Origin: an uncultured Anaerolineales bacterium
Lineage (GTDB): Bacteria > Chloroflexota > Anaerolineae > B4-G1 > SLSP01
Direction: 5' to 3'
Length of the DNA stretch: 64,000 nt
Assembly (NCBI GenBank): GCA_964501335.1
Contig: CAZCTC010000036.1
Location: 8,224-72,223 of the forward strand
In this document: positions 1 through 64,000 of the stretch, in pieces
How the letters are laid out: each line of letters starts with the position of its first letter
Numbering within the stretch: the first letter of the stretch is position 1
Notes under the pieces: generated by a model
Databases searched by the model: none
Told to the model about the DNA's origin: nothing
What the model saw: only the letters and a program-made list of their open reading frames with translations
Position numbers and translations under genes: made by a program

Positions 1-60
1 ACAGAGCAAAGAACCGTTACGCTCCACCGCCGCCGCCAACTTATCACTGAAAGCATTCAT
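1..60 (-). CDS. pyrF: 5' end of an orotidine-5'-phosphate decarboxylase-like gene (partial; runs off the window)
   Basis: Minus-strand ATG at 60..58, preceded by AAAGGAG (76..70) with a 9-nt spacer. The 20 aa visible (MNAFSDKLAAAVERNGSLLC) resemble the type-2 OMP decarboxylase N-terminus (..SLLCVGLDP). Only 20 aa are in the window. Confidence 0.3.
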   Translation of the reverse strand, partial: MNAFSDKLAAAVERNGSLLC

Positions 61-82
61 CTCCCTGATCTCCTTTCGAAGC

Positions 83-114
83 AAAAAAAAAGCTCCGCCG
101 ATAAACGGCGGAGC
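83..114 (-). terminator. Intrinsic terminator/attenuator hairpin immediately upstream of the pyrF RBS
   Basis: Minus strand reads GCUCCGCCG-UUUAU-CGGCGGAGC followed by U9: a 9-bp GC stem (92..100/106..114) plus A-run 83..91 on the plus strand. It lies 6 nt upstream of the pyrF RBS. Confidence 0.5.
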
Positions 115-249
115 CTGAAACCTCAACACAAAAAATATCAAATGGAAAATCGTCTTCCGTGCCGGTTATCTGCCCGGCCCGGAACCACACCAGCAGCTTG
201 AAATCCCGATACCTCGTCATTGCATCCATTGTTTAACCAAACCCGGTCG

Positions 250-278
250 ATCATACCAGAAAGCCGGCCGTTTGGCAA
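250..278 (-). promoter_or_regulatory. Sigma70-like promoter (TTGCCA-17-TATGAT) driving a ~165-nt leader that ends at the 83..114 terminator
   Basis: Minus strand: TTGCCA (278..273), 17-nt spacer, TATGAT (255..250). Confidence 0.4.
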
Positions 279-299
279 GAGAGAAAACGCGCTCGTGAT

Positions 300-1130
300 T
301 CTACATAACCTGTCCTGAAAATAGGCGCGCCGTGCCCCCCATGGGCGACCATAAAGGTCGCCCCTACCCGAACACCCCCAATGGAGGGGCGGGGTTACCC
401 CGCCCGGCCCATCCCCAAATCAACCTTCCCCAACGGAAAAGCATCCCCCACCGGGTAATTACCTTCAGAATCAATACATGGATACCTGCATCGGGCGAGA
501 AAACCTCGCCCCTACACAAACGATCTCCCGTAGGGGTACCCCTTGTGGGTACCCAATCTGACAAATCGTCCATTTTCCTCTTTCGGGGTGCCGCCCCCCG
601 CATGGCCTTCTGTCCTGAAAATAGGGCTCTATAGCCTTTTAGCATCCCGCAAATGATCTTTTTCCGGCCAGAAACGACGCGCGGTGCGAAGCAGGGGAAG
701 AGAGTTTTTTTGTTTATGTTTTTGCGCGCATCAGAATGCGCGCAAAAACATAGCCTTTTCCAGAGCCGCCCTGGCGACGCTCTCTTCCCCCTCCTTCCCC
801 CACAGAGCAGTCGTCATGCGGAAACCGGATCCCCGTTCCCGCGTGTTCGTTGGGGGAAGGAGGGGGTCAGGGGGAGGATGAGGGCCAACAGGCAGCGCCC
901 GACAATCTATTTTCCTCTTTCGGGGAGCCACCCCCGGCATGGCCTTCTGTCCTGAAAATAGCCGGAATTTTTAACGCAGAGCCGCAAAGAAGCAGAGACG
1001 CAGAGCCAGAAAAAATAAATCTTCCTCTGCGTCTCTCTGCGATCTCCCCGTCTCTGCGTTGAAATCTCTTTTTCATCCTCCAGAATGCCGCCCCCTATAA
1101 AATTTTTGTAGTAAAATCTGATTCTCTGGC
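300..1130. repeat. Noncoding mosaic of dispersed short repeats
   Basis: Three copies of tttcctctttcggggtgccgcc..ggcatggccttctgtcctgaaaatag (~315, ~575-625, ~905-960). GCCCCTAC..GTAGGGGC hairpins at ~357-394 and ~505-545. Modular element with hairpin 716..751. agagacgcagag..ctctgcgtctct hairpin at ~995-1045. The six-frame ORFs here are repeat artefacts. Confidence 0.8.
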
Positions 1131-1170
1131 GGTATTGGTCAAATGCACGCTTGCTTTAAGGAGGCCGGAA

Positions 1171-1956
1171 ATGTTATCGAACGCCGTCGTTCTGCGCGAC
1201 ATTCCCAAAGAAGAAGCCATCCTCGACCTCTTTCGCTATCCCATTCAAGGCGGATTCCGCGGCTTTTACGCCATCGTCCCCATCATCGGCTGGCACCATG
1301 CCAGCGTCAAAGGAGGCGACCATCACAAGGGCTTCTGGTTCTACCTCCATCCCCAGGAAGCCGTCGTCCGCCGTTATGAATACGGCCAGGGCTTTGTTGA
1401 AGACGAACCCACATCCGTCACACAATACAGCCAGCTTGCCTTAAGCGGAGCCATGGGCCCGGCCCTGGTTGAATATCCGCCTCAACTCTACGCCCACTGG
1501 TTCGGCCTGACCCGCTTTATCCCCGAAGGTCCCCAACTCCCCCAACTTCACGAAGAAGACGGCCCCGGCAGCTCCCGCTTTGCCCGGGCCTGGCAGGGAA
1601 CCCATCAAGGCAACCATGAAGCCTTCCTGGCCGAATTCCAGACCGCCTTCCTGCGCTCACTCGTCAGCCAGAAGAGCGCAGAATTCGACGAAGCTGCCGA
1701 ACTACGCTGGAGGCACCTGCTCCTCTCAACCTACAACGCCGGCGAATACCAGATCCAGGAAGCCGCCCCGCTTTTTGAAAACCTCGTCGACGTCCTTCTG
1801 CGGCAATTCGCCCTGCTGCCCGACCCCTGGTTTGAAAAAGGCAGCTTTGTCGTCGCCCAGATCGGCTATATGATCGAAGACATGGAAGACAGCGGCGTCC
1901 CGGAACTCGCCCCCAAAGCCGCCGAACTGAAACGCTACCTGGATCAACGACGATAG
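1171..1956 (+). CDS. Hypothetical protein (262 aa)
   Basis: ATG at 1171 with GGAGG at 1159-1163. Uninterrupted ORF with no recognisable family. The ORF-track start at 1135 lacks an RBS. Confidence 0.55.
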   Translation: MLSNAVVLRDIPKEEAILDLFRYPIQGGFRGFYAIVPIIGWHHASVKGGDHHKGFWFYLHPQEAVVRRYEYGQGFVEDEPTSVTQYSQLALSGAMGPALVEYPPQLYAHWFGLTRFIPEGPQLPQLHEEDGPGSSRFARAWQGTHQGNHEAFLAEFQTAFLRSLVSQKSAEFDEAAELRWRHLLLSTYNAGEYQIQEAAPLFENLVDVLLRQFALLPDPWFEKGSFVVAQIGYMIEDMEDSGVPELAPKAAELKRYLDQRR

Positions 1957-1961
1957 CAACC

Positions 1962-2500
1962 CATTTTTCACCCGCCCTCTCTCTCTGAAAAAAACATAAT
2001 TTGGCGGGCTCTGAAAAAATCCATATTTTCGGCGGCTTTCTGAAGCCGCCGAAAATATAAATAAAAAAACTCTCCCCCCCTCCCGCGCGTCGCTTCAAAC
2101 CGAACAAAAGCCCTTTGCAGGACGCAAAAACACCCCCGTAAAACCATTTTTCGCCCGCCCTCTCTCTCTGAAAAAACATAATTTGGCGGGCTTTCTGAAG
2201 CCCGCCAAATTATAAAAAAATAACTCTCCCCCCCTCCCGCGCGTCGCTTCAAACCGAACAAATGCCCTCTGCGGGACGCAAAAACACCCCCCGTAAAACC
2301 ATTTTTCGCCCGCCCTCTCTCTCTGAAAAAACATAATTTGGCGGGCTTTCTGAAGCCCGCCAAATTATAAAAAAATAACTCTCCCCCCCTCCCGCGCGTC
2401 GCTTCAAACCGAACAAATGCCCTCTGCGGGACGCAAAAACACCCCCCGTAAAAACCATTTTTCGCCCGCCTTCTGAGGCGGGCGAAAAATGGTATAATCA
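1962..2500. repeat. Tandem array of a 156-bp unit (~3.3 copies; the first copy is 182 bp with an extra hairpin insertion), ending in a terminal hairpin
   Basis: Unit starts (catttttcRcccgccctctctctctgaaaaaacataatttggcgggc..) are at 1962, 2144, 2300 and 2456. Each unit carries a 14-bp-stem hairpin (ataatttggcgggc-tttctgaa-gcccgccaaattat) and the cgcgtcg..catttgcgggacgc module in reverse orientation. Same family as the dispersed copies. Confidence 0.9.
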
Positions 2501-2548
2501 CAACCGACAATACACAACACAACCAATTTCACTCATCAGGAGAACACC

Positions 2549-3061
2549 ATGGAGTTCTTTGAAGTAATCGAACAACGTTACAGCGTGCGAGCCTACACCC
2601 CCGACCCCGTCGAAGAAGGAAAGCTCCACCGCGTCCTCGACGCCGCCCGCCTCGCCCCCACCGCCGTCAACTTCCAACCCTTCCAGATCATCGTCATCCA
2701 CACCGCCGGCCGCCAGGACGAACTGAAACGGATCTACAGCCCCAGCTGGTTCACCCAGGCCCCCATCGTCCTGGCCCTCTGCGCCGTTCCTGCCCAGGGC
2801 TGGGTCCGCAAAATCGACGGCAGAAACTACACCGATGTCGATGTCGCCATCGTCATGGACCACCTGGTCCTCGCCGCCACCGCCCAGGGCCTCGGCACCT
2901 GCTGGATCGGCGCCTTCAACCCCACCGCTGCCCGGGAAATCCTCGGCCTGCCCGAAGGCGTAGAACCCATCACCTTTACTCCCCTCGGCTATCCCGCCGA
3001 TCACCGCGTCGAAAAGAACCGCAAACCGCTTGAATCCCTGGTCCACTACGAACGCTGGTAA
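2549..3061 (+). CDS. Nitroreductase-family protein
   Basis: RBS AGGAGA. RYSVRAY near the N-terminus and a nitroreductase-fold signature. 170 aa. Confidence 0.8.
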
Positions 3062-3063
3062 GC

Positions 3064-3780
3064 ATGGCTGAAAAAATCCTGGTGGTCGAAGATGAACCCA
3101 TCCTGCGGGAAACACTGGAATATAACCTGACCCACCAGGGCTATCTTGTCAAAACCGCCGCCGACGGACCGTCCGCCCTGGAACTGGCCCGGCGTGAGCG
3201 GCCCGACCTGATTTTGTTGGATGTCATGTTGCCCGGCCTGGACGGATTCGAGATCTGCCGCATTCTGCGCCAGGAGATGAACTGCCCCATCATTATGGTC
3301 ACCGCCCGCACCGAAGAGATCGACCGGGTGGTAGGATTGGAAGTCGGCGCCGACGACTATATCATCAAACCCTTCAGCATGCGCGAACTGCTCGCCCGGG
3401 TCAAAGCCATGCTCCGCCGCATGCGCATGCTGCACGAATCCGCTCCCGAAGCGGTCAACGCGGAGGTCCCGCCCCGCGAAGATCGGCTCATCTTCGACGA
3501 TCTGACCCTCGACCTGAGCCGGCGGGAAGTCCGCCGCGGCTCGGAAATCTTACACCTGAAACCCAAAGAATACGACCTGCTGCTCTTTCTGGCCCACAAC
3601 CACGGCGCCGTTCTCTCGCGTGAACTGATCCTGGAACGGGTCTGGGGCTGGGATTATGTAGGAAACACCCGCACGGTCGACGTACACATCCGCTGGCTAC
3701 GCGAAAAGATCGAACCCGATCCCACCGTGCCGACCCGTATCGTCACCGTCCGCAGCATCGGTTATCGCTTTGAGGGTTAA
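3064..3780 (+). CDS. OmpR/PhoB-family response regulator
   Basis: Receiver (VVEDEP.., [16 protein letters not shown]) plus a winged-helix trans_reg_C C-terminus. Start is 3 nt after the nitroreductase stop. Confidence 0.9.
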
Positions 3781-3797
3781 ATACATTCGGAGGAATT

Positions 3798-5564
3798 ATG
3801 TCCCCGTCCATTCGCTGGCGTATCGCCGTTCCCTATGTGGCCCTGATCATCGCCTTGATGACCGGCTTGATGATTTACCTTTCGATCCTGGTCGGCAACA
3901 CCTATAGCACCAACCTGCGCGACAAACTTCATGCCGAAGCCATCCTGCTCGCCGACGCCTTCAAACCGGAACTCCTGGCCGGGAAGACGGCCGAGGAAAT
4001 CAACCCGCTGGTGCAGGAATACGGCCGTCGTCTTAATGCCCGCGTCACGGTTATCGCCCCTTACGGTGCCGTCCTGGGCGATTCCGAGGTGGATTGGCAA
4101 ACCATGGATAACCACCTCAGCCGCCCTGAAGTCAAAAACGCCCTGGAAAACGGCGAAGGTGAAAACAGCCGTTACAGCAGCACCACGGACGAGCGGATGA
4201 TGTACATTGCCGTAGCCGTCAAAGAAGGGCAAACTCCCCTGGGCATCGTCCGGGCCGGCCTTTCGCTACGCGAAGTCGAGCAGAATACCAATCAGCTCCG
4301 CCGCACCCTCCTCCTTGCCCTGGTCGTGGCCACCCTGCTCAGTATCCTCCTCGCCGTCCTCATCGCCGAACGCACCGCCCGCCCCCTCCGCCGCCTTACC
4401 GAAGTGACCCAACGCATGGCCGACGGCGATATGACCGCCCACATCCTGCCTACCACCCGCGACGAAATCGGGCTGCTCACCCGAACCTTCAACCAGATGG
4501 CCGAACAGCTCCATGAAAAACTCGCTGCGCTCTCCGGCGAACGCGACCGCCTCAGCGCGATCCTCGACCATATGGCCGACGGCGTCCTCATTACCGATAA
4601 GGACGGCCGCGTCCGCATGATCAATCCCGCCGCCGCCGTGATCCTCAACCTGCGCGACATGACGGTCGGCTTCTCTTTCGCCCAAACGGTCCGCGATTAT
4701 CAGCTGATCGAACTCTGGCGCCATTGCCATGAACGCGGCGAAGAACAGATCGCCACGCTGGAAATCAACCTCACCCCCCGCTTCCTGCAAGTCATCATCA
4801 CGCCGCTGCGCACCGCCGACCTGGAAGGCTGCCTCATCATCCTCCAGGATCTCACCCCGATGCGCCGGCTGCAAACGGTGCGCCGCGATTTCGTCAGCAA
4901 TGTCTCTCACGAATTGCGCACGCCGCTGGCCTCGATCAAAGCCCTGGCCGATACCCTCCGCGAAGGCGCCCTGGCCGATCCACCCGCCGCCCGCAACTTC
5001 CTCACCAAGATGGAAACGGAAATCGATGCCATGACTCAACTCGTCGAGGAACTCCTCGAACTGAGCCGCATCGAATCGGGCAAGGCCCCCCTCCAATTCC
5101 AGCCCACCGCCGTCATGGACTTCGTCGCCCCGCCCACGGAACGGCTGCGCCCCCAGGCCGAGCGCGCCGGTATCACGCTCTCGCTGGATCTGCCCGACGA
5201 TCTGCCGCCGGTTCTGGTCGATAAGAGCCGCATCGCTCAGGTGATCACCAACCTGGTTCACAACTCCATCAAATTCACCCCCAAGGGCGGCCAGATCATC
5301 GTCTCCGCCCGCCAAAGCGGCGGCGAAATCATCATCACGGTCCGCGACACCGGCATCGGTATCCCCTCCGAAGCGCTGCCCCGCATCTTCGAACGTTTCT
5401 ACAAAGCCGACCGCGCCCGCTCCGGCGAAGGAACTGGCCTCGGTCTCTCCATCGCCCGCCATATCGTCCAGGCCCACCAGGGCCGCATCTGGGCCGAAAG
5501 CCTGGAAGGCCAGGGCACCACGCTCTTCATCGCCCTCCCGGTCGCTCCTAAAGAAAAAATTTAA
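3798..5564 (+). CDS. Sensor histidine kinase (periplasmic sensor-HAMP-PAS-HisKA-HATPase)
   Basis: RBS GGAGG. N-terminal TM, HAMP, PAS, H-box SHELRTPL, and N/G1/G2 boxes. Cognate of the upstream regulator. Confidence 0.9.
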   Translation: MSPSIRWRIAVPYVALIIALMTGLMIYLSILVGNTYSTNLRDKLHAEAILLADAFKPELLAGKTAEEINPLVQEYGRRLNARVTVIAPYGAVLGDSEVDWQTMDNHLSRPEVKNALENGEGENSRYSSTTDERMMYIAVAVKEGQTPLGIVRAGLSLREVEQNTNQLRRTLLLALVVATLLSILLAVLIAERTARPLRRLTEVTQRMADGDMTAHILPTTRDEIGLLTRTFNQMAEQLHEKLAALSGERDRLSAILDHMADGVLITDKDGRVRMINPAAAVILNLRDMTVGFSFAQTVRDYQLIELWRHCHERGEEQIATLEINLTPRFLQVIITPLRTADLEGCLIILQDLTPMRRLQTVRRDFVSNVSHELRTPLASIKALADTLREGALADPPAARNFLTKMETEIDAMTQLVEELLELSRIESGKAPLQFQPTAVMDFVAPPTERLRPQAERAGITLSLDLPDDLPPVLVDKSRIAQVITNLVHNSIKFTPKGGQIIVSARQSGGEIIITVRDTGIGIPSEALPRIFERFYKADRARSGEGTGLGLSIARHIVQAHQGRIWAESLEGQGTTLFIALPVAPKEKI

Positions 5565-5584
5565 AGCAGTACCGCAAAAGGCCT

Positions 5585-5710
5585 TTATTTGTTAAAAAGC
5601 GACGCGCTGGATGGGAAGAGAGAATTATTTTTTATTCATTTTTCGGCGGCTTCAGAAAGCCGCCGAAAAATGGCCTGTTCTTTCCCGTGTTTTCCGGGCT
5701 AACCGCACAG
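5585..5710 (+). repeat. Modular intergenic repeat element (forward orientation) with a 14-bp hairpin
   Basis: gacgcgctggatgggaagagag, then a T-rich stretch, then catttttcggcggc-ttcagaaa-gccgccgaaaaatg (5634..5669), then gcctgttctttcc, then ccgcacag. Confidence 0.85.
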
Positions 5711-5732
5711 GTCGAAAGCGAAAGGAAATAAC

Positions 5733-6869
5733 ATGTCCCCGCTCCAACCTTCACCCGCATTCCCCTTACCCGTTTCACGTTTTACGTTTTACGTTTCACG
5801 TTTTACGTTTTATCTCTGCCTCGTCCTCCTTCTCGCTGCCTGTTATGTCGGGCCGCAACCCGACGCCCGTCAGCCCATCATCCCGGAAGAAGTCCGCAGC
5901 GAATGTCCCGTCTGGGGCCGCGGCGGCTCCGTCCACGCCCGCCAGATCGCCTACGCCCCCGACGGCAAAACGCTCGCCGTCGCCGGCCAGGGCATCTCCC
6001 TGCGCGATACCGCTACCGGTCGCGGCCTCTGGTGTATCGATGAACTCGATCCCCAATTTATTATCGGCGGGCTGAAATTCAGCCCCGACGGACAGACCCT
6101 CGGACTCTACGTCGCCATCTCCAACACCTTACAGTTGCGCCGCGTCGACGACGGCACCCTCATCCGGGAAATCACAGACCCTACCGATTACCTCTATGAC
6201 TTTGATTTCTCGCCCGACGGCCGCTCTCTGGCAACAACAGCCGCAGACGGCACCGTCCGCTGGTATTCTCTCGCCGGCGATGCCAAACTCCTCTGGACCG
6301 CCGCCACTTCCGAATACGCCCCCGTCGCAACAGCCGTTTCCCCCGACGGCCGGACCCTGGCAGTCCGCTACTTCGACGGCCAACTGGATTTCCACAACAC
6401 GGCCGACGGAAGCTTGCAGCGAACGGTTAAACTGGATCTGATGGGCAGTACCGGCAAATTGATCTACACGCGAGATGGTTCAATCCTCATCGCCTGGACT
6501 GAAAACAAAATCCAGGCCCTCCGCCTCAGCGACAACCAGAATCTGCTCGCCGTGGAACTTACCCATGACTCGAAAAGCAGTACCATAATCAACAACGTCA
6601 TGCTCTCTCCCAATGGAAATCAGCTCGCCGTTCTGGCCATGGGTTGGCTCTGGCTGGAACCCGCCGAGAGTTCCAGCCTCTCCGACACCAAAAGCAGCGT
6701 CAACGATCAATACGCAATTAGCCTCTGGAACACCTCCGACTGGAGCCAGGAAAAAACCCTCAACGGCGGCAAATGGATCTACACCTTCGCCTACGCCCCC
6801 GACGGCCAACAAATTGTCACCAGCTGGAACAACGAGATCGCCTTCTGGAATCTGAAGTCTGAAAAGTAA
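5733..6869 (+). CDS. WD40/beta-propeller repeat lipoprotein
   Basis: Lipobox LLLAAC. Repeated ..SPDG(K/R)TLA.. blades. The N-terminal coding region holds a 21-bp tandem duplication encoding VSRFTFY twice. Confidence 0.7.
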   Translation: MSPLQPSPAFPLPVSRFTFYVSRFTFYLCLVLLLAACYVGPQPDARQPIIPEEVRSECPVWGRGGSVHARQIAYAPDGKTLAVAGQGISLRDTATGRGLWCIDELDPQFIIGGLKFSPDGQTLGLYVAISNTLQLRRVDDGTLIREITDPTDYLYDFDFSPDGRSLATTAADGTVRWYSLAGDAKLLWTAATSEYAPVATAVSPDGRTLAVRYFDGQLDFHNTADGSLQRTVKLDLMGSTGKLIYTRDGSILIAWTENKIQALRLSDNQNLLAVELTHDSKSSTIINNVMLSPNGNQLAVLAMGWLWLEPAESSSLSDTKSSVNDQYAISLWNTSDWSQEKTLNGGKWIYTFAYAPDGQQIVTSWNNEIAFWNLKSEK

Positions 6870-6871
6870 TT

Positions 6872-7099
6872 AACCCAAGTTGCTACCTCGATAAATCCAG
6901 CCCATGATTCAAGATCCGCTGCATGCCGTCTAAAAGTAGACAGCAGCAAGTAGACAGTAGACAGCAAAAATCTTCGCCTTACCGGCTCAAATGGACTGGA
7001 AATCCGCTGTCTACTGTCTACCGTCTACTTTCTACTAAACCTTTGCATACAAAAAAGCTTAAATAGAAAGCACGTCTTTTAAAGGTAGCAACTTGGGTT
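6872..7099. mobile_element. MITE-like non-autonomous element with perfect 17-bp terminal inverted repeats
   Basis: aacccaagttgctacct at 6872..6888 is the exact reverse complement of 7083..7099. The interior holds inverted TGTCTAC-array modules (6935..6965 and 7006..7037) and no ORF. It sits 2 bp after the WD40 stop. Confidence 0.6.
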
Positions 7100-7106
7100 G
7101 CTTAAC

Positions 7107-7227
7107 CTTTTTAACGTCCTGCATAGGTCGTTTTTCCCGTAAGAAACGTCGCGCGTGATGGAAGAAGAGAATTTTTTGTTCATGTTTTCGCGTGCCGCAG
7201 ACGGCACGCGAAAACATGGACCTTTTC
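7107..7227 (+). repeat. Modular intergenic repeat element (forward) with a covarying hairpin
   Basis: ttaacgtcctgcatagg..aaacgtcgcgcgtgatggaagaagag..catgttttcgcgtgccg-caga-cggcacgcgaaaacatg (7190..7227), then gaccttttcttg. Confidence 0.85.
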
Positions 7228-7230
7228 TTG

Positions 7231-7285
7231 CTGTCTACTGTCTACTTGCTACTGTCTACTTCTTCTTGCTACTGTCTACTTCTTC
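7231..7285 (+). repeat. TGTCTAC heptad direct-repeat array
   Basis: ctgtctactgtctacttgctactgtctacttcttcttgctactgtctacttc. Related arrays at 12411..12442, 39359..39390, 6935..6965 (reverse) and 7006..7037. Confidence 0.85.
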
Positions 7286-7349
7286 TTGCACTTTTCCCCA
7301 ATTGGACGTAAGATCGGATCAAACTAAAATTCTAACCATAGGAGATCCC

Positions 7350-8840
7350 ATGCGATTCACTCGATTCCGCTTCGCCGCAGGTCTGATCCTGCTGGCACTC
7401 CTTTTCGGCTGCACCCCCACCCCCACCGCACCGATGGGACCGACTCTGGAACTCGGCCCCTGTCATCTCTCCGCACCCGGCATCGCCAATCGCATCCCGG
7501 CCAGCTGCGGCACCCTGGAAGTTCCCGAAGATCGCGCCCACCCCGACGGAGCAAAGATCCAGCTCTACGTCGCCGTCGTGCCCGCCATCTCCAAAGATGC
7601 CGCCGGCGACCCGCTGGTCTTCATCACCGGCGGCCCCGGTGAATCCGCCACTCAGGATTACCTTCGGCTCTATACAGCCTTCAGCCGCATCAACCAAAAA
7701 CGCGATATTCTGTTGGTCGATCAACGCGGCACCGGCAAATCCAACCCGCTCGACTGCCCCGATATAGATCTGGAAGCCGGCGACGACAGCGAAACGGCCA
7801 AAAACGCTATCACCAACTGCTACGCCGCCCTGCCCGGCAACCCCAATTTCTACACCACCGCCGCCGCCGTTGAAGATCTGGAAGCCGTGCGCCAGGCCCT
7901 GGGCTACCCGCAGCTGAACCTCTACGGCATCTCCTACGGCACCCGCGTGGCCCAGACCTACATGATCCGCTATCCGCAAAACGTCCGCACTGCCATCCTC
8001 GACGGCGTCGTCCCCCAGGATGAGGCCCTCGGCAGCACCGTCTCCAGCGACGCCCAGCGAGCCCTGGATAAAGTCTTCGCCCGGTGCGCCGCTCAGACCG
8101 ATTGCAACGCCGCCTTCCCCGACCTCCCCGGCACCCTGAAAAGTATGCAGGAAGAGCTGGATCAACACCCCATCACCGTAACGGTCACCCATCCCACCAG
8201 CGGCGCCCCTACCGAAGTCCGCTTCACCCGCGACACCCTGGCCGGAGCGCTCCGCCTCTTCAGCTACAGCCCGGAAACCACCGCCCTGCTCCCGCTGCTC
8301 CTGCACTCCGCCCAAGAAACCGGCGACTACAGCCGCCTGGCCGCCCTCTCCCTCATCGCCGGCCAGGAATTGCAGGGCTCGATCAGCCAGGGCATGAACT
8401 ACTCGGTTGTCTGTGCCGAAGATGTCCCCTTCCTTTTCGATGAAAAAGGCAACTTCAAAGGCGACTATCCGGCAGAAAAAGCGACCTATCTCGGCGATTA
8501 CGTCCATAAACTGGTAGAACTCTGCCGGGATTGGCCCGTCAATCCGGTTTCAGCCGACTTCAAAGAACCGATCCACAGCGATATCCCCACCCTGCTCCTC
8601 TCCGGCGAAGCCGACCCCGTCACCCCGCCCGTCAACGCGGCCCAGGTTGCCGCCGGCCTGACCCACGGCCTTTCCCTGGTCGCCCCCGGTCAGGGCCACG
8701 GCGTCGCCATGCGCGGCTGCATGCCGCTCTTGATCACCGATTTCGTCGCCGCCGGAGATTTCGCTGCGCTGGATACCGGCTGCGTCGCTCAAATCCAGCC
8801 GCCCCCCTTCTTCCTCAACTTCGCTGGATCCAATCCATAA
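7350..8840 (+). CDS. Secreted alpha/beta-hydrolase lipoprotein (S33 TAP-like peptidase/esterase family)
   Basis: ATG at 7350 after AGGAG. Lipobox LLFGC. GGPG oxyanion motif and nucleophile elbow G-I-S-Y-G. The ORF-track start at 7155 runs through repeat DNA and was rejected. Confidence 0.75.
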   Translation: MRFTRFRFAAGLILLALLFGCTPTPTAPMGPTLELGPCHLSAPGIANRIPASCGTLEVPEDRAHPDGAKIQLYVAVVPAISKDAAGDPLVFITGGPGESATQDYLRLYTAFSRINQKRDILLVDQRGTGKSNPLDCPDIDLEAGDDSETAKNAITNCYAALPGNPNFYTTAAAVEDLEAVRQALGYPQLNLYGISYGTRVAQTYMIRYPQNVRTAILDGVVPQDEALGSTVSSDAQRALDKVFARCAAQTDCNAAFPDLPGTLKSMQEELDQHPITVTVTHPTSGAPTEVRFTRDTLAGALRLFSYSPETTALLPLLLHSAQETGDYSRLAALSLIAGQELQGSISQGMNYSVVCAEDVPFLFDEKGNFKGDYPAEKATYLGDYVHKLVELCRDWPVNPVSADFKEPIHSDIPTLLLSGEADPVTPPVNAAQVAAGLTHGLSLVAPGQGHGVAMRGCMPLLITDFVAAGDFAALDTGCVAQIQPPPFFLNFAGSNP

Positions 8841-8854
8841 CCCGGGAGGCCAGG

Positions 8855-9589
8855 ATGATTGAAGTTCACGATCTTCACAAAAAATTCGGCTCCGTTCAGG
8901 CCCTTCAGGGGGTCTCCTTCTCCGCCCCTGACGGTCAAATCACTGGACTGCTCGGCCCCAACGGTGCCGGCAAAACCACCACCCTGCGCATCCTCTACAC
9001 CGTGCTCCAACCCGACCAGGGCCTGGTCACCATCGACGGCATCGATGTACTGAAAGCTCCCCGCGCCGCCCAGGAACGGCTCGGCGCCCTGCCCGACAGC
9101 ACCGGCCTCTATCCCCGGCTGACCACCCGCGAAAACATTCGCTACTACGGGCGCCTGCATGGACTCAAAGGCGCGGCCCTCGAACAGGCCATCGACCAGA
9201 TGATCAAACTCCTGGAAATGGATTCGATCGCCGACCGTCGCACAGAAGGCTTCTCTCATGGGGAACGGCTCAAGGTCGCCATTGCCCGCGCCCTGATCCA
9301 CAGCCCGCAGAATGTCCTCCTCGACGAACCGACCAACGGCCTCGATGTCATGAGCACCCGCAATATGCGCACGCTGATCCGTCGGCTGCGCGACGAGGGC
9401 AAAACGATCCTCTTCTCCAGCCACATCATGCAGGAAGTCTCCGCCCTCTGCGATCACATCGTCATCATCGCCCACGGCCAGGTCGCCGCCGGCGGCTCTT
9501 CCGAGGAACTCCGCAAACTCACCGGGCAGGAAACCCTGGAAGATGCCTTTGTCCGCATTATCGGCTCGGAGGAGGGCCTGGAACGATGA
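8855..9589 (+). CDS. ABC transporter ATP-binding protein
   Basis: ATG at 8855 after GGGAGG. Walker A GPNGAGKTT, signature LSGGEQ-like motif, Walker B LLDEP. The ORF-track 108-aa N-terminal extension overlaps the upstream gene and was rejected. Confidence 0.85.
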   Translation: MIEVHDLHKKFGSVQALQGVSFSAPDGQITGLLGPNGAGKTTTLRILYTVLQPDQGLVTIDGIDVLKAPRAAQERLGALPDSTGLYPRLTTRENIRYYGRLHGLKGAALEQAIDQMIKLLEMDSIADRRTEGFSHGERLKVAIARALIHSPQNVLLDEPTNGLDVMSTRNMRTLIRRLRDEGKTILFSSHIMQEVSALCDHIVIIAHGQVAAGGSSEELRKLTGQETLEDAFVRIIGSEEGLER

Positions 9590-10761
9590 TCGAACGGATC
9601 TGGATTGTCTGCAGCAAAGAAGTCATCGACAACCTGCGCGATCGGCGCACGCTGCTGGGAGCCCTCTTCTACCCGCTGCTCGGCCCGCTGCTGATGGCGC
9701 TGCTCTTCACCATCATCGGCCAGACCGCCACCACCCAGTATGAAAAACCGCTCCAGTTGCCCATCGTCGGCGCGGAAAATGCCCCTATCCTGGTACAATA
9801 CCTTTCGCAAAACAACACCACCATCCTGCCGGCCCCGGCCGATCCCGAAGCCGCCGTCCGCGCCGGGGATTACGATGTCATCTTGATCATTCCCCCGGAT
9901 TATGTGGAAGACTTCACCGCCGGCCGGCCCGCCACCGTGCGGCTGATCCTCGATAATTCCCGGCAATCTTCCGATGTCGCCATCCGCCGGGCCCAACAAT
10001 TGCTCAAAGGCTACAGCCAGCAGATCAGCGCCCAACGGCTGCTGGTTCGCGGCATCGATCCCGGCATCACCCAGGCCCTGGCCATCGAAGAAGCCGATGT
10101 CGCCACCCCCCAAAGCCAGGCCGCCATGTTCCTCAACATCATGCCCTACTTCATCATCTTCTCGGTCTTCATCGGCGGCATGTACCTCGCCATCGATACC
10201 ACGGCCGGCGAACGCGAACGCGGCTCTCTGGAACCCTTGCTGATCAACCCGGTCCGCCGCAGTGAACTGGTGCTCGGCAAACTGGGGGCCACCTCCTTCT
10301 TCACCCTGATATCAATTCTGGAAACGCTGATTGCCTTCTACATCATGCTCAACCGCCTGCCCACCGAATCTTTCCACGTCAAAATCAGCCTCAATGCCGC
10401 AGCCTTTGGAGAAATCCTGCTCATCTCGCTGCCCATGATCCTGCTGGCCGCCTCGCTCCAGATCATCATCGCCACCTTCACGCGCAGCTTCAAAGAGGCC
10501 CAGAATTATCTCTCCTACCTGCCCTTGATTCCGGCCCTGCCCGGTATGATCCTGGCCTTTATGCCGCTCAAAATCCAGCTCTGGATGATGTTGATTCCGA
10601 CCTTCGGCCAGCAATTGCTCATCAACCAGGTCATGCGCGGCGAGATCCCCGACCCGCTCCATAGCTGGACCGCCGCCGTCGTCACCCTGATCGCAGGCAT
10701 TGCCCTCACCGTCGGCGCGATCCGTCTTTATCAACGGGAACAGGTGCTTTTCGGTCGGTAA
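9586..10761 (+). CDS. ABC-2 family permease (NatB-like)
   Basis: ATGA overlap with the ATPase gene. Six or more TM segments and a large extracytoplasmic loop after TM1. Confidence 0.75.
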   Translation: MIERIWIVCSKEVIDNLRDRRTLLGALFYPLLGPLLMALLFTIIGQTATTQYEKPLQLPIVGAENAPILVQYLSQNNTTILPAPADPEAAVRAGDYDVILIIPPDYVEDFTAGRPATVRLILDNSRQSSDVAIRRAQQLLKGYSQQISAQRLLVRGIDPGITQALAIEEADVATPQSQAAMFLNIMPYFIIFSVFIGGMYLAIDTTAGERERGSLEPLLINPVRRSELVLGKLGATSFFTLISILETLIAFYIMLNRLPTESFHVKISLNAAAFGEILLISLPMILLAASLQIIIATFTRSFKEAQNYLSYLPLIPALPGMILAFMPLKIQLWMMLIPTFGQQLLINQVMRGEIPDPLHSWTAAVVTLIAGIALTVGAIRLYQREQVLFGR

Positions 10762-10773
10762 AGGAGGTTGCTT

Positions 10774-12327
10774 ATGGCTGACCCCATCGTTGAAATCCGC
10801 AACGGCAAAATCCGTGGCGCTCTGGATCAGAGCGTCTACAGCTTCAAAGGCATCCCCTACGGCGGCCCGACCTCCGGCGCAGGGCGGTTCAAACCGCCGG
10901 TCCCGGCCGCTCCCTGGACAGAGGTGCGCGACGCCTTAAGCTATGGGCCCAGTTGCCCCCAACCCGGCGGACCGGTTCTCAATATGACGCCGGAAATCTC
11001 CGCCGTTTTCGACCGCGATGAAACCCCGCCCCAGAACGAAAACTGCCTTTATTTGAATGTCTGGACGGCGGGGCTCAACGACGGCGGTCATCGTCCCGTC
11101 ATGGTCTGGATTCACGGCGGCGCTTTCTTCGTCGGCTCCGGCTCCGGGAAACTCTATGCCGGCGACGCCCTGGTCCGCAAAGGCGACGTCGTCGTCGTGA
11201 CGGTAAACCATCGGCTGGGCCCTCTGGGCTACCTGCACCTCGGCGACCTGGCGGGGGAGGAATTCGCCGCGTCCGGGAACGTGGGCATGCTCGACCTGAT
11301 CCTCGCCCTCGAATGGGTACGCGACAATATCGCCCTCTTCGGCGGCGATCCGCACAACGTGACCCTCTTTGGTGAATCGGGCGGCGGCGCAAAAATCAGC
11401 GTCCTGCTGGCCATGCCGGCCGCACAGGGACTCTTTCACAAAGCCGTCATTCAAAGCGGCCCCGGCCTCTACATGCACGACCGCGAGGCCGCCACCGCCA
11501 CGGCCCGCCAACTGCTCAACCGCATCAACCTCAACCCGCAACGGATGGCTGAAATCCAGCAGGCGCCGGTCGAGCGCCTGCTCGCCGCCCAGGCCGCCGC
11601 CGCCCGCCGAGACGGCTTCTTCATGCTCAAACCCGTCGTCGACGGCACCCTGCTGCCGCACCGCCCCTTCGATCCTATCGCGCCGGCCATCTCCGCCCAC
11701 ATCCCCCTGCTCATCGGCACCACCAAAGACGAAATGAACCTCTTTCTGGGCAAAGTGCCGCTGCTCGGCACCTTCGGCGGCCCTCGCTGGCCGGGCCAAA
11801 TCGCCCTGGAAATTTCTTCCCGGGCAGTACTCGGGCCGGAAGCCGGACCGCGCGTCCTGCAAACCTATCGCTACACCCGTCCCCAGGCCGCCCCCCATGA
11901 AATTTTCTGCGCCGTCGTCACCGATTGGGCAATACGGATCGGTTCAATCCGCATCGCCGAACGGAAAGCGGCCGCCGGCTCCGCCCCGGTCTACATGTAC
12001 CTCTTCGGCTGGGAATCCCCCTACCTGAACGGCCGGCTCAAATCCCACCACGCTCTGGAAATTCCCTTCGTCTTCAACCACATCAACGTCACGCCCTCCA
12101 TGACCGGCCGCCGGCCCGAGTGCTATCCTCTCGCCGAAAAAATGAGCGCCGCCTGGATCGCCTTTGCCCGCAGCGGCAATCCCAACCACCCGGATCTACC
12201 CTTCTGGCCGGCCTACACCTTGAAAGAACGGGCCACCATGCTCTTCAATACCGACTGCCGCGTACAAAACGATCCCGACCGCGAAGAGCGTCTGGCCTGG
12301 ACCGGACTGAAATTACAGGCCATGTAA
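10774..12327 (+). CDS. Carboxylesterase type B (para-nitrobenzyl esterase-like)
   Basis: AAGGAGG at 10761-10767, 6-nt spacer, ATG at 10774. HGGAF oxyanion motif and G-E-S-G-G nucleophile motif. Confidence 0.85.
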   Translation: MADPIVEIRNGKIRGALDQSVYSFKGIPYGGPTSGAGRFKPPVPAAPWTEVRDALSYGPSCPQPGGPVLNMTPEISAVFDRDETPPQNENCLYLNVWTAGLNDGGHRPVMVWIHGGAFFVGSGSGKLYAGDALVRKGDVVVVTVNHRLGPLGYLHLGDLAGEEFAASGNVGMLDLILALEWVRDNIALFGGDPHNVTLFGESGGGAKISVLLAMPAAQGLFHKAVIQSGPGLYMHDREAATATARQLLNRINLNPQRMAEIQQAPVERLLAAQAAAARRDGFFMLKPVVDGTLLPHRPFDPIAPAISAHIPLLIGTTKDEMNLFLGKVPLLGTFGGPRWPGQIALEISSRAVLGPEAGPRVLQTYRYTRPQAAPHEIFCAVVTDWAIRIGSIRIAERKAAAGSAPVYMYLFGWESPYLNGRLKSHHALEIPFVFNHINVTPSMTGRRPECYPLAEKMSAAWIAFARSGNPNHPDLPFWPAYTLKERATMLFNTDCRVQNDPDREERLAWTGLKLQAM

Positions 12328-12410
12328 CATCATTTAAGTTTTACTGCATGCAAAAGATTAGTAAACAGGATTCAGCAGATGACAGATTTTCCACCCATTT
12401 GAGATCTACC

Positions 12411-12442
12411 TGTCTACTGTCTACTTGCTACTGTCTACTTCT
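12411..12442 (+). repeat. TGTCTAC heptad direct-repeat array, 18 bp upstream of phoU
   Basis: cctgtctactgtctacttgctactgtctacttc. Confidence 0.85.
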
Positions 12443-12459
12443 TAAATAAGGAGATCATC

Positions 12460-13122
12460 ATGCGACAAACCTTTGACCGTGAAATGCAAGAAATACAGGA
12501 TGACGTTTTAGCCCTGGGCAGCATGGTCGAAAACGCCCTGATCGAATCCGTCCAGATTTTGCGGGACCGCGATACCGACGGGGCCGAACAGCTGATCGCC
12601 CAGGATCACCTGATCAACGAAAAACGCTTCGCCATTGAAGGCAACTGCCTGGCCCTGATCGCCACCCAACAACCCCTTGCCGGCGATCTCCGCACCCTGG
12701 CCGCCGTCCTCGAAATCACCACCGAGCTGGAACGGATCGGCGACTATGCCAAAGGCATCGCCCGGATCAGCCTGATGCTGGGGCCGGGGCCTCTACCGCA
12801 ACCGCTCCCCCTGGTCCAACAGATGGCCGAAAAAAGCAGCCACATGCTCCACCGCTCCCTGGATGCCTTCATCCGCCGCGATGAATTGCTCGCCCGAGCC
12901 ATTCACAGCGAAGACGATGAAGTGGACGATCTCTATCTGCAAACCTACCGCACCCTCATTGCCCACATCATCGCCGATCCCCAGCTGATCGAACCGATCA
13001 ACTACCTGCTGTGGGTAGCGCACAACCTGGAACGGGCCGCCGACCGCGTCACCAACATCTGCGAGCGCGTCATCTTCACCGTCACCGGTGAGCTTTCCGA
13101 ACTGGACGGCAGCGGCGGCTGA
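12460..13122 (+). CDS. phoU: PhoU-family phosphate signalling protein
   Basis: RBS AAGGAG. Two PhoU repeats (..RIGDYAKGIA.., ..LERAADRVTNI..). Confidence 0.8.
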   Translation: MRQTFDREMQEIQDDVLALGSMVENALIESVQILRDRDTDGAEQLIAQDHLINEKRFAIEGNCLALIATQQPLAGDLRTLAAVLEITTELERIGDYAKGIARISLMLGPGPLPQPLPLVQQMAEKSSHMLHRSLDAFIRRDELLARAIHSEDDEVDDLYLQTYRTLIAHIIADPQLIEPINYLLWVAHNLERAADRVTNICERVIFTVTGELSELDGSGG

Positions 13123-13400
13123 GAAAAATTTCCTCGCGGGCGGCCACATCGGGCCGCCCCTACAAACACGCCACCCATGTAGGGGCGCCCCGGCGTGGGC
13201 GCCCTCCTCTCCCCCCATCCAGCGCATCGCATCAAGCCGAACAAAACCTCCTGCGGGACGCCAATTAAAGTACCGGTTGCGGGACGCTAAAAAAGCTAAC
13301 CGCACAGCTGGCAAACCCTCGTTCCACCATTGCAAAAGCAGCATATCTAAGTAAAATTGAGTTGATTTACCAGCCGTAGTTCCGATAAAAAGCAAATCAA

Positions 13401-14981
13401 ATGATACCATCGGAAAAAGAAACCATCCACGCTCAGTCTCCACCTGCAAAAGAAATGCGGGACATACACAGCCGGTCACATTCCGAACAGGAAAACAGCC
13501 AGCCAGATTCCGACTGCCTGCCACCCCCCATCCCAGAAAATATCCTCCCGGCCCATCTACTCGACGCCATCAACCAGGCCGTCCTCGCCGCCGACACTCA
13601 AGGCCTTATCATCTACAGCAATCGCTACACCGAAATCCTTTTCCACACCGCCATCGCGGAACTACAGGGGCGCAAACTGGCTGACCTGCCGCTGCGGATC
13701 CCCCTCCCGGAATCCCCGGACCAAAAACGACATACCGAAATAGAATTTCAAAATGCCGCCGGGGCAACCTCACTCTACCGCATCAGCGACACCCCGTTTC
13801 TGAATTCAGCCGGCCACCACGCCGGTTGGATTCGCACCATCGACGACATCACCGACAGCGCCGTAGATCACAAGCGCCGCCGCCAGACCGAAGCCGATCT
13901 CAAAGCCAGCCAGCACCGCATGCAGGCCATCTTCGACAATGCCCTCGATGCCATCCTGCTGCTGGACAATCAGGGCCGCCTGATCGAAGTCAATCCTGCC
14001 GCCTGTAAACTCACCGGCTATTCCCATGCCGCCCTGCTGGATCATGCCCTCCAGGAATTCATCGTCTCCGATCTCTCCCCTTCGGCCCACATGTTGTGGG
14101 AACTCTTGATGAAAAAAGGAGAAGCCACCGGAGAATATCGCTTGCGCCGCCAGGACAACAGCCAGGCCTGGGTCGAATATCACGCCGTCGCCAATATCGC
14201 CCCCGGCCTGCATCTGATCGTCCTCAATGACACCACGGGGCGCAAACTGGCCGAAGAAACCCTGGCCCGTCAGGCTCACGAACTGGCCCGCTCCAATGCC
14301 GATCTCGAACAGTTCGCCTACATCGCATCCCACGACCTCCAGGAACCCCTGCGCATGGTCAGCAACTACGTCCAGCTACTGGAACGCCGTTACAAAGATC
14401 GCCTGGATACCGAAGGCCTGGAATTTATCACCCATGCAGTAGACGGGGCCCGCAGAATGCAAAAAATGATCCAGGACCTGCTGGCCTATTCCCGGGTCCA
14501 GACCCGCGGCAATCCCTTCACCCGGGTAGACCTGGAAAAAACCCTCGATCAGGCACTGGCCAACCTCGATCTGGCCATTGAAGAAAACCAGGTCCAACTG
14601 ACCCGCGAACCGTTGCCCACACTCTATGCCGATCCGTTACAGATCCAACAACTCTTCCAAAATCTCATCGGCAATGCCATCAAATTCCACAGCACCACCC
14701 CGCCCCATATCCACATCAGCGCCCACCAGGAAACCAACGAATGGCGCTTTGCCGTTCATGACAACGGAATCGGCATTCCCACCCAATCGATCTACCGGCT
14801 CTTCACCCTTTTCCAACGCCTGAACAGCCGGCAGGAATATCCCGGCACCGGCATCGGCCTGGCCATCTGCAAAAAAATCGTCGAACGTCATGGCGGTCAC
14901 ATCTGGGTAGAATCTCAACCCGGTCAGGGTTCTACATTCTATTTCACCCTTCCACTTAACATGGAACACCACAAGGAATAA
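13401..14981 (+). CDS. Cytoplasmic PAS-domain sensor histidine kinase
   Basis: Two PAS domains, H-box ASHDLQEPLRMV, HATPase N/G boxes. 526 aa. Confidence 0.85.
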   Translation: MIPSEKETIHAQSPPAKEMRDIHSRSHSEQENSQPDSDCLPPPIPENILPAHLLDAINQAVLAADTQGLIIYSNRYTEILFHTAIAELQGRKLADLPLRIPLPESPDQKRHTEIEFQNAAGATSLYRISDTPFLNSAGHHAGWIRTIDDITDSAVDHKRRRQTEADLKASQHRMQAIFDNALDAILLLDNQGRLIEVNPAACKLTGYSHAALLDHALQEFIVSDLSPSAHMLWELLMKKGEATGEYRLRRQDNSQAWVEYHAVANIAPGLHLIVLNDTTGRKLAEETLARQAHELARSNADLEQFAYIASHDLQEPLRMVSNYVQLLERRYKDRLDTEGLEFITHAVDGARRMQKMIQDLLAYSRVQTRGNPFTRVDLEKTLDQALANLDLAIEENQVQLTREPLPTLYADPLQIQQLFQNLIGNAIKFHSTTPPHIHISAHQETNEWRFAVHDNGIGIPTQSIYRLFTLFQRLNSRQEYPGTGIGLAICKKIVERHGGHIWVESQPGQGSTFYFTLPLNMEHHKE

Positions 14982-14987
14982 ACTGTT

Positions 14988-15434
14988 ATGGAAACCATAT
15001 GGAACGACGCTCCTATCGAAATTTTGCTGGTCGAAGATAACCCTGGCGATATCCAGCTCACCCGCGAAGTCTTCAAAGAAGCAAAAATACCCACCCATCT
15101 CCATGTGGTAGAAGATGGTCAATCCGCCATCGACTTCCTCTATCATCGACAGAACTACATCAATGCCCCTCGCCCCGATCTCATCCTGTTGGATCTGAAC
15201 CTGCCCAAGAAAAACGGACTGGAAGTTCTGGCTGAGATCCGTACCGATTCCCTGTTTCGGACCATCCCGATTATCATCCTCACCACCTCTCAATCTGAAA
15301 AAGACATCCTCAAAAGCTATCAACTCCAGGCCAATTGCTTTATCACCAAACCCTTTGGCCTGGAAGAATTCATTGCCGTCGTCCAGGCCATTCGTGATTT
15401 CTGGCTCACCATCGTACAACTTCCATCGCACTAA
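14988..15434 (+). CDS. Single-domain (CheY-like) response regulator
   Basis: RBS AAGGA. LLVEDNPGD, LILLDLNLPKKNG, conserved T/K. 148 aa with no output domain. Confidence 0.85.
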   Translation: METIWNDAPIEILLVEDNPGDIQLTREVFKEAKIPTHLHVVEDGQSAIDFLYHRQNYINAPRPDLILLDLNLPKKNGLEVLAEIRTDSLFRTIPIIILTTSQSEKDILKSYQLQANCFITKPFGLEEFIAVVQAIRDFWLTIVQLPSH

Positions 15435-15445
15435 GGCTGTTAACG

Positions 15446-15490
15446 AAAATTTATATAGTTAACCCGCTTCGAGGGTTAAACCATATAAAT
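15446..15490. promoter_or_regulatory. ~44-bp imperfect palindrome between the CheY-like regulator and the giant kinase
   Basis: aatttatatagttaaccc-gcttcga-gggttaaaccatataaatt. Core 8-bp stem gttaaccc/gggttaac. No U-tract follows. Confidence 0.35.
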
Positions 15491-15513
15491 TCAAGGAACT
15501 CTAAGGAACCATC

Positions 15514-18500
15514 ATGGACCGTCGGCCAATCAATCTGCTGTTGATCGAAGACAATCCCGGCGATGCTCGCCTCTTCCGGGAGCAGTTAACCGACCCTCAA
15601 TCTCTAAATCAAACTTATAAAATCACCTGGGTAACCACCCTGACGGCCGGAATCAACACCCTGACCGGGCAGCCGGTCGATGTCATCCTGTTAGACCTCT
15701 CACTGCCCGACAGCCAGGGATTGGAAACCTTCAACAAAATGCACGAAGCGGCCCCCAAAATCCCCCTGCTTGTCCTGACCGGCCTCTCCGACGAAAATCT
15801 GGCCCTGGAGGCGGTAAGCAAGGGGGCGCAGGATTATCTCGACAAAAACGACATCACCCCCACCCTGCTCAATAAAGCCATCCGCTATGCCATCGAACGC
15901 CAAAAAGCCGAAACGGCCCTCTACCACCGCGAACGACGATTCCGGGCCCTGCTGGAAAACATCTCGGATACCATCTTGATCCTCGACCCGCAAGGCAAAA
16001 TCCAATACCTGACACCTTCCATCCAAACCCTGCTGGGCTATGCCCCCGAAACCCTGCTGAACACCGAAATCTACCCCTTGATCCTTCCGGAAGATCAGGC
16101 CAAATTCCGCCAGGCCCTTACCACCTTGCATCAGGTGCGCTCCCTGCGCCAGGTCATCGAATTACGCATCCAACGAGAAAACGGCACGATTCAGACCCTG
16201 GAAGGTGTTATCCAGAACCAGATGCAAGATCCGGCCGTCGCCGGCTTCATCATCACCCTCCGCGACATCACCCTGCGGAAACGGGCCACCGAAGCCCTGA
16301 CCCATTCCCGCGATTTCCACCTTTCGCTGCTGGAAAACTTCCCCACCCCGATCTGGCGCTCCGGACTGGACGCCAAATGCAACTACTTCAACCGGGCCTG
16401 GCTGGACTTCACCGGCGTCCCCCTGGATCAACAATGGGGAGACGGCTGGCTGGAAACGCTCCATCCCGCCGAACAAAAAAGATATCTGGAAAGCTACCTC
16501 CAGGCGTACCATACCCGTCAACCCTTCGAATTTGAACATCGGCTCCGCCACCGTGACGGAGAATACCACTGGATGGTAAACATTGCTTATCCCTTCAACG
16601 ACCTGGAAGGCGAATTTGCCGGCTATCTGGGATCACTTTACGACATCACCGAACGTAAAAAGACCGAAGAACAGCTCCGGGCCAGTGAAGAACGCTTCCG
16701 CACCCTGGTGGCCTCGCTAGGGGATGTCGTTTTCACCCTCGACCACCGTCGTCGGTTCACCGGCATCTATGGTCCATTCGAAGAACATTTCCAACTCAAC
16801 CCCGCCCGGGCCCTCGGTCACACCCTGGAAGAAATCTTCCCCCAACAACCGCTCACCCCGCATCAGGAAGCCTATAACCGCGCCCTGGCCGGTGCCACGC
16901 GGAGTTACGAATGGGCCATTCCCAATGGACAGAGTTCCCGCCAGTATCAAATCACCCTCTCGCCGCTACGCGATTGTCGAAATCAGGTCGAAGGCGTCGT
17001 CGGCATCATCCACGATATCACCAACCTCAATCAAACCCTGGAAGCCCTGCGGCGGGAACGGGACCTGGTCGCGCGCATCATGGAAACCAGCCCCATCGGA
17101 ATGCTCCTGCTGGACCCCCAGGGCAACATCACCTTCACCAACATCCACGCCGAAACCGTGCTGCGCCTGCCCCCCGGCCCCGACCATCGCCCGCAACTGG
17201 TGGGCAGCCTGCGCCAGATCCTGACCCAAACCCTGGCACAAAACCACCCCCTCTACAACTATCGCACCACCCTCGAAACACTGGGCGGCACCATCCAGAT
17301 CGTCCTGCATGCCGCCCCCATCTTTGACGCGGCCGACAAAATCGAAGCCCTGGTCGTCATGGTCGAAGATATCACCGAACAAATCCGGGCGGAACAAACG
17401 CTCCGCGCCAGTGAAAAGACCTTCCGCGCCCTCTTTGACGGCATCAACCAGGTGATCTTCATCTGTGATACTGAAGGAAAAATTCTGGTCGCCAACGAAA
17501 AAACCTGTCAGAGATTGAATGGCAGCGAAGCGGAGCTGATAGGCTCCAATGTCTTCGACCGATTGCCGCCTGCCGTTGCCCGGTATCGCCGGCAAAAAAT
17601 GCGGGAAGCCATCGAATCCCACCGTTCCCTGCGGTTCGAAGACTTCAACAATGAAGTCTACCTGGAAAGCTATGTCAACCCGCTGCCCGACGCCGACGGG
17701 TGCATCACTCGCGTGGCCATCTTTGGATTTGATCTCACCGAACACCGCAAAACCCTGCAATCCCTGCGCGAACGCGAAGCCCGGCTGCGCGCCATCACCG
17801 AAAATGCCCCCGATTTCATCCTGAAACTTAGCCCGGAGGGAAAAATCACCTTTGTCAATCGAGTCTTCCCGGGACGCACCACCCAGGGACTCATCGATCA
17901 GTCGATCTACACCTACGTGCCGCCGGAATATCACACACTGATCCAAACCAGCCTGGAACAGGCGCTGACATCCAAAGAGACCCACGAATTTGAAGTTCAA
18001 ACCTACGACGAAAATGACGGCCGTCGGTGGTATCGGATCCGCATGGGAGCAATTAACGAAGAACAATTCCCGGGAGTGATCGCCATGGCGTCCGATATCA
18101 CCCACCAGAAAAAACTTTCTGAAAACCTGGCCCGGGAAGCCGCCGCCAATGCCGCCATCGCCGATCTGGGTCCCTTGCTGCTCAGCAACCCCTCACCCGA
18201 CCTGCTATCCGAAAAGATCCTGAGCTGCGTCTGCCGGCTCACCACCAGTACCACCGCCATGACCGGCTATCTCCATCCGGGAAGCCAGGAACTGACAACC
18301 TATGCCTATACCACGCTGCCCGAAACGCCCCATTGTATCCGGTCCACCCGCAACACCCCGTCGCCCGCCTGGCGCTGGATTCTGGACCATCCCCAACCCG
18401 TACTCAGCAACCATCCCGCCACTGAAATTCCATCCCTGAAACTACCTCCCAGCCATCCGGCCATCGACCGCCTGCTGTCGGTCCCGATTGACCTGGACAC

Positions 18501-36522: not shown

Positions 36523-37590
36523 TTAAACCCTCGCCAGAAACTTCCGCACCTTTCTGAACGATTCTTCCCAGGTAGGATGCTTCGCATAACTTTTACAGGC
36601 CCCCAGGCTCAACTCCACTAAAAATTCCCGCTCCAACGCCAACGACAAAATATAACCGCCCAACCGATCGATATCCCCAGGCATGATCAAATACCCATTG
36701 TCCCCCGGTTTGATCAACTCATCCGCCCCTCCGGCCGTCGTCCCGATAGCCGGCAATCCCCACCCCATACCCTCCAGGTAGGCCAACCCAAACCCCTCAT
36801 AATAAGAAGGCATCACCAACAACTGGCTCCGGCGCAGATGGTAAGTCAGCGCCCGCCCGTCCAACCGCCCCCGAAAGAAGATCATATCTTCCACCTCCTC
36901 CCGCTCTGCCAGCTTTTTCAAAAACGCCACATAGCCCGGATCCAGATCCATCGATCCGACCAGATTAAGCTCCATCCAGGGAGGAATCGACCCCATAGCC
37001 TCGATCAGATCTGCCACCCCCTTCCGGGGGATCAGATTGCCCAGAAAAATCATCCGAAGCGGACAATTCACCTGGGCCCGGGCAGCGATCTCATCCGGCA
37101 TGACCTTCGCCCCATCGGCATCTCGCCCCGGATAGGCAATCGGACCCTGGATTCGCCGGCCGGCGGCCCGACTCACCGCCCGCCGCGTGGCCTTGCTGTT
37201 ATAAATACACCCGGTCATCTGTCGCAAATAGAGCCGTTCCACAAAACGATAGAACAACCGCAGCCCCCATGGATGCGGCTCGCAGGAACGCAAATGATGG
37301 ACCAAAGCAATCAACGGCACGCCGGTAGCCTGCAACTCTCGATTGACCGCCAGCAATGAGGGGTGACTCAACTCATCCTGAATCCACACCTCGATATCAG
37401 AACGCTGAAAAATCTCCCGCGTAGAAGCCGTAAAATTATCTTTCAGATGACGGGGGTAATCGCGTCCCGGCAGGCTGAAAATCTCCACCTCATCGCCTTG
37501 CGCCCGCAGATAAGAGACCAGCTGCCGATCGTAAAGATACCCCCCCGATACACTCTCCAGACCGTCATAGATAACCAACCCGATCTTCAC
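36523..37590 (-). CDS. GT4-family glycosyltransferase
   Basis: GTG start after AGGAG. EX7E-type motif EGFGLAYLEGMGWGLPAI. Its start overlaps the upstream gene's stop by 26 nt. Confidence 0.8.
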   Translation of the reverse strand: MKIGLVIYDGLESVSGGYLYDRQLVSYLRAQGDEVEIFSLPGRDYPRHLKDNFTASTREIFQRSDIEVWIQDELSHPSLLAVNRELQATGVPLIALVHHLRSCEPHPWGLRLFYRFVERLYLRQMTGCIYNSKATRRAVSRAAGRRIQGPIAYPGRDADGAKVMPDEIAARAQVNCPLRMIFLGNLIPRKGVADLIEAMGSIPPWMELNLVGSMDLDPGYVAFLKKLAEREEVEDMIFFRGRLDGRALTYHLRRSQLLVMPSYYEGFGLAYLEGMGWGLPAIGTTAGGADELIKPGDNGYLIMPGDIDRLGGYILSLALEREFLVELSLGACKSYAKHPTWEESFRKVRKFLARV

Positions 37591-37972
37591 GGCTCAACTC
37601 CTGATGGTAAGATGCCCACGCTTCAGAGTTCTCCCACAATTGCACGGTGATCGTCCGAAAAGAAATCGGACGCAAGGCTTCGATCATAGCCAGACAAAAA
37701 AATCGCGCCAGATGCTCCATACTGGGATTGAGATCCAAAAATTCAGGAAGCTCATTCAGCACCTGATTGGAATAATGCCCGATCAAAAGGAGCATCGCAT
37801 GTTCTACTCTGGTCAAATCGACCAGATAGCCATGCTCATCCAGATCCACCCCTTCCAACCGCACTTCAACCTGATAGGCATGGGCATGCAGCCGATTTTC
37901 AGCCCCCCACTCCCCGCCGATCAAAAAATGCCGCGCAATAAACGACTTCCGTAAACCAATCTGATACATCAT
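37565..37972 (-). CDS. 6-pyruvoyl-tetrahydropterin synthase/QueD-fold protein, divergent
   Basis: RBS GGAGAGG. PTPS fold motifs: F.ARHFL, then LHAHAY in place of LHGHSY, then ..NPS.E.LA. The catalytic Cys position (CGR before HGH in QueD) is absent. Confidence 0.6.
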   Translation of the reverse strand: MMYQIGLRKSFIARHFLIGGEWGAENRLHAHAYQVEVRLEGVDLDEHGYLVDLTRVEHAMLLLIGHYSNQVLNELPEFLDLNPSMEHLARFFCLAMIEALRPISFRTITVQLWENSEAWASYHQELSREDRVGYL

Positions 37973-38039
37973 TTCCTCTCCACTCAGATTAAAAAATTTA
38001 TATTTTCGCGCGCCCCCTCAAGGCACACGAAAATATAAA

Positions 38040-39074
38040 TCAATAAGAAAAAAGCAGTTGCAAAGTCTCCCCGGGCGCTTCATCCAGCAATCGATAAGCC
38101 TCCGCCGCCTGCGTGATCGGAAAACGATGGGAAATCAAAAAAGCCGGCCTTAACCGCGCCAGCAGCGTCCACGCCACCTCCCAACGGCGCGCCCGGCTCC
38201 AACGTCCGGTCAGCTCCGGCGCCAGCGTACTCACCTGACTGGTAAGCAACCGGATACGGCTGCGATGAAAAGCTCCCCCCAGATCCACAGCTGCCCGCCG
38301 CCCCCCATACCACGACCCCAGCACCACCCGCCCGGCAAAACCGGTCACAGCGAGGGCCTGATCCAGGGCCGCCGGCATCCCCGATAACTCATAGGTCAGA
38401 TCCGCATCGGCCGCACTTCCCGCCCCCTGCAAAGCCACCCGCACCGCCGCCTCGACCTCCGGCAACGTGGGATCAAAGGCCGCCTGAGCCCCCAGGGCCA
38501 GAGCCGCTTCCCGCCGACGAGAATAACGATCCAGCACCACCAGACTGGAAAAAGGCTGCCACGCCAACAAAGCCGTCGTCAACAAACCGACAATCCCCTG
38601 CCCAAAGACAGCAATCTGCTCGCCGGTCAGCGGCGCCCCATCCAGAAGCAAAGTAAGCGCCGTCTCCATGTTGGCCAGAAAAGTCGCCTCTTCCAGCGGC
38701 ACATCCTCCGGTACCGGCAGCAACGATGCCACCCCGGTCACAAAAAGGCCGGCATGCGGATGATAAACAAAGACAGACTGCCCTAACCAAACCGGATCGA
38801 CCTGCGCCCCAATCTCCACAACCTGCCCCACCAAAGCATAACCGTAAGCCAGAGGATAGGCCAGGGTTCCAGCCAGCGCAGAAATTTGAGTGTCGGCGGC
38901 CATCAAGGTGGGAGCCTCCCCACGGTAAATCAACATCTCAGTCCCCGCACTGATTGCAGAACAGACCGTTTTCACCACGACCTGCCCGATACCGGGCGGC
39001 GGCACCGATACCTCTCGCACCTCTACCTGCCGCGGCCCCGTGAAATACAAATCCAAAGACTTCCCGTTTCCCAT
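38040..39074 (-). CDS. MDR-superfamily zinc-type alcohol/polyol dehydrogenase-like oxidoreductase
   Basis: RBS AGGGGAG. Rossmann GxGxxG (VFGQGIVG). GroES-like N-terminal domain. Confidence 0.7.
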   Translation of the reverse strand: MGNGKSLDLYFTGPRQVEVREVSVPPPGIGQVVVKTVCSAISAGTEMLIYRGEAPTLMAADTQISALAGTLAYPLAYGYALVGQVVEIGAQVDPVWLGQSVFVYHPHAGLFVTGVASLLPVPEDVPLEEATFLANMETALTLLLDGAPLTGEQIAVFGQGIVGLLTTALLAWQPFSSLVVLDRYSRRREAALALGAQAAFDPTLPEVEAAVRVALQGAGSAADADLTYELSGMPAALDQALAVTGFAGRVVLGSWYGGRRAAVDLGGAFHRSRIRLLTSQVSTLAPELTGRWSRARRWEVAWTLLARLRPAFLISHRFPITQAAEAYRLLDEAPGETLQLLFSY

Positions 39075-39124
39075 CAATAAAATCCTTTTCTCCCCTTCTG
39101 TCCTGAAAATAGACCTCTATGGCA

Positions 39125-39300
39125 TGGCCCCGGCCTTGCCGCGTCCCGCAAATGGCCCTTTCCCCGTAAAAAACGACGCGCTGGATCGGAAGAGAGAGTT
39201 TTTTTGTTTATGTTTTCGGCGGCTTCGGAAAGCCGCCGAAAACATAGGCCTTTTCCTGAATCGCGTCGCTGCTTAACAACAAAACTAGGGAGAGGGGCAG
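39125..39300 (+). repeat. Complete modular intergenic repeat element (forward)
   Basis: gcgtcccgcaaatg, then aaacgacgcgctggatcggaagagagag, then T-rich, then atgttttcggcggc-ttcggaaa-gccgccgaaaacat (39210..39245), then aggccttttcc, then a tail. A tgtcctgaaaatag module precedes it and a TGTCTAC array follows at 39359..39390. Confidence 0.85.
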
Positions 39301-39400
39301 GGGTGAGGGCTAAACGCCAAAACATGTCCCTTTTCCAGAGCCGCCCCGGCGACACGGGCTGTCTACTGTCTACTTGCCGCTGTCTACTTCCGCTGAATTT

Positions 39401-40018
39401 TCATCCTTCAGGGTGCCGCTCCACCTTGATCCAGTGATGCATCCGTTCCACCTTCGTTTTCAAGTACACCAGATTCTCCGGCGTGACCATACAATCCAAC
39501 GGCACCCGCTCGACAATCTCAATACCCAAGGCCTGCAAATCCTCCATCTTGCCCGGATTGTTGGTCAATAACCGGATCGAAGACACCCCCAGATCCCGCA
39601 AAATGCACGCCGCCACCGTATAATCCCGACCATCCGCGGGATGCCCCAACACCAGATTGGCATCCACCGTGTCATACCCCTGGTCCTGCAAATTATAAGC
39701 ACGCAACTTCTCCGCCAGCCCGATCCCCCGGCCCTCCTGCCGCAGGTAAATCAAAATGCCCAGCCCCGCCGCAGCAATCAGCTGTAACGAACGATGCAGT
39801 TGCTCTCCACAATCACACCGGCGCGATCCCAACACATCCCCGGTAAAACATTCAGAATGCACTCGCACCAGAACACCACTTCTTCCAGCGACCTCGCCCA
39901 GGATCATCGCCAGATGCTCTTTCAAATCTCCAGCAGAAGAATAAAGGCACAATCTAAAAACACTGTTTTCAACAGGCAATCGAGCGCAAACCCGACAAGC
40001 AACCATCGATTCTTCCAT
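39401..40018 (-). CDS. ribA: GTP cyclohydrolase II
   Basis: RBS GGAGGG. Zinc-binding Cys in HSECFTGD..RCDCG. RQEGRGIGL, LTNNP. Near-collinear with E. coli RibA. Confidence 0.85.
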   Translation of the reverse strand: MEESMVACRVCARLPVENSVFRLCLYSSAGDLKEHLAMILGEVAGRSGVLVRVHSECFTGDVLGSRRCDCGEQLHRSLQLIAAAGLGILIYLRQEGRGIGLAEKLRAYNLQDQGYDTVDANLVLGHPADGRDYTVAACILRDLGVSSIRLLTNNPGKMEDLQALGIEIVERVPLDCMVTPENLVYLKTKVERMHHWIKVERHPEG

Positions 40019-40019
40019 C

Positions 40020-41015
40020 TCACTCCCTCCAGCGCAAAACCAGCTGGCTCCAGATCAGACCACCCATCCCCAACAGACTATCCCGAAGCCGCATCCAAAA
40101 GCTCAGGCCCAGCCCCACCGTTGCCAGTTTCCCCAACCAATCGATCGCCATTAACTGCCCTAGCTCCAAAGTTCCCCATCCGGGAGAAAACGGCAACATA
40201 AAAATAGAACGAGTCAAAATCAAGGCCCCAAAAGTATGTCCCCAATCGAGATAGATTCCCCAAAAAAAAAGTGCCAGCCAGTATTCCACGCCCATCGCCA
40301 CCCACACAACCCCAGAAAAGGCCAATGTAATTCCCACCCGCCAGGGAGAAGAACGGCAAAACTCGACCAGCCGGGATTCCGTTCCCTGTACCAGAGAACG
40401 CACCCGGACCCCCCGCTCCCCGCCCTCAGGGAAAGAATTCAGCAGGGTTGAAAGGGGAAAATAGCCCTTAAAAAGCAATCCGAGATATCCCACCGGCAGA
40501 ATCAACAGAAAAAGCGCCAACCAAAACCCTTTGACCGACACCCCTCCGGCAGAACCATAGAGCAGAATCCCCAACAGCCCCAGCGTCAGCACAGAAACAT
40601 TACAAATCAGCTCGATCAAACGGTCAAAAGCCGTCGCAGCGATCACTTCTTCCAGCGGAATCAACTGTAAACGATTCAAAAGGTAAATTTGAAAGGGATC
40701 TCCCATGACCGGCGGCCCGGGTGTGAAATAATTCAACCCAAAACCGGCCAACCGACACCCCAAAAGAAAACCCAGTGGAATCGCATACCCCTGCATCTGG
40801 AGAACCAATTGCCAGCGTATCACCATCAAAACAAAAATCCCTACATTGACACTGAAAAGCACCAGCAACCGCAACCATCCCAATTCGGCAAGCAGAGCCA
40901 CCAGAATTCCCGGCGAAATTCGATAGATCCCCCACCCCACCATCAACGGGATCAGCAACATGACCAATCCCCCCAACGACCTTATTCCACATTTCGTATT
41001 TTTAAACATACCCAT
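40020..41015 (-). CDS. UPF0104/flippase-like polytopic membrane protein (MprF N-terminal-like TM domain)
   Basis: Eight or more TM helices. Its stop abuts the ribA start (operon). Confidence 0.5.
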   Translation of the reverse strand: MGMFKNTKCGIRSLGGLVMLLIPLMVGWGIYRISPGILVALLAELGWLRLLVLFSVNVGIFVLMVIRWQLVLQMQGYAIPLGFLLGCRLAGFGLNYFTPGPPVMGDPFQIYLLNRLQLIPLEEVIAATAFDRLIELICNVSVLTLGLLGILLYGSAGGVSVKGFWLALFLLILPVGYLGLLFKGYFPLSTLLNSFPEGGERGVRVRSLVQGTESRLVEFCRSSPWRVGITLAFSGVVWVAMGVEYWLALFFWGIYLDWGHTFGALILTRSIFMLPFSPGWGTLELGQLMAIDWLGKLATVGLGLSFWMRLRDSLLGMGGLIWSQLVLRWRE

Positions 41016-41149
41016 CTATTTTATAGGCTTTTTTAAAAATGAAGGTTTATATTTTCCCCAAAACCCTTTACAAATAACCTAACTGATTTATAATCATTAG
41101 GCACGCCTTATAATTTTATATTTAAACCGAAACAGGGCAGGAGGCCAGC

Positions 41150-41572
41150 GTGGTCAGCGATCATTTTGAAGAATATCTCGGGGCTATCTTTCGGTTGCGC
41201 CATGATACCGACACAGCCCTCCCACTTTCACAGTTGCAACTCTATTTTGGCTACTCACCGATCTCCATCCATGAAATGGTCCAAAAGCTCACCACTCAAG
41301 GGTTGGTGACCTATCAGCCCTACCGCGGCGTCACCCTGACCCCCGACGGGGAACGCATCGGCATGGATCTGGTCCGGCGCCACCGCCTTTGGGAACGGTT
41401 CCTGACCGACCTGTTGGACTTCCCCGCCGACAGCGTTCACGAAATCGCCGGCCAGCTGGAACATGCCGCCCCCCAGGAAGTGACGGAACGGCTCGCCCGG
41501 CTCCTGGGCAACCCGGAAAACTGCCCCCACGGTGATCCCATCCCCCCCCGCCGGGAGGAACTATCACAATAA
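41150..41572 (+). CDS. DtxR/MntR-family metal-dependent transcriptional repressor
   Basis: GTG after AGGAGG. N-terminal helix-turn-helix, dimerisation and metal-site pattern (..HEIAGQLEH.., C-terminal NCPHGDPIP). Confidence 0.75.
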   Translation: MVSDHFEEYLGAIFRLRHDTDTALPLSQLQLYFGYSPISIHEMVQKLTTQGLVTYQPYRGVTLTPDGERIGMDLVRRHRLWERFLTDLLDFPADSVHEIAGQLEHAAPQEVTERLARLLGNPENCPHGDPIPPRREELSQ

Positions 41573-41586
41573 AAAATTCTCAACCT

Positions 41587-41990
41587 GTGCGGGTAACCTG
41601 GAAAACGAGTGAAAAAAATTCTCTTCCAGCCCGCGCAGCGCTTCTTACCAGGAAGACACCTTCAGCGGGACGCAAAAATACCGCCCGCATGAATAAAACA
41701 GTTGGTGCGAAAAATGGGAGAAAAAAAGCCCGCGAAAACATAAATAAAAATTTCTCTCTATCCAGCGCGGCGCTTCTTACCGGGCAAAAGCCATTTGCGG
41801 GACGCTAAAATGCCGCCCACAGGGATAAAACAATGGATGCTAAAAAACGAGAAACAAAGAGCCCGCGAAAACATAAATAAAAATTTCTCTCTCTATCCAG
41901 CGCGGCGCTTCTTACCGGGCAAAAGCCATTTGCGGGACGCTAAAACGATCCCCATTCACATAGAAATAAAGCGGTTTAACCGGAGGTAAT
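41587..41990. repeat. Tandem array (~2.5 copies of 132-139 bp) of the modular element in reverse orientation, filling the feoAB upstream region
   Basis: Units begin tccagcgcggcgcttcttaccgggcaaaagccatttgcgggacgctaaaa.. at about 41624, 41763 and 41895. Confidence 0.85.
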
Positions 41991-41995
41991 ACAAC

Positions 41996-44209
41996 ATGAT
42001 CCCCTTGATCGGACTCGAACCAGGGAAAATCGGCATGGTACGGCGACTCGAAGGCGAACACGGCCTCGTAGCCCGTCTGGCCGCACTGGGCTTCACCCCC
42101 GGCGCAGCCGTCACCATCACCCGCAACGACGGCCACGGCCCCATCATCGTCTCCCTGCGCGGCGCCCAGGTCGCCCTGGGCCGCGGTGAAGCTTCCCGCG
42201 TCATCGTCACCCCCGCCCCGCTGCAGGATTCCATCCCCCAGATCGGAGAACGGACCCGGGTGATCGCCCTGGCCGGTCAGCCCAATGTCGGCAAATCGAC
42301 CATCTTCAACCTCCTCACCGGCCTCAACCAGCATGTCGGCAACTGGGCCGGCAAAACCGTCGAACAAAAAACCGGCATCTTCGCCTATGGTGAAGCCCGC
42401 TACTCCCTGGTCGACCTGCCCGGCGCCTACAGCCTGACTGCCAATTCAGAAGAAGAACGTATTGCCCGCGACTTCATCATCCGCGAGCGCCCCGATGTCG
42501 TCGTGGCCGTCGTCGATGCCGCCACCCTGGAACGCAGCCTCTACCTGCTCTCCGAACTGTTGCTCCTGCCGGCTCCCGTCGTCCTGGCCCTCAATATGAT
42601 CGATGTCGCCGAGCGCGAAGGCATCCAGATCGAGCCCCAGGTACTCTCGGCCGCCCTGGGCATCCCGGTCGTCCCCATGGCCGCCGCTCGCGGCTCCGGC
42701 GTCCGCGAAATGGTCGAGACCGTCAACCGCCTCATCAACGACGAATTGACCTACGAGCCGCGCCGCCCTACCATCCTGCCGGCCCATCAAATGGTCCTGG
42801 CCGAACTGATGACGCTGATCGTTCCCTACGTCCCCGAACCCTACCCCGCAGATTGGGCCACGCTCAAACTGCTGGAGGGCGACGAAGAAATCGCCGCCAT
42901 GTTGCAGGCCGACCTTCCCCCCGAAATCTGGGAAAAGGTCCACGCCATCCTCTATCAACATGAAGATGCCATTCTGGATATCGCCGGCGCCCGCTATGAA
43001 TGGGTTGCTCGCATGGTCCGCGCCGCCGTCGTCCAGCCTCGCGTCGGGCGGCTGGGCATCACCGCCCGGCTGGACCGCGTCCTCACCCATCCCGTCTGGG
43101 GCCTGATCTTCCTGGCCGGCATCCTCGGCACACTCTTCACCCTCACCTATAGCCTGGGCACCCCTATCCAGGATTTCCTGGAAGCGCAAATCTATGCCCT
43201 CTCCGGCTGGATTCATGCCACGCTGACCACACCCACCTGGTTCACCGCCCTCCTGGCCGACGGTTTGATCGGCGGCGCCGGACTGGTCGTCACCTTTTTG
43301 CCTATCCTGGTAATCTTCTTCACCGCCCTGGCCCTGCTCGAAGACACCGGCTATATGGCCCGCATCGCCTATCTGATGGACCGAATCATGCACATGATGG
43401 GATTACACGGCAAAAGCTTCCTGCCGTTGTTGCTGGGCTTCGGCTGCAATGTACCGGGAATCATGGGCACACGGATCATCGAATCCCGCCGGGCCCGCTT
43501 CTTCACCCTGATGCTGACCCCGTTGATCCCCTGCACCGCGCGCATGGCCGTGGTCGCCCTGCTGGTCCCGGTCTTCTTCGGCGCCAACGCCGGCTGGATC
43601 GCCTGGGCCCTCGTCATGATGAACCTGCTCCTGCTGGTCGGGCTGGGCATCTTCTTCCACCATTTCTTCTTCAAGGGCGAAACCGTCGCCTTTGTGATGG
43701 AGCTGCCGCTCTACCATCAGCCTAACCTGCGAACCATCGGACTCTACGTCTGGCGCAACACCCTGGCATTCCTGAGCAAAGCCGGCACCGTCATCCTGGG
43801 AGCCTCCATCGCACTCTGGGCGCTCTCCTATTTCCCCAACGGAAACGTCGATACCAGCTACCTCGCCGCCTTCGGACACACCCTGGAACCGCTGGGTAAT
43901 CTGATCGGTCTGCCCTGGCCGCTGTTGGTTTCATTGATCACCAGCTTCATCGCCAAAGAAAACACCATCGCCACGCTGGGAGTCCTCTACGGCGACTATG
44001 CCAACGTCCTGCCGACCATCCTCACTCCGCCGGCAGCCCTGGCCTTCCTGGTGATTCAAATGCTCTTCATTCCCTGTATCGGCACCGTCGCCGCCATCAA
44101 ACAGGAAACCAAATCCTGGCGCTGGGCCTTGCTGAGTGTGACGCTCTTCCTGGGGCTCTCCCTGGGAATCGGAATGCTTATCTATCAAATCGGAAGTCTT
44201 TTTTTATAA
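41996..44209 (+). CDS. feoB: Ferrous iron transporter, FeoA-FeoB fusion
   Basis: RBS GGAGG. N-terminal FeoA SH3-like domain. G-domain GQPNVGKST, DLPG. Polytopic C-terminus. 737 aa. Confidence 0.9.
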   Translation: MIPLIGLEPGKIGMVRRLEGEHGLVARLAALGFTPGAAVTITRNDGHGPIIVSLRGAQVALGRGEASRVIVTPAPLQDSIPQIGERTRVIALAGQPNVGKSTIFNLLTGLNQHVGNWAGKTVEQKTGIFAYGEARYSLVDLPGAYSLTANSEEERIARDFIIRERPDVVVAVVDAATLERSLYLLSELLLLPAPVVLALNMIDVAEREGIQIEPQVLSAALGIPVVPMAAARGSGVREMVETVNRLINDELTYEPRRPTILPAHQMVLAELMTLIVPYVPEPYPADWATLKLLEGDEEIAAMLQADLPPEIWEKVHAILYQHEDAILDIAGARYEWVARMVRAAVVQPRVGRLGITARLDRVLTHPVWGLIFLAGILGTLFTLTYSLGTPIQDFLEAQIYALSGWIHATLTTPTWFTALLADGLIGGAGLVVTFLPILVIFFTALALLEDTGYMARIAYLMDRIMHMMGLHGKSFLPLLLGFGCNVPGIMGTRIIESRRARFFTLMLTPLIPCTARMAVVALLVPVFFGANAGWIAWALVMMNLLLLVGLGIFFHHFFFKGETVAFVMELPLYHQPNLRTIGLYVWRNTLAFLSKAGTVILGASIALWALSYFPNGNVDTSYLAAFGHTLEPLGNLIGLPWPLLVSLITSFIAKENTIATLGVLYGDYANVLPTILTPPAALAFLVIQMLFIPCIGTVAAIKQETKSWRWALLSVTLFLGLSLGIGMLIYQIGSLFL

Positions 44210-44224
44210 AAATTCTCTTGCGAT

Positions 44225-44380
44225 TAGTATTTTAACGTCCCGCAAAAAGCTTTAGTTCGGCTCGAAGCGACACGCTGAATGGGTAGAAAGAGATTTTTTA
44301 ATCATTTTTTCGGCGGCTTCAGAAAACCGCCGAAAAAATGGGCTTTTCTTTCAAAAAACACCCTGGGTGACGCAACAACA
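44225..44380 (+). repeat. Modular intergenic repeat element (forward) between feoB and the feoC-like gene
   Basis: ttttaacgtcccgcaaaaag..gcgacacgctgaatgggtagaaagag, then cattttttcggcggc-ttcagaaaa-ccgccgaaaaaatg (44303..44340), then ggcttttctttc. Confidence 0.85.
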
Positions 44381-44396
44381 AAAATAGAGGCTATCA

Positions 44397-44648
44397 ATGT
44401 TAATACAATTACTGGCTCAATTAGATCGTGGGGGTATCCAGACACCCGACTCGCTCGCCGCAACGCTGGGCGTCTCCGAGGGATTGATCCGCCAGATGAC
44501 GGATCAACTGGTCCGGCAGGGATACTTAAAAAAAATGGATAACTGTGAGTCGGGCTGTGGACACTGCGAACTCAAATCCGGCTGCGACACCCACAGCAGC
44601 GGAATGTGGATGCTGACCGAACGCGGCCGCCGCGCCGTCAAACCTTAA
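44397..44648 (+). CDS. FeoC-like small winged-helix protein with a C-terminal Cys cluster
   Basis: AGAGG, 6-nt spacer, ATG. 83 aa. Winged-helix-like N-terminus, then CESGCGHCELKSGCD. Confidence 0.5.
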   Translation: MLIQLLAQLDRGGIQTPDSLAATLGVSEGLIRQMTDQLVRQGYLKKMDNCESGCGHCELKSGCDTHSSGMWMLTERGRRAVKP

Positions 44649-44667
44649 ACACCCCCTCAAAAAATAA

Positions 44668-44702
44668 TTTATCGCGCGCCGTCTCCGGCGCGCGATAAAT
44701 TA
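44668..44702. terminator. 16-bp-stem hairpin after the feoC-like gene
   Basis: aatttatcgcgcgccg-tctc-cggcgcgcgataaatt. Confidence 0.5.
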
Positions 44703-44791
44703 AACAAAAATCCTTCCGGAACTTCATCAGAGAAAAAACGTCCTAAACTCCATTCCCGGCAATTTATTGAGCCATCTAAGGAGGATTTCTG

Positions 44792-45637
44792 ATGAACCGC
44801 TTTATGCAAACCCTGTTATTCGCCACAACTACCTTTCTGCTGTTAAACGCCTGCACCGCCTCACCACCAGCAACAAATTCCACCCCCGAACTCTCTTCAT
44901 CTTCATTTCCCACCCACACGCCTTACCCCAACGACACTCCCACTCCCCGACCTTCTTCATCCGAATGTGATCCAACCCCGGTCGGTATCCTCGCGCTAGA
45001 AAACTATCACATGGCCGATGCCGGCAATTTCGTCCTGACCGCCGGGGAACCGGTAACACTTAGCTGGCAATCCGCGCCGGCAAATGCCGACCGCTACGAA
45101 TTCATTTTTATCGATATGAACACCAATCTCACCACCACCATCGCTATCGATGACAACCCCGCTGATGGAGCATCCATCCTCTGGAACCCACCGGAAGATT
45201 CAAGCCTCCACGTGAATGCCGTCGCTTACGATTCACAAGGATGCGGCACTCGCGCTTACTATACTCCTGAGGGAATCTATACCCGCAAAGGCCCCAAACC
45301 AAACGTATGCAGCCTGGAAATGATCACTTCCCTCCGTCAACCTTATTTTGACTTATATCCCCGGCCGACCTATGCCGCCACCCCGACCGCAGAACTGTAT
45401 GGATGGACCTATGTAGAAGTCTATCAGGTCACCACAGACCATTGGTATCAAATCGACGGCAGCACAGAAGCCTCCATCAAAGAATCAAGGACGGATCATC
45501 CTACCGATCCGATTTGGCTCCATCTCGATCCTGAAAAAGAAAATCATGCGATCTTTAAGGGCCCCTGCGAAAATCTCCCAGTCGTCCCAGCCGCCCCCAC
45601 CGAACCCACCCTGACACCAACGCCCAACAATGGATAA
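44792..45637 (+). CDS. Hypothetical secreted lipoprotein
   Basis: RBS AAGGAGG. Signal peptide and lipobox LLNAC. Pro/Thr-rich ends. Confidence 0.6.
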   Translation: MNRFMQTLLFATTTFLLLNACTASPPATNSTPELSSSSFPTHTPYPNDTPTPRPSSSECDPTPVGILALENYHMADAGNFVLTAGEPVTLSWQSAPANADRYEFIFIDMNTNLTTTIAIDDNPADGASILWNPPEDSSLHVNAVAYDSQGCGTRAYYTPEGIYTRKGPKPNVCSLEMITSLRQPYFDLYPRPTYAATPTAELYGWTYVEVYQVTTDHWYQIDGSTEASIKESRTDHPTDPIWLHLDPEKENHAIFKGPCENLPVVPAAPTEPTLTPTPNNG

Positions 45638-45639
45638 AA

Positions 45640-45900
45640 ATCCCGGCTATTTTCAAGACAGAAGGCCATGCCGGGGGCGGCACCCCGAAAGATGAAAATG
45701 GATTTTTGGGTTAGAGGGTGCCCATGCAGGAGCGCCCTACATTGGTGGTGTTCGCATAGGGGCGGCCCGATGTGGCCGCCCTTGGGGAGATTTTTGGACA
45801 ATGGCCCTATTTTCAAGACAGCTTTAACGCTGTGAGGCGGGGAGATCGCAAAGAGACGCAGAGAAAAATAAATTTTCTCTGCGTCTCTGCTGCTCCGAGT
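45640..45900. repeat. Cluster of dispersed repeat modules in reverse orientation
   Basis: The reverse complement of tttcggggtgccgcc..tgtcttgaaaatag lies at ~45640-45700. A GCCCTACA..ATAGGGGC hairpin at ~45740-45775 matches 13157-13197. The gagacgcagag..ctctgcgtctct hairpin at ~45855-45890 matches 995-1045. Confidence 0.8.
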
Positions 45901-45920
45901 TAAAAATCTCTGGCTATTTT

Positions 45921-48900
45921 TTAACCTTTCCGCATGACAGCCGGCAGATAGACTCGATAGGTGCGGAAGGTCGCCGTGACCGCCTTCGGCCCATCCATCG
46001 TCACCGTCACGACCGGCACCGCCGCCGTGACCGCCCCGCTCCAGCCGCCGAAGGAAACGGTCCTGGTCGTCGTCGCGCTCAACGTCACCACCGTCCCCGC
46101 CGTAAAGGTCGCCTGACAGGTGCCGCTGGAACAGTTCACGCCGGCCGGCAGACTGGTCACCAGCCCCGTCCCCTCGCCCGTCAGCGTCACCGTCAGCGTA
46201 TAGAGGTTCATCGCAAACGCAGCCGTGATCGTATGGTTCGCCATAACGTTGGTAAAGGTGTAGGCGTTCACCGCCCCCACCGTACTGCCGTCCACCCGCA
46301 CATCCACGATGTGATAACCGGTGCTGGGGCTGATCGTAAAGACCGCACTGCCGCCGTGATTCACCGTCTGCGGCGTGCTGGGACTGATCGAACCGTTCGC
46401 CCCGGCCGTCGGCGTGATCGTATAAATGTTGATCGCAAACGCAGCCGTGATCGTATGGTTCGCCGTGACGTTGGTAAAGGTGTAGGCGCTCACCGCCCCC
46501 ACCGTACTGCCGTCCACCCGCACATCCACGATGTGATAACCGGTGCTGGGGCTGATCGTAAAGACCGCACTGCCGCCGTGATTCACCGTCTGCGGCGTGC
46601 TGGGACTGATCGAGCCGTTCGTCCCGGCCGTCGGCATGATGGTATAAGTGTTGATCGCAAACGCAGCCGTAATGGTGTGGTTCGCCGTGACGTTAGTGAA
46701 AGTATAGGCGCTCACCGCCCCGACCGTGCTGCCGTCCACCCGCACATCCACAATGTGATAACCGGTACTCGGACTGATCGTAAAGACCGCACTGCCGCCG
46801 TGATTCACCGTCTGCGGCGTGCTGGGACTGATCGAACCGTTCGCCCCGGCCGTCGGCGTGATCGTATAAATGTTGATCGCAAACGCAGCCGTGATCGTAT
46901 GGTTCGCCGTGACGTTGGTAAAGGTGTAGGCGCTCACCGCCCCCACCGTGCTGCCGTCCACCCACACATCCACAATGTGATAACCCGTGCTCGGGCTGAT
47001 CGTGAAGGAAATCGTGCTGCCGTAATTCACCACCGTCGGCACGGCCGGACTGAGCGAACCGTTCGCCCCGGCCGTCGGCGTGATGGTGTAGGTGTTGATC
47101 GCAAACGAGGCCGTGACGGCTTTAGCTGTCGTCATTGTGAACACCTGGGGATTGCCGGTACCGCTCAAATCGCCGCTCCACCCGCTAAAGGTCGAACTGA
47201 TCAGCGGTGTCGCAGTCAGGGTGACCACAGTACCGGGCAAGAAACCATAAGTACAGGTGATTCCACAATTGATCCCGGCCGGATTGCTGGTCACATTGCC
47301 GATTCCCATACCGCTGAAATTAAGATTCAACAGCAGATAGGGTGATTCGTACGCTCCCGCATCGACGCTGTCACCGACAATCCGGACATTGCCGTCCAGA
47401 TCAGTCATCATGGTAACGCTGAGACTGTTTCCGGCATCGATCGCCGGCGAAACCATCTGCAAACGATAATCGCCGGTCGTGGTAGGAGCCGCCGTGGCAA
47501 TAATCGGCGTGGCGAACTTCGGATCGCTATACCGCATCCCGGTACCGCAGGTCGTTCCGGAAGGACAGCTTCCCTGAAGCACCGAAGAACTCAGCGCAGC
47601 CGTACCATTGTTGTTGTAAATTTCCGCCCCCGTCGTGGCGCTGTCGCCCCAAAAGATCGTGTTAACCGCAGTGGCCACACTGCCGGACCCATAATTATGA
47701 ATCGCGCCGCCCTGGCCGGCCCGGTTGCCGGCAAAGGTGACATTGAGCAAGCGCGGCGTCACGCTGCCGGAATAGCCGTTGTTGTAAATTCCACCGCCGC
47801 TGGAGCTGCCGTAGTTACCGCTGAAGAGTACGTTGATCAACACCGGGCTGCTGCTCCCCTGATAGCCATAGTTGTCCAGCCCGCCGCCATAAGCCGCCTG
47901 ATTGCCGCGGAAGATCACATGGGTCAATATCGGGCTGCTGACCCCGTTTCCGCCGTCGTTATACATCCCACCGCCGCTGCTGGCGCTCTGATTGCCGCTG
48001 AAGATCACATGGGTCAACTGCGGACTGCTGGTGCCGGAGCTGCCGTTGTTGTAAAGGCCGCCGCCGTAGGAAGCAGCCCGGTTTCCACTGATCGTCAGAT
48101 TGGCAAGGGTCGGACTGCACGCTTTGCCGCTGCCGTTGCCGGCGCAGTAGATCCCCCCGCCCGAATCGTTCGGAGCCGTGCCGGCCGCATTGCCTCCGGT
48201 AACGGTAAAGCCGTCGATCACCGTGGTCCCGGTAATCAGGCCGTTCGTCACCCCGTCCAGATAAAACACATGATAGGCATTGTTGGTCGCCAGCCCGTTT
48301 TTATCGATATCCCCGCTGAGGATGGTCGGATGCGCCGTCCAGTTGCGCTCGGAACGCTGCGTCTCGGTGGCGGCAAAACCGCCGTAAAGTTGCACATTGT
48401 TCCGATTGATCCGGAAAGTCTCCGTCAAGGCATTGTTCACATGCCCCGCGCCCTCATCGGGATAATAAGTTCCCTCAGCCACCCAGATCTCATAAGTCGA
48501 AGAGACATGCGCATGGGTCCAGGCCAGCGCCTCCTGCACATTGGTATAAGCGGTGCTCCAGGAAAGGCCGTCGGGAGTGCCGGTCGCATCCCTGTCGACA
48601 TAGAAAACATGGGCTTCGTAGGCTCCCCGATCCACCAGCGGAGCCGTGCCGTTGCCGGTATCGGCAGCCGGCATATCGACTTTGCGGGCCCAGCCATCCC
48701 GATCTGTCCCCGCCGGCACAACGTTATTGTCACCGGAATCGATCGCAGGCGACGTTAAACGCAAACGATAATTGCCGCTTGTTGTAGGAGCCGCCGTGGC
48801 GGTAATCGGCATAATAAATAAGGGATCGGTATAAAGCATCCCAGATCCACAACTCGCCAGGTCCGGACAGCCTCCCTCAATCGTACTGTAACTGATCACC

Positions 48901-50513
48901 GGGTAAGTGGCATTAAAATTGTAAGTGTAAATCTGCGCCCCCGCCCCCCCGGCCGTATTCCCCCACAAAATACTGTTTTGCAATGCCGGCTGGCTACCCC
49001 AATAACCATTGCCGTAAAGCACCATAGCGCCGCCATTTACCGCGGCCCGATTTCCACTGAACGTCAGATTGGTCAACACCGGATAGGCAGCAGTCCAGGC
49101 AGCATAGGCAAGAATTCCCAATCCCCCACCCTCGTTGGCCTGATTTCCACTGAAAACCACGTTGTTCAATACCGGATTACCATCTCCGGTACCCACCAGA
49201 AGGGCTCCCCCCCCAGTCCCTCCGGCCATATTGTTGAGAAAGGTTACATTATCCATCCGGAGATAACTGATAGATCGAACCGCATTATTGATCAGCCCAC
49301 CGCCCCCCTCAGTAGATCGGTTGCCGGTAAAAACAACATCCTTCAAATAGGGGCTCAAGACAGCTCCGTCCGTTATCCCGTAATCAGTAGCGAGGCCACC
49401 TCCATTAGTAGCCTGATTGCCGCTGAAAACTACATGAGAAATCGTAGGGCCACAGACCGGACCAGCAGAATAGCAATAAAGGCCCCCACCCCGATCCTGC
49501 CAATATCCCCCATCTGCCTGTCCCCCTGTCAGCGTAAAGCCGTCGATGACCGTAGTCGGACCAATACTGGATGAATACGCCCTTAGAGAAAAAATGTTAT
49601 AGGCATTGCCGCCCACAATATCGTTCCAGGTTTCATTAATGAAATTGCCGTCTGTGTTAATGTCATTTCTCTCGACATCCCCACTAAGAATCGTCGGATG
49701 GGCCACCCAATCACGTTGGTCCAACCGGGTCTCGTTCCCGGCAAACCCGCCGTAAAGCAAAAAACCATCCACATCCTCAATCCTGAAAGTGGCATTCCGG
49801 CCATCCCCTTCTGGATAGTAGACCCCCTCCGCCACCCAGATCTCCTCATCGGTCCCGGTATGATAAGCTATAGCCGTCGTCAGAGAAGTATAGGCATTCT
49901 GCCAGGAAAGCCCGGTTCCGGTGCCGGTCGCATCTTTATCGACATAATAGATCGGCCGGATCGCATACTCGAAGTAAGCGCCGTCCGATTCGGTCCAGGA
50001 AGTCTCATACTGACTGGCGTTGCGATCGGCGACCGTGCCGGAAACGCGGCCAGAACTGGTCGCCAATGTGCCGTTGCTGATATAGAAAATGTATTTGACC
50101 GTGGTACCGTAAGGCTGCGGCGGCACGCTCGCCACCCAGATCCGGTTGGGATCGCTGTATCTGGAGAAAGTAGCCGTCACCGCCGTCCCGTTGGTCTTGG
50201 TAGGATTGCTGCCGTCCGTTGTATAGACCAGATAGACTGTTTTGCCGGTCGTATCGAAAGCAAAATTGACATAGAGATCGGCCGTATCGTCGAAATGGAT
50301 CATCGAGCTGGAAAAATCAAGGCGCCCGGAGGCCTGCCGGTAATTAGGGGCTACCGTATAGGGGTGAAGATGCGTGCCGTCGGTATAACCGATCGACTCG
50401 CCGGGGAAGTGTCCCGTCCCGCTCCAGGCTCCCACGACGGGAACCAGGACCAATAAGAAGGCCAGCATGGCCATCCAGACACTGAACTTAAGGCTGCCGC
50501 GTATCAGCTTCAT
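45921..50513 (-). CDS. Giant secreted beta-helix (pectin-lyase-fold/Pmp-like) adhesin-like protein with C-terminal tandem domain repeats
   Basis: ATG at 50513 after AAAGGA. Signal peptide. Repeated GG(G/A)(L/I)(Y/H)N..G/...SGN(Q/R)A parallel beta-helix units. C-terminus has four near-identical 74-aa domains plus two diverged flanking copies (InlB B-repeat-like). Confidence 0.8.
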   Translation of the reverse strand: MKLIRGSLKFSVWMAMLAFLLVLVPVVGAWSGTGHFPGESIGYTDGTHLHPYTVAPNYRQASGRLDFSSSMIHFDDTADLYVNFAFDTTGKTVYLVYTTDGSNPTKTNGTAVTATFSRYSDPNRIWVASVPPQPYGTTVKYIFYISNGTLATSSGRVSGTVADRNASQYETSWTESDGAYFEYAIRPIYYVDKDATGTGTGLSWQNAYTSLTTAIAYHTGTDEEIWVAEGVYYPEGDGRNATFRIEDVDGFLLYGGFAGNETRLDQRDWVAHPTILSGDVERNDINTDGNFINETWNDIVGGNAYNIFSLRAYSSSIGPTTVIDGFTLTGGQADGGYWQDRGGGLYCYSAGPVCGPTISHVVFSGNQATNGGGLATDYGITDGAVLSPYLKDVVFTGNRSTEGGGGLINNAVRSISYLRMDNVTFLNNMAGGTGGGALLVGTGDGNPVLNNVVFSGNQANEGGGLGILAYAAWTAAYPVLTNLTFSGNRAAVNGGAMVLYGNGYWGSQPALQNSILWGNTAGGAGAQIYTYNFNATYPVISYSTIEGGCPDLASCGSGMLYTDPLFIMPITATAAPTTSGNYRLRLTSPAIDSGDNNVVPAGTDRDGWARKVDMPAADTGNGTAPLVDRGAYEAHVFYVDRDATGTPDGLSWSTAYTNVQEALAWTHAHVSSTYEIWVAEGTYYPDEGAGHVNNALTETFRINRNNVQLYGGFAATETQRSERNWTAHPTILSGDIDKNGLATNNAYHVFYLDGVTNGLITGTTVIDGFTVTGGNAAGTAPNDSGGGIYCAGNGSGKACSPTLANLTISGNRAASYGGGLYNNGSSGTSSPQLTHVIFSGNQSASSGGGMYNDGGNGVSSPILTHVIFRGNQAAYGGGLDNYGYQGSSSPVLINVLFSGNYGSSSGGGIYNNGYSGSVTPRLLNVTFAGNRAGQGGAIHNYGSGSVATAVNTIFWGDSATTGAEIYNNNGTAALSSSVLQGSCPSGTTCGTGMRYSDPKFATPIIATAAPTTTGDYRLQMVSPAIDAGNSLSVTMMTDLDGNVRIVGDSVDAGAYESPYLLLNLNFSGMGIGNVTSNPAGINCGITCTYGFLPGTVVTLTATPLISSTFSGWSGDLSGTGNPQVFTMTTAKAVTASFAINTYTITPTAGANGSLSPAVPTVVNYGSTISFTISPSTGYHIVDVWVDGSTVGAVSAYTFTNVTANHTITAAFAINIYTITPTAGANGSISPSTPQTVNHGGSAVFTISPSTGYHIVDVRVDGSTVGAVSAYTFTNVTANHTITAAFAINTYTIMPTAGTNGSISPSTPQTVNHGGSAVFTISPSTGYHIVDVRVDGSTVGAVSAYTFTNVTANHTITAAFAINIYTITPTAGANGSISPSTPQTVNHGGSAVFTISPSTGYHIVDVRVDGSTVGAVNAYTFTNVMANHTITAAFAMNLYTLTVTLTGEGTGLVTSLPAGVNCSSGTCQATFTAGTVVTLSATTTRTVSFGGWSGAVTAAVPVVTVTMDGPKAVTATFRTYRVYLPAVMRKG
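46215..47105. repeat. Four near-identical 222-bp in-frame tandem repeats inside the adhesin gene
   Basis: ggtaaaggtgtaggcg recurs at 46251 and 46473, and further units follow with the same period. More than 95% nucleotide identity between units. Confidence 0.9.
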
Positions 50514-50599
50514 CACAGTTCCTTTCTATGAACGAATATGATGCATCTCCCAACACTCAAATTATAAGCACAAAGTGTGACAGAAGTGTTAATCATCAG

Positions 50600-50640
50600 T
50601 TCAGGTTTTCGCGCGCCTCAGAAGGCGCGCGAAAACCTGA
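50600..50640. repeat. Hairpin-family member (18-bp stem) followed by CCTTTTCTTC
   Basis: ttcaggttttcgcgcgcc-tcagaa-ggcgcgcgaaaacctgaa. Confidence 0.8.
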
Positions 50641-50667
50641 ACCTTTTCTTCTATCCTGACCACAAAA

Positions 50668-50705
50668 ATAAAAAAAGCGCGCACTCATGGAGTGCGCGCT
50701 TTTTT
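50668..50705 (-). terminator. Intrinsic terminator of groEL (bidirectional A-run/stem/T-run)
   Basis: aaaaaaagcgcgcactc-atgg-agtgcgcgcttttttcat, 17-50 nt downstream of the groEL stop. Confidence 0.8.
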
Positions 50706-50721
50706 CATCTGATAATCTAAC

Positions 50722-52365
<1,644 letters not shown>

Positions 52366-52413
52366 AGTTCCTCCTGGAACAGTTGAAATTGGAAATTAAA
52401 AGAGAGGGCCGGC

Positions 52414-52719
52414 TTATTCCTCGACGATGCCGAGGATATCGCTCTCGCGCAGGATCAGCATTTCTTTCCCGTCGCGACTCTTGAAGGTGGTGCCGGCATA
52501 CTTGGCGTAGATCACCAGATCACCGACTTTAACTTCCATAGCGATGCGCTTCCCATCCTCATCGCGGGCGCCAGGACCGACGGCGACAATCGTGCCCTGC
52601 TGGGGCTTTTCTTTTGCGGTATCGGGCAAAACGAGCATGCCCCCGGCGAATTTGGTTTCCCCTTCTTCCACCGGTTCCACCACGACACGGTCACCGAGAG
52701 GACGAATCTTGATGGTCAT
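52414..52719 (-). CDS. groES: Co-chaperonin GroES
   Basis: [16 protein letters not shown].. 101 aa, directly upstream of groEL. Confidence 0.95.
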
Positions 52720-52752
52720 CCTAACCTCCGTATGCTTGGTAGTTAGTAAATT

Positions 52753-52779
52753 TTAGCACTCTCATCACCTGAGTGCTAA
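52753..52779. promoter_or_regulatory. CIRCE operator (HrcA site), perfect consensus
   Basis: TTAGCACTC-tcatcacct-GAGTGCTAA, 34 nt upstream of the groES start. Confidence 0.92.
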
Positions 52780-52787
52780 CTGCGTTT

Positions 52788-52816
52788 ATAATACCATGGC
52801 CTAAATCTTTTGTCAA
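52788..52816 (-). promoter_or_regulatory. groESL sigma70-type promoter between the two CIRCE elements
   Basis: Minus strand: TTGACA (52816..52811), 17-nt spacer, TATTAT (52793..52788). Confidence 0.55.
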
Positions 52817-52840
52817 GCACTCTCAAGGCGAGAGTGCTAA
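52814..52840. promoter_or_regulatory. Second CIRCE-like operator overlapping the -35
   Basis: CAAGCACTC-tcaaggcga-GAGTGCTAA (9-nt spacer; 2 mismatches in the left arm). Confidence 0.75.
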
Positions 52841-52889
52841 AAGTCCCGAGAATATTTTTCGCGCGCCAAAGGCGCGCGAAAAATATAAA

Positions 52890-53822
52890 TTATTCCAGCC
52901 TCTCCGTCATCCCCTCGCGCAGCTCATCGACCAAAGATTCAAGATCGACCGCCCCCGCCTCCAGCCAGCGGATTTGCGGGTCGGCCGGGCGGAACCAGGT
53001 ATATTGTCGACGAATAAAATCATGGGTATCCAGTTGCGTCCGCTCGACGGCCTGCTCCAGCGTCCCCTTCCCCTCAAAATAAGGGCGAAACTGGATATAA
53101 CCCAACCCCGAAAGAGAGGGCAACTCCCAGGCATAACCTGCCTCGCGCAGACGTGCAATTTCATCGAGCAACCCCGCCGCCACCATCGCCCGCACCCGCG
53201 CATCCGCCCGGGCATAAAGTTCCGCCCGCGGCATCGTCAGGCCCAGACGCATTACCCGATAGGGCGGAGGTACGCTGCGCCGCAACACGGAAAAGGGCTG
53301 CCCACTCTTCAAACAAACTTCCAGCGCCCGGATCACCCGGCGCAAATTCGGTCGATCGACAAACTCCGCCGCATCCGGATCCAACGCCATCAATCGCCCC
53401 CACAACGCATCCGGATCGGCCTGCCCCTGGCGCTCCAATTCGGCCCGCAGATCGGGATCGGGCGGCACTTCGGGAACCTGCCAGCCTTCCAACAAAGCTT
53501 TAACATACTGCCCGGTGCCCCCCACCAGCAACGGCAAGCGCCCCCGTCCGGCAATCTCCAACACGGCCTCTCGGGCCAATCGCAGAAAGTCGGCCAGGCC
53601 AAAGGGCTCATCCGGCTCCACCACATCGATCAGATGATGCGGTGCCCGGGACAACTCCTCCGGCAAAGCCTTGGCCGTACCGATATCCATCCGCCGATAG
53701 ACCTGCCGGGAATCCGCCGAGATGATCTCGCCGCCCAGACGCTCGCTCAAAGCGACGCCCAGAGTCGTCTTACCCACCGCCGTCGGGCCGACAATCGCCA
53801 CGACCGGAATCAGTCGTTCCAT
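52890..53822 (-). CDS. miaA: tRNA dimethylallyltransferase
   Basis: RBS GAGGAGG. P-loop GPTAVGKT. ..ISADSRQVYR..DIGTAK. Confidence 0.9.
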   Translation of the reverse strand: MERLIPVVAIVGPTAVGKTTLGVALSERLGGEIISADSRQVYRRMDIGTAKALPEELSRAPHHLIDVVEPDEPFGLADFLRLAREAVLEIAGRGRLPLLVGGTGQYVKALLEGWQVPEVPPDPDLRAELERQGQADPDALWGRLMALDPDAAEFVDRPNLRRVIRALEVCLKSGQPFSVLRRSVPPPYRVMRLGLTMPRAELYARADARVRAMVAAGLLDEIARLREAGYAWELPSLSGLGYIQFRPYFEGKGTLEQAVERTQLDTHDFIRRQYTWFRPADPQIRWLEAGAVDLESLVDELREGMTERLE

Positions 53823-54229
53823 CCTGCCTCCTCACCTTCTGGAAAAGAAAACTCCTCGCGCTCGCCTTCCAGATCCACATAAAAAGTCATCCGCAACGGC
53901 CGACCGCCGCGATCCAGAGCCACAGCCATCAGACTCAAATGCCAGACCGGATCGCCCGGCACCGCCATTTCCCCTAAATAACGCCGGGCCACCGTTTCCA
54001 TCCGGGCCCGCTTACGCGGCATCAACGATTCTTCTGGAGAGCCCCCCACATCGCCCCGGCGCGTCCGTACTTCAATGAAGAACCATTCCTCATTCCGCAG
54101 CGCCACCAGATCGGCTTCACCTTCGGAGCAACGCCAGTTCCGATCCACAATCTGATAGCCCCGGCGCACCAAAGCCGCCCCCGCCAGCAGTTCCCCCCGG
54201 CGGCCCAGCCCGGCCCGCGCACTGCCCAT
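53810..54229 (-). CDS. yraN: YraN/UPF0102-family predicted endonuclease
   Basis: ATG overlaps the upstream TGA (ATGA coupling). RGEL(L)A..L...G...NWR...GEIDL... pattern. Overlaps miaA by 13 nt. Confidence 0.7.
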   Translation of the reverse strand: MGSARAGLGRRGELLAGAALVRRGYQIVDRNWRCSEGEADLVALRNEEWFFIEVRTRRGDVGGSPEESLMPRKRARMETVARRYLGEMAVPGDPVWHLSLMAVALDRGGRPLRMTFYVDLEGEREEFSFPEGEEAGWND

Positions 54230-54783
54230 CAAAAAACACCCTTATCGCCGGGCAGATCAGAAAGGGCAAGCAACGTCCGTCCCTCATCGCGATCTTCCAC
54301 AATCAAATCCGGCCAGCGCCGCACCTCTTCGACCAGATAACGGCCTAAAGGCCCCTGGAGCAGCTCCAACAACCGGGTCCGGGGCAGCGCCGTCACCGGC
54401 TCACAAAAGGTCGAGAAAGCCGCCGAAACCTCACCGTCACGGCGCAACAGATAAAAAGGCCAGACAATGCAATCAAAAGGACGGGATGCATAAATCGCAC
54501 AACGGGCCGTCGTCAAATCATAAAAAGGGCAGACGACCCGCCCGGCCGGATCACCGGGAATCGGCAACCCTTCGATCTGCCAGAGAGCCCCATGCGGATG
54601 GAAATGCAAATCAAGGTGGGGAAAATCTTGTAACAGTTGAGCGTGAGAAGTGTCGGTAAAGCGGGGAGCGGCCCCCTGTTCATCAGGATAAAAAATACAG
54701 CAGCGCCGACATTGAAAACAGTGTGCCGATTCCAGCAATCCAGAAAGCAACCCTTCCGGGGCGGTTGGGGATTCTTCTTTCAT
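54229..54783 (-). CDS. YkgJ-family zinc/iron-chelating CxxCxxCC protein
   Basis: CFQCRRCC motif plus further conserved Cys. 184 aa. Confidence 0.6.
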   Translation of the reverse strand: MKEESPTAPEGLLSGLLESAHCFQCRRCCIFYPDEQGAAPRFTDTSHAQLLQDFPHLDLHFHPHGALWQIEGLPIPGDPAGRVVCPFYDLTTARCAIYASRPFDCIVWPFYLLRRDGEVSAAFSTFCEPVTALPRTRLLELLQGPLGRYLVEEVRRWPDLIVEDRDEGRTLLALSDLPGDKGVF

Positions 54784-54824
54784 ATCACCTGTTCCTTATT
54801 TTGCTTATTTTTTATAACCGTGAG

Positions 54825-54990
54825 AGGCATTGTAGCGTCCCGCAAATGATCCCTTCCCGGCCCGATGCGACGCGCTGGATGGGAAGAAGAGTTTTTTGGT
54901 GGTGTTTTTGCGCGCATAAGAATGCGCGCAAAAACACAAGCTTTTTTCTCTGCGCCCTCGGCGCCTTTGCGGTGAAATCTGAGTGAATTA
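54825..54990 (+). repeat. Modular intergenic repeat element (forward) with a GCGCGC-core hairpin
   Basis: gtagcgtcccgcaaatgatccc..gcgacgcgctggatgggaagaagag, then gtgtttttgcgcgc-ataagaat-gcgcgcaaaaacac (54902..54937), then aagcttttttctc, then gcgccctcggcgcc. Confidence 0.85.
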
Positions 54991-55087
54991 TGCGGTATTG
55001 CGTTTTTCTTTCTCCTGTTTTCCAGGCTAATTGCCGAGATTGAAAAACTTTCCGTACGCCTGAAGCAAGCGAGAAAGGCACAAAAAT

Positions 55088-56071
55088 CTATGGAACTGTG
55101 ATCCGGAATTTTTCCACCAGCCGCTCAGGATAATAAGACTCCTTGGCCTGACGCAGCCCGGGATCCCCCAAATCCTGTTCCCGGTTGATAAACTCCACCT
55201 CGCCCCAGCATTGCTCGCAAAAGCGCTGATTGACCATCGCATAAAGCCCCTGAATATCGGGATCGGCCTTCTCAATATGGATCACGGCCGTCGTCGGGTT
55301 GATCTTTTCCCCCACCGTGAACGCCACAATTTCCCCCCGCAGGTAAATCACGCCGCCCGAAAGCTGGAGTTCGGCAAAATTCTCCAGAGCCGACTCCACC
55401 GCTTCCAGCTCGCCCAGCAAATCCATATCGTCCTCGCAGCGGTTCATACAATACCACTGGCGGGCCACAGCTCGACAGGCCTCCATATGCTCGGGCGTCA
55501 ATGCCGTGTAGATAAAATCGGGATAAGCTTCCATAAAGTGCTTCAAATGGTTGCGCTTGCGGTGATACTTACGGCCGGCCAGCTTGATAAGGTCTTCGCT
55601 GCGATAAATATAATCGAATTGATCGCGGGTAGGCTCAATCGTCAGATCCGCCGCCCCGTCAAATTCATCGGCCAAAGCCCGTTCGGCCCGTTCAATGCGC
55701 GGTACGGCAATCTCCGGCTGAGTGCGCATCCAATCCAACAAAAAACGCACCACTTCCTGACGCGGAGCAGGCCCAATCGGAGGATAAAAATAAATCCCCC
55801 CGGCATCCTGGCTCTGTAACAACAGCCAATCCCGGTAAATCGACCAGTTAAGGCCGCCTGATTTACGCCAGATAAAAAGATTGGTAAAACTCAGCTCGGA
55901 AATTTCCGGCGGATAACGAGTCAGATATTCCTGGAACAGGTCGCGGTCCTGCAATTCTATGGCTTTAAAATTGGGAAACTCAGGAATCATTCCCACTCCT
56001 TCAATGTCTACCACATCGCAAAAGAGACCCGGCAGCCAAAGCGGCCGCCGGGCTAATTCCATCTTCAACAC
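55088..56071 (-). CDS. DUF2156 protein (MprF C-terminal lysyl-PG-synthase-like/GNAT-fold domain), standalone
   Basis: TTG after GGAGG, or ATG 9 nt later. 327 aa. Confidence 0.5.
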   Translation of the reverse strand: MLKMELARRPLWLPGLFCDVVDIEGVGMIPEFPNFKAIELQDRDLFQEYLTRYPPEISELSFTNLFIWRKSGGLNWSIYRDWLLLQSQDAGGIYFYPPIGPAPRQEVVRFLLDWMRTQPEIAVPRIERAERALADEFDGAADLTIEPTRDQFDYIYRSEDLIKLAGRKYHRKRNHLKHFMEAYPDFIYTALTPEHMEACRAVARQWYCMNRCEDDMDLLGELEAVESALENFAELQLSGGVIYLRGEIVAFTVGEKINPTTAVIHIEKADPDIQGLYAMVNQRFCEQCWGEVEFINREQDLGDPGLRQAKESYYPERLVEKFRITVP

Positions 56072-56080
56072 TGCCTCCGT

Positions 56081-57841
56081 CTATTCGACGATACGAATGT
56101 GCAAATCTCTTAACTGCCGTTCGGAAGCGGGCGAAGGCGCATCCGCCATCAAATCCGCCGCCTGGGTGGTCTTAGGGAACGCAATCACCTCACGGATGCT
56201 GGTCTCATCAGAGAGCAGCATCACCAGCCGGTCGATCCCGGGAGCCATCCCGCCGTGCGGCGGAGCGCCGTAAGAGAAGGCGTCCAGCATGTGACCGAAG
56301 CGCGCCCGGATCTCTTCCTCGGGATATCCCAGCACCTTGAAAATCGCCATCTGGATCTCAGGATCGTGGATACGGATCGAGCCGGAAGCCAGTTCATAAC
56401 CGTTGCAAACCAGATCGTAAGCATCGGAAAGCACCGCCAACGGATCTTTCATCATCTCTTCATAAGTATTGGGCCGGGGCATCGTAAAGGGATGATGCGC
56501 CGCATCCCAGCGTTCTTCCTCGGCGTTCCACTCGTACATCGGGAAATCCAGCACCCAGCCGAAGGCCATCAAATTCGGATCGGCCAGCTTCAGCCGATCC
56601 CGGAAGGTCAAACGCAGCGCCGAAAGCGCCGGACCCACCACCTTAGGCTGATCGGCAACGATACAGACCAGATCGCCATCGTGCGCGCCCATCTGCCCGG
56701 CAATGGCTTTCAATTCATCCGGCGTGAGGAATTTCACCGCCGGCCCCTTCACCTCGCCCGGCAGGAATGCCAGCGTCACCAGGCCCTTGGCCCCCTGCCC
56801 CTTGGCAATCTCGGTCAATTCGTCGAGCTGCCGGCGCGTATATTCCGCACAGCCCGGCGCCACAATCCCCTTGATCCGTCCGCCGCCGGCTGCCGCCTGC
56901 TGGAAGACCGCAAAGCTGCTGCCGCTCAGCAAGGGAGTCAGCTCCTGCAATTCCATGCCAAAGCGCAGATCGGGCTTATCGACCCCGTAGCGCTCGATCG
57001 TCTCACGGTACGAAAGGCGGGGGAACGGCGAAAGCACACGTTTGCCGGGCGTCACGGCCGGGATCATCTCCGTAAAGAGCCCTTCCACAATCTCCAACAG
57101 ATCATCGCGTTCCACAAAGGACATTTCCATATCGAGCTGCGTGAACTCAGGCTGGCGATCCCCGCGCAGATCTTCATCGCGGAAACAGCGAGCAATCTGG
57201 AAATAACGCTCGTAGCCGGCCACCATCAACAGCTGCTTCAACTGCTGCGGCGACTGGGGCAGCGCATAGAAATCGCCAGGATGAACCCGGCTGGGAACAA
57301 GATAGTCACGGGCACCCTCGGGCGTCGATTTGAAAAGGATCGGCGTCTCGATTTCCAGGAAACCCAACTTCTCCAGATAATCGCGGATGAATTTCACCAC
57401 ATGGTGGCGCAAAATGATATTACGCTGCATCCGCGCCCGCCGCAGGTCCAGATAACGGTAGCGCAGGCGAAGCGCCTCATCTACCGGAGAATCCTCATAA
57501 ATATAGAAGGGAGTTGTACGCGACGTATTAAGAATCTTGATCGAGTGGGCCTCGACTTCGATCTCACCGCTGGCCCAATCGGGATTGACCTGATCGATCG
57601 GCCGGCGGCGCACAATTCCGCGTACCTGCACCACAAACTCACTGCGCACCTGATCGGCGACCGCATGGGCCTCCGGCGCCGCATCCGGGCTGGCGACAAC
57701 CTGGGTCAGTCCCCAGCGGTCGCGCAGGACGATAAAAATCAATCCGCCATGATCCCGCCGCCGGTTGACCCACCCGGCCAGCGTGACTTCCTGGCCCTCA
57801 TGTTCCGCTCGCAATTCTCCACAGGTGCGGTTTTTCAACAT
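56081..57841 (-). CDS. aspS: Aspartate--tRNA ligase
   Basis: RBS GGGGGAGG. N-terminal OB-fold (..[26 protein letters not shown]), class II motifs, GAD insertion. 586 aa. Confidence 0.95.
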
Positions 57842-57904
57842 AGTTGCCTCCCCCGTCGAAAGTAGGCATAACTATACCACAGGGAGCAGGGGAAGCAAGC
57901 GATG

Positions 57905-58050
57905 GTATTTTCATATTTTCGCGCGCCGCCTGCGTAGCAGGTCAGATAAACAGAGAAAAGTTATTTTTATTCATTTTGTCGGCAGCATCAGAAAGCCGCC
58001 GACAAAATGAGCTTTTCTTTCTCTTGTTTTTCGGACTAGCCGTACAGGTG
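57905..58050 (+). repeat. Hairpin-family copies in the aspS/58124 divergent region
   Basis: catattttcgcgcgccgcctgcgtagcagg.. and cattttgtcggc-agcatcagaaa-gccgacaaaatg (57972..58009), then agcttttctttctc. Confidence 0.75.
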
Positions 58051-58123
58051 ATAAGGATTCAAGTCAAAATGATGCCGCGCCCCGCTTTGCCTGCACTTGA
58101 TCTATTCAAAAAGGGCGTTTATA

Positions 58124-59413
58124 ATGATGGTCAGAATGGAAATACTTTCAGGAATCCTCCCTCCCTGGTTTAAAGAGTGGTTCCAGATTTATTTAGTCCC
58201 CCTGTTTAAAATCGAGGGGCGCCAACTGTTGTCGTACCTGTTTAAAGGCGTTGGGGATATCTTGTTGTTCCTCGGATTGCCGCTTTTCATCGGCGTCGGC
58301 AGTGAGGCATTCTGGAGCGCTCGTTATTCGTTGCTGCCCGAACAACAGCAACAAGTTTTGCTATGGGCCAGTTTTTCCGATTTGACTGCCTATGTAGAGG
58401 ATATTCCACCGGTCGTACCGCTGGTTTTATGGTACAAGGAAGGAGGGTTGCAGGCGAAAAACCCGGACAACTGCGAAGGGATTATGGGCTTCTATACCGC
58501 GGTTAAAACAGGCCAGGTGCCCTGTTATCCCCCAGGTCCCATATCTCCCTTTGAAGTGGCTCATCAGTTACAAGACGGGGCGCGTATATTCAAGGAATAT
58601 TGCCCTGAGATCCACTATACCACCAGTGATCCGGCGCTGATCAAACAGTGTTATTTGTATTACAATGCCGGCCCGCGCACCCGTTTAACCGCGGACAGCT
58701 CCGGCTATGTCATGAATGGTTATGATGCTGCCCATCAAAACATGGTTCTGACCGATATCCAGGGGCGGCAATATCGCCTGAAGGCTTTGGGAGCCTGGCC
58801 GGTTCATCTGGCCATCCAGGCCCAACTGGCAGGCCAGAAACGTGAAACCGGTCCATCATTTTTGTTGGCCCCCGGGCTTTTGCTTCAGGAAGCCGCCGAT
58901 CGGATCTGGGCCCAACAAACGGACATTAACACCGATCCCCCTGCACCCGAGGCTACTCCCCGCCCCCGCTGCCAGGAACCCGAAACCGGTCCCTGTCTGG
59001 TAGCACCTCATTTAGGCGGGGATCCCGGGCTCCGTCCCTCGCTCAATCCGCTGATCGTTCCCCCATCCGCTGCCACCGAACCGAAGTGCGGCGTGATTCC
59101 AGGATCCGATCTGGGAGCAGCGCAGCCGGCGCTCGTCCTGGCCCCCATGCAAGGGAATCTCACCCGTTATACCGATGCTCAGGGCAACCTGGCCATCCAG
59201 ATTGAAAATGCAGAATGGACGGTCTGGCTTATTGGACTGCGCTCCTACGTGGCAGAGCCCGGCCCAGTCACCGCAGGACAACCAATCGGAGCGATTGGCG
59301 GCCTCAACTCGAGCACGCCAGCCGTACATTATGCAGTGTACGACAAAGCCCAAACCGGCTTTGTCGATCCGCTAAGTTTCTTACCTGAAGGGGAATGTCC
59401 ACCCCTGAGGTAA
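58124..59413 (+). CDS. Membrane-anchored hypothetical protein with a C-terminal LytM/M23-like remnant
   Basis: AAGGG, 8-nt spacer, ATG 58124. N-terminal TM. C-terminal G.PIGAIGGLNSSTPAVHYAVYD....FVDPLSF matches the M23 G.vG.tG.StGpHLHFEv....vdP. The upstream HxxxD metal-site motif was not found. Confidence 0.5.
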   Translation: MMVRMEILSGILPPWFKEWFQIYLVPLFKIEGRQLLSYLFKGVGDILLFLGLPLFIGVGSEAFWSARYSLLPEQQQQVLLWASFSDLTAYVEDIPPVVPLVLWYKEGGLQAKNPDNCEGIMGFYTAVKTGQVPCYPPGPISPFEVAHQLQDGARIFKEYCPEIHYTTSDPALIKQCYLYYNAGPRTRLTADSSGYVMNGYDAAHQNMVLTDIQGRQYRLKALGAWPVHLAIQAQLAGQKRETGPSFLLAPGLLLQEAADRIWAQQTDINTDPPAPEATPRPRCQEPETGPCLVAPHLGGDPGLRPSLNPLIVPPSAATEPKCGVIPGSDLGAAQPALVLAPMQGNLTRYTDAQGNLAIQIENAEWTVWLIGLRSYVAEPGPVTAGQPIGAIGGLNSSTPAVHYAVYDKAQTGFVDPLSFLPEGECPPLR

Positions 59414-59449
59414 AACTCTCACATTCTATCGCTTGCAAGGAGGAATCTC

Positions 59450-59992
59450 ATGGTGGATCTTATCGCACTACTGCCACTGGCTCTGGTAATATTGGCGGGT
59501 CTTTGGGCACTCTGGCTGGTCTTCAAGCGCGACTTGCTGGCCCAAAACCTGGGGAAACTGATCTCCTATTTCCTGGGCGCGGTCCTCACCTTCCTGGCAG
59601 TCGGTCTGCTGGTCGTCTGGTTCCTGCCTTCCTGGATTCGCATGCAATTGGAAGATGCCAATAGCTCACAAGATGTTCAGGCCATTCAAAACATCGTTCA
59701 GGAAAACTGGAATGAAGCCACCGCCCCGCGCGGCGTGGCCCCCACCGCTGCCCCCGTCGCTACGGAAAACCCGGTCAGCCCCATCGTGGTCACTCCCGAT
59801 GCCGGCGCCGCCAATCCAGGGATTCAATCCGTGCAACCTGGAGGAGCAACGAAACACACGGTCGTAGCGGGAGACACACTCTACAGCCTTTCCAAACGCT
59901 ATGGCGTATCAGTCGCAGCAATCCAGCAGGCTAACAACCTGGCCACCGAAAATATTCAGGTAGGACAGGTCCTGACTATCCCGGCGCCGTGA
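59450..59992 (+). CDS. Membrane-anchored LysM-domain protein
   Basis: RBS AAGGAGG. N-terminal TM. C-terminal LysM (HTVVAGDTLYSLSKRYGVSVAAIQQANNL..IQVGQVLTIP). Confidence 0.7.
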   Translation: MVDLIALLPLALVILAGLWALWLVFKRDLLAQNLGKLISYFLGAVLTFLAVGLLVVWFLPSWIRMQLEDANSSQDVQAIQNIVQENWNEATAPRGVAPTAAPVATENPVSPIVVTPDAGAANPGIQSVQPGGATKHTVVAGDTLYSLSKRYGVSVAAIQQANNLATENIQVGQVLTIPAP

Positions 59993-60825
59993 GCACCGAA
60001 TCCAGTTCCAACCAACAGTCCCATCCAGTGAAGGAACGGAAGTTCCCTTCCCTGCGCAGGCCCTGGAACAGCTTTATCAGCATGATCCGAGAGGCAGTTC
60101 TGCCCATGCCGCACTATCTCAAGGATGAGAAAGTGCAAATGAAGATTATGATGGCAGACTATCGACGTAAAGTTCCATTCTATGTCATCATCGCTTCGGC
60201 GGTTGTGGGAGTCATCGCAGGAATCATCTGGATTATTTTCGGGGGAATGGCCGCCAGTGCCTGTGCGGTCTCGGCTCCGGTAGATTGTGCCGTCAGTAGC
60301 CAGTGCACACCAACGCCCGTAGTGGCCGGCGCGGAGCTGCTGCCGACCCCTACACCGTTACCGCCGACGCCTACACCGATGCCGCCGACTCCGGAAGAGC
60401 AGGCCCGCCTGCAAGAGAGATGGAGATTATGTACCGACTACAATTCAAACCAATTTCTGGCAGCCGTCTTCGTCCTGTTGGCGCTGGTTACAATCGCCAA
60501 ATCCGTGGATGACTTGCTGCAATACTATCAATGGCAGTTCATTTTGACGAACAAACGGATCATCATCATGGCTCCCGATCTGCGTCAAAAAGGATTCGCT
60601 GACGTCATCTACTTGAAAGGCGGCAAGATCCAGGTAGTCGATACTAACTGGTCCCATAGCTCTTATTGGGGTTTCTTCCAGGCCATGACGGGCGCCCGGG
60701 ATGTCAACCTCAGCATGGGCGGCTATGAATTCAAAGAGTTGGGCGCCGAGGTCAAAAGCGGGCTACGTTTCCCCGATGTGACGCCGGAAGACAGCAAGTT
60801 GCTGGAAGAGATCATTTTCGGGTAA
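59989..60825 (+). CDS. Membrane protein with a PT-rich linker and bacterial PH (YdbT-like) domain
   Basis: GTG overlapping the upstream TGA (GTGA). ..YYQWQFILTNKRIIIM.. bPH-like core. Confidence 0.5.
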   Translation: MSTESSSNQQSHPVKERKFPSLRRPWNSFISMIREAVLPMPHYLKDEKVQMKIMMADYRRKVPFYVIIASAVVGVIAGIIWIIFGGMAASACAVSAPVDCAVSSQCTPTPVVAGAELLPTPTPLPPTPTPMPPTPEEQARLQERWRLCTDYNSNQFLAAVFVLLALVTIAKSVDDLLQYYQWQFILTNKRIIIMAPDLRQKGFADVIYLKGGKIQVVDTNWSHSSYWGFFQAMTGARDVNLSMGGYEFKELGAEVKSGLRFPDVTPEDSKLLEEIIFG

Positions 60826-60865
60826 AGGGATCTCTTATCCACGCCCCATCTCTAACAAACAAAAA

Positions 60866-60895
60866 TCGGGCCGCACGCCGGCCCGATTTTGTTGT
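60866..60895. terminator. Bidirectional terminator hairpin between convergent genes
   Basis: caaaaatcgggccg-cacgc-cggcccgattttgttg. Confidence 0.6.
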
Positions 60896-60909
60896 CTATG
60901 CCCCTAAGC

Positions 60910-62277
60910 TCATCGCGTTCGAACTCTAAAAAGCATCCAGCCCAAGAACCCCAATCCCAAAGGAAACAAACTCCCGCTGCAAAAGCGAGACTCAGGCGGC
61001 ACAGATTCCACCGGCAAAAAAGGCGAATAAGTGGGTGTAGGAGAAGCCAAAGCAATGCCGGTCTGAATCGGGGTATAAATATTATCAGCCGGCAAGTTCC
61101 CGGTTCCAACTCCTACCAAAGTCACCGCCACCGGCGGCGTAGGAGTCGGCAATCGAAAGGGCGTTTCAGAAGGAGTCAAAGTCGGCTCGGGCGGCAAAGG
61201 GGTAGGAGGTTCCGGCGTCGCCGTCGGCAACGGAGAAACAACAGTAGGTGGGATCGGAGTCGGCGTTAAAGTAAGCGTGGGCGTCGGCGTCGCTGTGGGC
61301 GGCTGAGGTGTAAAAGTAGGAGTCGGCCGCGGCGGTAAACTGCGAAAAGTCCCCACCAGATAAGCAGTTTGATTTAAATAGGTATCGCTGGTCAACTGAG
61401 AAGGCTCAATCTGTGAACCCTCAGTCCAACCGTTAAAACTGTTGATCAGAATCCAATCCGGACTGCTGCGCACCACCTCATGCCATAAAGCGTCATAATA
61501 ATTTCCCTGATCCCGTTCCCGCACCAGAGGAGCCTCTGGATGCAGAACACGGTCATTGTAACCCGGAGAAACAGTTCCGACCCAATAACGGAACCGTCCC
61601 TGCTGAGCACTCCAGGTACGAACCGCTCCCCCGACTTCCATTTCCAGGCTGGTCGGGTCCTGCGCCTTATTGATGTTATAGTAATAAAACCCATCGAAAG
61701 CCTGGAGATATTCCACCCCACTGGCCTCAGCAATCCAAATCATAGTGTGCTGCGGATCGATCTGCTGGCGGATAGTATTCCAGCTATCAGCCGAATAGCG
61801 CGCCTGTCCCAGAAAGAAAATCACCGGCTTCCCGGCTGTCTGCAAATAAGCCGAATTTCGAGCATGCCGATCCCGTAACTCCCCCAGAGAGGCCGTCAAC
61901 TTATCTACTGTGGGCAACAGAGGAGAATAAACATCCACAGCGACCGCAGCCTTCATCTGATAATGCCCTGATTTCTCCAGCAAGGTGATGAAATTACTTT
62001 CGGAAGGATTTCCATCCCGTTCCGCCCCTTGCCAGAATTGAATCAACGCATCGAGACCAGCCCGCTTAGCCTGCACTACATGAAGTTCAATCACCGTAGG
62101 ATCATCCGAAGAATAGGGCTGAACAGGAGAATCGGGCAAAGGCAAAGACCAGGTGTTGGCATCCCAACGGGCATAATAAAAAGCCAGAACCAAAGGACCA
62201 CCCTGGGCCTGCAAAGGGCTCACGGGACTCAACAGGATCACCAAAGCCAGGAACAAACCAGCTTTACGAATATGCAT
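60910..62277 (-). CDS. Secreted TIM-barrel glycoside-hydrolase-like protein (GH99-like) with a PT-rich linker and C-terminal hydrophobic anchor
   Basis: ATG 62277 after GGAGG with a 5-nt spacer gives signal peptide MHIRKAGLFLALVILLSPVSPLQA. FYYARWDAN.. and ..ILINSFNGWTEGSQIEP.. motifs. Family assignment is tentative. Confidence 0.5.
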   Translation of the reverse strand: MHIRKAGLFLALVILLSPVSPLQAQGGPLVLAFYYARWDANTWSLPLPDSPVQPYSSDDPTVIELHVVQAKRAGLDALIQFWQGAERDGNPSESNFITLLEKSGHYQMKAAVAVDVYSPLLPTVDKLTASLGELRDRHARNSAYLQTAGKPVIFFLGQARYSADSWNTIRQQIDPQHTMIWIAEASGVEYLQAFDGFYYYNINKAQDPTSLEMEVGGAVRTWSAQQGRFRYWVGTVSPGYNDRVLHPEAPLVRERDQGNYYDALWHEVVRSSPDWILINSFNGWTEGSQIEPSQLTSDTYLNQTAYLVGTFRSLPPRPTPTFTPQPPTATPTPTLTLTPTPIPPTVVSPLPTATPEPPTPLPPEPTLTPSETPFRLPTPTPPVAVTLVGVGTGNLPADNIYTPIQTGIALASPTPTYSPFLPVESVPPESRFCSGSLFPLGLGFLGWMLFRVRTR

Positions 62278-62378
62278 ATTCGCCTCCATCCGCAGTATAA
62301 CTCCAAGCTTGCCGAAAAACAAGCGAGATTGCAACCGCTTTCACCGCCCTGGACACCCCTTTTTTTATCGAGTATAAT

Positions 62379-63860
62379 TTGACCGATAGCACAAGGAGAG
62401 AAAAAATGAATTTACCCTTACAATACTTCAACGGCCCTGCCGGCCTGATCATCGCATTCCTGTTAGCATTGGTTCCCCTGCTTGTTTTACATGAACTGGG
62501 ACACTTTTTCATGGCGAAACTCATGGGAGTATGGGCACATGAATTTGGGATTGGCATCCCCCCCCGAATCGTACGGCTCTTTAAATGGCGCGAAACTGAA
62601 TTTACCTTAAATTGGATTCCCTTCGGCGCCTTTGTCCTCCTGGAAGGCGAGCAATATCAAGAAGCCATGGCCCAGGTCGAGGCCGCACCCTCATCCCCAG
62701 CTCCCGACAATCCCGCACCTGCATCCAAAACCGAAGCCATGCCGACCGCCGAGAGTCTGGCCAAAATCGCTGAAATCCGCCGTCACAGTCTGGAGACCAA
62801 ATCCCCGGGGCAGCGCTTCCTGATTTTCGCCGGCGGCCCCTTGATGAACATTTTGACAGCCTGGATAGTCGCCATCGTTATGTATATGACAGGGGTGCCT
62901 AATGTTCAAAATACCCAACCCTTCATCACTAAAGTCGTCCCCAATTCGCCTGGAATGGCCGCGGGAATCCAATCGGGAGATATCATTCTAAAAGTCAACG
63001 ATATTGCCATTTCTTCCGTGGATGAAATAAGTCCCATCGTTCAAAAACACCTCGATGAAAACGTCAATATTGAATTGAATCGCAATGGAACCTCTCTCAA
63101 TGTGACCGTGGTGCCGCGCTCCAATCCGCCGGCCGGAGAGGGAGCGATAGGAATCCAGCTCTCCAACATCGCCACCCGGGTCATGATTCAAAACGTAACC
63201 GTCGATTCTCCAGCTGCCAGGGCCGGGATACAGAATCGAGATGTGATCCTCAAAATCAACGGCGAAAAAATATTTGACAGCAATAGTGCGATGGTACTGC
63301 TTGAAGCCCACGCAGGGGAGGCCCTCACTTTAGAAATAGAGCATGAAAAAGCGCCCTTGACTGTAACCCTCACCCCGGCCACCGACGAAAAGATCGGCGT
63401 TGAGCTCGTTACAACCTTGCCTCCAGGCTCGCTAAAACAATTTCCTTTTCCGGAAGCATTCGTTAAAGGGAGCCAGTACTTCGGGCTGGTAATTGGAGGT
63501 ACCCTCTGGGCACCTATCGCTTTAATTCAGGGACAACTTCCGCTGGAGACCGCACGTCCCATGGGCGTAGTGGGAATAAGTAATGTGGCCTCTCAATCCC
63601 TCCAGGAAAGTATTACCCAAAACTCTCTCTATCCTTATTTCAGCCTGTTGATTATCATCAGCATTGCCCTGGGCGTTTTTAACTTTCTCCCCATTCCAGC
63701 CCTGGATGGCGGCCGAATCCTGTTCATCATTATCGAAAAAATCCGTGGTCATCGATTGACTCCCAGCGTCGAAGCGAAAATTCATCAAGTCGCCCTGTTA
63801 ATCCTCTTGGGAATTTTCGTAGTCGTCACCATATTTGATATCTCCGATATAATACGATAA
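62379..63860 (+). CDS. rseP: RIP zinc metalloprotease (site-2 protease, M50)
   Basis: RBS AAGGAGAG. HELGHF. Two PDZ domains. ..NFLPIPALDGGRIL. Confidence 0.9.
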   Translation: MTDSTRREKMNLPLQYFNGPAGLIIAFLLALVPLLVLHELGHFFMAKLMGVWAHEFGIGIPPRIVRLFKWRETEFTLNWIPFGAFVLLEGEQYQEAMAQVEAAPSSPAPDNPAPASKTEAMPTAESLAKIAEIRRHSLETKSPGQRFLIFAGGPLMNILTAWIVAIVMYMTGVPNVQNTQPFITKVVPNSPGMAAGIQSGDIILKVNDIAISSVDEISPIVQKHLDENVNIELNRNGTSLNVTVVPRSNPPAGEGAIGIQLSNIATRVMIQNVTVDSPAARAGIQNRDVILKINGEKIFDSNSAMVLLEAHAGEALTLEIEHEKAPLTVTLTPATDEKIGVELVTTLPPGSLKQFPFPEAFVKGSQYFGLVIGGTLWAPIALIQGQLPLETARPMGVVGISNVASQSLQESITQNSLYPYFSLLIIISIALGVFNFLPIPALDGGRILFIIIEKIRGHRLTPSVEAKIHQVALLILLGIFVVVTIFDISDIIR

Positions 63861-63921
63861 GCCAAAGCCTGGATTGATTCACCGTTGCATTGAATAATCA
63901 AGGAAATTAAGGCCAACAATC

Positions 63922-64000
63922 ATGGAAGATACAAAATCAATAAATCGTATGTGGAATGCTCTGGAACAAAATCAACAGGTTCCAGAAAATATAGATCTAC
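63922..64000 (+). CDS. Possible 5' end of a further gene (MEDTKSINRMWNALEQ..)
   Basis: ATG after AAGGA. Only 26 codons are in the window. Confidence 0.2.
   Translation, partial: MEDTKSINRMWNALEQNQQVPENIDL

Follow-up and report, generated by a model that had tools for sequence, protein, structure and literature searches.

Among described bacterial repeats, the closest analogues of the element analyzed here are the pneumococcal SPRITE and BOX and the mycobacterial MIRU. SPRITE is a small interspersed repeat with an 18-bp duplex that exceeds the normal terminators of the host and is followed by a U-rich tract (2011, PMC3049150); it is often located near the 3' ends of genes and lacks clear terminal inverted repeats (TIR) or target-site duplications (TSD) (PMC3049150). 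The BOX repeats of S. pneumoniae have the composition boxA-boxB(n)-boxC, with a copy number that varies, more so in larger arrays (PMC3049150). MIRU are 40–100 bp long and contain small open reading frames (ORFs) whose ends overlap with the stop codon of one flanking gene and the start codon of the other (Supply et al. 1997, reviewed in PMC3184786). REP are sequences of 20–40 bp in which a GTAG or CGTC tag stands beside a 5–13-bp stem; they occur mainly as inverted dimers, the GTAG REPs being linked to RAYT transposase genes (PMC3733652, PMC3184786). MITEs, such as Correia, RUP, ERIC and bcr1, are defined by TIR and TSD (PMC3184786).

The sequence analyzed here (hereafter, the window, that is, the whole stretch of 64,000 nt) comes from a MAG of an uncultured member of the Anaerolineae (Chloroflexota). 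The repeated element found in it is of a kind ordinary among bacteria and belongs to an undescribed family. Like SPRITE, it belongs to the ~105–125 nt size range, combines a long duplex (18 bp in SPRITE, 14–20 bp here) with a U-rich tract and shows no clear TIR or TSD, and several of its sense copies, in a small sample, lie near gene 3' ends; the combination that characterizes SPRITE, a long duplex followed on one strand by a U-rich tract and unlike the terminators of the host, is present here. Homology to SPRITE is not expected, as phylum and base composition differ, and the element differs from SPRITE in its GC-rich core and conserved, unstructured 5' module, as well as in the many antisense copies, the direct tandem arrays and a far higher density (~1 per 4.6 kb). 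The modular, mosaic organization and the head-to-tail amplification of one module are shared with BOX; however, BOX repeats only the internal boxB, whose flanking boxA and boxC ends are fixed and function as inverted repeats, whereas here whole elements are repeated together with the flanking linker and terminal inverted repeats are not seen. As with MIRU, dispersed units form direct tandem repeats between co-transcribed genes, an arrangement found in array 2, but the units here are 132–156 bp long, include a hairpin module and carry stop codons in all sense frames. The MIRU-type ORF is lacking: each of the three sense frames of array 2 is closed by stops, and the 155-bp unit length is not a multiple of 3. 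The element resembles REP/BIME in being an abundant extragenic palindromic hairpin with compensatory stem variation that forms mosaics with other motifs; in contrast to these, a 15-copy alignment shows neither GTAG nor CGTC beside the stem, T-runs and A-runs flank the 14–20-bp stem, the array units are all arranged head to tail rather than as inverted dimers, and no Y1 transposase gene is present among the scanned window proteins. With MITEs, the element shares the 100–160 bp size class, intergenic location, high copy number and RNA-folding potential; the defining terminal inverted repeats and consistent target-site duplications were not found here.

Architecture and distribution of the element

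The core of the element (~125 nt) consists of two parts, a 5' module of ~75 nt and a long 3' hairpin. The 5' module is conserved in primary sequence, with the CCGCA and CGNCGCGC motifs nearly invariant, and its consensus fold over 22 copies amounts to −0.19 kcal/mol with no covariation. A candidate GCGTC...GACGC helix in this module was rejected because the variants break the pairing rather than compensate and the 22-copy consensus fold is close to zero. The hairpin has the order T-rich arm, GC core, TCAGAA-like loop, GC core, A-rich arm; the stem of 14–20 bp is continued by a G.U extension, then by GGGC and a T-run, on one strand only. In the hairpin alignment, 92% of the cells are paired and 11 of the 20 pairs show changes on both sides, with a covariation score of 0.44 compared with 0.15 for shuffles (0 of 500 reach 0.44) and at most 0.13 for slid registers. 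On the forward strand, 21 G.U pairs stand against 3 A.C mismatches, and a terminator scan flags hairpins only on the forward strand of the element. The hairpin, with its T-run on one strand, is therefore terminator-like, of the rho-independent type, and, judging from its sequence, would be predicted to terminate transcription. It is longer than the ordinary terminators of this genome, such as that of groEL, which has a 9-bp stem.

Optional downstream modules and heptamer minisatellites turn these repeats into mosaics, and further modules have likewise multiplied in tandem (periods of 38, 61 and 225 bp). A G-rich stretch with a T-run precedes every element and resembles the tail of another copy. 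No terminal inverted repeats were detected in 18 copies, the two ends, TTTTAGCGTCCCGC (5') and GGGCTTTTTTC (3'), being non-complementary; likewise, the flanks of the 18 copies showed no consistent target-site duplication, the boundaries being blurred by the optional extra modules.

The search profile, built from six solo copies on the plus strand, matched all six array units on the minus strand (nhmmer E 4e-29 to 5e-10). The array units are minus-strand copies of the dispersed element, as anticipated in the preliminary description, where both arrays were read as the same modular element in reverse orientation, head to tail. Altogether, 17 units at 13 loci were identified in 77.6 kb of the genome (~1 per 4.6 kb). 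By nhmmer, the window has six solo copies and six array units (Table 1), and the 8.8 kb on its left side another five copies. The element was also found in two other MAG contigs, L021 and L009, which have repeats but no genes in common with the window. Four solo copies in sense orientation begin 2, 7, 21 and 239 nt past stop codons, and the copy behind the phoR-like kinase gene contains a terminator-like site at 5636–5673. Relative to the genes, 4–5 loci are sense and 8 antisense, and 10 are on the plus strand versus 3 on the minus strand, all small counts. The antisense copies sit between genes of the same strand, including those of the pyrF-pyrD-pyrK cluster. Among the partial copies, those truncated to the 3' part predominate. 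At 10 of the 13 loci, the forward strand of the element lies on the C-rich chromosome strand, whatever the gene direction.

Scanning genome contigs with the pattern GCGTCCCGCAAA-N(18–34)-CGACGCGC yielded at least 65 loci; among the matches listed, nhmmer upheld only those in L021 and L009, the others being chance matches in GC-rich genomes. A scan of metagenome contigs gave one match (L069), rejected as a chance match devoid of a T-run or hairpin (the pattern matches the window 3 times). The pattern scan of viral sequences and the plasmid and phage blastn searches returned no match. A search of the whole window against Rfam gave zero matches at the gathering score and chance-level ones only at E up to 10.

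Table 1 Elements, arrays and neighboring features in the window, ordered by position
Feature	Coordinates	Strand	Evidence or remarks
Solo element	637..763	(+)	nhmmer E 9e-34
Array 1	1958..2491	(-)	Three head-to-tail units and closing hairpin
Array 1 outer unit	1961..2143	(-)	183 bp; CGGCGGC-type hairpin
Array 1 middle unit	2144..2298	(-)	155 bp; GGCGGGC-type hairpin
Array 1 inner unit	2299..2454	(-)	156 bp
Array 1 closing hairpin X	2455..2491	(-)	nhmmer hairpin match 2490-2454
Extended -10-like motif TGGTATAAT	2490..2498	(+)	Sequence; just right of array 1
Solo element	5566..5685	(+), sense	nhmmer E 5e-31; 2 nt past phoR-like kinase stop codon
Solo element	7108..7230	(+), sense	Downstream of WD40 gene; CTGTCTA minisatellites next
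Partial copy, 5' module only	13206..13264	(-)	nhmmer model positions 5-64, E 6e-7
Partial copy with hairpin and tail	36470..36531	(-), sense	Directly past stop (36523) of minus-strand glycosyltransferase gene
Solo element	39136..39259	(+)	Antisense to both flanking minus-strand genes (ribA, ADH)
dtxR promoter-like site TTTACA-16-TATAAT, then palindrome TTAGGCACGCCTTA	41067-41094; 41097-41110	(+)	Scan; relatives' layout
dtxR/mntR-family repressor gene	41150..41572	(+)	Pfam; 140 aa
Array 2	41605..41945	(-)	TRF and nhmmer; three units
feoAB fusion gene	41996..44209	(+)	Pfam FeoA, FeoB_N, Gate, FeoB_C
Solo element	44230..44353	(+), sense	nhmmer E 2e-34; between feoAB and feoC-like gene
Hairpin-only copy	50599..50652	(+)	Adjoins ordinary groEL terminator
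Solo element	54829..54951	(+)	Antisense to both flanking minus-strand genes
Partial copy with only the 3' hairpin half	57953..58022	(+)	nhmmer model positions 59-126, E 2e-12

The two tandem arrays

Array 1 is flanked by an AAR2-like gene, whose stop is at 1956, and a nitroreductase gene, which starts at 2549. TRF reports 3.0 copies of a 155-bp period at 2009–2474 (94% matches, score 808), and a 16-bp direct repeat, CCATTTTTCRCCCGCC, present four times (at 1961, 2144, 2299 and 2455), delimits the array at 1961–2491; the initial reading of 3.3 copies of 156 bp at 1962–2500 agrees with both. The layout is (16-bp direct repeat + unit) × 3 followed by a direct repeat, with half-hairpins at the junctions, unit lengths of 183, 155 and 156 bp between direct repeats, and the closing hairpin X (2455–2491) in the last position; the 3' arm of the latter on the minus strand (plus-strand CCATTTTTCGCCCGCC) is the very 16-bp direct repeat that bounds every unit of the array. 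The nhmmer matches run on the minus strand at 2129–2012, 2284–2177 and 2439–2332. The middle and inner units differ solely by one homopolymer A, and the outer unit is 82% identical to the inner units and includes a 26-bp partial duplication (1983–2035) that leaves a half hairpin. The hairpins of array 1 have stems of 17–20 pairs (2019–2062, 2177–2214 and 2332–2369) and fold better than shuffles (z of −3.1 and −5.4).

To the right of array 1, TGGTATAAT lies 51 nt upstream of the nitroreductase start codon and, by its sequence, might serve as the promoter of the nitroreductase-phoB-phoR-like operon. No empty site orthologous to array 1 was found: the nearest homologues of the PhoR-like kinase are at most 59% identical, and the AAR2-like homologue nearest to that of the window (66%, L079) has different neighbors.

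The DtxR-family gene (41150–41572) and the FeoA-FeoB fusion gene (41996–44209) are separated by 423 bp, 341 of which belong to array 2. TRF delineates it at 41614–41945 with 2.5 copies of a 132-bp period (85% matches, score 455), close to the 2.5 copies of ~135 bp originally noted. The three units (41945–41860, 41811–41726 and 41678–41605; nhmmer model positions 3–91, 2–92 and 3–78) have nothing beyond the 5' module and one hairpin arm, the 5' one, and do not outperform shuffled sequences in folding (z from −0.2 to −1.3), the hairpin having been lost. The two feoAB-proximal units are 98% identical, and the dtxR-proximal one is ~62% identical to them. No plus-strand terminator-like site was found in this array. 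The hairpin with a 14-bp stem that the preliminary description assigned to each unit is accordingly seen in array 1, with longer stems, and not in array 2, where only the 5' arm is left. The two sequence modules that each unit was said to retain are kept only approximately: array 1 has tgcgggacgc and lacks catttgcgggacgc, and array 2 shows gcgcggcgc in place of cgcgtcg.

CRISPR arrays consist of direct repeats of ~23–47 bp separated by unique spacers of similar length. The units here are contiguous, 132–183 bp long and free of unique spacers, so that a CRISPR array can be rejected, as was already proposed on the same grounds; the only Rfam match to a CRISPR direct repeat (CRISPR-DR) is a sub-threshold hairpin (21 bits versus a gathering score of 45).

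Origin of the arrays and alternative explanations

Neighboring array units are 98–100% identical (the inner pair of array 1 and the pair in array 2), compared with 58–78% for dispersed copies, and the arrays are therefore likely to have arisen by local tandem duplication of a small interspersed repeat that is very abundant and lineage-specific. A tandem pair in L021 is 93% identical, and the breakpoints of the arrays fall at hairpins and short direct repeats. One element with its flank, bounded by short direct repeats or half-hairpins, would have been duplicated through slipped-strand misalignment or unequal recombination, with the hairpins probably promoting the process. The amplification by slippage or recombination that had been suggested from the outset fits this neighbor identity and these boundaries. 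Both arrays are antisense to the flanking genes; therefore, the terminator-like side does not face sense transcripts, and the arrays would be tolerated and are probably near neutral. Against local duplication of a dispersed repeat stands the failure to find a transposase, terminal inverted repeats or target-site duplications. Transposase domains were absent from Pfam scans of 30 window proteins and from the Pfam lists of the genes at the comparison loci. A retron-type reverse transcriptase (26646–27530) was considered as the mobilizer and dismissed, nothing tying this gene to the repeats.

Tandem small-RNA genes, or a cis-regulatory RNA array regulating the iron and phosphate neighbors (cf. 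NsiR1, PrrF1/2), seem unlikely to account for the arrays. Each unit of array 1 finishes in a strong minus-strand terminator-like hairpin, the excess of G.U over A.C points to one relevant strand, and array 2 adjoins iron-uptake genes; however, neither array contains a promoter-like site on either strand, conserved structure is missing from the 5' module, the units of array 2 lack the hairpin, Rfam offers no match even at E up to 10, and copies of the element occur in both orientations at many unrelated loci. A mobile element that inserted repeatedly and independently into a hot spot, such as next to an existing copy or a terminator, is improbable as the source of the arrays. In favor of this reading, a dispersed family must have some mechanism of mobilization, the G-rich stretch with a T-run before every element looks like the tail of another copy, an adjacent pair in L021 (2119/2318) is only 70% identical, and the outer unit of array 2 is only ~62% identical to its neighbors, but the 98–100% identical inner units share the inter-unit linker, which separate insertions would not copy, and the variants GGGAGGGGGGGAGAG (array 1) and GCGCCGCGC (array 2) are each confined to their own array. 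We consider it very improbable that misassembly of a repeat-rich MAG produced the arrays, or at least their copy numbers. The inner units of array 1 are one base apart, and in array 1, both JGI and Logan contigs terminate (on the left side, at window positions 2081 and 2044; on the right side, the JGI contig L066 begins at 2340 and the Logan contig at 2424, each opening with right-hand sequence of the inner unit at 2299–2454), with the Logan assembly also broken within array 2; yet the JGI assembly spans array 2 with the same length and 99.99% identity, other assemblies reproduce both borders of array 1 and its two distinct unit types, and comparable tandem pairs exist in other contigs. All these assemblies represent one population (JGI 3300022666, SRR6476076 and the MAG), with short-read contigs that break in the arrays. 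The copy number of array 1 comes from one assembly and could be wrong because the inner units are nearly identical and both other assemblies break there.

Array 2 had also been proposed to occupy the promoter/operator region of feoAB, where it could alter iron-dependent control. The array does fill most of the dtxR-feoAB spacer, but a multiplied operator or promoter that alters metal-dependent control is exceedingly improbable. No DtxR-box or Fur-box match within 3 mismatches is present in array 2, which has no promoter-like sites and no palindromes besides a single AT-rich, low-complexity one. The operator-like palindrome TTAGGCACGCCTTA, the only copy in the window of the palindrome of the relatives, lies upstream of dtxR, directly behind the promoter-like site, and the relatives have the same layout upstream of the regulator gene (TTGACA-17-TATAAT, then ATAAGGTATACCTTAT). 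Four loci of related Anaerolineae have just 12–64 bp between the regulator gene and feoAB (18–64 bp for dtxR and feoAB), so that the two are taken to be co-transcribed. Given this close spacing, the upstream promoter and palindrome, and the lack of such sites in the array, array 2 is, by its sequence context, an antisense insert within the dtxR-feoAB operon rather than an operator disruption.

Under local tandem duplication of the interspersed repeat, ~1 kb of the intergenic arrays of the window would be annotated as repeat debris rather than regulatory architecture, and the repeats would explain why short-read assemblies of this Anaerolineae population are fragmented at these points. This Chloroflexota example would join the small set of terminator-like (SPRITE) and modular, tandem-amplifying (BOX, MIRU) repeats, and the arrays are candidates for VNTR markers with which to follow strains of the source community. 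The density, the one-strand signature and the hairpin-linked duplications would make the family a usable system for studying spread without an obvious transposase. A bolder reading, doubtful but conceivable, takes the family to be a strand-specific mobile element that spreads via a single-stranded DNA or RNA intermediate, with the arrays as variable-number loci; it draws on the one-strand G.U tolerance, the 3'-only truncations and the bias of 10 of 13 loci toward the C-rich strand. In that case, the family would distribute terminators over an Anaerolineae genome at ~1 per 4–5 kb, and its hairpin-triggered arrays could tune operon coupling, as at dtxR-feoAB.

The dtxR-feoAB operon

By insertion within the operon, array 2 would have lengthened a junction of 18–64 bp to 423 bp, and feoAB is most likely still driven by the dtxR promoter. 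An effect of the array on iron regulation, if any, would be exerted via the long intercistronic spacer and the truncated DtxR. The DtxR of the window (140 aa) is missing the C-terminal FeoA/SH3-like domain, with which the orthologues reach 215–230 aa; it is 66% identical to its counterpart in L072 over residues 1–134, where the homology stops, and no remnant of the SH3-like domain was found in or downstream of array 2. The location of the array coincides with the domain loss, a positional coincidence from which array 2 might be suspected of having caused the truncation; the truncated DtxR beside the array hints, as yet without proof, that repeat activity can remodel a metal-regulator gene.

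A further copy of the element interrupts the operon downstream. In the relatives, feoAB and a small gene abut (0–3 bp apart), and the feoC-like gene of the window (44397–44648) aligns to this small gene at 43–47% identity. The solo copy in sense orientation between feoAB and this conserved partner counts against the hairpin being an efficient terminator; this copy has a weak T-tract and is passed over by the terminator scan.

Organization of the arrays and of the repeat element

The window contains two non-coding, head-to-tail arrays of a dispersed intergenic repeat element with a core of about 125 nt. The three units of array 1 (183, 155, and 156 bp) are bounded by a 16-bp direct repeat, CCATTTTTCRCCCGCC, at positions 1961, 2144, 2299, and 2455, such that the layout consists of three blocks of direct repeat plus unit followed by a fourth direct repeat, which forms an arm of the intact hairpin that closes the array (hairpin X, 2455–2491). 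An additional half-hairpin is included in the outer unit. The coordinates and the 3.3 × 156 bp structure reported for array 1 in the preliminary description are borne out by Tandem Repeats Finder and by the direct-repeat map of the units. Given that a nucleotide profile built from six plus-strand solo copies matches each of the six array units, always on the minus strand (E-values of 4e-29 to 5e-10), both arrays consist of reversed, head-to-tail copies of the same element without spacers, as also described originally. The claim that every unit retains a 14-bp-stem hairpin holds for array 1, where the long hairpins include 17–20 pairs (fold z of −3.1 and −5.4), but not for array 2. The units of array 2 cover only positions 3–91, 2–92, and 3–78 of the model, that is, contain the 5' arm of the hairpin and end within the hairpin, and are no more stably folded than shuffles (z of −0.2 to −1.3).

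In an alignment of 15 full-length copies, drawn from three contigs, the element falls into two parts. The 3' part is a hairpin composed of a T-rich arm, a GC core, a TCAGAA-like loop, another GC core, and an A-rich arm; 92% of the hairpin is paired, with changes on both sides in 11 of the 20 pairs. Its covariation score is 0.44 vs 0.15 for shuffles (0 of 500 reach 0.44), and slid registers score at most 0.13. On the forward strand, the non-Watson-Crick cells comprise 21 G.U vs 3 A.C, and the stem runs into GGGC and a T-run, so that a consensus scan calls the hairpin terminator-like in the forward orientation only. The ordinary groEL terminator of this genome, with its A and T tracts, has a stem of 9 bp, so that the hairpin of the element represents a separate type of greater length. 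In the 5' part (about 75 nt), CCGCA and CGNCGCGC motifs are near-invariant; among 22 copies, this part shows no conserved structure (consensus energy of −0.19 kcal/mol, zero compensatory pairs). Downstream of many copies lie additional, optional modules and minisatellites of the heptamer CTGTCTA, and therefore the repeats are mosaic. Such minisatellites recur beside element tails and are common to different genomes. Mosaics of further repeat families make up the 45.6–45.9 kb spacer and the 1.1-kb region on the left side of the AAR2-like gene.

Coordinates of the arrays, repeats, and genes discussed in the text (window positions unless a locus is named)
Feature	Positions	Strand	Details
Array 1 (Tandem Repeats Finder)	2009-2474	-	period 155, 3.0 copies, 94% matches, score 808
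Array 2 (Tandem Repeats Finder)	41614-41945	-	period 132, 2.5 copies, 85% matches, score 455
Solo copies in the profile	637-763, 5566-5685, 7108-7230, 39136-39259, 44230-44353, 54829-54951	+	
CTGTCTA-based minisatellites	6935-7036, 7231-7289, 12405-12440, 39359-39395; L021 6184-6318; L077 6046-6297		
Further dispersed repeat families	569-624, 898-973, 1002-1054, 13124-13184 vs 45635-45886		inverted
AAR2-like gene	1171-1956	+	
Extended -10-like site	2490-2498		TGGTATAAT
WD40 ORF (predicted)	5733-6869		
CGTTTTA x 6	5771-5812		5' end of the WD40 ORF
SPFH/Band-7 gene	25903-26634	+	
Retron-type reverse transcriptase gene	26646-27530	+	294 aa
Promoter-like site	41067-41094		TTTACA-16-TATAAT
Palindrome-like site	41097-41110		TTAGGCACGCCTTA
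DtxR/MntR-family repressor gene	41150-41572	+	flanks array 2
feoA-feoB fusion gene	41996-44209	+	flanks array 2
1531-aa ORF	45921-50516	-	
Coding repeats in the 1531-aa ORF	46197-47116; 47704-48060		222 bp x 4.1 (90%); 90-bp

Origin of the arrays and comparison with known repeats

Dispersed copies of the element are 58–78% identical to one another, and adjacent units of an array resemble each other far more. The inner two units of array 1 are nearly 100% identical, differing by one homopolymer base, and the third is 82% identical to its neighbours; the two feoAB-proximal units of array 2 are 98% identical, and an adjacent pair of copies in L021, another element-bearing contig, is 93% identical. 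The outermost unit of array 2, at about 62% identity, is the only old one among the array units. Inter-unit linkers and array-specific variants are common to the units of an array, a pattern that independent insertions would not yield. Modules of the same repeats are amplified in tandem in L021 (38 bp × 2.8 at 2431–2538, and 61 bp × 2.2), as is an element-attached module at a further locus, L077 (225 bp × 2.1, 97%, 5856–6331), and the module arrays at both loci begin immediately past the hairpin tail. We infer that short direct repeats gave rise to the arrays, through either unequal recombination or slipped-strand misalignment between them, and that the hairpins probably promoted this process. 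The arrays are local tandem duplications of a small interspersed repeat that is undescribed yet conventional in kind.

In function and shape, the element comes closest to SPRITE, a terminator-like interspersed repeat of pneumococci whose 18-bp duplex is followed by a U-rich tract (PMC3049150). By behaviour, the arrays most closely resemble BOX elements, in which the boxB module varies in tandem (PMC3049150), and MIRU loci, where tandem units lie between co-transcribed genes (PMC3184786). The features tested do not fit REP/BIME membership for the element or CRISPR identity for the arrays; the element differs from MITEs in the test for terminal inverted repeats, and the per-unit promoter test speaks against tandem sRNAs. 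As for the target-site duplications of MITEs, the flanks of 18 copies show no consistent one, with element boundaries that the optional modules blur. Across the whole window, Rfam yielded zero matches at the gathering score and only chance-level ones below it; plasmid, phage, and viral collections contained no match to the element, and no transposase domain was detected in the proteins scanned. A retron-type reverse transcriptase, the sole reverse transcriptase found, was considered as a mobiliser, but nothing ties it to the repeats.

Array 2 and the dtxR-feoAB operon

Array 2 had been thought to fill the promoter/operator of feoAB. At related loci, the regulator gene is separated from feoAB by short spacers, namely, 64 bp in L072 (DtxR of 215 aa), 18 bp in L074 (216 aa), 20 bp in Longilinea arvoryzae (L082; 230 aa), and 12 bp in L080, where the regulator is Fur (147 aa); a small Cys-rich gene follows feoAB after 0–3 bp at the three DtxR loci and within 5 bp in L080. 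In L072 and L074, a promoter (TTGACA-17-TATAAT) followed by the perfect palindrome ATAAGGTATACCTTAT lies upstream of dtxR, and the window has the same layout; its palindrome-like site is the sole match to TAAGG-N4-CCTTA in the 64 kb with at most one mismatch. Within array 2, there are no DtxR-box or Fur-box matches, no palindromes except for one that is AT-rich and of low complexity, no promoter-like sites, and no plus-strand terminator-like sites, and the sense-strand RNA is unstructured (z of +0.8). Because of the relatives' short spacers, the location of the promoter and palindrome upstream of dtxR, and this lack of regulatory sites, array 2 is an antisense insert within the dtxR-feoAB operon, not on its promoter/operator. 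The regulatory interpretation offered originally is not supported.

The DtxR protein of the window consists of 140 aa vs 215–230 aa in the orthologues adjoining feoAB. It shows 66% identity over residues 1–134; the stop comes six codons after this homology breaks off and 32 bp short of array 2, with no remnant of the C-terminal FeoA/SH3-like domain that is present at all three DtxR loci. This coincidence of position suggests that dtxR may have lost its 3' end through a repeat event. The sense solo copy at 44230–44353 lies between feoAB and the conserved feoC-like gene that partners it, a gene 43–47% identical to its counterpart in the relatives.

Genomic setting, distribution, and assembly support

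Array 1 is antisense, between the AAR2-like gene and a nitroreductase-phoB-phoR-like operon, with the extended -10-like site immediately to its right; an orthologous empty site was not found among PhoR-like and AAR2-like homologues. Sense copies follow stop codons at distances of 2 nt (phoR-like), 7 nt (pyrK-like), 21 nt (feoAB), and 239 nt (WD40), and there are eight antisense loci, including both arrays and copies between pyrF-, pyrD-, and pyrK-like genes. The forward strand of the element is on the plus strand at 10 of 13 loci. With counts this low, any conclusion on orientation is tentative. A very pronounced strand asymmetry that does not depend on gene direction runs through the whole window and also occurs in L077: C is in excess on the plus strand in plus-strand genes (GC skew of −0.20) and in minus-strand genes (−0.13), and the skew is −0.25 in the all-minus-gene region left of the window.

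Judging by the FeoB and PhoR-like homologues, the window belongs to Anaerolineae, and the same population is represented in JGI metagenome 3300022666 and run SRR6476076 at 99.9–100% identity. Across 77.6 kb (the window extended by 8.8 kb on its left side and by 4.8 kb on its right), there are 17 element units at 13 loci. Outside the host genome, among the matches listed, genuine copies occur in two MAG contigs only, both from one co-assembly series: L009, labelled Anaerolineaceae, and L021, with six copies in 8 kb. The latter (CAZHVY010000024.1) is labelled 'uncultured Geobacter sp.' despite its Anaerolineae-family element copies and heptamer repeats, and is probably mis-binned. No copies were found in the 8–22 kb examined from relatives with 63–71% identical FeoAB, and a scan of JGI metagenome contigs yielded no genuine ones.

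Both arrays are real. Array 2 is spanned at equal length in the JGI assembly. Both other assemblies fragment within array 1, with left-hand contigs extending to 2081 and 2044 and right-hand ones beginning at 2340 and 2424, and the inner units of this array differ by a single base. The borders and the two unit types of array 1 are therefore independently supported, whereas the number of identical units rests on one assembly.

Several other features of the window are of note. The reverse transcriptase, encoded directly downstream of the SPFH/Band-7 gene, matches Pfam RVT_1, PADLOC RT_II-A (1.7e-63), and the NCBIfam retron St85 family (210 bits, slightly below the cutoff of 235); this could be a retron defence locus. 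AAR2 of eukaryotes is a spliceosome assembly factor, and the AAR2-like bacterial protein has matches to both of its domains (E-value of about 1e-6). Of the 42 homologues of the bacterial protein, most lack a source name, and those that are named come almost entirely from Chloroflexota MAGs, plus one cyanobacterial MAG. JGI contigs also break within the repeat-containing 1531-aa ORF. The CGTTTTA repeats lie at the 5' end of the predicted WD40 ORF, the true start codon of which may be located further downstream.

Follow-up and report, generated by a model that had tools for sequence, protein, structure and literature searches.

A probable IS982-derived MITE in the repeat-filled spacer downstream of a WD40 gene in an uncultured Anaerolineales bacterium

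The main result of this analysis is that a 226-bp segment, positions 6873-7098 of a 64,000-nucleotide window (the whole stretch of DNA analysed, from an uncultured Anaerolineales bacterium), is very probably a non-autonomous, MITE-type element derived from IS982. A sequence-only reading had proposed a MITE-like insertion at this place, and the proposal is upheld: the ends of the segment are identical to IS982 termini, the segment has no coding capacity, and many transposase-less sibling elements with clean 6-bp target duplications exist. Points that weigh against it include the single copy in 64 kb, the absence of an IS982 transposase from the window, and flanks that agree at only four of six positions.

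As previously stated, the element lies downstream of a WD40 gene (5733-6869), whose TAA stop codon (6867-6869) falls within the left flank. The spacer and its downstream border are composed as follows.

6867-6872, no strand: left flank TAATTA, putative left copy of the target duplication; it fits TANNTA and holds the WD40 TAA stop (6867-6869)
6872-6888, plus strand: left arm of the terminal inverted repeat, AACCCAAGTTGCTACCT; counted as an IS982-type end, it begins with the AC at 6873
6889-6933, no strand: left subterminal segment, unique, non-coding
6934-6970, minus strand: internal heptamer-array module, TGTCTAC TGTCTAC TTGCTGC TGTCTAC as read on the minus strand
6971-7005, no strand: central spacer, the fold-back loop; differs from the JGI contig at 7000 (A/G)
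7006-7036, plus strand: internal heptamer array, TGTCTAC TGTCTAC CGTCTAC TTTCTAC
7037-7082, no strand: right subterminal segment, unique, non-coding
7083-7099, minus strand: right terminal inverted repeat, exact reverse complement of the left; the IS982-type end proper stops at 7098
7099-7104, no strand: right flank TGCTTA, degenerate counterpart of TAATTA (4/6 match)
7105-7227, plus strand: copy of an intergenic hairpin module, …ACGTCCTGCA…ACGTCGCGCG…GGAAGAAGAGAA, T-run, 20-bp hairpin (7178-7221), T-rich tail
7228-7289, plus strand: external TGTCTAC array module, a 20-nt super-repeat in about 2.9 copies, directly after the hairpin module
7303-7330, plus strand: promoter-like hexamers (consensus match only)
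7340-7344, plus strand: ribosome-binding site AGGAG; ATG at 7350
7350-8840, plus strand: alpha/beta-hydrolase gene (gene call)

The inverted repeat is perfect over 17 nt, as had been claimed: AACCCAAGTTGCTACCT at 6872-6888 (plus strand) has its exact reverse complement at 7083-7099, and the two bound a segment of 228 bp. It can be extended to 22 nt with two mismatches (6867-6888 and 7083-7104). The pair is the only one in the window, where allowing three mismatches gave no further match (0.10 expected by chance). The limits first given for the element, 6872 to 7099, are correct as the ends of the repeat, but if the element is taken to start with 5'-AC, as is conventional for IS982, it spans 6873-7098 (226 bp). 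Members of the IS982 family are about 1 kb long, with inverted repeats that have 5'-AC ends and follow AC(N)6T(N)5TT, and with direct repeats of variable length (PMC7335449). The terminus ACCCAAGTTGCTACCT begins with 5'-AC, has T9 and T16, and departs from this pattern by one base, a C in place of T at position 15. It is identical to the ends of elements encoding NF033520 transposases. On both sides the element matches IS982 termini at 17 of 17 positions, and so matches the ends of an autonomous IS family; the annotated IS982-family element of NZ_AP017563.1 likewise has exactly AACCCAAGTTGCTACCT as its left end.

Between these ends, the element is short and non-coding, as a MITE is expected to be. 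With 226 bp it falls well below the ~1 kb of an autonomous IS982, and it lacks the DDE transposase (about 270-330 aa) that such an element would carry. The absence of an ORF, already claimed, is borne out: the longest ORF overlapping the element has 58 aa. An IS982 transposase is absent from the entire window (tblastn with four IS982 transposases, best E 0.57). As a proxy for further copies, four small ORFs spanning the element were looked up by exact sequence in a protein collection, and none was present.

What links the ends to IS982 is the distribution of the 17-mer beyond the window. Public metagenome contigs were scanned for the exact sequence, which was found in at least 120 contigs from many environments, the 120 matches listed being a lower bound. 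IS elements with matching ends were found as well; they belong to the IS982 family and include that of NZ_AP017563.1. Chance occurrences of a 17-mer are expected in a collection of such size. We nevertheless consider the matches to be non-chance because of their flank bias, their recurring inner families, their positions at contig ends and the IS982 transposases that adjoin them. Among the matches listed, the base outside the AACCC end (-1) is T at 117 of 125 ends, A or T makes up nearly all of positions -5 and -4, and the flanks are otherwise variable; the inner side, again among the matches listed, falls into a few recurring sequence families. In many matches, no more than 50-110 nt separate the 17-mer from the end of its contig, a position typical of repeats. 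Facing pairs of the 17-mer some 920-950 bp apart (loci L022, L071, L114 and L106) enclose one ORF of 273-274 aa, and these ORFs score 169-191 bits with the NCBIfam model NF033520 'IS982 family transposase' (cut-off 130 bits) and also match Pfam DDE_Tnp_1_3. An IS982 transposase lies inward of the 17-mer in 42 of the 120 loci listed, at least 300 nt of interior sequence being present in only 86 of them. In an annotated replicon, plasmid NZ_AP017563.1 of Pseudanabaena sp. ABRG5-3, a gene annotated as IS982 family transposase has the exact 17-mer on its left and a one-mismatch copy on its right; this element has a 6-bp direct repeat, TACGTA, and interrupts an MBL-fold hydrolase gene. From these sequence matches, AACCCAAGTTGCTACCT is identified as a conserved terminus of IS982-family insertion sequences, and the degree to which ACCCAAGTTGCTACC is conserved between environments is unusual. 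The outcome under which no other copy exists anywhere and the repeat only closes a long hairpin is excluded as far as the ends are concerned, the 17-mer being both widespread and linked to IS982.

The same ends also bound short elements. Sibling elements were searched for among the retrieved loci, with up to three mismatches allowed in the second end. At least 12 short elements (103-255 bp) were found with the same ends and perfect 6-bp TANNTA duplications.

L073, L084, L099, L109: 103-bp MITE family, four copies, related soil metagenomes
L015, L062, L082: 142-bp MITE family, three copies
147-255 bp: single short elements with these ends, no transposase

The duplications at the short elements include TATATA, TACCTA, TATCTA, TAGATA, TATTTA, TATGTA, TAATTA and TAAATA, and one short element has TGAGTA. 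TAATTA itself, the sequence of our left flank, is the target duplication in L065 and L050. Several distinct MITE families (also in L065, L107, L037, L120 and L034) were observed in soil, freshwater and other metagenomes, with the IS982 terminus in common. IS982 ends of the AACCCAAGTTGCTACCT type have repeatedly spawned MITEs, since several short sibling families carry them. In some full-length IS982 copies the direct repeats are imperfect or 7-8 bp long, in keeping with the variability reported for the family.

At the window copy, no proper target duplication was found: TAATTA and TGCTTA agree at 4/6 positions, and lengths of 3-9 gave no better repeat. This is no real evidence of a duplication, because three of the four matching positions (1, 5 and 6) would be expected to agree from the target preference alone. 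The imperfect match lowers the support for an insertion but leaves room for an old one, because several full-length copies also lack perfect duplications. A joined, element-free form of the insertion site would read …CTGAAAAGTAATTAACCTTTTTAACGTCC…. We also observed that the extended left flank AGTAATT(A), at 6863-6871, is common to the window copy and three unrelated IS982 insertions (L095, L068 and L021), which suggests, as judged from these flanks, a target preference wider than the duplicated 6 bp.

The interior of the element has a symmetric layout. The two inverted TGTCTAC arrays reported within it are confirmed at 6934-6970 (minus strand) and 7006-7036 (plus strand), and are 84% complementary (6935-6965 versus 7006-7036). 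Outward of the arrays, the stretch 6889-6934 is identical to the reverse complement of 7037-7082 at 19 of 46 positions in register (41%; shuffle P 0.005), other registers of the two stretches scoring 4-16. Both 46-nt stretches run into an array, so that each half reads as terminal repeat, 46 nt and array, and the element looks like an old, decayed fold-back in which this unit was inversely duplicated. When the interior was searched against the window and 126 loci, nothing recurred except the ends and the arrays, and no interior in common was found in any of the at least 120 retrieved loci. The subterminal 46-mers, aligned locally to at least 120 IS982 and MITE interiors, did no better than shuffles, and the interior is therefore untraceable to a parent IS. 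Ends that match at 17/17 beside neighbouring DNA that is 41% identical are what would be expected if movement by a transposase had selected for the ends.

These features can be accommodated in a simple scheme. Having no transposase of its own, the element would depend for movement on an IS982-family DDE enzyme, encoded at another place in the genome, that binds both of its ends. Supplied in trans, such an enzyme would insert the element at an AT-rich, TANNTA-type target after a staggered 6-bp cut. The window copy would have inserted at the TAATTA that holds the WD40 stop codon, directly 5' of a hairpin-repeat module of the host, and its ends would then have stayed perfect while the subterminal DNA drifted almost to randomness. 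We infer in this way the mobilisation in trans, the insertion at TAATTA and any effect on the transcripts of the WD40 or the hydrolase gene. The hairpin module of the host lineage was found in none of the at least 120 retrieved IS982 loci, and an IS982 with these ends is therefore only putative in that lineage. Apart from the locus itself, the nearest homologue of the flanking hydrolase has 56-57% identity, too little to offer an orthologous empty site.

An unlikely but not negligible alternative is that the element is a one-off relic, in which a single full-length IS982 inserted and then lost its interior by deletion or replacement, so that it never founded a MITE family and is now immobile. 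The single copy in the window, the interior without a match in at least 120 loci and the imperfect target duplication would all be accounted for, as would the fact that both assemblies of the locus pass straight through the element, which a high-copy, identical repeat often prevents. However, no coding remnant of a transposase was found in the window, and the symmetric, in-register fold-back (17 nt, 46 nt and array on each side, with the P value given above) is unlike the product of a simple internal deletion. The contrast between intact ends and their decayed neighbours likewise argues for ends that were maintained.

The element is embedded in other repeats. The description of the spacer as a repeat hot-spot is correct, but the hairpin element and the external array that follow the MITE are separate host repeat families and not part of it. 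Both had been reported, at 7107-7227 and 7231-7285, and both are real, at 7105-7227 and 7228-7289; the hairpin, however, is not unique, as the window contains at least 12 copies of it.

628-768, 5553-5692, 39127-39262, 44222-44355, 54821-54955 and 57905-58025, plus strand: hairpin-module copies
2010-2458 (three tandem) and 41712-41952 (two tandem), minus strand: hairpin-module copies
36470-36532 and 50603-50638: hairpin-only copies
L124 116-252 and L122 about 2700-2780: hairpin-module copies outside the window

The module is about 125-155 nt long, intergenic, and occurs roughly once per 5 kb. Its conserved 5' part reads GCGTCCCGCAAA…CGACGCGC…GGAAGAGAGA and is followed by a T-run and a hairpin of 14-20 bp; the hairpin at 7178-7221 is a terminator-like site. 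Thirteen copies were aligned (7105-7227, 11 others in the window and one in L124). The consensus stem has 14 pairs, nine of which show compensatory changes, the stem sequence varying between copies while pairing is kept. Rfam gave nothing at gathering score over the whole window and only noise at E values up to 10 over 5400-7500, and a tRNA scan found none. Two further repeats were observed around this module: TCCATTTTCCTCTTTCGGGGTGCCGCC…CTGAAAATAG precedes it at 569-624, 898-973, 45635-45710 (inverted) and L124 40-110, and a module rich in ACGCAGAG/CTCTGCG recurs at 974-1054 and 45834-45886. These are further members of the mosaic repeat repertoire.

The TGTCTAC arrays are likewise dispersed. 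They are present in the spacer between the WD40 and hydrolase genes, as first reported, but are not confined to it.

12405-12443: array module, ending 17 nt before the phoU start codon
39354-39392: array module, 9 nt past the stop of a minus-strand gene
L124 271-312, L122 4483-4521 and L123 2340-2515: array modules outside the window

The module has the form TGTCTAC-TGTCTAC-TTGCYRC-TGTCTAC-TT (TGTCTACTGTCTACTTGCNNCTGTCTAC). When a genome collection was scanned for it, just three contigs matched, none from the host genome: a pair belonging to one uncultured Anaerolineaceae MAG and a single contig belonging to an Acidobacteriota MAG. As the Anaerolineaceae MAG also has the hairpin module and the linker of the window, the host is probably a relative of the Anaerolineaceae that is missing from the representative genomes. 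Of the six external arrays, four come after the hairpin module, with or without a CCAGAGCCGCCCCGGCG…GGC linker in between, and the array thus behaves as the 3' module of a mosaic repeat; the order hairpin then array is also seen at 39132-39392 and at L124 121-312. The Acidobacteriota contig (L123) has an inverted array pair around a 55-nt spacer and no IS982 ends, from which it follows that inverted array pairs exist independently of the MITE. No match to the module was found in a viral collection, none to the arrays in a plasmid search, and the heptamer array sequence was not found in the literature by full-text search. Two candidate functions were set aside. A Pho box, considered for the array just upstream of phoU, finds no support in the spacing of 7 bp, in where the other arrays lie, or in their mixed orientation to genes. 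An RNA site of HutP or TRAP type (UAG every 7 nt on the minus strand) would be speculation, since for two of the three genes downstream the arrays are on the wrong strand.

The array at 6934-6970, within the MITE, is 97% identical over 31-34 nt to 7228-7261, 39358-39389 and 12410-12440, and its region is 95% complementary to 7225-7261. TTGCTAC, the variant unit of the arrays (7246-7252 and 12425-12431), also occurs in the IS982 terminal repeat at 6880-6886, as AACCCAAG-TTGCTAC-CT. A second alternative, which we hold to be quite improbable, builds on such observations: the element would carry a functional heptamer module, the TGTCTAC/TTGCTAC arrays being putative protein-binding sites, or subterminal transposase-binding sites, that were spread or exploited by the MITE. 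In its favour are the near identity of the left internal array to three external modules while the adjacent MITE DNA decayed, the recurrence of the module, variant unit TTGCTAC included, in the Anaerolineaceae and Acidobacteriota MAGs, and the occurrence of TTGCTAC within the terminal repeat. On the other hand, most arrays lie outside IS982 ends, four of the six external ones following the hairpin module instead, their orientation to neighbouring genes is inconsistent, and slippage alone can keep tandem heptamers similar, unit turnover being seen between the two assemblies. The preservation of a near-identical array in a decayed MITE, together with this turnover, could reflect either slippage and concerted turnover or selection for a binding site. 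The sharing of TTGCTAC could be a coincidence (a rough post hoc estimate is of the order of 0.005) or could reflect a link between the arrays and transposase binding, in which case the arrays could serve as subterminal transposase-binding repeats. By a similarly doubtful proposal, (TGTCTAC)2-TTGCYRC-TGTCTAC would be the site of a sequence-specific DNA- or RNA-binding protein common to Anaerolineaceae and Acidobacteriota, of which the MITE captured an inverted pair. Were this true, the MITE could seed such sites at new loci and so disperse regulatory sites.

The computed RNA fold of 6860-7110 has an energy of -84.5 kcal/mol (z = -8.2); if transcribed, the element would form a hairpin of this energy. 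That the whole is a host-derived long palindrome or structured spacer unrelated to mobile DNA, the inverted 17-mers being only the base of its hairpin, is extremely improbable: this fold, a stem that runs a few pairs past the 17-mers and the inverted array pair without IS982 ends in L123 would suit it, but the 17-mer is base for base an IS982 terminus in the correct outward orientation, chance identity on both sides is negligible, and dozens of unrelated contigs, as well as a RefSeq plasmid, have this 17-mer beside an IS982 transposase. An IS982-derived MITE set among host repeats is the reading that we retain.

The locus was also compared between assemblies. A 44-kb JGI contig (sample 3300022666, L125), assembled separately from the same population, also has the element; in the 16.5 kb where it matches the window, there are four mismatches and a single gap. 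All four mismatches lie at 7000-7024 (4662-4686 of that contig), inside the MITE: an A/G difference at 7000 and three in the right array. The latter amount to a change in unit composition of the array at 7006-7036, one TGTCTAC being lost and one TTTCTAC gained. The differences at 7000-7024 may be due either to a local hypervariable spot or to assembly ambiguity. A k-mer assembly of the same population, the Logan SRR6476076 contig (L126), ends at about 7236 and about 12437 of the window, and so stops short of the MITE. As it breaks at arrays at both ends, the TGTCTAC arrays fragment assemblies.

Other repeats of the window are of a different sort. A CGTTTTA/CGTTTCA heptamer array at 5771-5812, effectively 21 nt in two copies, lies in the called N-terminus of the WD40 ORF; its translation is two copies of VSRFTFY, followed closely by a hydrophobic, signal-like stretch. 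Long tandem repeats were observed at 46197-47116 (222 nt, 4.1 copies, 90% identity) and 47704-48066 (90 nt, four copies), and probably belong to the coding sequence of a large, repetitive protein.

The identification of an IS982 MITE accounts for one third of the 480-bp, repeat-filled spacer. More generally, the terminus ACCCAAGTTGCTACC and the target TANNTA can be used to find IS982 elements and their MITEs in metagenomes, where these elements often break assemblies. The heptamer-array module might matter more than the MITE itself, as it has hardly changed within a decayed element and is found nearly unaltered at further loci and in other phyla.

Several known systems offer points of comparison. 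The REP/BIME sequences of E. coli and the BOX elements of pneumococci are mosaic intergenic repeats, short, abundant and modular, with a hairpin stem kept by compensatory changes, and occur singly or in tandem. The modules at 7105-7289 are alike in being short, abundant, intergenic, modular and hairpin-bearing, and in occurring singly or in tandem; they have many dispersed intergenic copies and a hairpin whose structure is preserved. They differ in having no sequence similarity to REP/BIME or BOX, nor do they belong to a family described in Rfam, where they have no match. To our knowledge, the heptamer array as a 3' module has no counterpart in mosaic repeats of the REP/BIME/BOX type. The STRR of cyanobacteria are tandem heptanucleotide arrays in the intergenic DNA of filamentous bacteria. 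The TGTCTAC arrays resemble them as tandem, intergenic 7-nt units in a lineage of filamentous bacteria, whereas the sequence of the unit and the phylum differ, and the TGTCTAC arrays form a fixed module of four units, one of them a specific variant, that is conserved from locus to locus and between genomes.

For the element itself, the nearest comparisons are with mobile DNA. With the IS982 family, as represented by the Pseudanabaena element of NZ_AP017563.1, it shares the 17-mer end, the 5'-AC and the AT-rich TANNTA target, with 6-bp duplications in the relatives; it differs in being 226 bp and not about 0.93-1 kb long, in being non-autonomous for want of a DDE transposase, and in an interior unrelated to that of any sampled IS982. 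The sibling MITEs from metagenomes have identical or near-identical ends and the same type of target, but unrelated interiors, and their 6-bp duplications are perfect whereas that of the window copy matches at 4/6. MITECca01 of Cardinium cOegib is a MITE of about 240 bp derived from an IS982-family element (ISCca4), present in multiple copies together with intact parents in the same genome (PMC9769881). Both it and the window element are about 230-240 bp long, without a transposase, and have inverted repeats like those of an IS982-family parent. The hosts differ, Anaerolineaceae-like for the window and a Bacteroidota endosymbiont for MITECca01; the ends probably differ as well, and the window element has inverted heptamer arrays. 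IS982-derived MITEs have thus already been described, and the window element adds another of the ordinary kind.

Follow-up and report, generated by a model that had tools for sequence, protein, structure and literature searches.

Five genes around a GTP cyclohydrolase II in an uncultured Anaerolineales bacterium are a reduced version of a widespread bacterial gene cluster

What might a bacterium make from GTP with a GTP cyclohydrolase II that is grouped with a PTPS-like protein, a dehydrogenase, a glycosyltransferase, and a membrane protein? We addressed this question for a gene group lying within a window of 64 kb, the whole stretch of DNA that was analyzed. The original prediction had favored a GTP-derived glycosylated metabolite or cell envelope modification over riboflavin synthesis.

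The gene group and its relatives

Gene positions and Pfam and NCBIfam matches agreed with the five minus-strand genes first described: a flippase-like LPG_synthase_TM/UPF0104 membrane protein (40020-41015; 331 aa; PF03706, E 1.1e-21), a stand-alone GTP cyclohydrolase II of canonical type (39401-40018; PF00925 GTP_cyclohydro2, E 2.8e-65), a BchC-like MDR dehydrogenase (38040-39077; 345 aa; ADH_zinc_N, E 1.8e-8), a PTPS-IV-like T-fold protein (37565-37972; 135 aa; PF01242 PTPS, E 2.6e-25), and a GT4 glycosyltransferase (36523-37590; 355 aa; PF00534 Glycos_transf_1, E 2.7e-27). The 26-nt overlap between the GT4 and PTPS-like genes is real, an independent gene caller having made the same calls on an identical contig, and the membrane protein gene does abut ribA, with 1 nt from its stop to the ribA start. 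The reported absence of other riboflavin, folate, or queuosine genes was upheld: no ribD, ribE, ribH, fol, or que gene was found among the scanned window open reading frames, a set without three very large ones, and tblastn over the entire 64 kb found no RibD_C homologue.

Conservation was measured in 55 well-flanked genome loci, each with a relative of the PTPS-like protein. The GT4 gene followed the PTPS-like gene in 54 of these 55 loci, often overlapping it, and a BchC-like MDR gene preceded it in 47. Of the same loci, 41 had a RibD_C pyrimidine reductase, 38 a methyltransferase (after the GT4 gene), and 29 GTP cyclohydrolase II, with a cyclohydrolase II-RibD_C fusion in 11 loci; the LPG_synthase_TM family adjoined the cluster in 19. 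Co-linear clusters were found in Chloroflexota, Desulfomonilaceae, Binatia, Gammaproteobacteria, an Acidoferrum metagenome-assembled genome (MAG), and Streptomyces. Because the identical order recurs in several phyla, the arrangement is far beyond chance, and a chance adjacency of the five genes is ruled out. The genomic-context check that had been proposed for the five-gene grouping thus came out in its favor. The cluster occurs across hundreds of bacteria, Streptomyces included, and the five genes of the window are a reduced version of a larger cluster of up to ten genes, whose families include an acyltransferase. In one variant, a ComB-like phosphatase and a PIG-L deacetylase are part of the cluster.

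The gene set had been put forward as unusual, but it is already known, being a Chloroflexi-type version of the cluster typified by the Streptomyces coelicolor SCO6650-SCO6655 region, which holds a PTPS homologue, SCO6650 (PDB 3D7J), and a GTP cyclohydrolase II paralogue, SCO6655. The Streptomyces locus that we compared encodes a PTPS homologue 98% identical to SCO6650 and the same seven families. Like the window, it has a T-fold gene followed at once by a GT4 gene, a BchC-like MDR gene before them, GTP cyclohydrolase II, and LPG_synthase_TM; beyond the window set it has a methyltransferase-like gene and a CDP-OH_P_transf gene. The MDR, cyclohydrolase, and PTPS-like proteins of the window match the corresponding genes of this locus, although at an identity of only 26 to 28%.

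Cyclohydrolase II and the place of its reductase

The cyclohydrolase II scored 239.6 against TIGR00505 (ribA), for which the cut-off is 205.85. The zinc-binding Cys triad was found intact by alignment, as claimed, and so was the equivalent of Tyr105; the window enzyme and each of the 38 cluster copies aligned with it have the equivalents of Cys54, Cys65, Cys67, and Tyr105. Spoonamore and coworkers reportedly found in 2006 that Tyr105 sets the diaminopyrimidine product, and the product expected of the window enzyme from its sequence is 2,5-diamino-6-ribosylamino-pyrimidinone 5'-phosphate. The Streptomyces cyclohydrolase, in contrast, has Met at this switch position (RAMALQ), and the same 2006 work is said to have shown that its reaction goes no further than the formylated product. 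The Streptomyces enzyme is also paired with a creatininase-family gene, a partner that the window enzyme does not have. The best 120 relatives of the window enzyme were all stand-alone PF00925 proteins, and the three that were looked up all lay inside the same cluster. Membership in this clade of stand-alone, cluster-resident enzymes identifies the window cyclohydrolase II, by sequence, as a putative dedicated paralogue. Together with the co-linear conservation of the cluster, the stand-alone clade supports the originally favored product over riboflavin synthesis.

The relatives have a reductase gene of approximately 700 bp between cyclohydrolase II and the MDR dehydrogenase (PF01872, E 1.3e-43; TIGR00227 above cut-off). 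Two cluster RibD_C proteins scored 156.7 and 163.3 against the TIGR00227 cut-off of 150.15, and they have no deaminase domain. Every relative locus with cyclohydrolase II has RibD_C (29 of 29); the window is the exception, with no reductase gene and no reductase remnant detectable by search. In that place it has a 323-bp spacer (39078-39400, assigned to neither strand), built as a mosaic from short repeats. Pieces of it turn up again between other genes of the window, at 699-778, 2026-2074, 5593-5669, 6934-6965, 7230-7262, 12410-12441, and 44307-44336. The spacer also holds a perfect 17-bp palindrome at 39209-39246 (fold, -28.3 kcal/mol), for which the coding strand shows no U-run. A repeat element had been said to separate ribA from the dehydrogenase gene; the repeats are there, but the description is to be corrected in that they occupy the place where relatives carry the reductase.

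A rival reading is that the copy in the window is in decay: with the reductase, the methyltransferase, and the phosphatidyltransferase linkage lost, the genes that are left would no longer form a functional pathway, and ribA may just supplement the riboflavin supply. Besides the missing reductase and the repeats in its place, strong hairpins interrupt the gene string. Between the MDR and PTPS-like genes lies a terminator-like minus-strand palindrome (37996-38040) with a predicted fold of -27.7 kcal/mol (z, -6.9), followed by UUUUUUAAU on the coding strand. In addition, the PTPS-like protein departs from its family at 6 of 45 conserved columns and the flippase-like protein at 8 of 29, in each case more than any relative; the local copy could be decaying. 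However, these departures are mostly conservative and spare the catalytic residues, all five reading frames are intact, and the signals for translational coupling, the 26-nt overlap and the 1-nt gap, are retained. The Streptomyces locus likewise has no RibD_C within 10 kb, and the absent genes could sit beyond the 64 kb. We regard decay as unlikely.

The T-fold protein, dehydrogenase, and glycosyltransferase

The PTPS-like protein scored under the QueD and PTPS NCBIfam cut-offs. Its best PDB sequence match was 3D7J (SCO6650; E 5e-16), which was also the top structural match (TM 0.81) of its AF2 model (pLDDT 81.6), confirming the T-fold. His15, His29, and His31 are kept, and there is no Asp-His dyad. 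The two changes first read from the sequence held up: His29-Ala-His31 aligns with the HGH of QueD, and Glu25 stands in place of the catalytic Cys27. Across 81 relatives, conservation extends to Glu114 as well as to the His triad and Glu25. A feature newly seen here is that this subfamily combines the zinc-binding histidines with a Glu that is invariant where the catalytic Cys would be. In SCO6650 (FGPAQ..HGA) the third of the zinc histidines, which corresponds to His33 of QueD, is gone, whereas the window family (WG[AP]EN..H[SA]H) keeps the triad and the Glu. Spoonamore and coworkers reportedly found in 2008 that SCO6650 has no zinc, no catalytic triad, and no PTPS activity, so the T-fold protein may be something other than a conventional enzyme. 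The window protein resembles the PTPS-IV subfamily of COG0720 in carrying a motif of the form [FW]GP[AE][QN] at the same fold position, just before the His pair, and in its neighborhood, since PTPS-IV was linked with PF00925 and PF01872 in earlier neighborhood networks (PMC5445326). The PTPS-IV signature FGPAQ is not literally present, the window having EWGAEN and its family DWG[AP]EN, with metal ligands retained in the window family.

A different reading is that the cluster serves an archaeal- or fungal-type, reduction-first route to a riboflavin or deazaflavin (F420) precursor, with the T-fold protein as a pyrimidine deaminase and the GT4 and other genes in a separate function. The phyla of the cluster overlap those of known F420 makers. 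The RibD_C proteins are archaea-like in having no deaminase domain, the three-His zinc site with its invariant Glu would be a plausible hydrolytic site, the ComB-like phosphatase of the variant could supply the missing phosphatase step, and a review, citing unpublished work, ties PTPS-IV to F420 synthesis (PMC5041015). Nevertheless, FbiC/CofGH, ribE, ribH, and ribB are neither conserved in the cluster nor found among the scanned window open reading frames, and no gene is more closely tied to the T-fold gene than GT4. SCO6650 is said to have no zinc site, yet the near-identical Streptomyces protein occurs in the same cluster context, and bacteria of these phyla normally possess a complete RibD. 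This route is improbable, and the earlier toxoflavin and deazaflavin suggestions are not borne out, as the cluster has no conserved partner of the ToxA, ToxC, ToxD, or FbiC type.

The best NCBIfam match of the MDR protein was BchC, at 75.8 bits and under its cut-off. Zn-dependent alcohol dehydrogenases carry CGSDxH and GHE at positions where the consensus of this family reads SAISxGTE and GYA, and the protein is thus predicted to be a BchC-like dehydrogenase without catalytic zinc ligands. Its relatives in the PDB are dehydrogenases that act on threonine, butanediol, sorbitol, and galactitol-1-phosphate. The GT4 protein is 28% identical to the GT4 of the Streptomyces cluster over approximately 320 aa, the N-terminal SGG.YDR motif included.

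If the end product were instead a soluble glycoside of a pterin, comparable to cyanopterin, tepidopterin, or solfapterin and made from GTP through cyclohydrolase II rather than cyclohydrolase I, the membrane genes of the cluster would be unrelated or serve only export. Cyanopterin is a 6-hydroxymethylpterin glycoside that is methylated, and a methyltransferase accompanies the PTPS-like and GT4 genes, the most invariant pair, in the 38 loci given above. The phosphatase and deacetylase of the variant fit glucosamine glycosides of the solfapterin type, in the order transfer of GlcNAc onto a phosphorylated polyol, dephosphorylation, and deacetylation. The pteridine glycosyltransferases BGluT (5ZE7) and CtPGT are GT-B enzymes of approximately 350 aa that glycosylate the pterin side chain (PMC5683033, PMC4133829). 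The window GT4 weakly resembles the tetrahydrobiopterin glucosyltransferase 5ZE7, but only in the C-terminal nucleotide-sugar domain (E 8.8e-8), and it is closer to several unrelated GT4 enzymes, such as BshA, MshA, and sucrose-phosphate synthase. A soluble product would also suit the 34 of 55 loci that have no membrane gene (LPG_synthase_TM or CDP-alcohol phosphatidyltransferase) within 10 kb. It is harder to reconcile with the window's flippase-like gene, only 1 nt from ribA, and with the recurrence of membrane genes described below, and we consider it a less likely explanation.

Membrane genes and a candidate pathway

The membrane protein scored 37.8 bits against TIGR00374 (cut-off, 43.2) and has no MprF synthase domain; the same flippase-like family is found in the Streptomyces locus (E 5e-32). 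A membrane gene of either type lay within 10 kb in only 21 of the 55 loci. CDP-OH_P_transf and LPG_synthase_TM genes occur on either side and either strand of the core, differing by phylum, and despite this rearrangement they recur with it in Chloroflexota, Binatia, Gammaproteobacteria, the Acidoferrum MAG, and Streptomyces. This recurrence supports the envelope reading, and the product is probably tied to the membrane. Phosphatidylinositol glycolipid pathways, such as mycobacterial PgsA1-PatA-PimA and PIG-A/PIG-L of GPI synthesis, have in common with the cluster a CDP-alcohol phosphatidyltransferase, a head-group GT4, an acyltransferase, and a flipping step, and with its variant also a PIG-L deacetylase. 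Their alcohol is inositol, whereas that of the cluster would be GTP derived and its role in lipids is a predicted one; of these parts the window holds only the GT4 and the flippase-like protein.

We tentatively favor, at a little below an even chance, the reading that the five genes represent, in reduced form, a dedicated and widely distributed GTP-based cluster with a sugar-bearing, membrane-linked, pterin-like product. The product appears to be a sugar-bearing compound of pterin or pyrimidine type, not riboflavin; its pterin identity and every chemical step past the reductase are what we infer. Cyclohydrolase II would convert GTP to the diaminopyrimidine named above, and in the relatives RibD_C would reduce it to the ribitylamino form without deamination. 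The BchC-like dehydrogenase would then reoxidize one of the secondary hydroxyls in the side chain, the simplest case being the 2'-OH, giving the Amadori-type ketone that closes spontaneously to a pterin resembling 7,8-dihydroneopterin-3'-phosphate. The T-fold protein, with its zinc site and Glu, would bind the 2-amino-4-oxopyrimidine ring and remodel the side chain, and the GT4 enzyme would add the sugar. In the full cluster, the methyltransferase would methylate the product, the CDP-alcohol phosphatidyltransferase would provide the membrane link, and the flippase-like protein would transfer it across.

A bypass in Chlamydia indicates that such chemistry is feasible. There an Amadori isomerase turns the cyclohydrolase II product into dihydroneopterin monophosphate (PMC4161248), so that RibA and TrpF bypass GTP cyclohydrolase I and, as proposed here, the cyclohydrolase II product is the entry to pterins. 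The Chlamydia enzyme is a TIM-barrel isomerase feeding folate synthesis, whereas here the same ketone would arise through a reductase followed by a dehydrogenase, and in place of folK or folP the cluster has a glycosyltransferase and membrane proteins.

Against the favored reading, the window has no RibD_C and no methyltransferase or CDP-alcohol transferase gene was found in it, so the local pathway is either truncated or dependent on genes elsewhere in the genome; the hairpin between the MDR and PTPS-like genes, the departures in the PTPS-like and membrane proteins, the low share of loci with a membrane gene (21 of 55), the reported lack of PTPS activity in SCO6650, and the published link of PTPS-IV to F420 also count against it. 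Two further strong palindromes with predicted folds lie 3' of the GT4 gene on the minus strand (36394-36517), one at 36480-36517 (-26.9 kcal/mol) followed by a U-run and one at 36394-36438 (-32.9 kcal/mol), and these likely mark the end of the transcription unit.

Conservation of the five-gene cluster

ORF calling identified five intact ORFs on the minus strand of 36523-41015, and an independent gene caller made the same five gene calls on an identical public contig. A flippase-like membrane protein of 331 aa (41015-40020) is followed by a ribA-type GTP cyclohydrolase II of 205 aa (40018-39401), whose start codon lies 1 nt past the membrane-protein stop. A spacer of 323 bp (39078-39400) then precedes the gene for a 345-aa MDR dehydrogenase (39077-38040), and one of 67 bp (37973-38039) lies between the latter and the gene for a 135-aa PTPS-fold, or T-fold, protein (37972-37565), which overlaps by 26 nt the gene for a GT4 glycosyltransferase of 355 aa (37590-36523). 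Every domain named in the original prediction was confirmed with Pfam and NCBIfam, as was the observation as a whole; NCBIfam release 20.0 holds no specific model for any of the cluster proteins. The 135-aa PTPS-like protein had no exact match in the look-up, and the sole exact match to its 134-aa form was an identical 25.9-kb Logan contig. Divergent from the cluster on the plus strand are a DtxR/MntR-type metal repressor (41150-41572) and a 737-aa FeoB-like ORF (41996-44209), the latter named from its sequence. Promoter-like sites at 41067-41114, within the 134-bp divergent region, are on the plus strand, and the linkage of the DtxR and FeoB-like genes to the cluster is not conserved in relatives.

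The original prediction had named conservation of the genomic context as its test. A pattern scan of species-representative genomes returned at least 577 loci with a relative of the PTPS-like protein, and at least 577 species-level genomes encode this Chloroflexi-type T-fold protein; the actinobacterial type outnumbers it by far, with at least 8000 proteins scored. The best 80 of these 577 or more loci were compared, with 10-kb flanks, by tblastn and all-against-all ORF clustering, and 55 of the 80 were well flanked (at least 5 kb upstream and at least 3 kb downstream). Within this set, GT4 came after the PTPS-like gene in 54 of the 55 loci, and MDR before it in 47. A RibD_C pyrimidine reductase (PF01872, E 1.3e-43; TIGR00227 above cut-off) was present in 41/55 and an SAM methyltransferase of ~280 aa, positioned after GT4, in 38/55. 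GTP cyclohydrolase II was found in 29/55 loci, fused to the reductase in 11 of the 29. Less frequent were a small membrane protein with a weak DUF7475 match (22/55), LPG_synthase_TM (19/55), and CDP-alcohol phosphatidyltransferase (18/55). The usual order was CDP-OH transferase, flippase-like, small TM, cyclohydrolase II, reductase, MDR, PTPS-like, GT4, and methyltransferase, and the gene order in the window was the same. The loci spanned Anaerolineae, Caldilineae, Ardenticatenia, Thermoflexales, Dehalococcoidia, Desulfomonilaceae, Binatia, and Gammaproteobacteria. The cluster is thus conserved and co-linear in relatives, not a chance adjacency. In some loci, the membrane-gene pair (CDP-OH transferase and flippase-like) was found downstream on the opposite strand, and its linkage therefore survives rearrangement.

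Two departures from the usual arrangement were found. A rarer variant (loci L002, L005, L036, L069, L077, and L079, each holding a PTPS-like relative) had neither cyclohydrolase nor reductase and carried a ComB-like gene of the 2-phosphosulfolactate-phosphatase family between MDR and the PTPS-like gene; genes for a PIG-L deacetylase and an RDD-domain protein were often close by. In Desulfomonilaceae and related loci (L013, L014, L021, L022, L024, L039, L042, L055, L082, and L085), the reductase-MDR-PTPS-GT4 core occurred without an adjacent cyclohydrolase II, and thus the reductase is more constant than the cyclohydrolase. These Desulfomonilaceae-type loci always lay beside tsaE, aspartate kinase, and an isopropylmalate/citramalate-synthase-like gene. 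Minor neighbors such as the DUF427-like protein, small membrane proteins, ABC transporter, LspA, and RluD were judged to be lineage-specific synteny.

Assignment of the encoded proteins

The window cyclohydrolase scored 239.6 against TIGR00505 (cut-off, 205.85) and 252.2 against PRK00393 (cut-off, 148). Its three zinc cysteines, predicted to be intact, were present in the alignment: the equivalents of E. coli RibA C54, C65, C67, and Tyr105 were kept in the window enzyme and in all 38 cluster copies aligned with it, which were all of the canonical type. Tyr105 reportedly directs formation of the diaminopyrimidine product. The relatives of this enzyme provided a second, independent starting point for finding the cluster. 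All of its best 120 relatives were stand-alone PF00925 proteins, with 0 RibBA fusions, and 3 of the 3 looked up among them, including one in an Acidoferrum MAG, were located in the same cluster; judged by this kinship, the window ribA is therefore a dedicated paralogue rather than a stray riboflavin gene. A riboflavin operon is at odds with the absence of adjacent ribD, ribE, ribB, and ribH. As originally predicted, no riboflavin, folate, or queuosine gene was found among the scanned window ORFs, a set that leaves out three very large ORFs, and tblastn detected no RibD reductase domain anywhere in the 64 kb. Cluster conservation and the dedicated ribA paralogue support the proposal of a GTP-derived product, and the cluster very probably encodes a dedicated GTP-derived pathway unrelated to riboflavin. 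When MAG metabolism is reconstructed, a ribA gene in such a cluster should not be taken as a sign of riboflavin capacity. The suggested toxoflavin or deazaflavin product was not borne out, as no ToxA/C/D- or FbiC/CofGH-type partner was present among the conserved neighbor families of 82 loci or in the scanned window ORFs.

The PTPS-like protein matched PF01242 but scored well under the QueD and PTPS equivalog cut-offs (TIGR03367, 42.8 bits versus a cut-off of 89.25). It was confirmed to have no catalytic Cys and to read HAH for HGH: His15, His29, and His31 aligned with the QueD zinc ligands His16, His31, and His33, and Glu25 occupied the place of the QueD catalytic Cys27. According to structure entry titles, the Plasmodium PTPS also has Glu at the catalytic position. 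The triad's Asp-His pair was absent: the two positions are Ser/Asn in the window protein and Arg/Asp in its family. His15, His31, Glu25, Asn26, Trp22, Gly23, His47, Asp52, Glu86, and Glu114 were invariant in 81/81 relatives, and His29 was kept in 74/81, with Asn in the other 7; the alignment points to a probable metal site. An AlphaFold (AF2) model of the protein (pLDDT, 81.6) had the element order E-E-H-H-E-E of a T-fold and matched PTPS and QueD structures with a Foldseek probability of 1.00. The top structural match was the Streptomyces coelicolor PTPS homologue SCO6650 (3D7J; TM, 0.81; 28% identity), with QueD and PTPS structures ranking lower, and the sequence profile agreed, placing SCO6650 best (E 5e-16). 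From the aligned HES of SCO6650, we infer that Glu114 may anchor a 2-amino-4-oxopyrimidine ring.

The nearest known system is the SCO6650-SCO6655 region of S. coelicolor, and the system is not new in kind: work on S. coelicolor in 2006-2008 dealt with pieces of it, and neighborhood networks flagged the core again in 2017. One Streptomyces locus, with a PTPS homologue 98% identical to SCO6650, combined this homologue, GT4, and a BchC-like MDR with CDP-OH_P_transf, LPG_synthase_TM (E 5e-32), a methyltransferase-like gene, a creatininase-family gene (E 4e-67), and a cyclohydrolase II whose switch position is Met. The window likewise has the co-linear MDR, T-fold, and GT4 core plus cyclohydrolase II and LPG_synthase_TM, as in this SCO6650-type full form. 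Spoonamore et al., in Biochemistry in 2006 and Acta Cryst F in 2008, are said to have found that the cyclohydrolase II paralogue SCO6655 stops at the formylated pyrimidine owing to this Met, and SCO6650 reportedly has no zinc, catalytic triad, or PTPS activity and keeps the pterin-binding residues.

Membership in each PTPS class was assessed. For PTPS-I/QueD, the CxxxHGH motif is broken by Glu25 in the place of Cys and the score is under the TIGR03367 cut-off; a queuosine role is further opposed by the absence of queC and queE. PTPS-II has CxxxxxHGH and a Cys-Asp-His triad, and the window protein has neither the Cys nor the Asp-His pair. PTPS-III is defined by ExxHGH (PMC5041015); the window reads E-N-R-L-H-A-H, which places Glu one residue farther from the His pair, at the PTPS-I Cys position. 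A folate bypass by PTPS-III is thus out of register by motif, and no folK or folP neighbor is present. The remaining COG0720 subfamily, PTPS-IV, carries the signature FGPAQ (PMC5041015), has PF00925 and PF01872 neighbors in a neighborhood-network study (PMC5445326), and is described in a review, on unpublished work, as involved in F420 synthesis (PMC5041015). Kinship and context agree with PTPS-IV, since SCO6650 is the nearest relative and PF00925 and PF01872 are neighbors in the relatives, PF01872 being missing in the window. The literal signature does not agree: SCO6650 itself reads FGPAQ, whereas the window has WGAEN and 81/81 relatives have WG[AP]EN. Unlike PTPS-IV, the window family also keeps the His triad, has a Tyr-type cyclohydrolase and no creatininase partner, and normally includes an in-cluster reductase. 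Because the literal motif tests for PTPS-I, II, III, and IV all fail, we regard the family as a new form of the PTPS-IV-type cluster that lies outside the characterized PTPS families.

The best NCBIfam match of the MDR protein was BchC (75.8 versus a cut-off of 291). Its family consensus has SAISxGTE and GYA where zinc alcohol dehydrogenases have metal ligands; with the Cys of CGSDxH and the His-Glu of GHE missing, a zinc-dependent MDR alcohol dehydrogenase was rejected, and the protein is, by its predicted active site, a zinc-less, BchC-like secondary-alcohol dehydrogenase. Solved MDR relatives act on threonine, butanediol, sorbitol, and galactitol-1-phosphate, and known MDR activities include oxidation of ribitol 5-phosphate at C2. 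The GT4 protein matched the characterized pteridine glycosyltransferases (BGluT/PGT) weakly and in its C-terminal part alone (E 8.8e-8, ranking 15th among PDB hits), and close orthology to them appears unlikely. PF03706 was the sole domain of the 331-aa flippase-like protein; MprF, which needs the TM flippase domain fused to LPG_synthase_C, was rejected because the window protein has no synthase domain. The flippase-like proteins of the window and Streptomyces showed no BLASTP similarity, though both match PF03706. Separately, a stand-alone LPG_synthase_C/DUF2156 gene (55088-56071, minus strand; E 8.9e-52) is located 14 kb from the flippase-like gene and directly downstream of an aspartyl-tRNA synthetase gene (56081-57841, minus strand). 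This pairing recalls the fungal ErdS, an AspRS-DUF2156 fusion that is a tRNA-dependent aminoacyl-lipid synthase, and by analogy could yield an aspartylated lipid.

Proposed pathway

The comparison revealed a conserved functional unit with a canonical cyclohydrolase II, a deaminase-free riboflavin-type pyrimidine reductase, a T-fold protein that probably has a metal site, and a GT4. In the model that we propose, GTP would be opened to 2,5-diamino-6-ribosylamino-pyrimidinone 5'-phosphate, the ribosylamino pyrimidine would be reduced to its ribityl form, and the dehydrogenase would oxidize a side-chain hydroxyl of the ribityl pyrimidine. If this were the 2'-OH, the product would be an Amadori-type ketone, the same as that formed inside GTP cyclohydrolase I, which would close to dihydroneopterin phosphate. 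In Chlamydia, TrpF leads from the cyclohydrolase II product to dihydroneopterin phosphate (PMC4161248), so pterin entry from this product is chemically proven elsewhere. Glu114 of the T-fold protein would grip the 2-amino-4-oxopyrimidine ring, and zinc and Glu25 of the same protein would work on the side chain, after which GT4 would add a sugar and the methyltransferase would methylate the product. In the ComB/PIG-L variant, GlcNAc might be transferred to a phosphorylated acceptor and the product then dephosphorylated and deacetylated, the same logic as in mycothiol synthesis; the best NCBIfam match of the Streptomyces GT4, MshA, is in line with this. Because the CDP-alcohol phosphatidyltransferase and flippase-like genes recur in distant phyla, analogy with PI, PIM, and GPI suggests that a polyol phosphate may be joined to phospholipid by the former and moved across the membrane by the latter. 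The overall model, including membrane linkage, is put forward tentatively, as a serious possibility somewhat short of an even chance.

A more far-reaching version, which we consider unlikely, is that the cluster product is a previously unrecognized class of membrane glycophospholipid with a head-group alcohol built from GTP. Cyclohydrolase II, reductase, and dehydrogenase would then provide a pterin or diaminopyrimidine polyol phosphate, and the CDP-alcohol phosphatidyltransferase would attach the alcohol, GT4 would glycosylate it, it would be methylated, and the UPF0104 protein would flip it outward. If true, this would equip the cell surface of Actinobacteria, Chloroflexota, and others with a pterin that is both redox- and light-active and would constitute a second, cyclohydrolase I-independent pterin route. 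Our searches of the literature on SCO6650/SCO6655 and the cluster gene combinations, mostly outside subscription journals, returned no paper describing the cluster product and none joining CDP-alcohol transferase, GT4, methyltransferase, and flippase-like protein as one unit, and a 2026 review of bacterial pterins did not mention a cyclohydrolase II route. The comparative picture offers concrete chemistry, with its reductase-dehydrogenase entry, a T-fold subfamily that retains the metal site, and membrane genes whose conservation spans phyla. Solving the cluster would give a function to many genes misannotated as "6-carboxytetrahydropterin synthase," "zinc-binding dehydrogenase," and "GTP cyclohydrolase II" and could reveal a new GTP-to-pterin route and possibly a new lipid head group.

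The reduced window copy and its repeats

Cyclohydrolase II occurred without the reductase in 0/29 relatives, in which the reductase gene fills ~700 bp between cyclohydrolase II and MDR. The 323-bp window gap contained no detectable reductase remnant; it is a mosaic of short repeats that recur at at least 7 other intergenic places in the window, and it holds a perfect 17-bp palindrome. Since relatives carry the reductase gene at this place and the window has repeats and no remnant, the repeat element is best read as scar or filler where that gene was lost or never inserted. Searches of the 64 kb for homologues of the cluster methyltransferase, CDP-alcohol transferase, small TM protein, acyltransferase, and ComB gave no match. 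Departures at family-conserved columns, mostly conservative, numbered 6/45 in the PTPS-like and 8/29 in the flippase-like protein, more than in any relative, and all five proteins are intact. The window copy is reduced and possibly impaired.

Strong palindromes sharing one design, in which the arms are A/T-rich and the core is GCGC, occupied every cluster gap. The one between MDR and the PTPS-like gene (-27.7 kcal/mol) has a U-run after it on the coding strand and looks like an intrinsic terminator; that in the ribA-MDR spacer (-28.3 kcal/mol) has no U-run in the gene direction, and two more lie downstream of GT4. With strong palindromes, one of them terminator-like, in the gaps, co-transcription of all five genes is doubtful, and the safe units are the flippase-like gene plus ribA and the PTPS-like gene plus GT4, each pair being tightly coupled. 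A family of short palindromic repeats, dispersed through many intergenic gaps and likewise built of A/T-rich arms and a GCGC-type core, was seen across the window, e.g., at 699-778, 2026-2074, 5593-5669, 6934-6965, 7230-7262, 12410-12441, 36394-36517, 37996-38040, 39209-39246, 41760-41940, 44307-44336, and 54868-54948. Several members have folding energies of -27 to -33 kcal/mol. The family is reminiscent of REP or MITE-like elements, and its members may also serve as terminators.

Several other features of the window were recorded. The plus-strand GC skew is strongly negative, about -0.2 over most of 1-64000 regardless of gene strand, a stronger skew than is usual in bacterial chromosomes. 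Three very large ORFs, 1858, 1211, and 1531 aa long, are located at 15514-24661 (plus strand) and 45921-50516 (minus strand). At 25903-27530 (plus strand), an SPFH/Band_7 gene is directly followed by that for a 294-aa reverse transcriptase (RVT_1, E 5.4e-13), which may be of the retron or defense type. Two domains typical of eukaryotes gave weak matches: MVP_shoulder of the major vault protein (E 5e-6; 31296-32777, minus strand), also flagged on the identical contig, and the AAR2 N- and C-terminal domains (E about 2e-6; 1135-1956, plus strand).

Follow-up and report, generated by a model that had tools for sequence, protein, structure and literature searches.

Among short repeats of bacterial genomes, the BOX elements of Streptococcus pneumoniae are modular intergenic repeats of the form boxA-boxB(n)-boxC, and MITEs are defined by terminal inverted repeats together with target-site duplications. 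In the REP superfamilies, a GTAG or CGTC tetranucleotide stands unpaired beside the stem, at one of its ends (PMC3733652). The repeat family analysed here is real and uncatalogued, and its core unit of ~130 nt runs from a module A to a module B that includes a purine run, continues through a T-run and a long palindrome, and closes with a pyrimidine module of ~12 nt.

The window, the whole stretch of 64,000 nucleotides that was analysed, is part of a bacterial chromosome and encodes groES/groEL, miaA, aspS, feoAB, ribA, phoU, and many PAS histidine kinases, with a GC content of ~56% and an AspS whose nearest relatives carry the Anaerolineae label. Contigs of the JGI metagenome 3300022666 are 99.96-100% identical to it, and two further contigs of that sample, L067 (18 kb) and L069 (21 kb), added 39 kb; in total, ~108 kb of DNA of this genome was examined. 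The GC skew of the window is ~-0.2, constant across positions 1-64000 and held where genes sit on either strand, with a positive AT skew, and it is ~-0.18 to -0.24 in L067 and L069 in the orientation read, such that a strong constant skew is common to all three contigs of the population.

Direct-repeat analysis, motif searches with shuffles, an nhmmer profile built from six seed copies, and a covariance model (R1) all returned the same set of elements. The window holds six full copies on the plus strand, two tandem arrays on the minus strand, two partial copies, and seven naked hairpins, and L067 and L069 contribute 14 further full copies. Over the ~108 kb this amounts to 29 units (26 complete), several partials, and about a dozen naked hairpins, at a density of about one copy per 4 kb (~0.3 per kb), with all units intergenic; the copy number extrapolates to the order of a thousand per genome. 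The elements of the window are the following.

633-769, plus strand: full copy with a TGCGAAGCA mini-hairpin insert in module B (R1 126.8 bits; alignments A1 and A4; nhmmer 632-764)
2005-2494, minus strand: tandem array of three units with a 155-bp period (2005-2134, 2160-2288, 2315-2443) and a terminal hairpin at 2450-2494
5558-5689, plus strand: full copy that begins at the stop codon of a histidine kinase and is followed by tail 2, TTTTCCGGGCTAACCGCACAGGT (R1 113.2 bits; nhmmer 5561-5686)
7105-7235, plus strand: full copy whose core is the variant CGCGTGCCG/CGGCACGCG, with heptads after it at 7232-7280 (R1 128.1 bits; nhmmer 7104-7230)
13204-13270, minus strand: partial copy made up of modules A and B alone, with tail 2 alongside in inverted orientation (R1 32.7 bits; nhmmer 13206-13264)
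31238-31274, unstranded: naked hairpin with one G-T mismatch, amid convergent genes
36394-36517, unstranded: two naked hairpins, 36394-36438 and 36480-36517, amid convergent genes
37995-38041, minus strand: imperfect hairpin of the family class at the 3′ end of an ADH gene
39132-39263, plus strand: reference full copy covering 132 model positions, the best R1 match (140.6 bits; nhmmer 39132-39260, E=1e-38)
41563-41949, minus strand: tandem array of three units with truncated hairpins in the gap from a dtxR-like gene to feoAB (R1 48-69 bits)
44226-44357, plus strand: full copy 17 nt past the feoB stop codon (R1 130.2 bits; nhmmer 44226-44353)
44665-44702, unstranded: naked, perfect 17-bp hairpin of the family class
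50599-50642, plus strand: naked hairpin with a CTTTTCTTC tail, a perfect 20-bp stem, and the loop CAGA
52852-52886, unstranded: naked, perfect 16-bp hairpin in the miaA / groES gap
54826-54955, plus strand: full copy antisense to both of its minus-strand neighbours in the gene map (R1 120.4 bits; nhmmer 54825-54951)
57912-58026, plus strand: partial copy with T-run, hairpin (one A-C mismatch), post-hairpin module, and tail 2, in the divergent region between aspS and an M23-peptidase gene (R1 53.7 bits; nhmmer 57952-58022)

A first-pass annotation of this DNA had proposed a modular family at seven composite loci, and the concordant census of nhmmer and R1 bears this out, as it does the existence of every naked hairpin that had been placed near 31243, 36395, 36480, 38010, 44668, 50600, and 52852. 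The partial copy reported at ~13240-13320 also exists, but it lies at 13204-13270 on the minus strand, contrary to the uniform plus orientation claimed at the time, and that census was incomplete in that the minus-strand arrays at 2005-2494 and 41563-41949 belong to the family as well. The alternative that the palindromes arise by chance in GC-rich sequence, with base composition creating the impression of a family, draws on the general GC-richness of the hairpin cores and on nothing further. Dinucleotide-preserving shuffles give 0.00 expected matches both to the 23-mer of module B and to the composite pattern of A, B, T-run, and hairpin, against four and eight observed, respectively; full-length copies score 80-140 bits against R1, and their modules stand in a fixed mutual register. 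Together with the covariation described below, these results exclude chance, and the random palindromes that the first-pass annotation had itself named as a possible undoing of its claim did not materialize.

Short-read contigs (JGI, Logan) terminate inside copies at 2340/2424, 5622, and 57992, as expected of high-copy repeats; the family thus limits MAG contiguity and explains why short-read assemblies of this population break at certain intergenic sites. A further short-read assembly end, at 46565, falls inside the internal repeats of a large protein gene (45921-50516, minus strand), which encodes 1531 aa and contains internal tandem DNA repeats of 222 nt (four copies, with 79-93% identity to the reference one) and of about 90 nt. 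Its product resembles repeat proteins of the beta-helix or adhesin type.

The order of parts within a unit, as read from alignments A1, A4, and A6, begins with a T-rich left edge (GGCCTTnTARCG) and module A (GCGTCCCGCAAATG), followed by ~19 variable nt and by module B (GCGACGCGCTGGATGGGAAGAGAG, with the form GCGACGCGC...GGGAAGAGAG), which keeps a fixed 28-nt register to module A in every aligned copy. An invariant T-run, the hairpin, and then GGCCTTTTC / GGCCTTTTCYYY complete the unit. In and near the reference copy these parts are placed as follows.

39141-39154, plus strand: module A, an exact match to the motif
39174-39198, plus strand: module B as CGACGCGCTGGATCGGAAGAGAG, with the purine run at its end (motif search, alignment A4)
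39199-39208, plus strand: T-run ahead of the hairpin, with the invariant TTTTT of A4
39209-39246, plus strand: perfect 17-bp hairpin with loop CGGA, 20 bp (39206-39249) when T-G pairs are included
39250-39259, plus strand: post-hairpin pyrimidine module (CTTTTCC...), conserved in A4 and A6
39327-39425, plus strand: linker module consisting of the 3′ half of a hairpin arm, CCAGAGCCGCCCCGGCGAC, CTGTCTA heptads, and CCGCTGAATTTTCATCCTTC... (alignment A7, with the L067 and L069 copies)

Several extra modules combine variably with this core, before or after it, namely the U module, tail 1 with its heptads, tail 2, and the mini-hairpin insert, which is found in module B of two copies. Tail 1 consists of CCAGAGCCGCCCCGGCGAC and three to four CTGTCTA heptads and continues into the U module (...TTTTCATCCTTCGGGGTGCCGCCCCGGCATGGCCTTCTGTCCTGAAAATAGG...GGCATGGCCCC), which in other copies precedes module A and which joins the units of the 255-bp and ~347-bp arrays. 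The sequences ccgcacag and ccagagccgcc, previously noted as tails, are indeed present, but they are conserved modules common to several copies and not mere tails, which makes the family a mosaic. Copies are either single or arranged in head-to-tail arrays with periods of 133, 155, 255, and ~347 bp. The unit has no terminal inverted repeats, its left edge (GGCCTTGTAACG) and right edge (GGCCTTTTCC) being direct and not inverted. A GGCCTTTT-like direct repeat recurs at both edges, and as it is nearly alike in all copies it may belong to the element itself or mark a preferred target; a clear target-site duplication is not seen. No conserved promoter-like element was found in the unit, and a sigma-54-like TGGCAT-N-GC in module U was set aside as weak and missing from many copies.

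Two features of the extra modules touch neighbouring genes. The conserved linker/U module (39389-39425) takes in the final ~7 codons of ribA (39401-40018, minus strand) together with its stop codon, and the repeat may have supplied the end of this gene. The CTGTCTA heptads, counted as TGTCTACT, occur 14 times against 0.4 expected, at 6935-6963 (minus strand), 7008-7015, 7232-7280, 12411-12439, and 39360-39388 in the window, at L067:9493-9530, and at L069:10068-10100. One set stops 17 nt ahead of the phoU start codon, others lie within the tail 1 linker, and the heptads could be a regulator-binding array or merely another repeat module.

The hairpin spans 16-20 bp (mostly perfect over 16-21 bp) and closes on a loop that is usually CAGA, kept in 19 of 23 copies. 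Of the 20 stems in the window that are perfect over 10 bp or more, 16 are of the family class, with lengths of 14-21 bp. Pairing across 22 distinct full copies reaches 95.4% of cells, with double changes in 11 of the 19 pairs (61 cells); none of 500 shuffles reaches as high, and a slid partner pairs in only 33-51%. The core variants that had been named as changing in a compensatory manner are all present and covary. This strong covariation is one point in favour of a rival reading at the RNA level, in which the units would be mRNA 3′-end stabilisers, RNase III sites, weak terminators, or small RNAs under selection for RNA structure. However, the 16 inner pairs are nearly all Watson-Crick, with 2 G-U and 2 unpaired among roughly 350 cells, and since most stems are also perfect, covariation alone is no argument for RNA; a near-pure Watson-Crick core in mostly perfect stems points to complementarity at the DNA level. 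Correction of quasi-palindromes templated by the hairpin is a known mutational process, and through it "compensatory" changes are possible without selection. The selection on structure that was first read from the hairpins thus holds as a structural constraint with which the covariation agrees, but the RNA level does not follow from it, and templated correction could also account for the changes.

One copy (L069:19609-19740, minus strand) has its loop inverted to TCTG, with all flanking modules in their usual orientation. This suggests a palindrome-mediated loop inversion, and a flipped loop between unflipped flanks is the behaviour expected of a DNA palindrome. These traits are, by inference, more in keeping with a DNA palindrome than with a selected RNA helix.

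Two further helices were considered and rejected. Pairing of modules A and B (GCGTC/GACGC) is without covariation and leaves 25% of cells unpaired. Between the purine run of module B and the pyrimidines after the hairpin, 85.6% of cells can pair, which would favour an RNA structure, but the pairs are mostly G-U and the changes one-sided in runs of low complexity, and the purine/pyrimidine helix is explained by composition.

The outer arm is T-rich on its 5′ side and A-rich on its 3′ side in every copy, and this polarity is the same when read from the opposite strand. A T-tract 5′ and an A-tract 3′ on either strand make the shape of a canonical intrinsic terminator impossible, and canonical A-stem-T terminators are found separately in the window, at 50671-50705 after groEL and at 60862-60890. 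In favour of an RNA-level function, U-G pairs at its base extend the stem to 20 bp with CUUUUCC directly after it, so that a simple scan scores it as terminator-like, and the naked hairpins at 36480-36517 (glycosyltransferase gene) and 37995-38041 (ADH gene) lie in sense just past stop codons with a U-rich tail. Gene context does not follow this pattern: at the ten composite loci, based on JGI gene calls, the element is sense to both neighbours at three, antisense to both at five, in a divergent region at one, and beside an uncalled left neighbour at one, and just three of the ten are sense-downstream of a gene. This mixed orientation argues that the elements are neither cis-regulatory leaders nor simple terminators, and the terminator reading is rejected on hairpin polarity and gene context together, in agreement with the first-pass annotation, which did not take the copies for simple terminators. 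The five antisense loci, the non-canonical terminator shape, the helix of modules A and B without covariation, and the lack of a promoter-like element in the unit and of a match in Rfam make RNA-level units in general an unlikely explanation. Where a copy is transcribed, its 16-20 bp stem is expected to form in mRNA too and may influence processing or stability, which would be a by-product and not what the family exists for.

A different use by the host would be as DNA sites. E. coli BIMEs bind gyrase or IHF, and the family could by comparison serve as nucleoid-organising or replication-related sites with an orientation that follows the direction of replication. The sequence conservation of the loop and of several flanking modules, the very high density, and the strictly intergenic placement agree with such a function, as does the shared orientation of the six full single copies of the window on a strand of constant skew. 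The claim that all single copies are in plus orientation is accurate for these six and for one partial copy of the window, but four single full copies in L067 and L069 run opposite; the 14 full copies of these contigs divide into 10 in the window's sense and 4 opposite, relative to GC skew. With more of the genome included and arrays counted once, orientation against the sign of GC skew is 13:6 loci (binomial p = 0.17), and uniform orientation is not upheld for the family at large. With a freely varying GC core, recognition of the palindrome as a duplex sequence is unlikely, and close relatives are without the family, which is unexpected for a core chromosomal function. Host-used sites are accordingly a very improbable account of the family as a whole.

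The comparison with related genomes, proposed along with the first claims, reveals a difference in presence and absence. Relatives were compared over the loci around aspS (L057-L060, 57 kb, AspS 79-82% identical), and no full copy was found in them. Their orthologous aspS/M23 intergenic region is without the element and about 110 nt shorter (the extra DNA of the window, at least about 110 nt, includes the partial copy), with a conserved promoter-like TTGCTT...TGTGGTATAGT, and the flanks are too diverged for the insertion boundary to be fixed. In L057, the closest relative found (82% AspS identity), a lone naked hairpin of the T-5′/GC-core/A-3′ class lies just past the aspS stop codon (L057:11780-11816), and the bare hairpin may therefore predate the composite element. 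Another related Anaerolineae genome has a short repeat of its own, GGGGCGACGC-aat-GCGTCGCCCC, which is found three times in 240 nt (L060:16154-16391) and has no relation to the family.

Rfam gave no match to the window at the gathering threshold, and E-value scans returned sub-threshold generic hairpin matches only. No plasmid or phage matches to the family were found, the specific family pattern had no match on viral contigs, and its 11 loci on metagenome contigs are all due to chance. The pattern of modules A and B was found at at least 44 loci on genome contigs; among the matches listed, 43 are chance occurrences in high-GC genomes and only L008 is real. L008 was considered as a second species carrying the family, but it is identical to part of a contig of JGI sample 3300022666, and sharing across species is therefore not supported. 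Beyond the contigs that match the window, the sample has one that is identical to a contig from the NCBI MAG 'uncultured Anaerolineaceae bacterium binchicken_co20_77'. The translated repeat frames, concatenated and searched against the protein database, matched one entry, P0241, and no other organism; this is a spurious ORF through a tandem array on L069, from the same sample. A search of the literature found no catalogued repeat of this kind in Anaerolineae/Chloroflexi. The first-pass annotation had left room for an already catalogued REP/BIME class; the family has no Rfam entry and departs from the GTAG/CGTC definition of REP (PMC3733652).

Among the Pfam matches in the ~108 kb, there is no transposase, RAYT, or other mobilising gene. 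A retron-type reverse transcriptase is encoded at 26646-27530 (plus strand; Pfam RVT_1 E=5e-13; best PADLOC model RT_II-A, E=1.7e-63), directly downstream of an SPFH/Band-7 protein (25903-26634). In the non-coding DNA upstream lie a TATAAT-like box and, with a T-run after it, a perfect 14-bp hairpin (25677-25707), and the region 25563-27530 could represent a retron that has an unusual SPFH partner and an msr/msd RNA. Nothing supports a link between this reverse transcriptase and the repeat family. Elsewhere in the window, an ORF at 1135-1956 (plus strand) has weak Pfam matches to the N- and C-terminal domains of the eukaryotic spliceosome factor AAR2 (E about 2e-6), which is odd for a bacterium.

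Taken together, the modular family, its architecture and covariation, the intergenic placement without a fixed orientation to genes, the absence from close relatives, and one differential site form the direct basis for the best explanation, proposed with moderate confidence: a lineage-specific, REP/BIME- or MITE-like DNA repeat, selfish or neutral, in which the complementarity of the arms is kept at the DNA level. A strong hairpin ~12 nt inside the right boundary, in an element with neither terminal inverted repeats nor a clear target-site duplication, recalls elements mobilised by HUH enzymes (PMC3733652, PMC6006769). Such a repeat would spread through insertion or recombination events for which the hairpin, in single-stranded DNA, serves as the substrate of a trans-acting enzyme presumably encoded outside the examined DNA, for example of the HUH/Y1 type as for REP-RAYT or IS200/IS605, and the perfection of the arms may be due to selection for the hairpin, to hairpin-templated correction, or to both. 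Several points weigh against this DNA-repeat reading: the evidence for mobility is a single orthologous site with diverged flanks, the ~108 kb contain no mobilising gene, and the element has neither terminal inverted repeats nor a clear target-site duplication. The conserved CAGA loop and the several modules could equally reflect a host function.

A bolder and distinctly unlikely proposal is that the perfect T-5′/A-3′ hairpin with its CAGA loop represents a third, untagged REP-like superfamily, apart from GTAG and CGTC, mobilised or domesticated by a putative ssDNA-hairpin enzyme in Anaerolineae. Its modules would then form a programmable intergenic "kit", for instance for RNase III processing or the control of read-through, and a dedicated enzyme, if found, would widen the known range of REP-like systems. 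For present use, the family serves the annotation and assembly of Anaerolineae genomes. R1 can mask or annotate roughly 5% of the examined DNA, and since close relatives are without the family, it is usable as a strain or lineage marker. It also contributes a case from Chloroflexota to the interspersed palindromic repeats, one with no GTAG/CGTC tag, an unusually long perfect hairpin, and fixed polarity.

In comparison with known systems, the likeness to BOX lies in a length of ~100-200 nt, sub-modules in fixed order with variable content, the lack of clear terminal inverted repeats, and the potential for stable secondary structure. We know of no sequence relation between the two, nor of a single long perfect palindrome with a conserved loop in BOX, and the further modules of the family (U, tails, and heptads) are, unlike those of BOX, shuffled around the core. 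With Correia/NEMIS, ERIC, and other MITEs, the family shares short non-coding intergenic repeats, differences in presence and absence among relatives, and long hairpins if co-transcribed, but instead of terminal inverted repeats it has the direct GGCCTTTT-like repeat at the unit edges. Like intrinsic terminators, the units have a GC-rich intergenic stem-loop that in some copies is followed by a short U-rich stretch, but the U-tract stands 5′ and the A-tract 3′ of the GC core in both directions and the placement relative to genes is inconsistent.

Closest in general character are REP and BIME, which are likewise high-copy, strictly extragenic palindromic units (about 36-44 bp here), lineage-specific, often at the 3′ ends of genes, and variable in stem sequence with complementarity kept; as in BIMEs, the palindromic units are mixed with other short conserved motifs as a mosaic. 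Unlike REP (PMC3733652), the family has no stem-adjacent GTAG/CTAC or CGTC/GACG, the flanks being ...TTTTTGTT / stem / GGCCTTTTC, and the CGTC of module A sits about 65 nt from the stem. Its stems are 16-21 bp long and mostly perfect, whereas those of the CGTC families have 8-9 bp and others are imperfect, and its arm polarity is fixed, T-rich 5′ and A-rich 3′. REPINs and BIMEs typically form inverted HH/TT dimers, and BIME units alternate, but the units of the family are single or head-to-tail, the latter throughout its arrays, and in contrast to REP-RAYT systems no RAYT occurs in the ~108 kb. The IS200/IS605-derived PATEs and HUH elements (PMC6006769) resemble the family in a strong hairpin ~12 nt inside the right boundary, in having neither terminal inverted repeats nor obvious duplication, and, for the IS200/IS605-derived elements (PMC6006769), in the conservation of hairpin structure and not of sequence. 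The family differs from IS200/IS605 in that it has no convincing left-end hairpin, the A-B pairing being without covariation, and in that there is no TnpA or TnpB gene in the ~108 kb and no omega-RNA-like Rfam match; its orientation of 13:6 loci (p = 0.17) does not establish the strong replication-direction bias of IS200/IS605-type elements. The missing REP tag and inverted dimers, the missing alternation of BIMEs, and the missing inverted repeats of MITEs place it outside every named family, and on present evidence it is not a new kind of element but belongs to the general kind of interspersed mosaic palindromic repeats.
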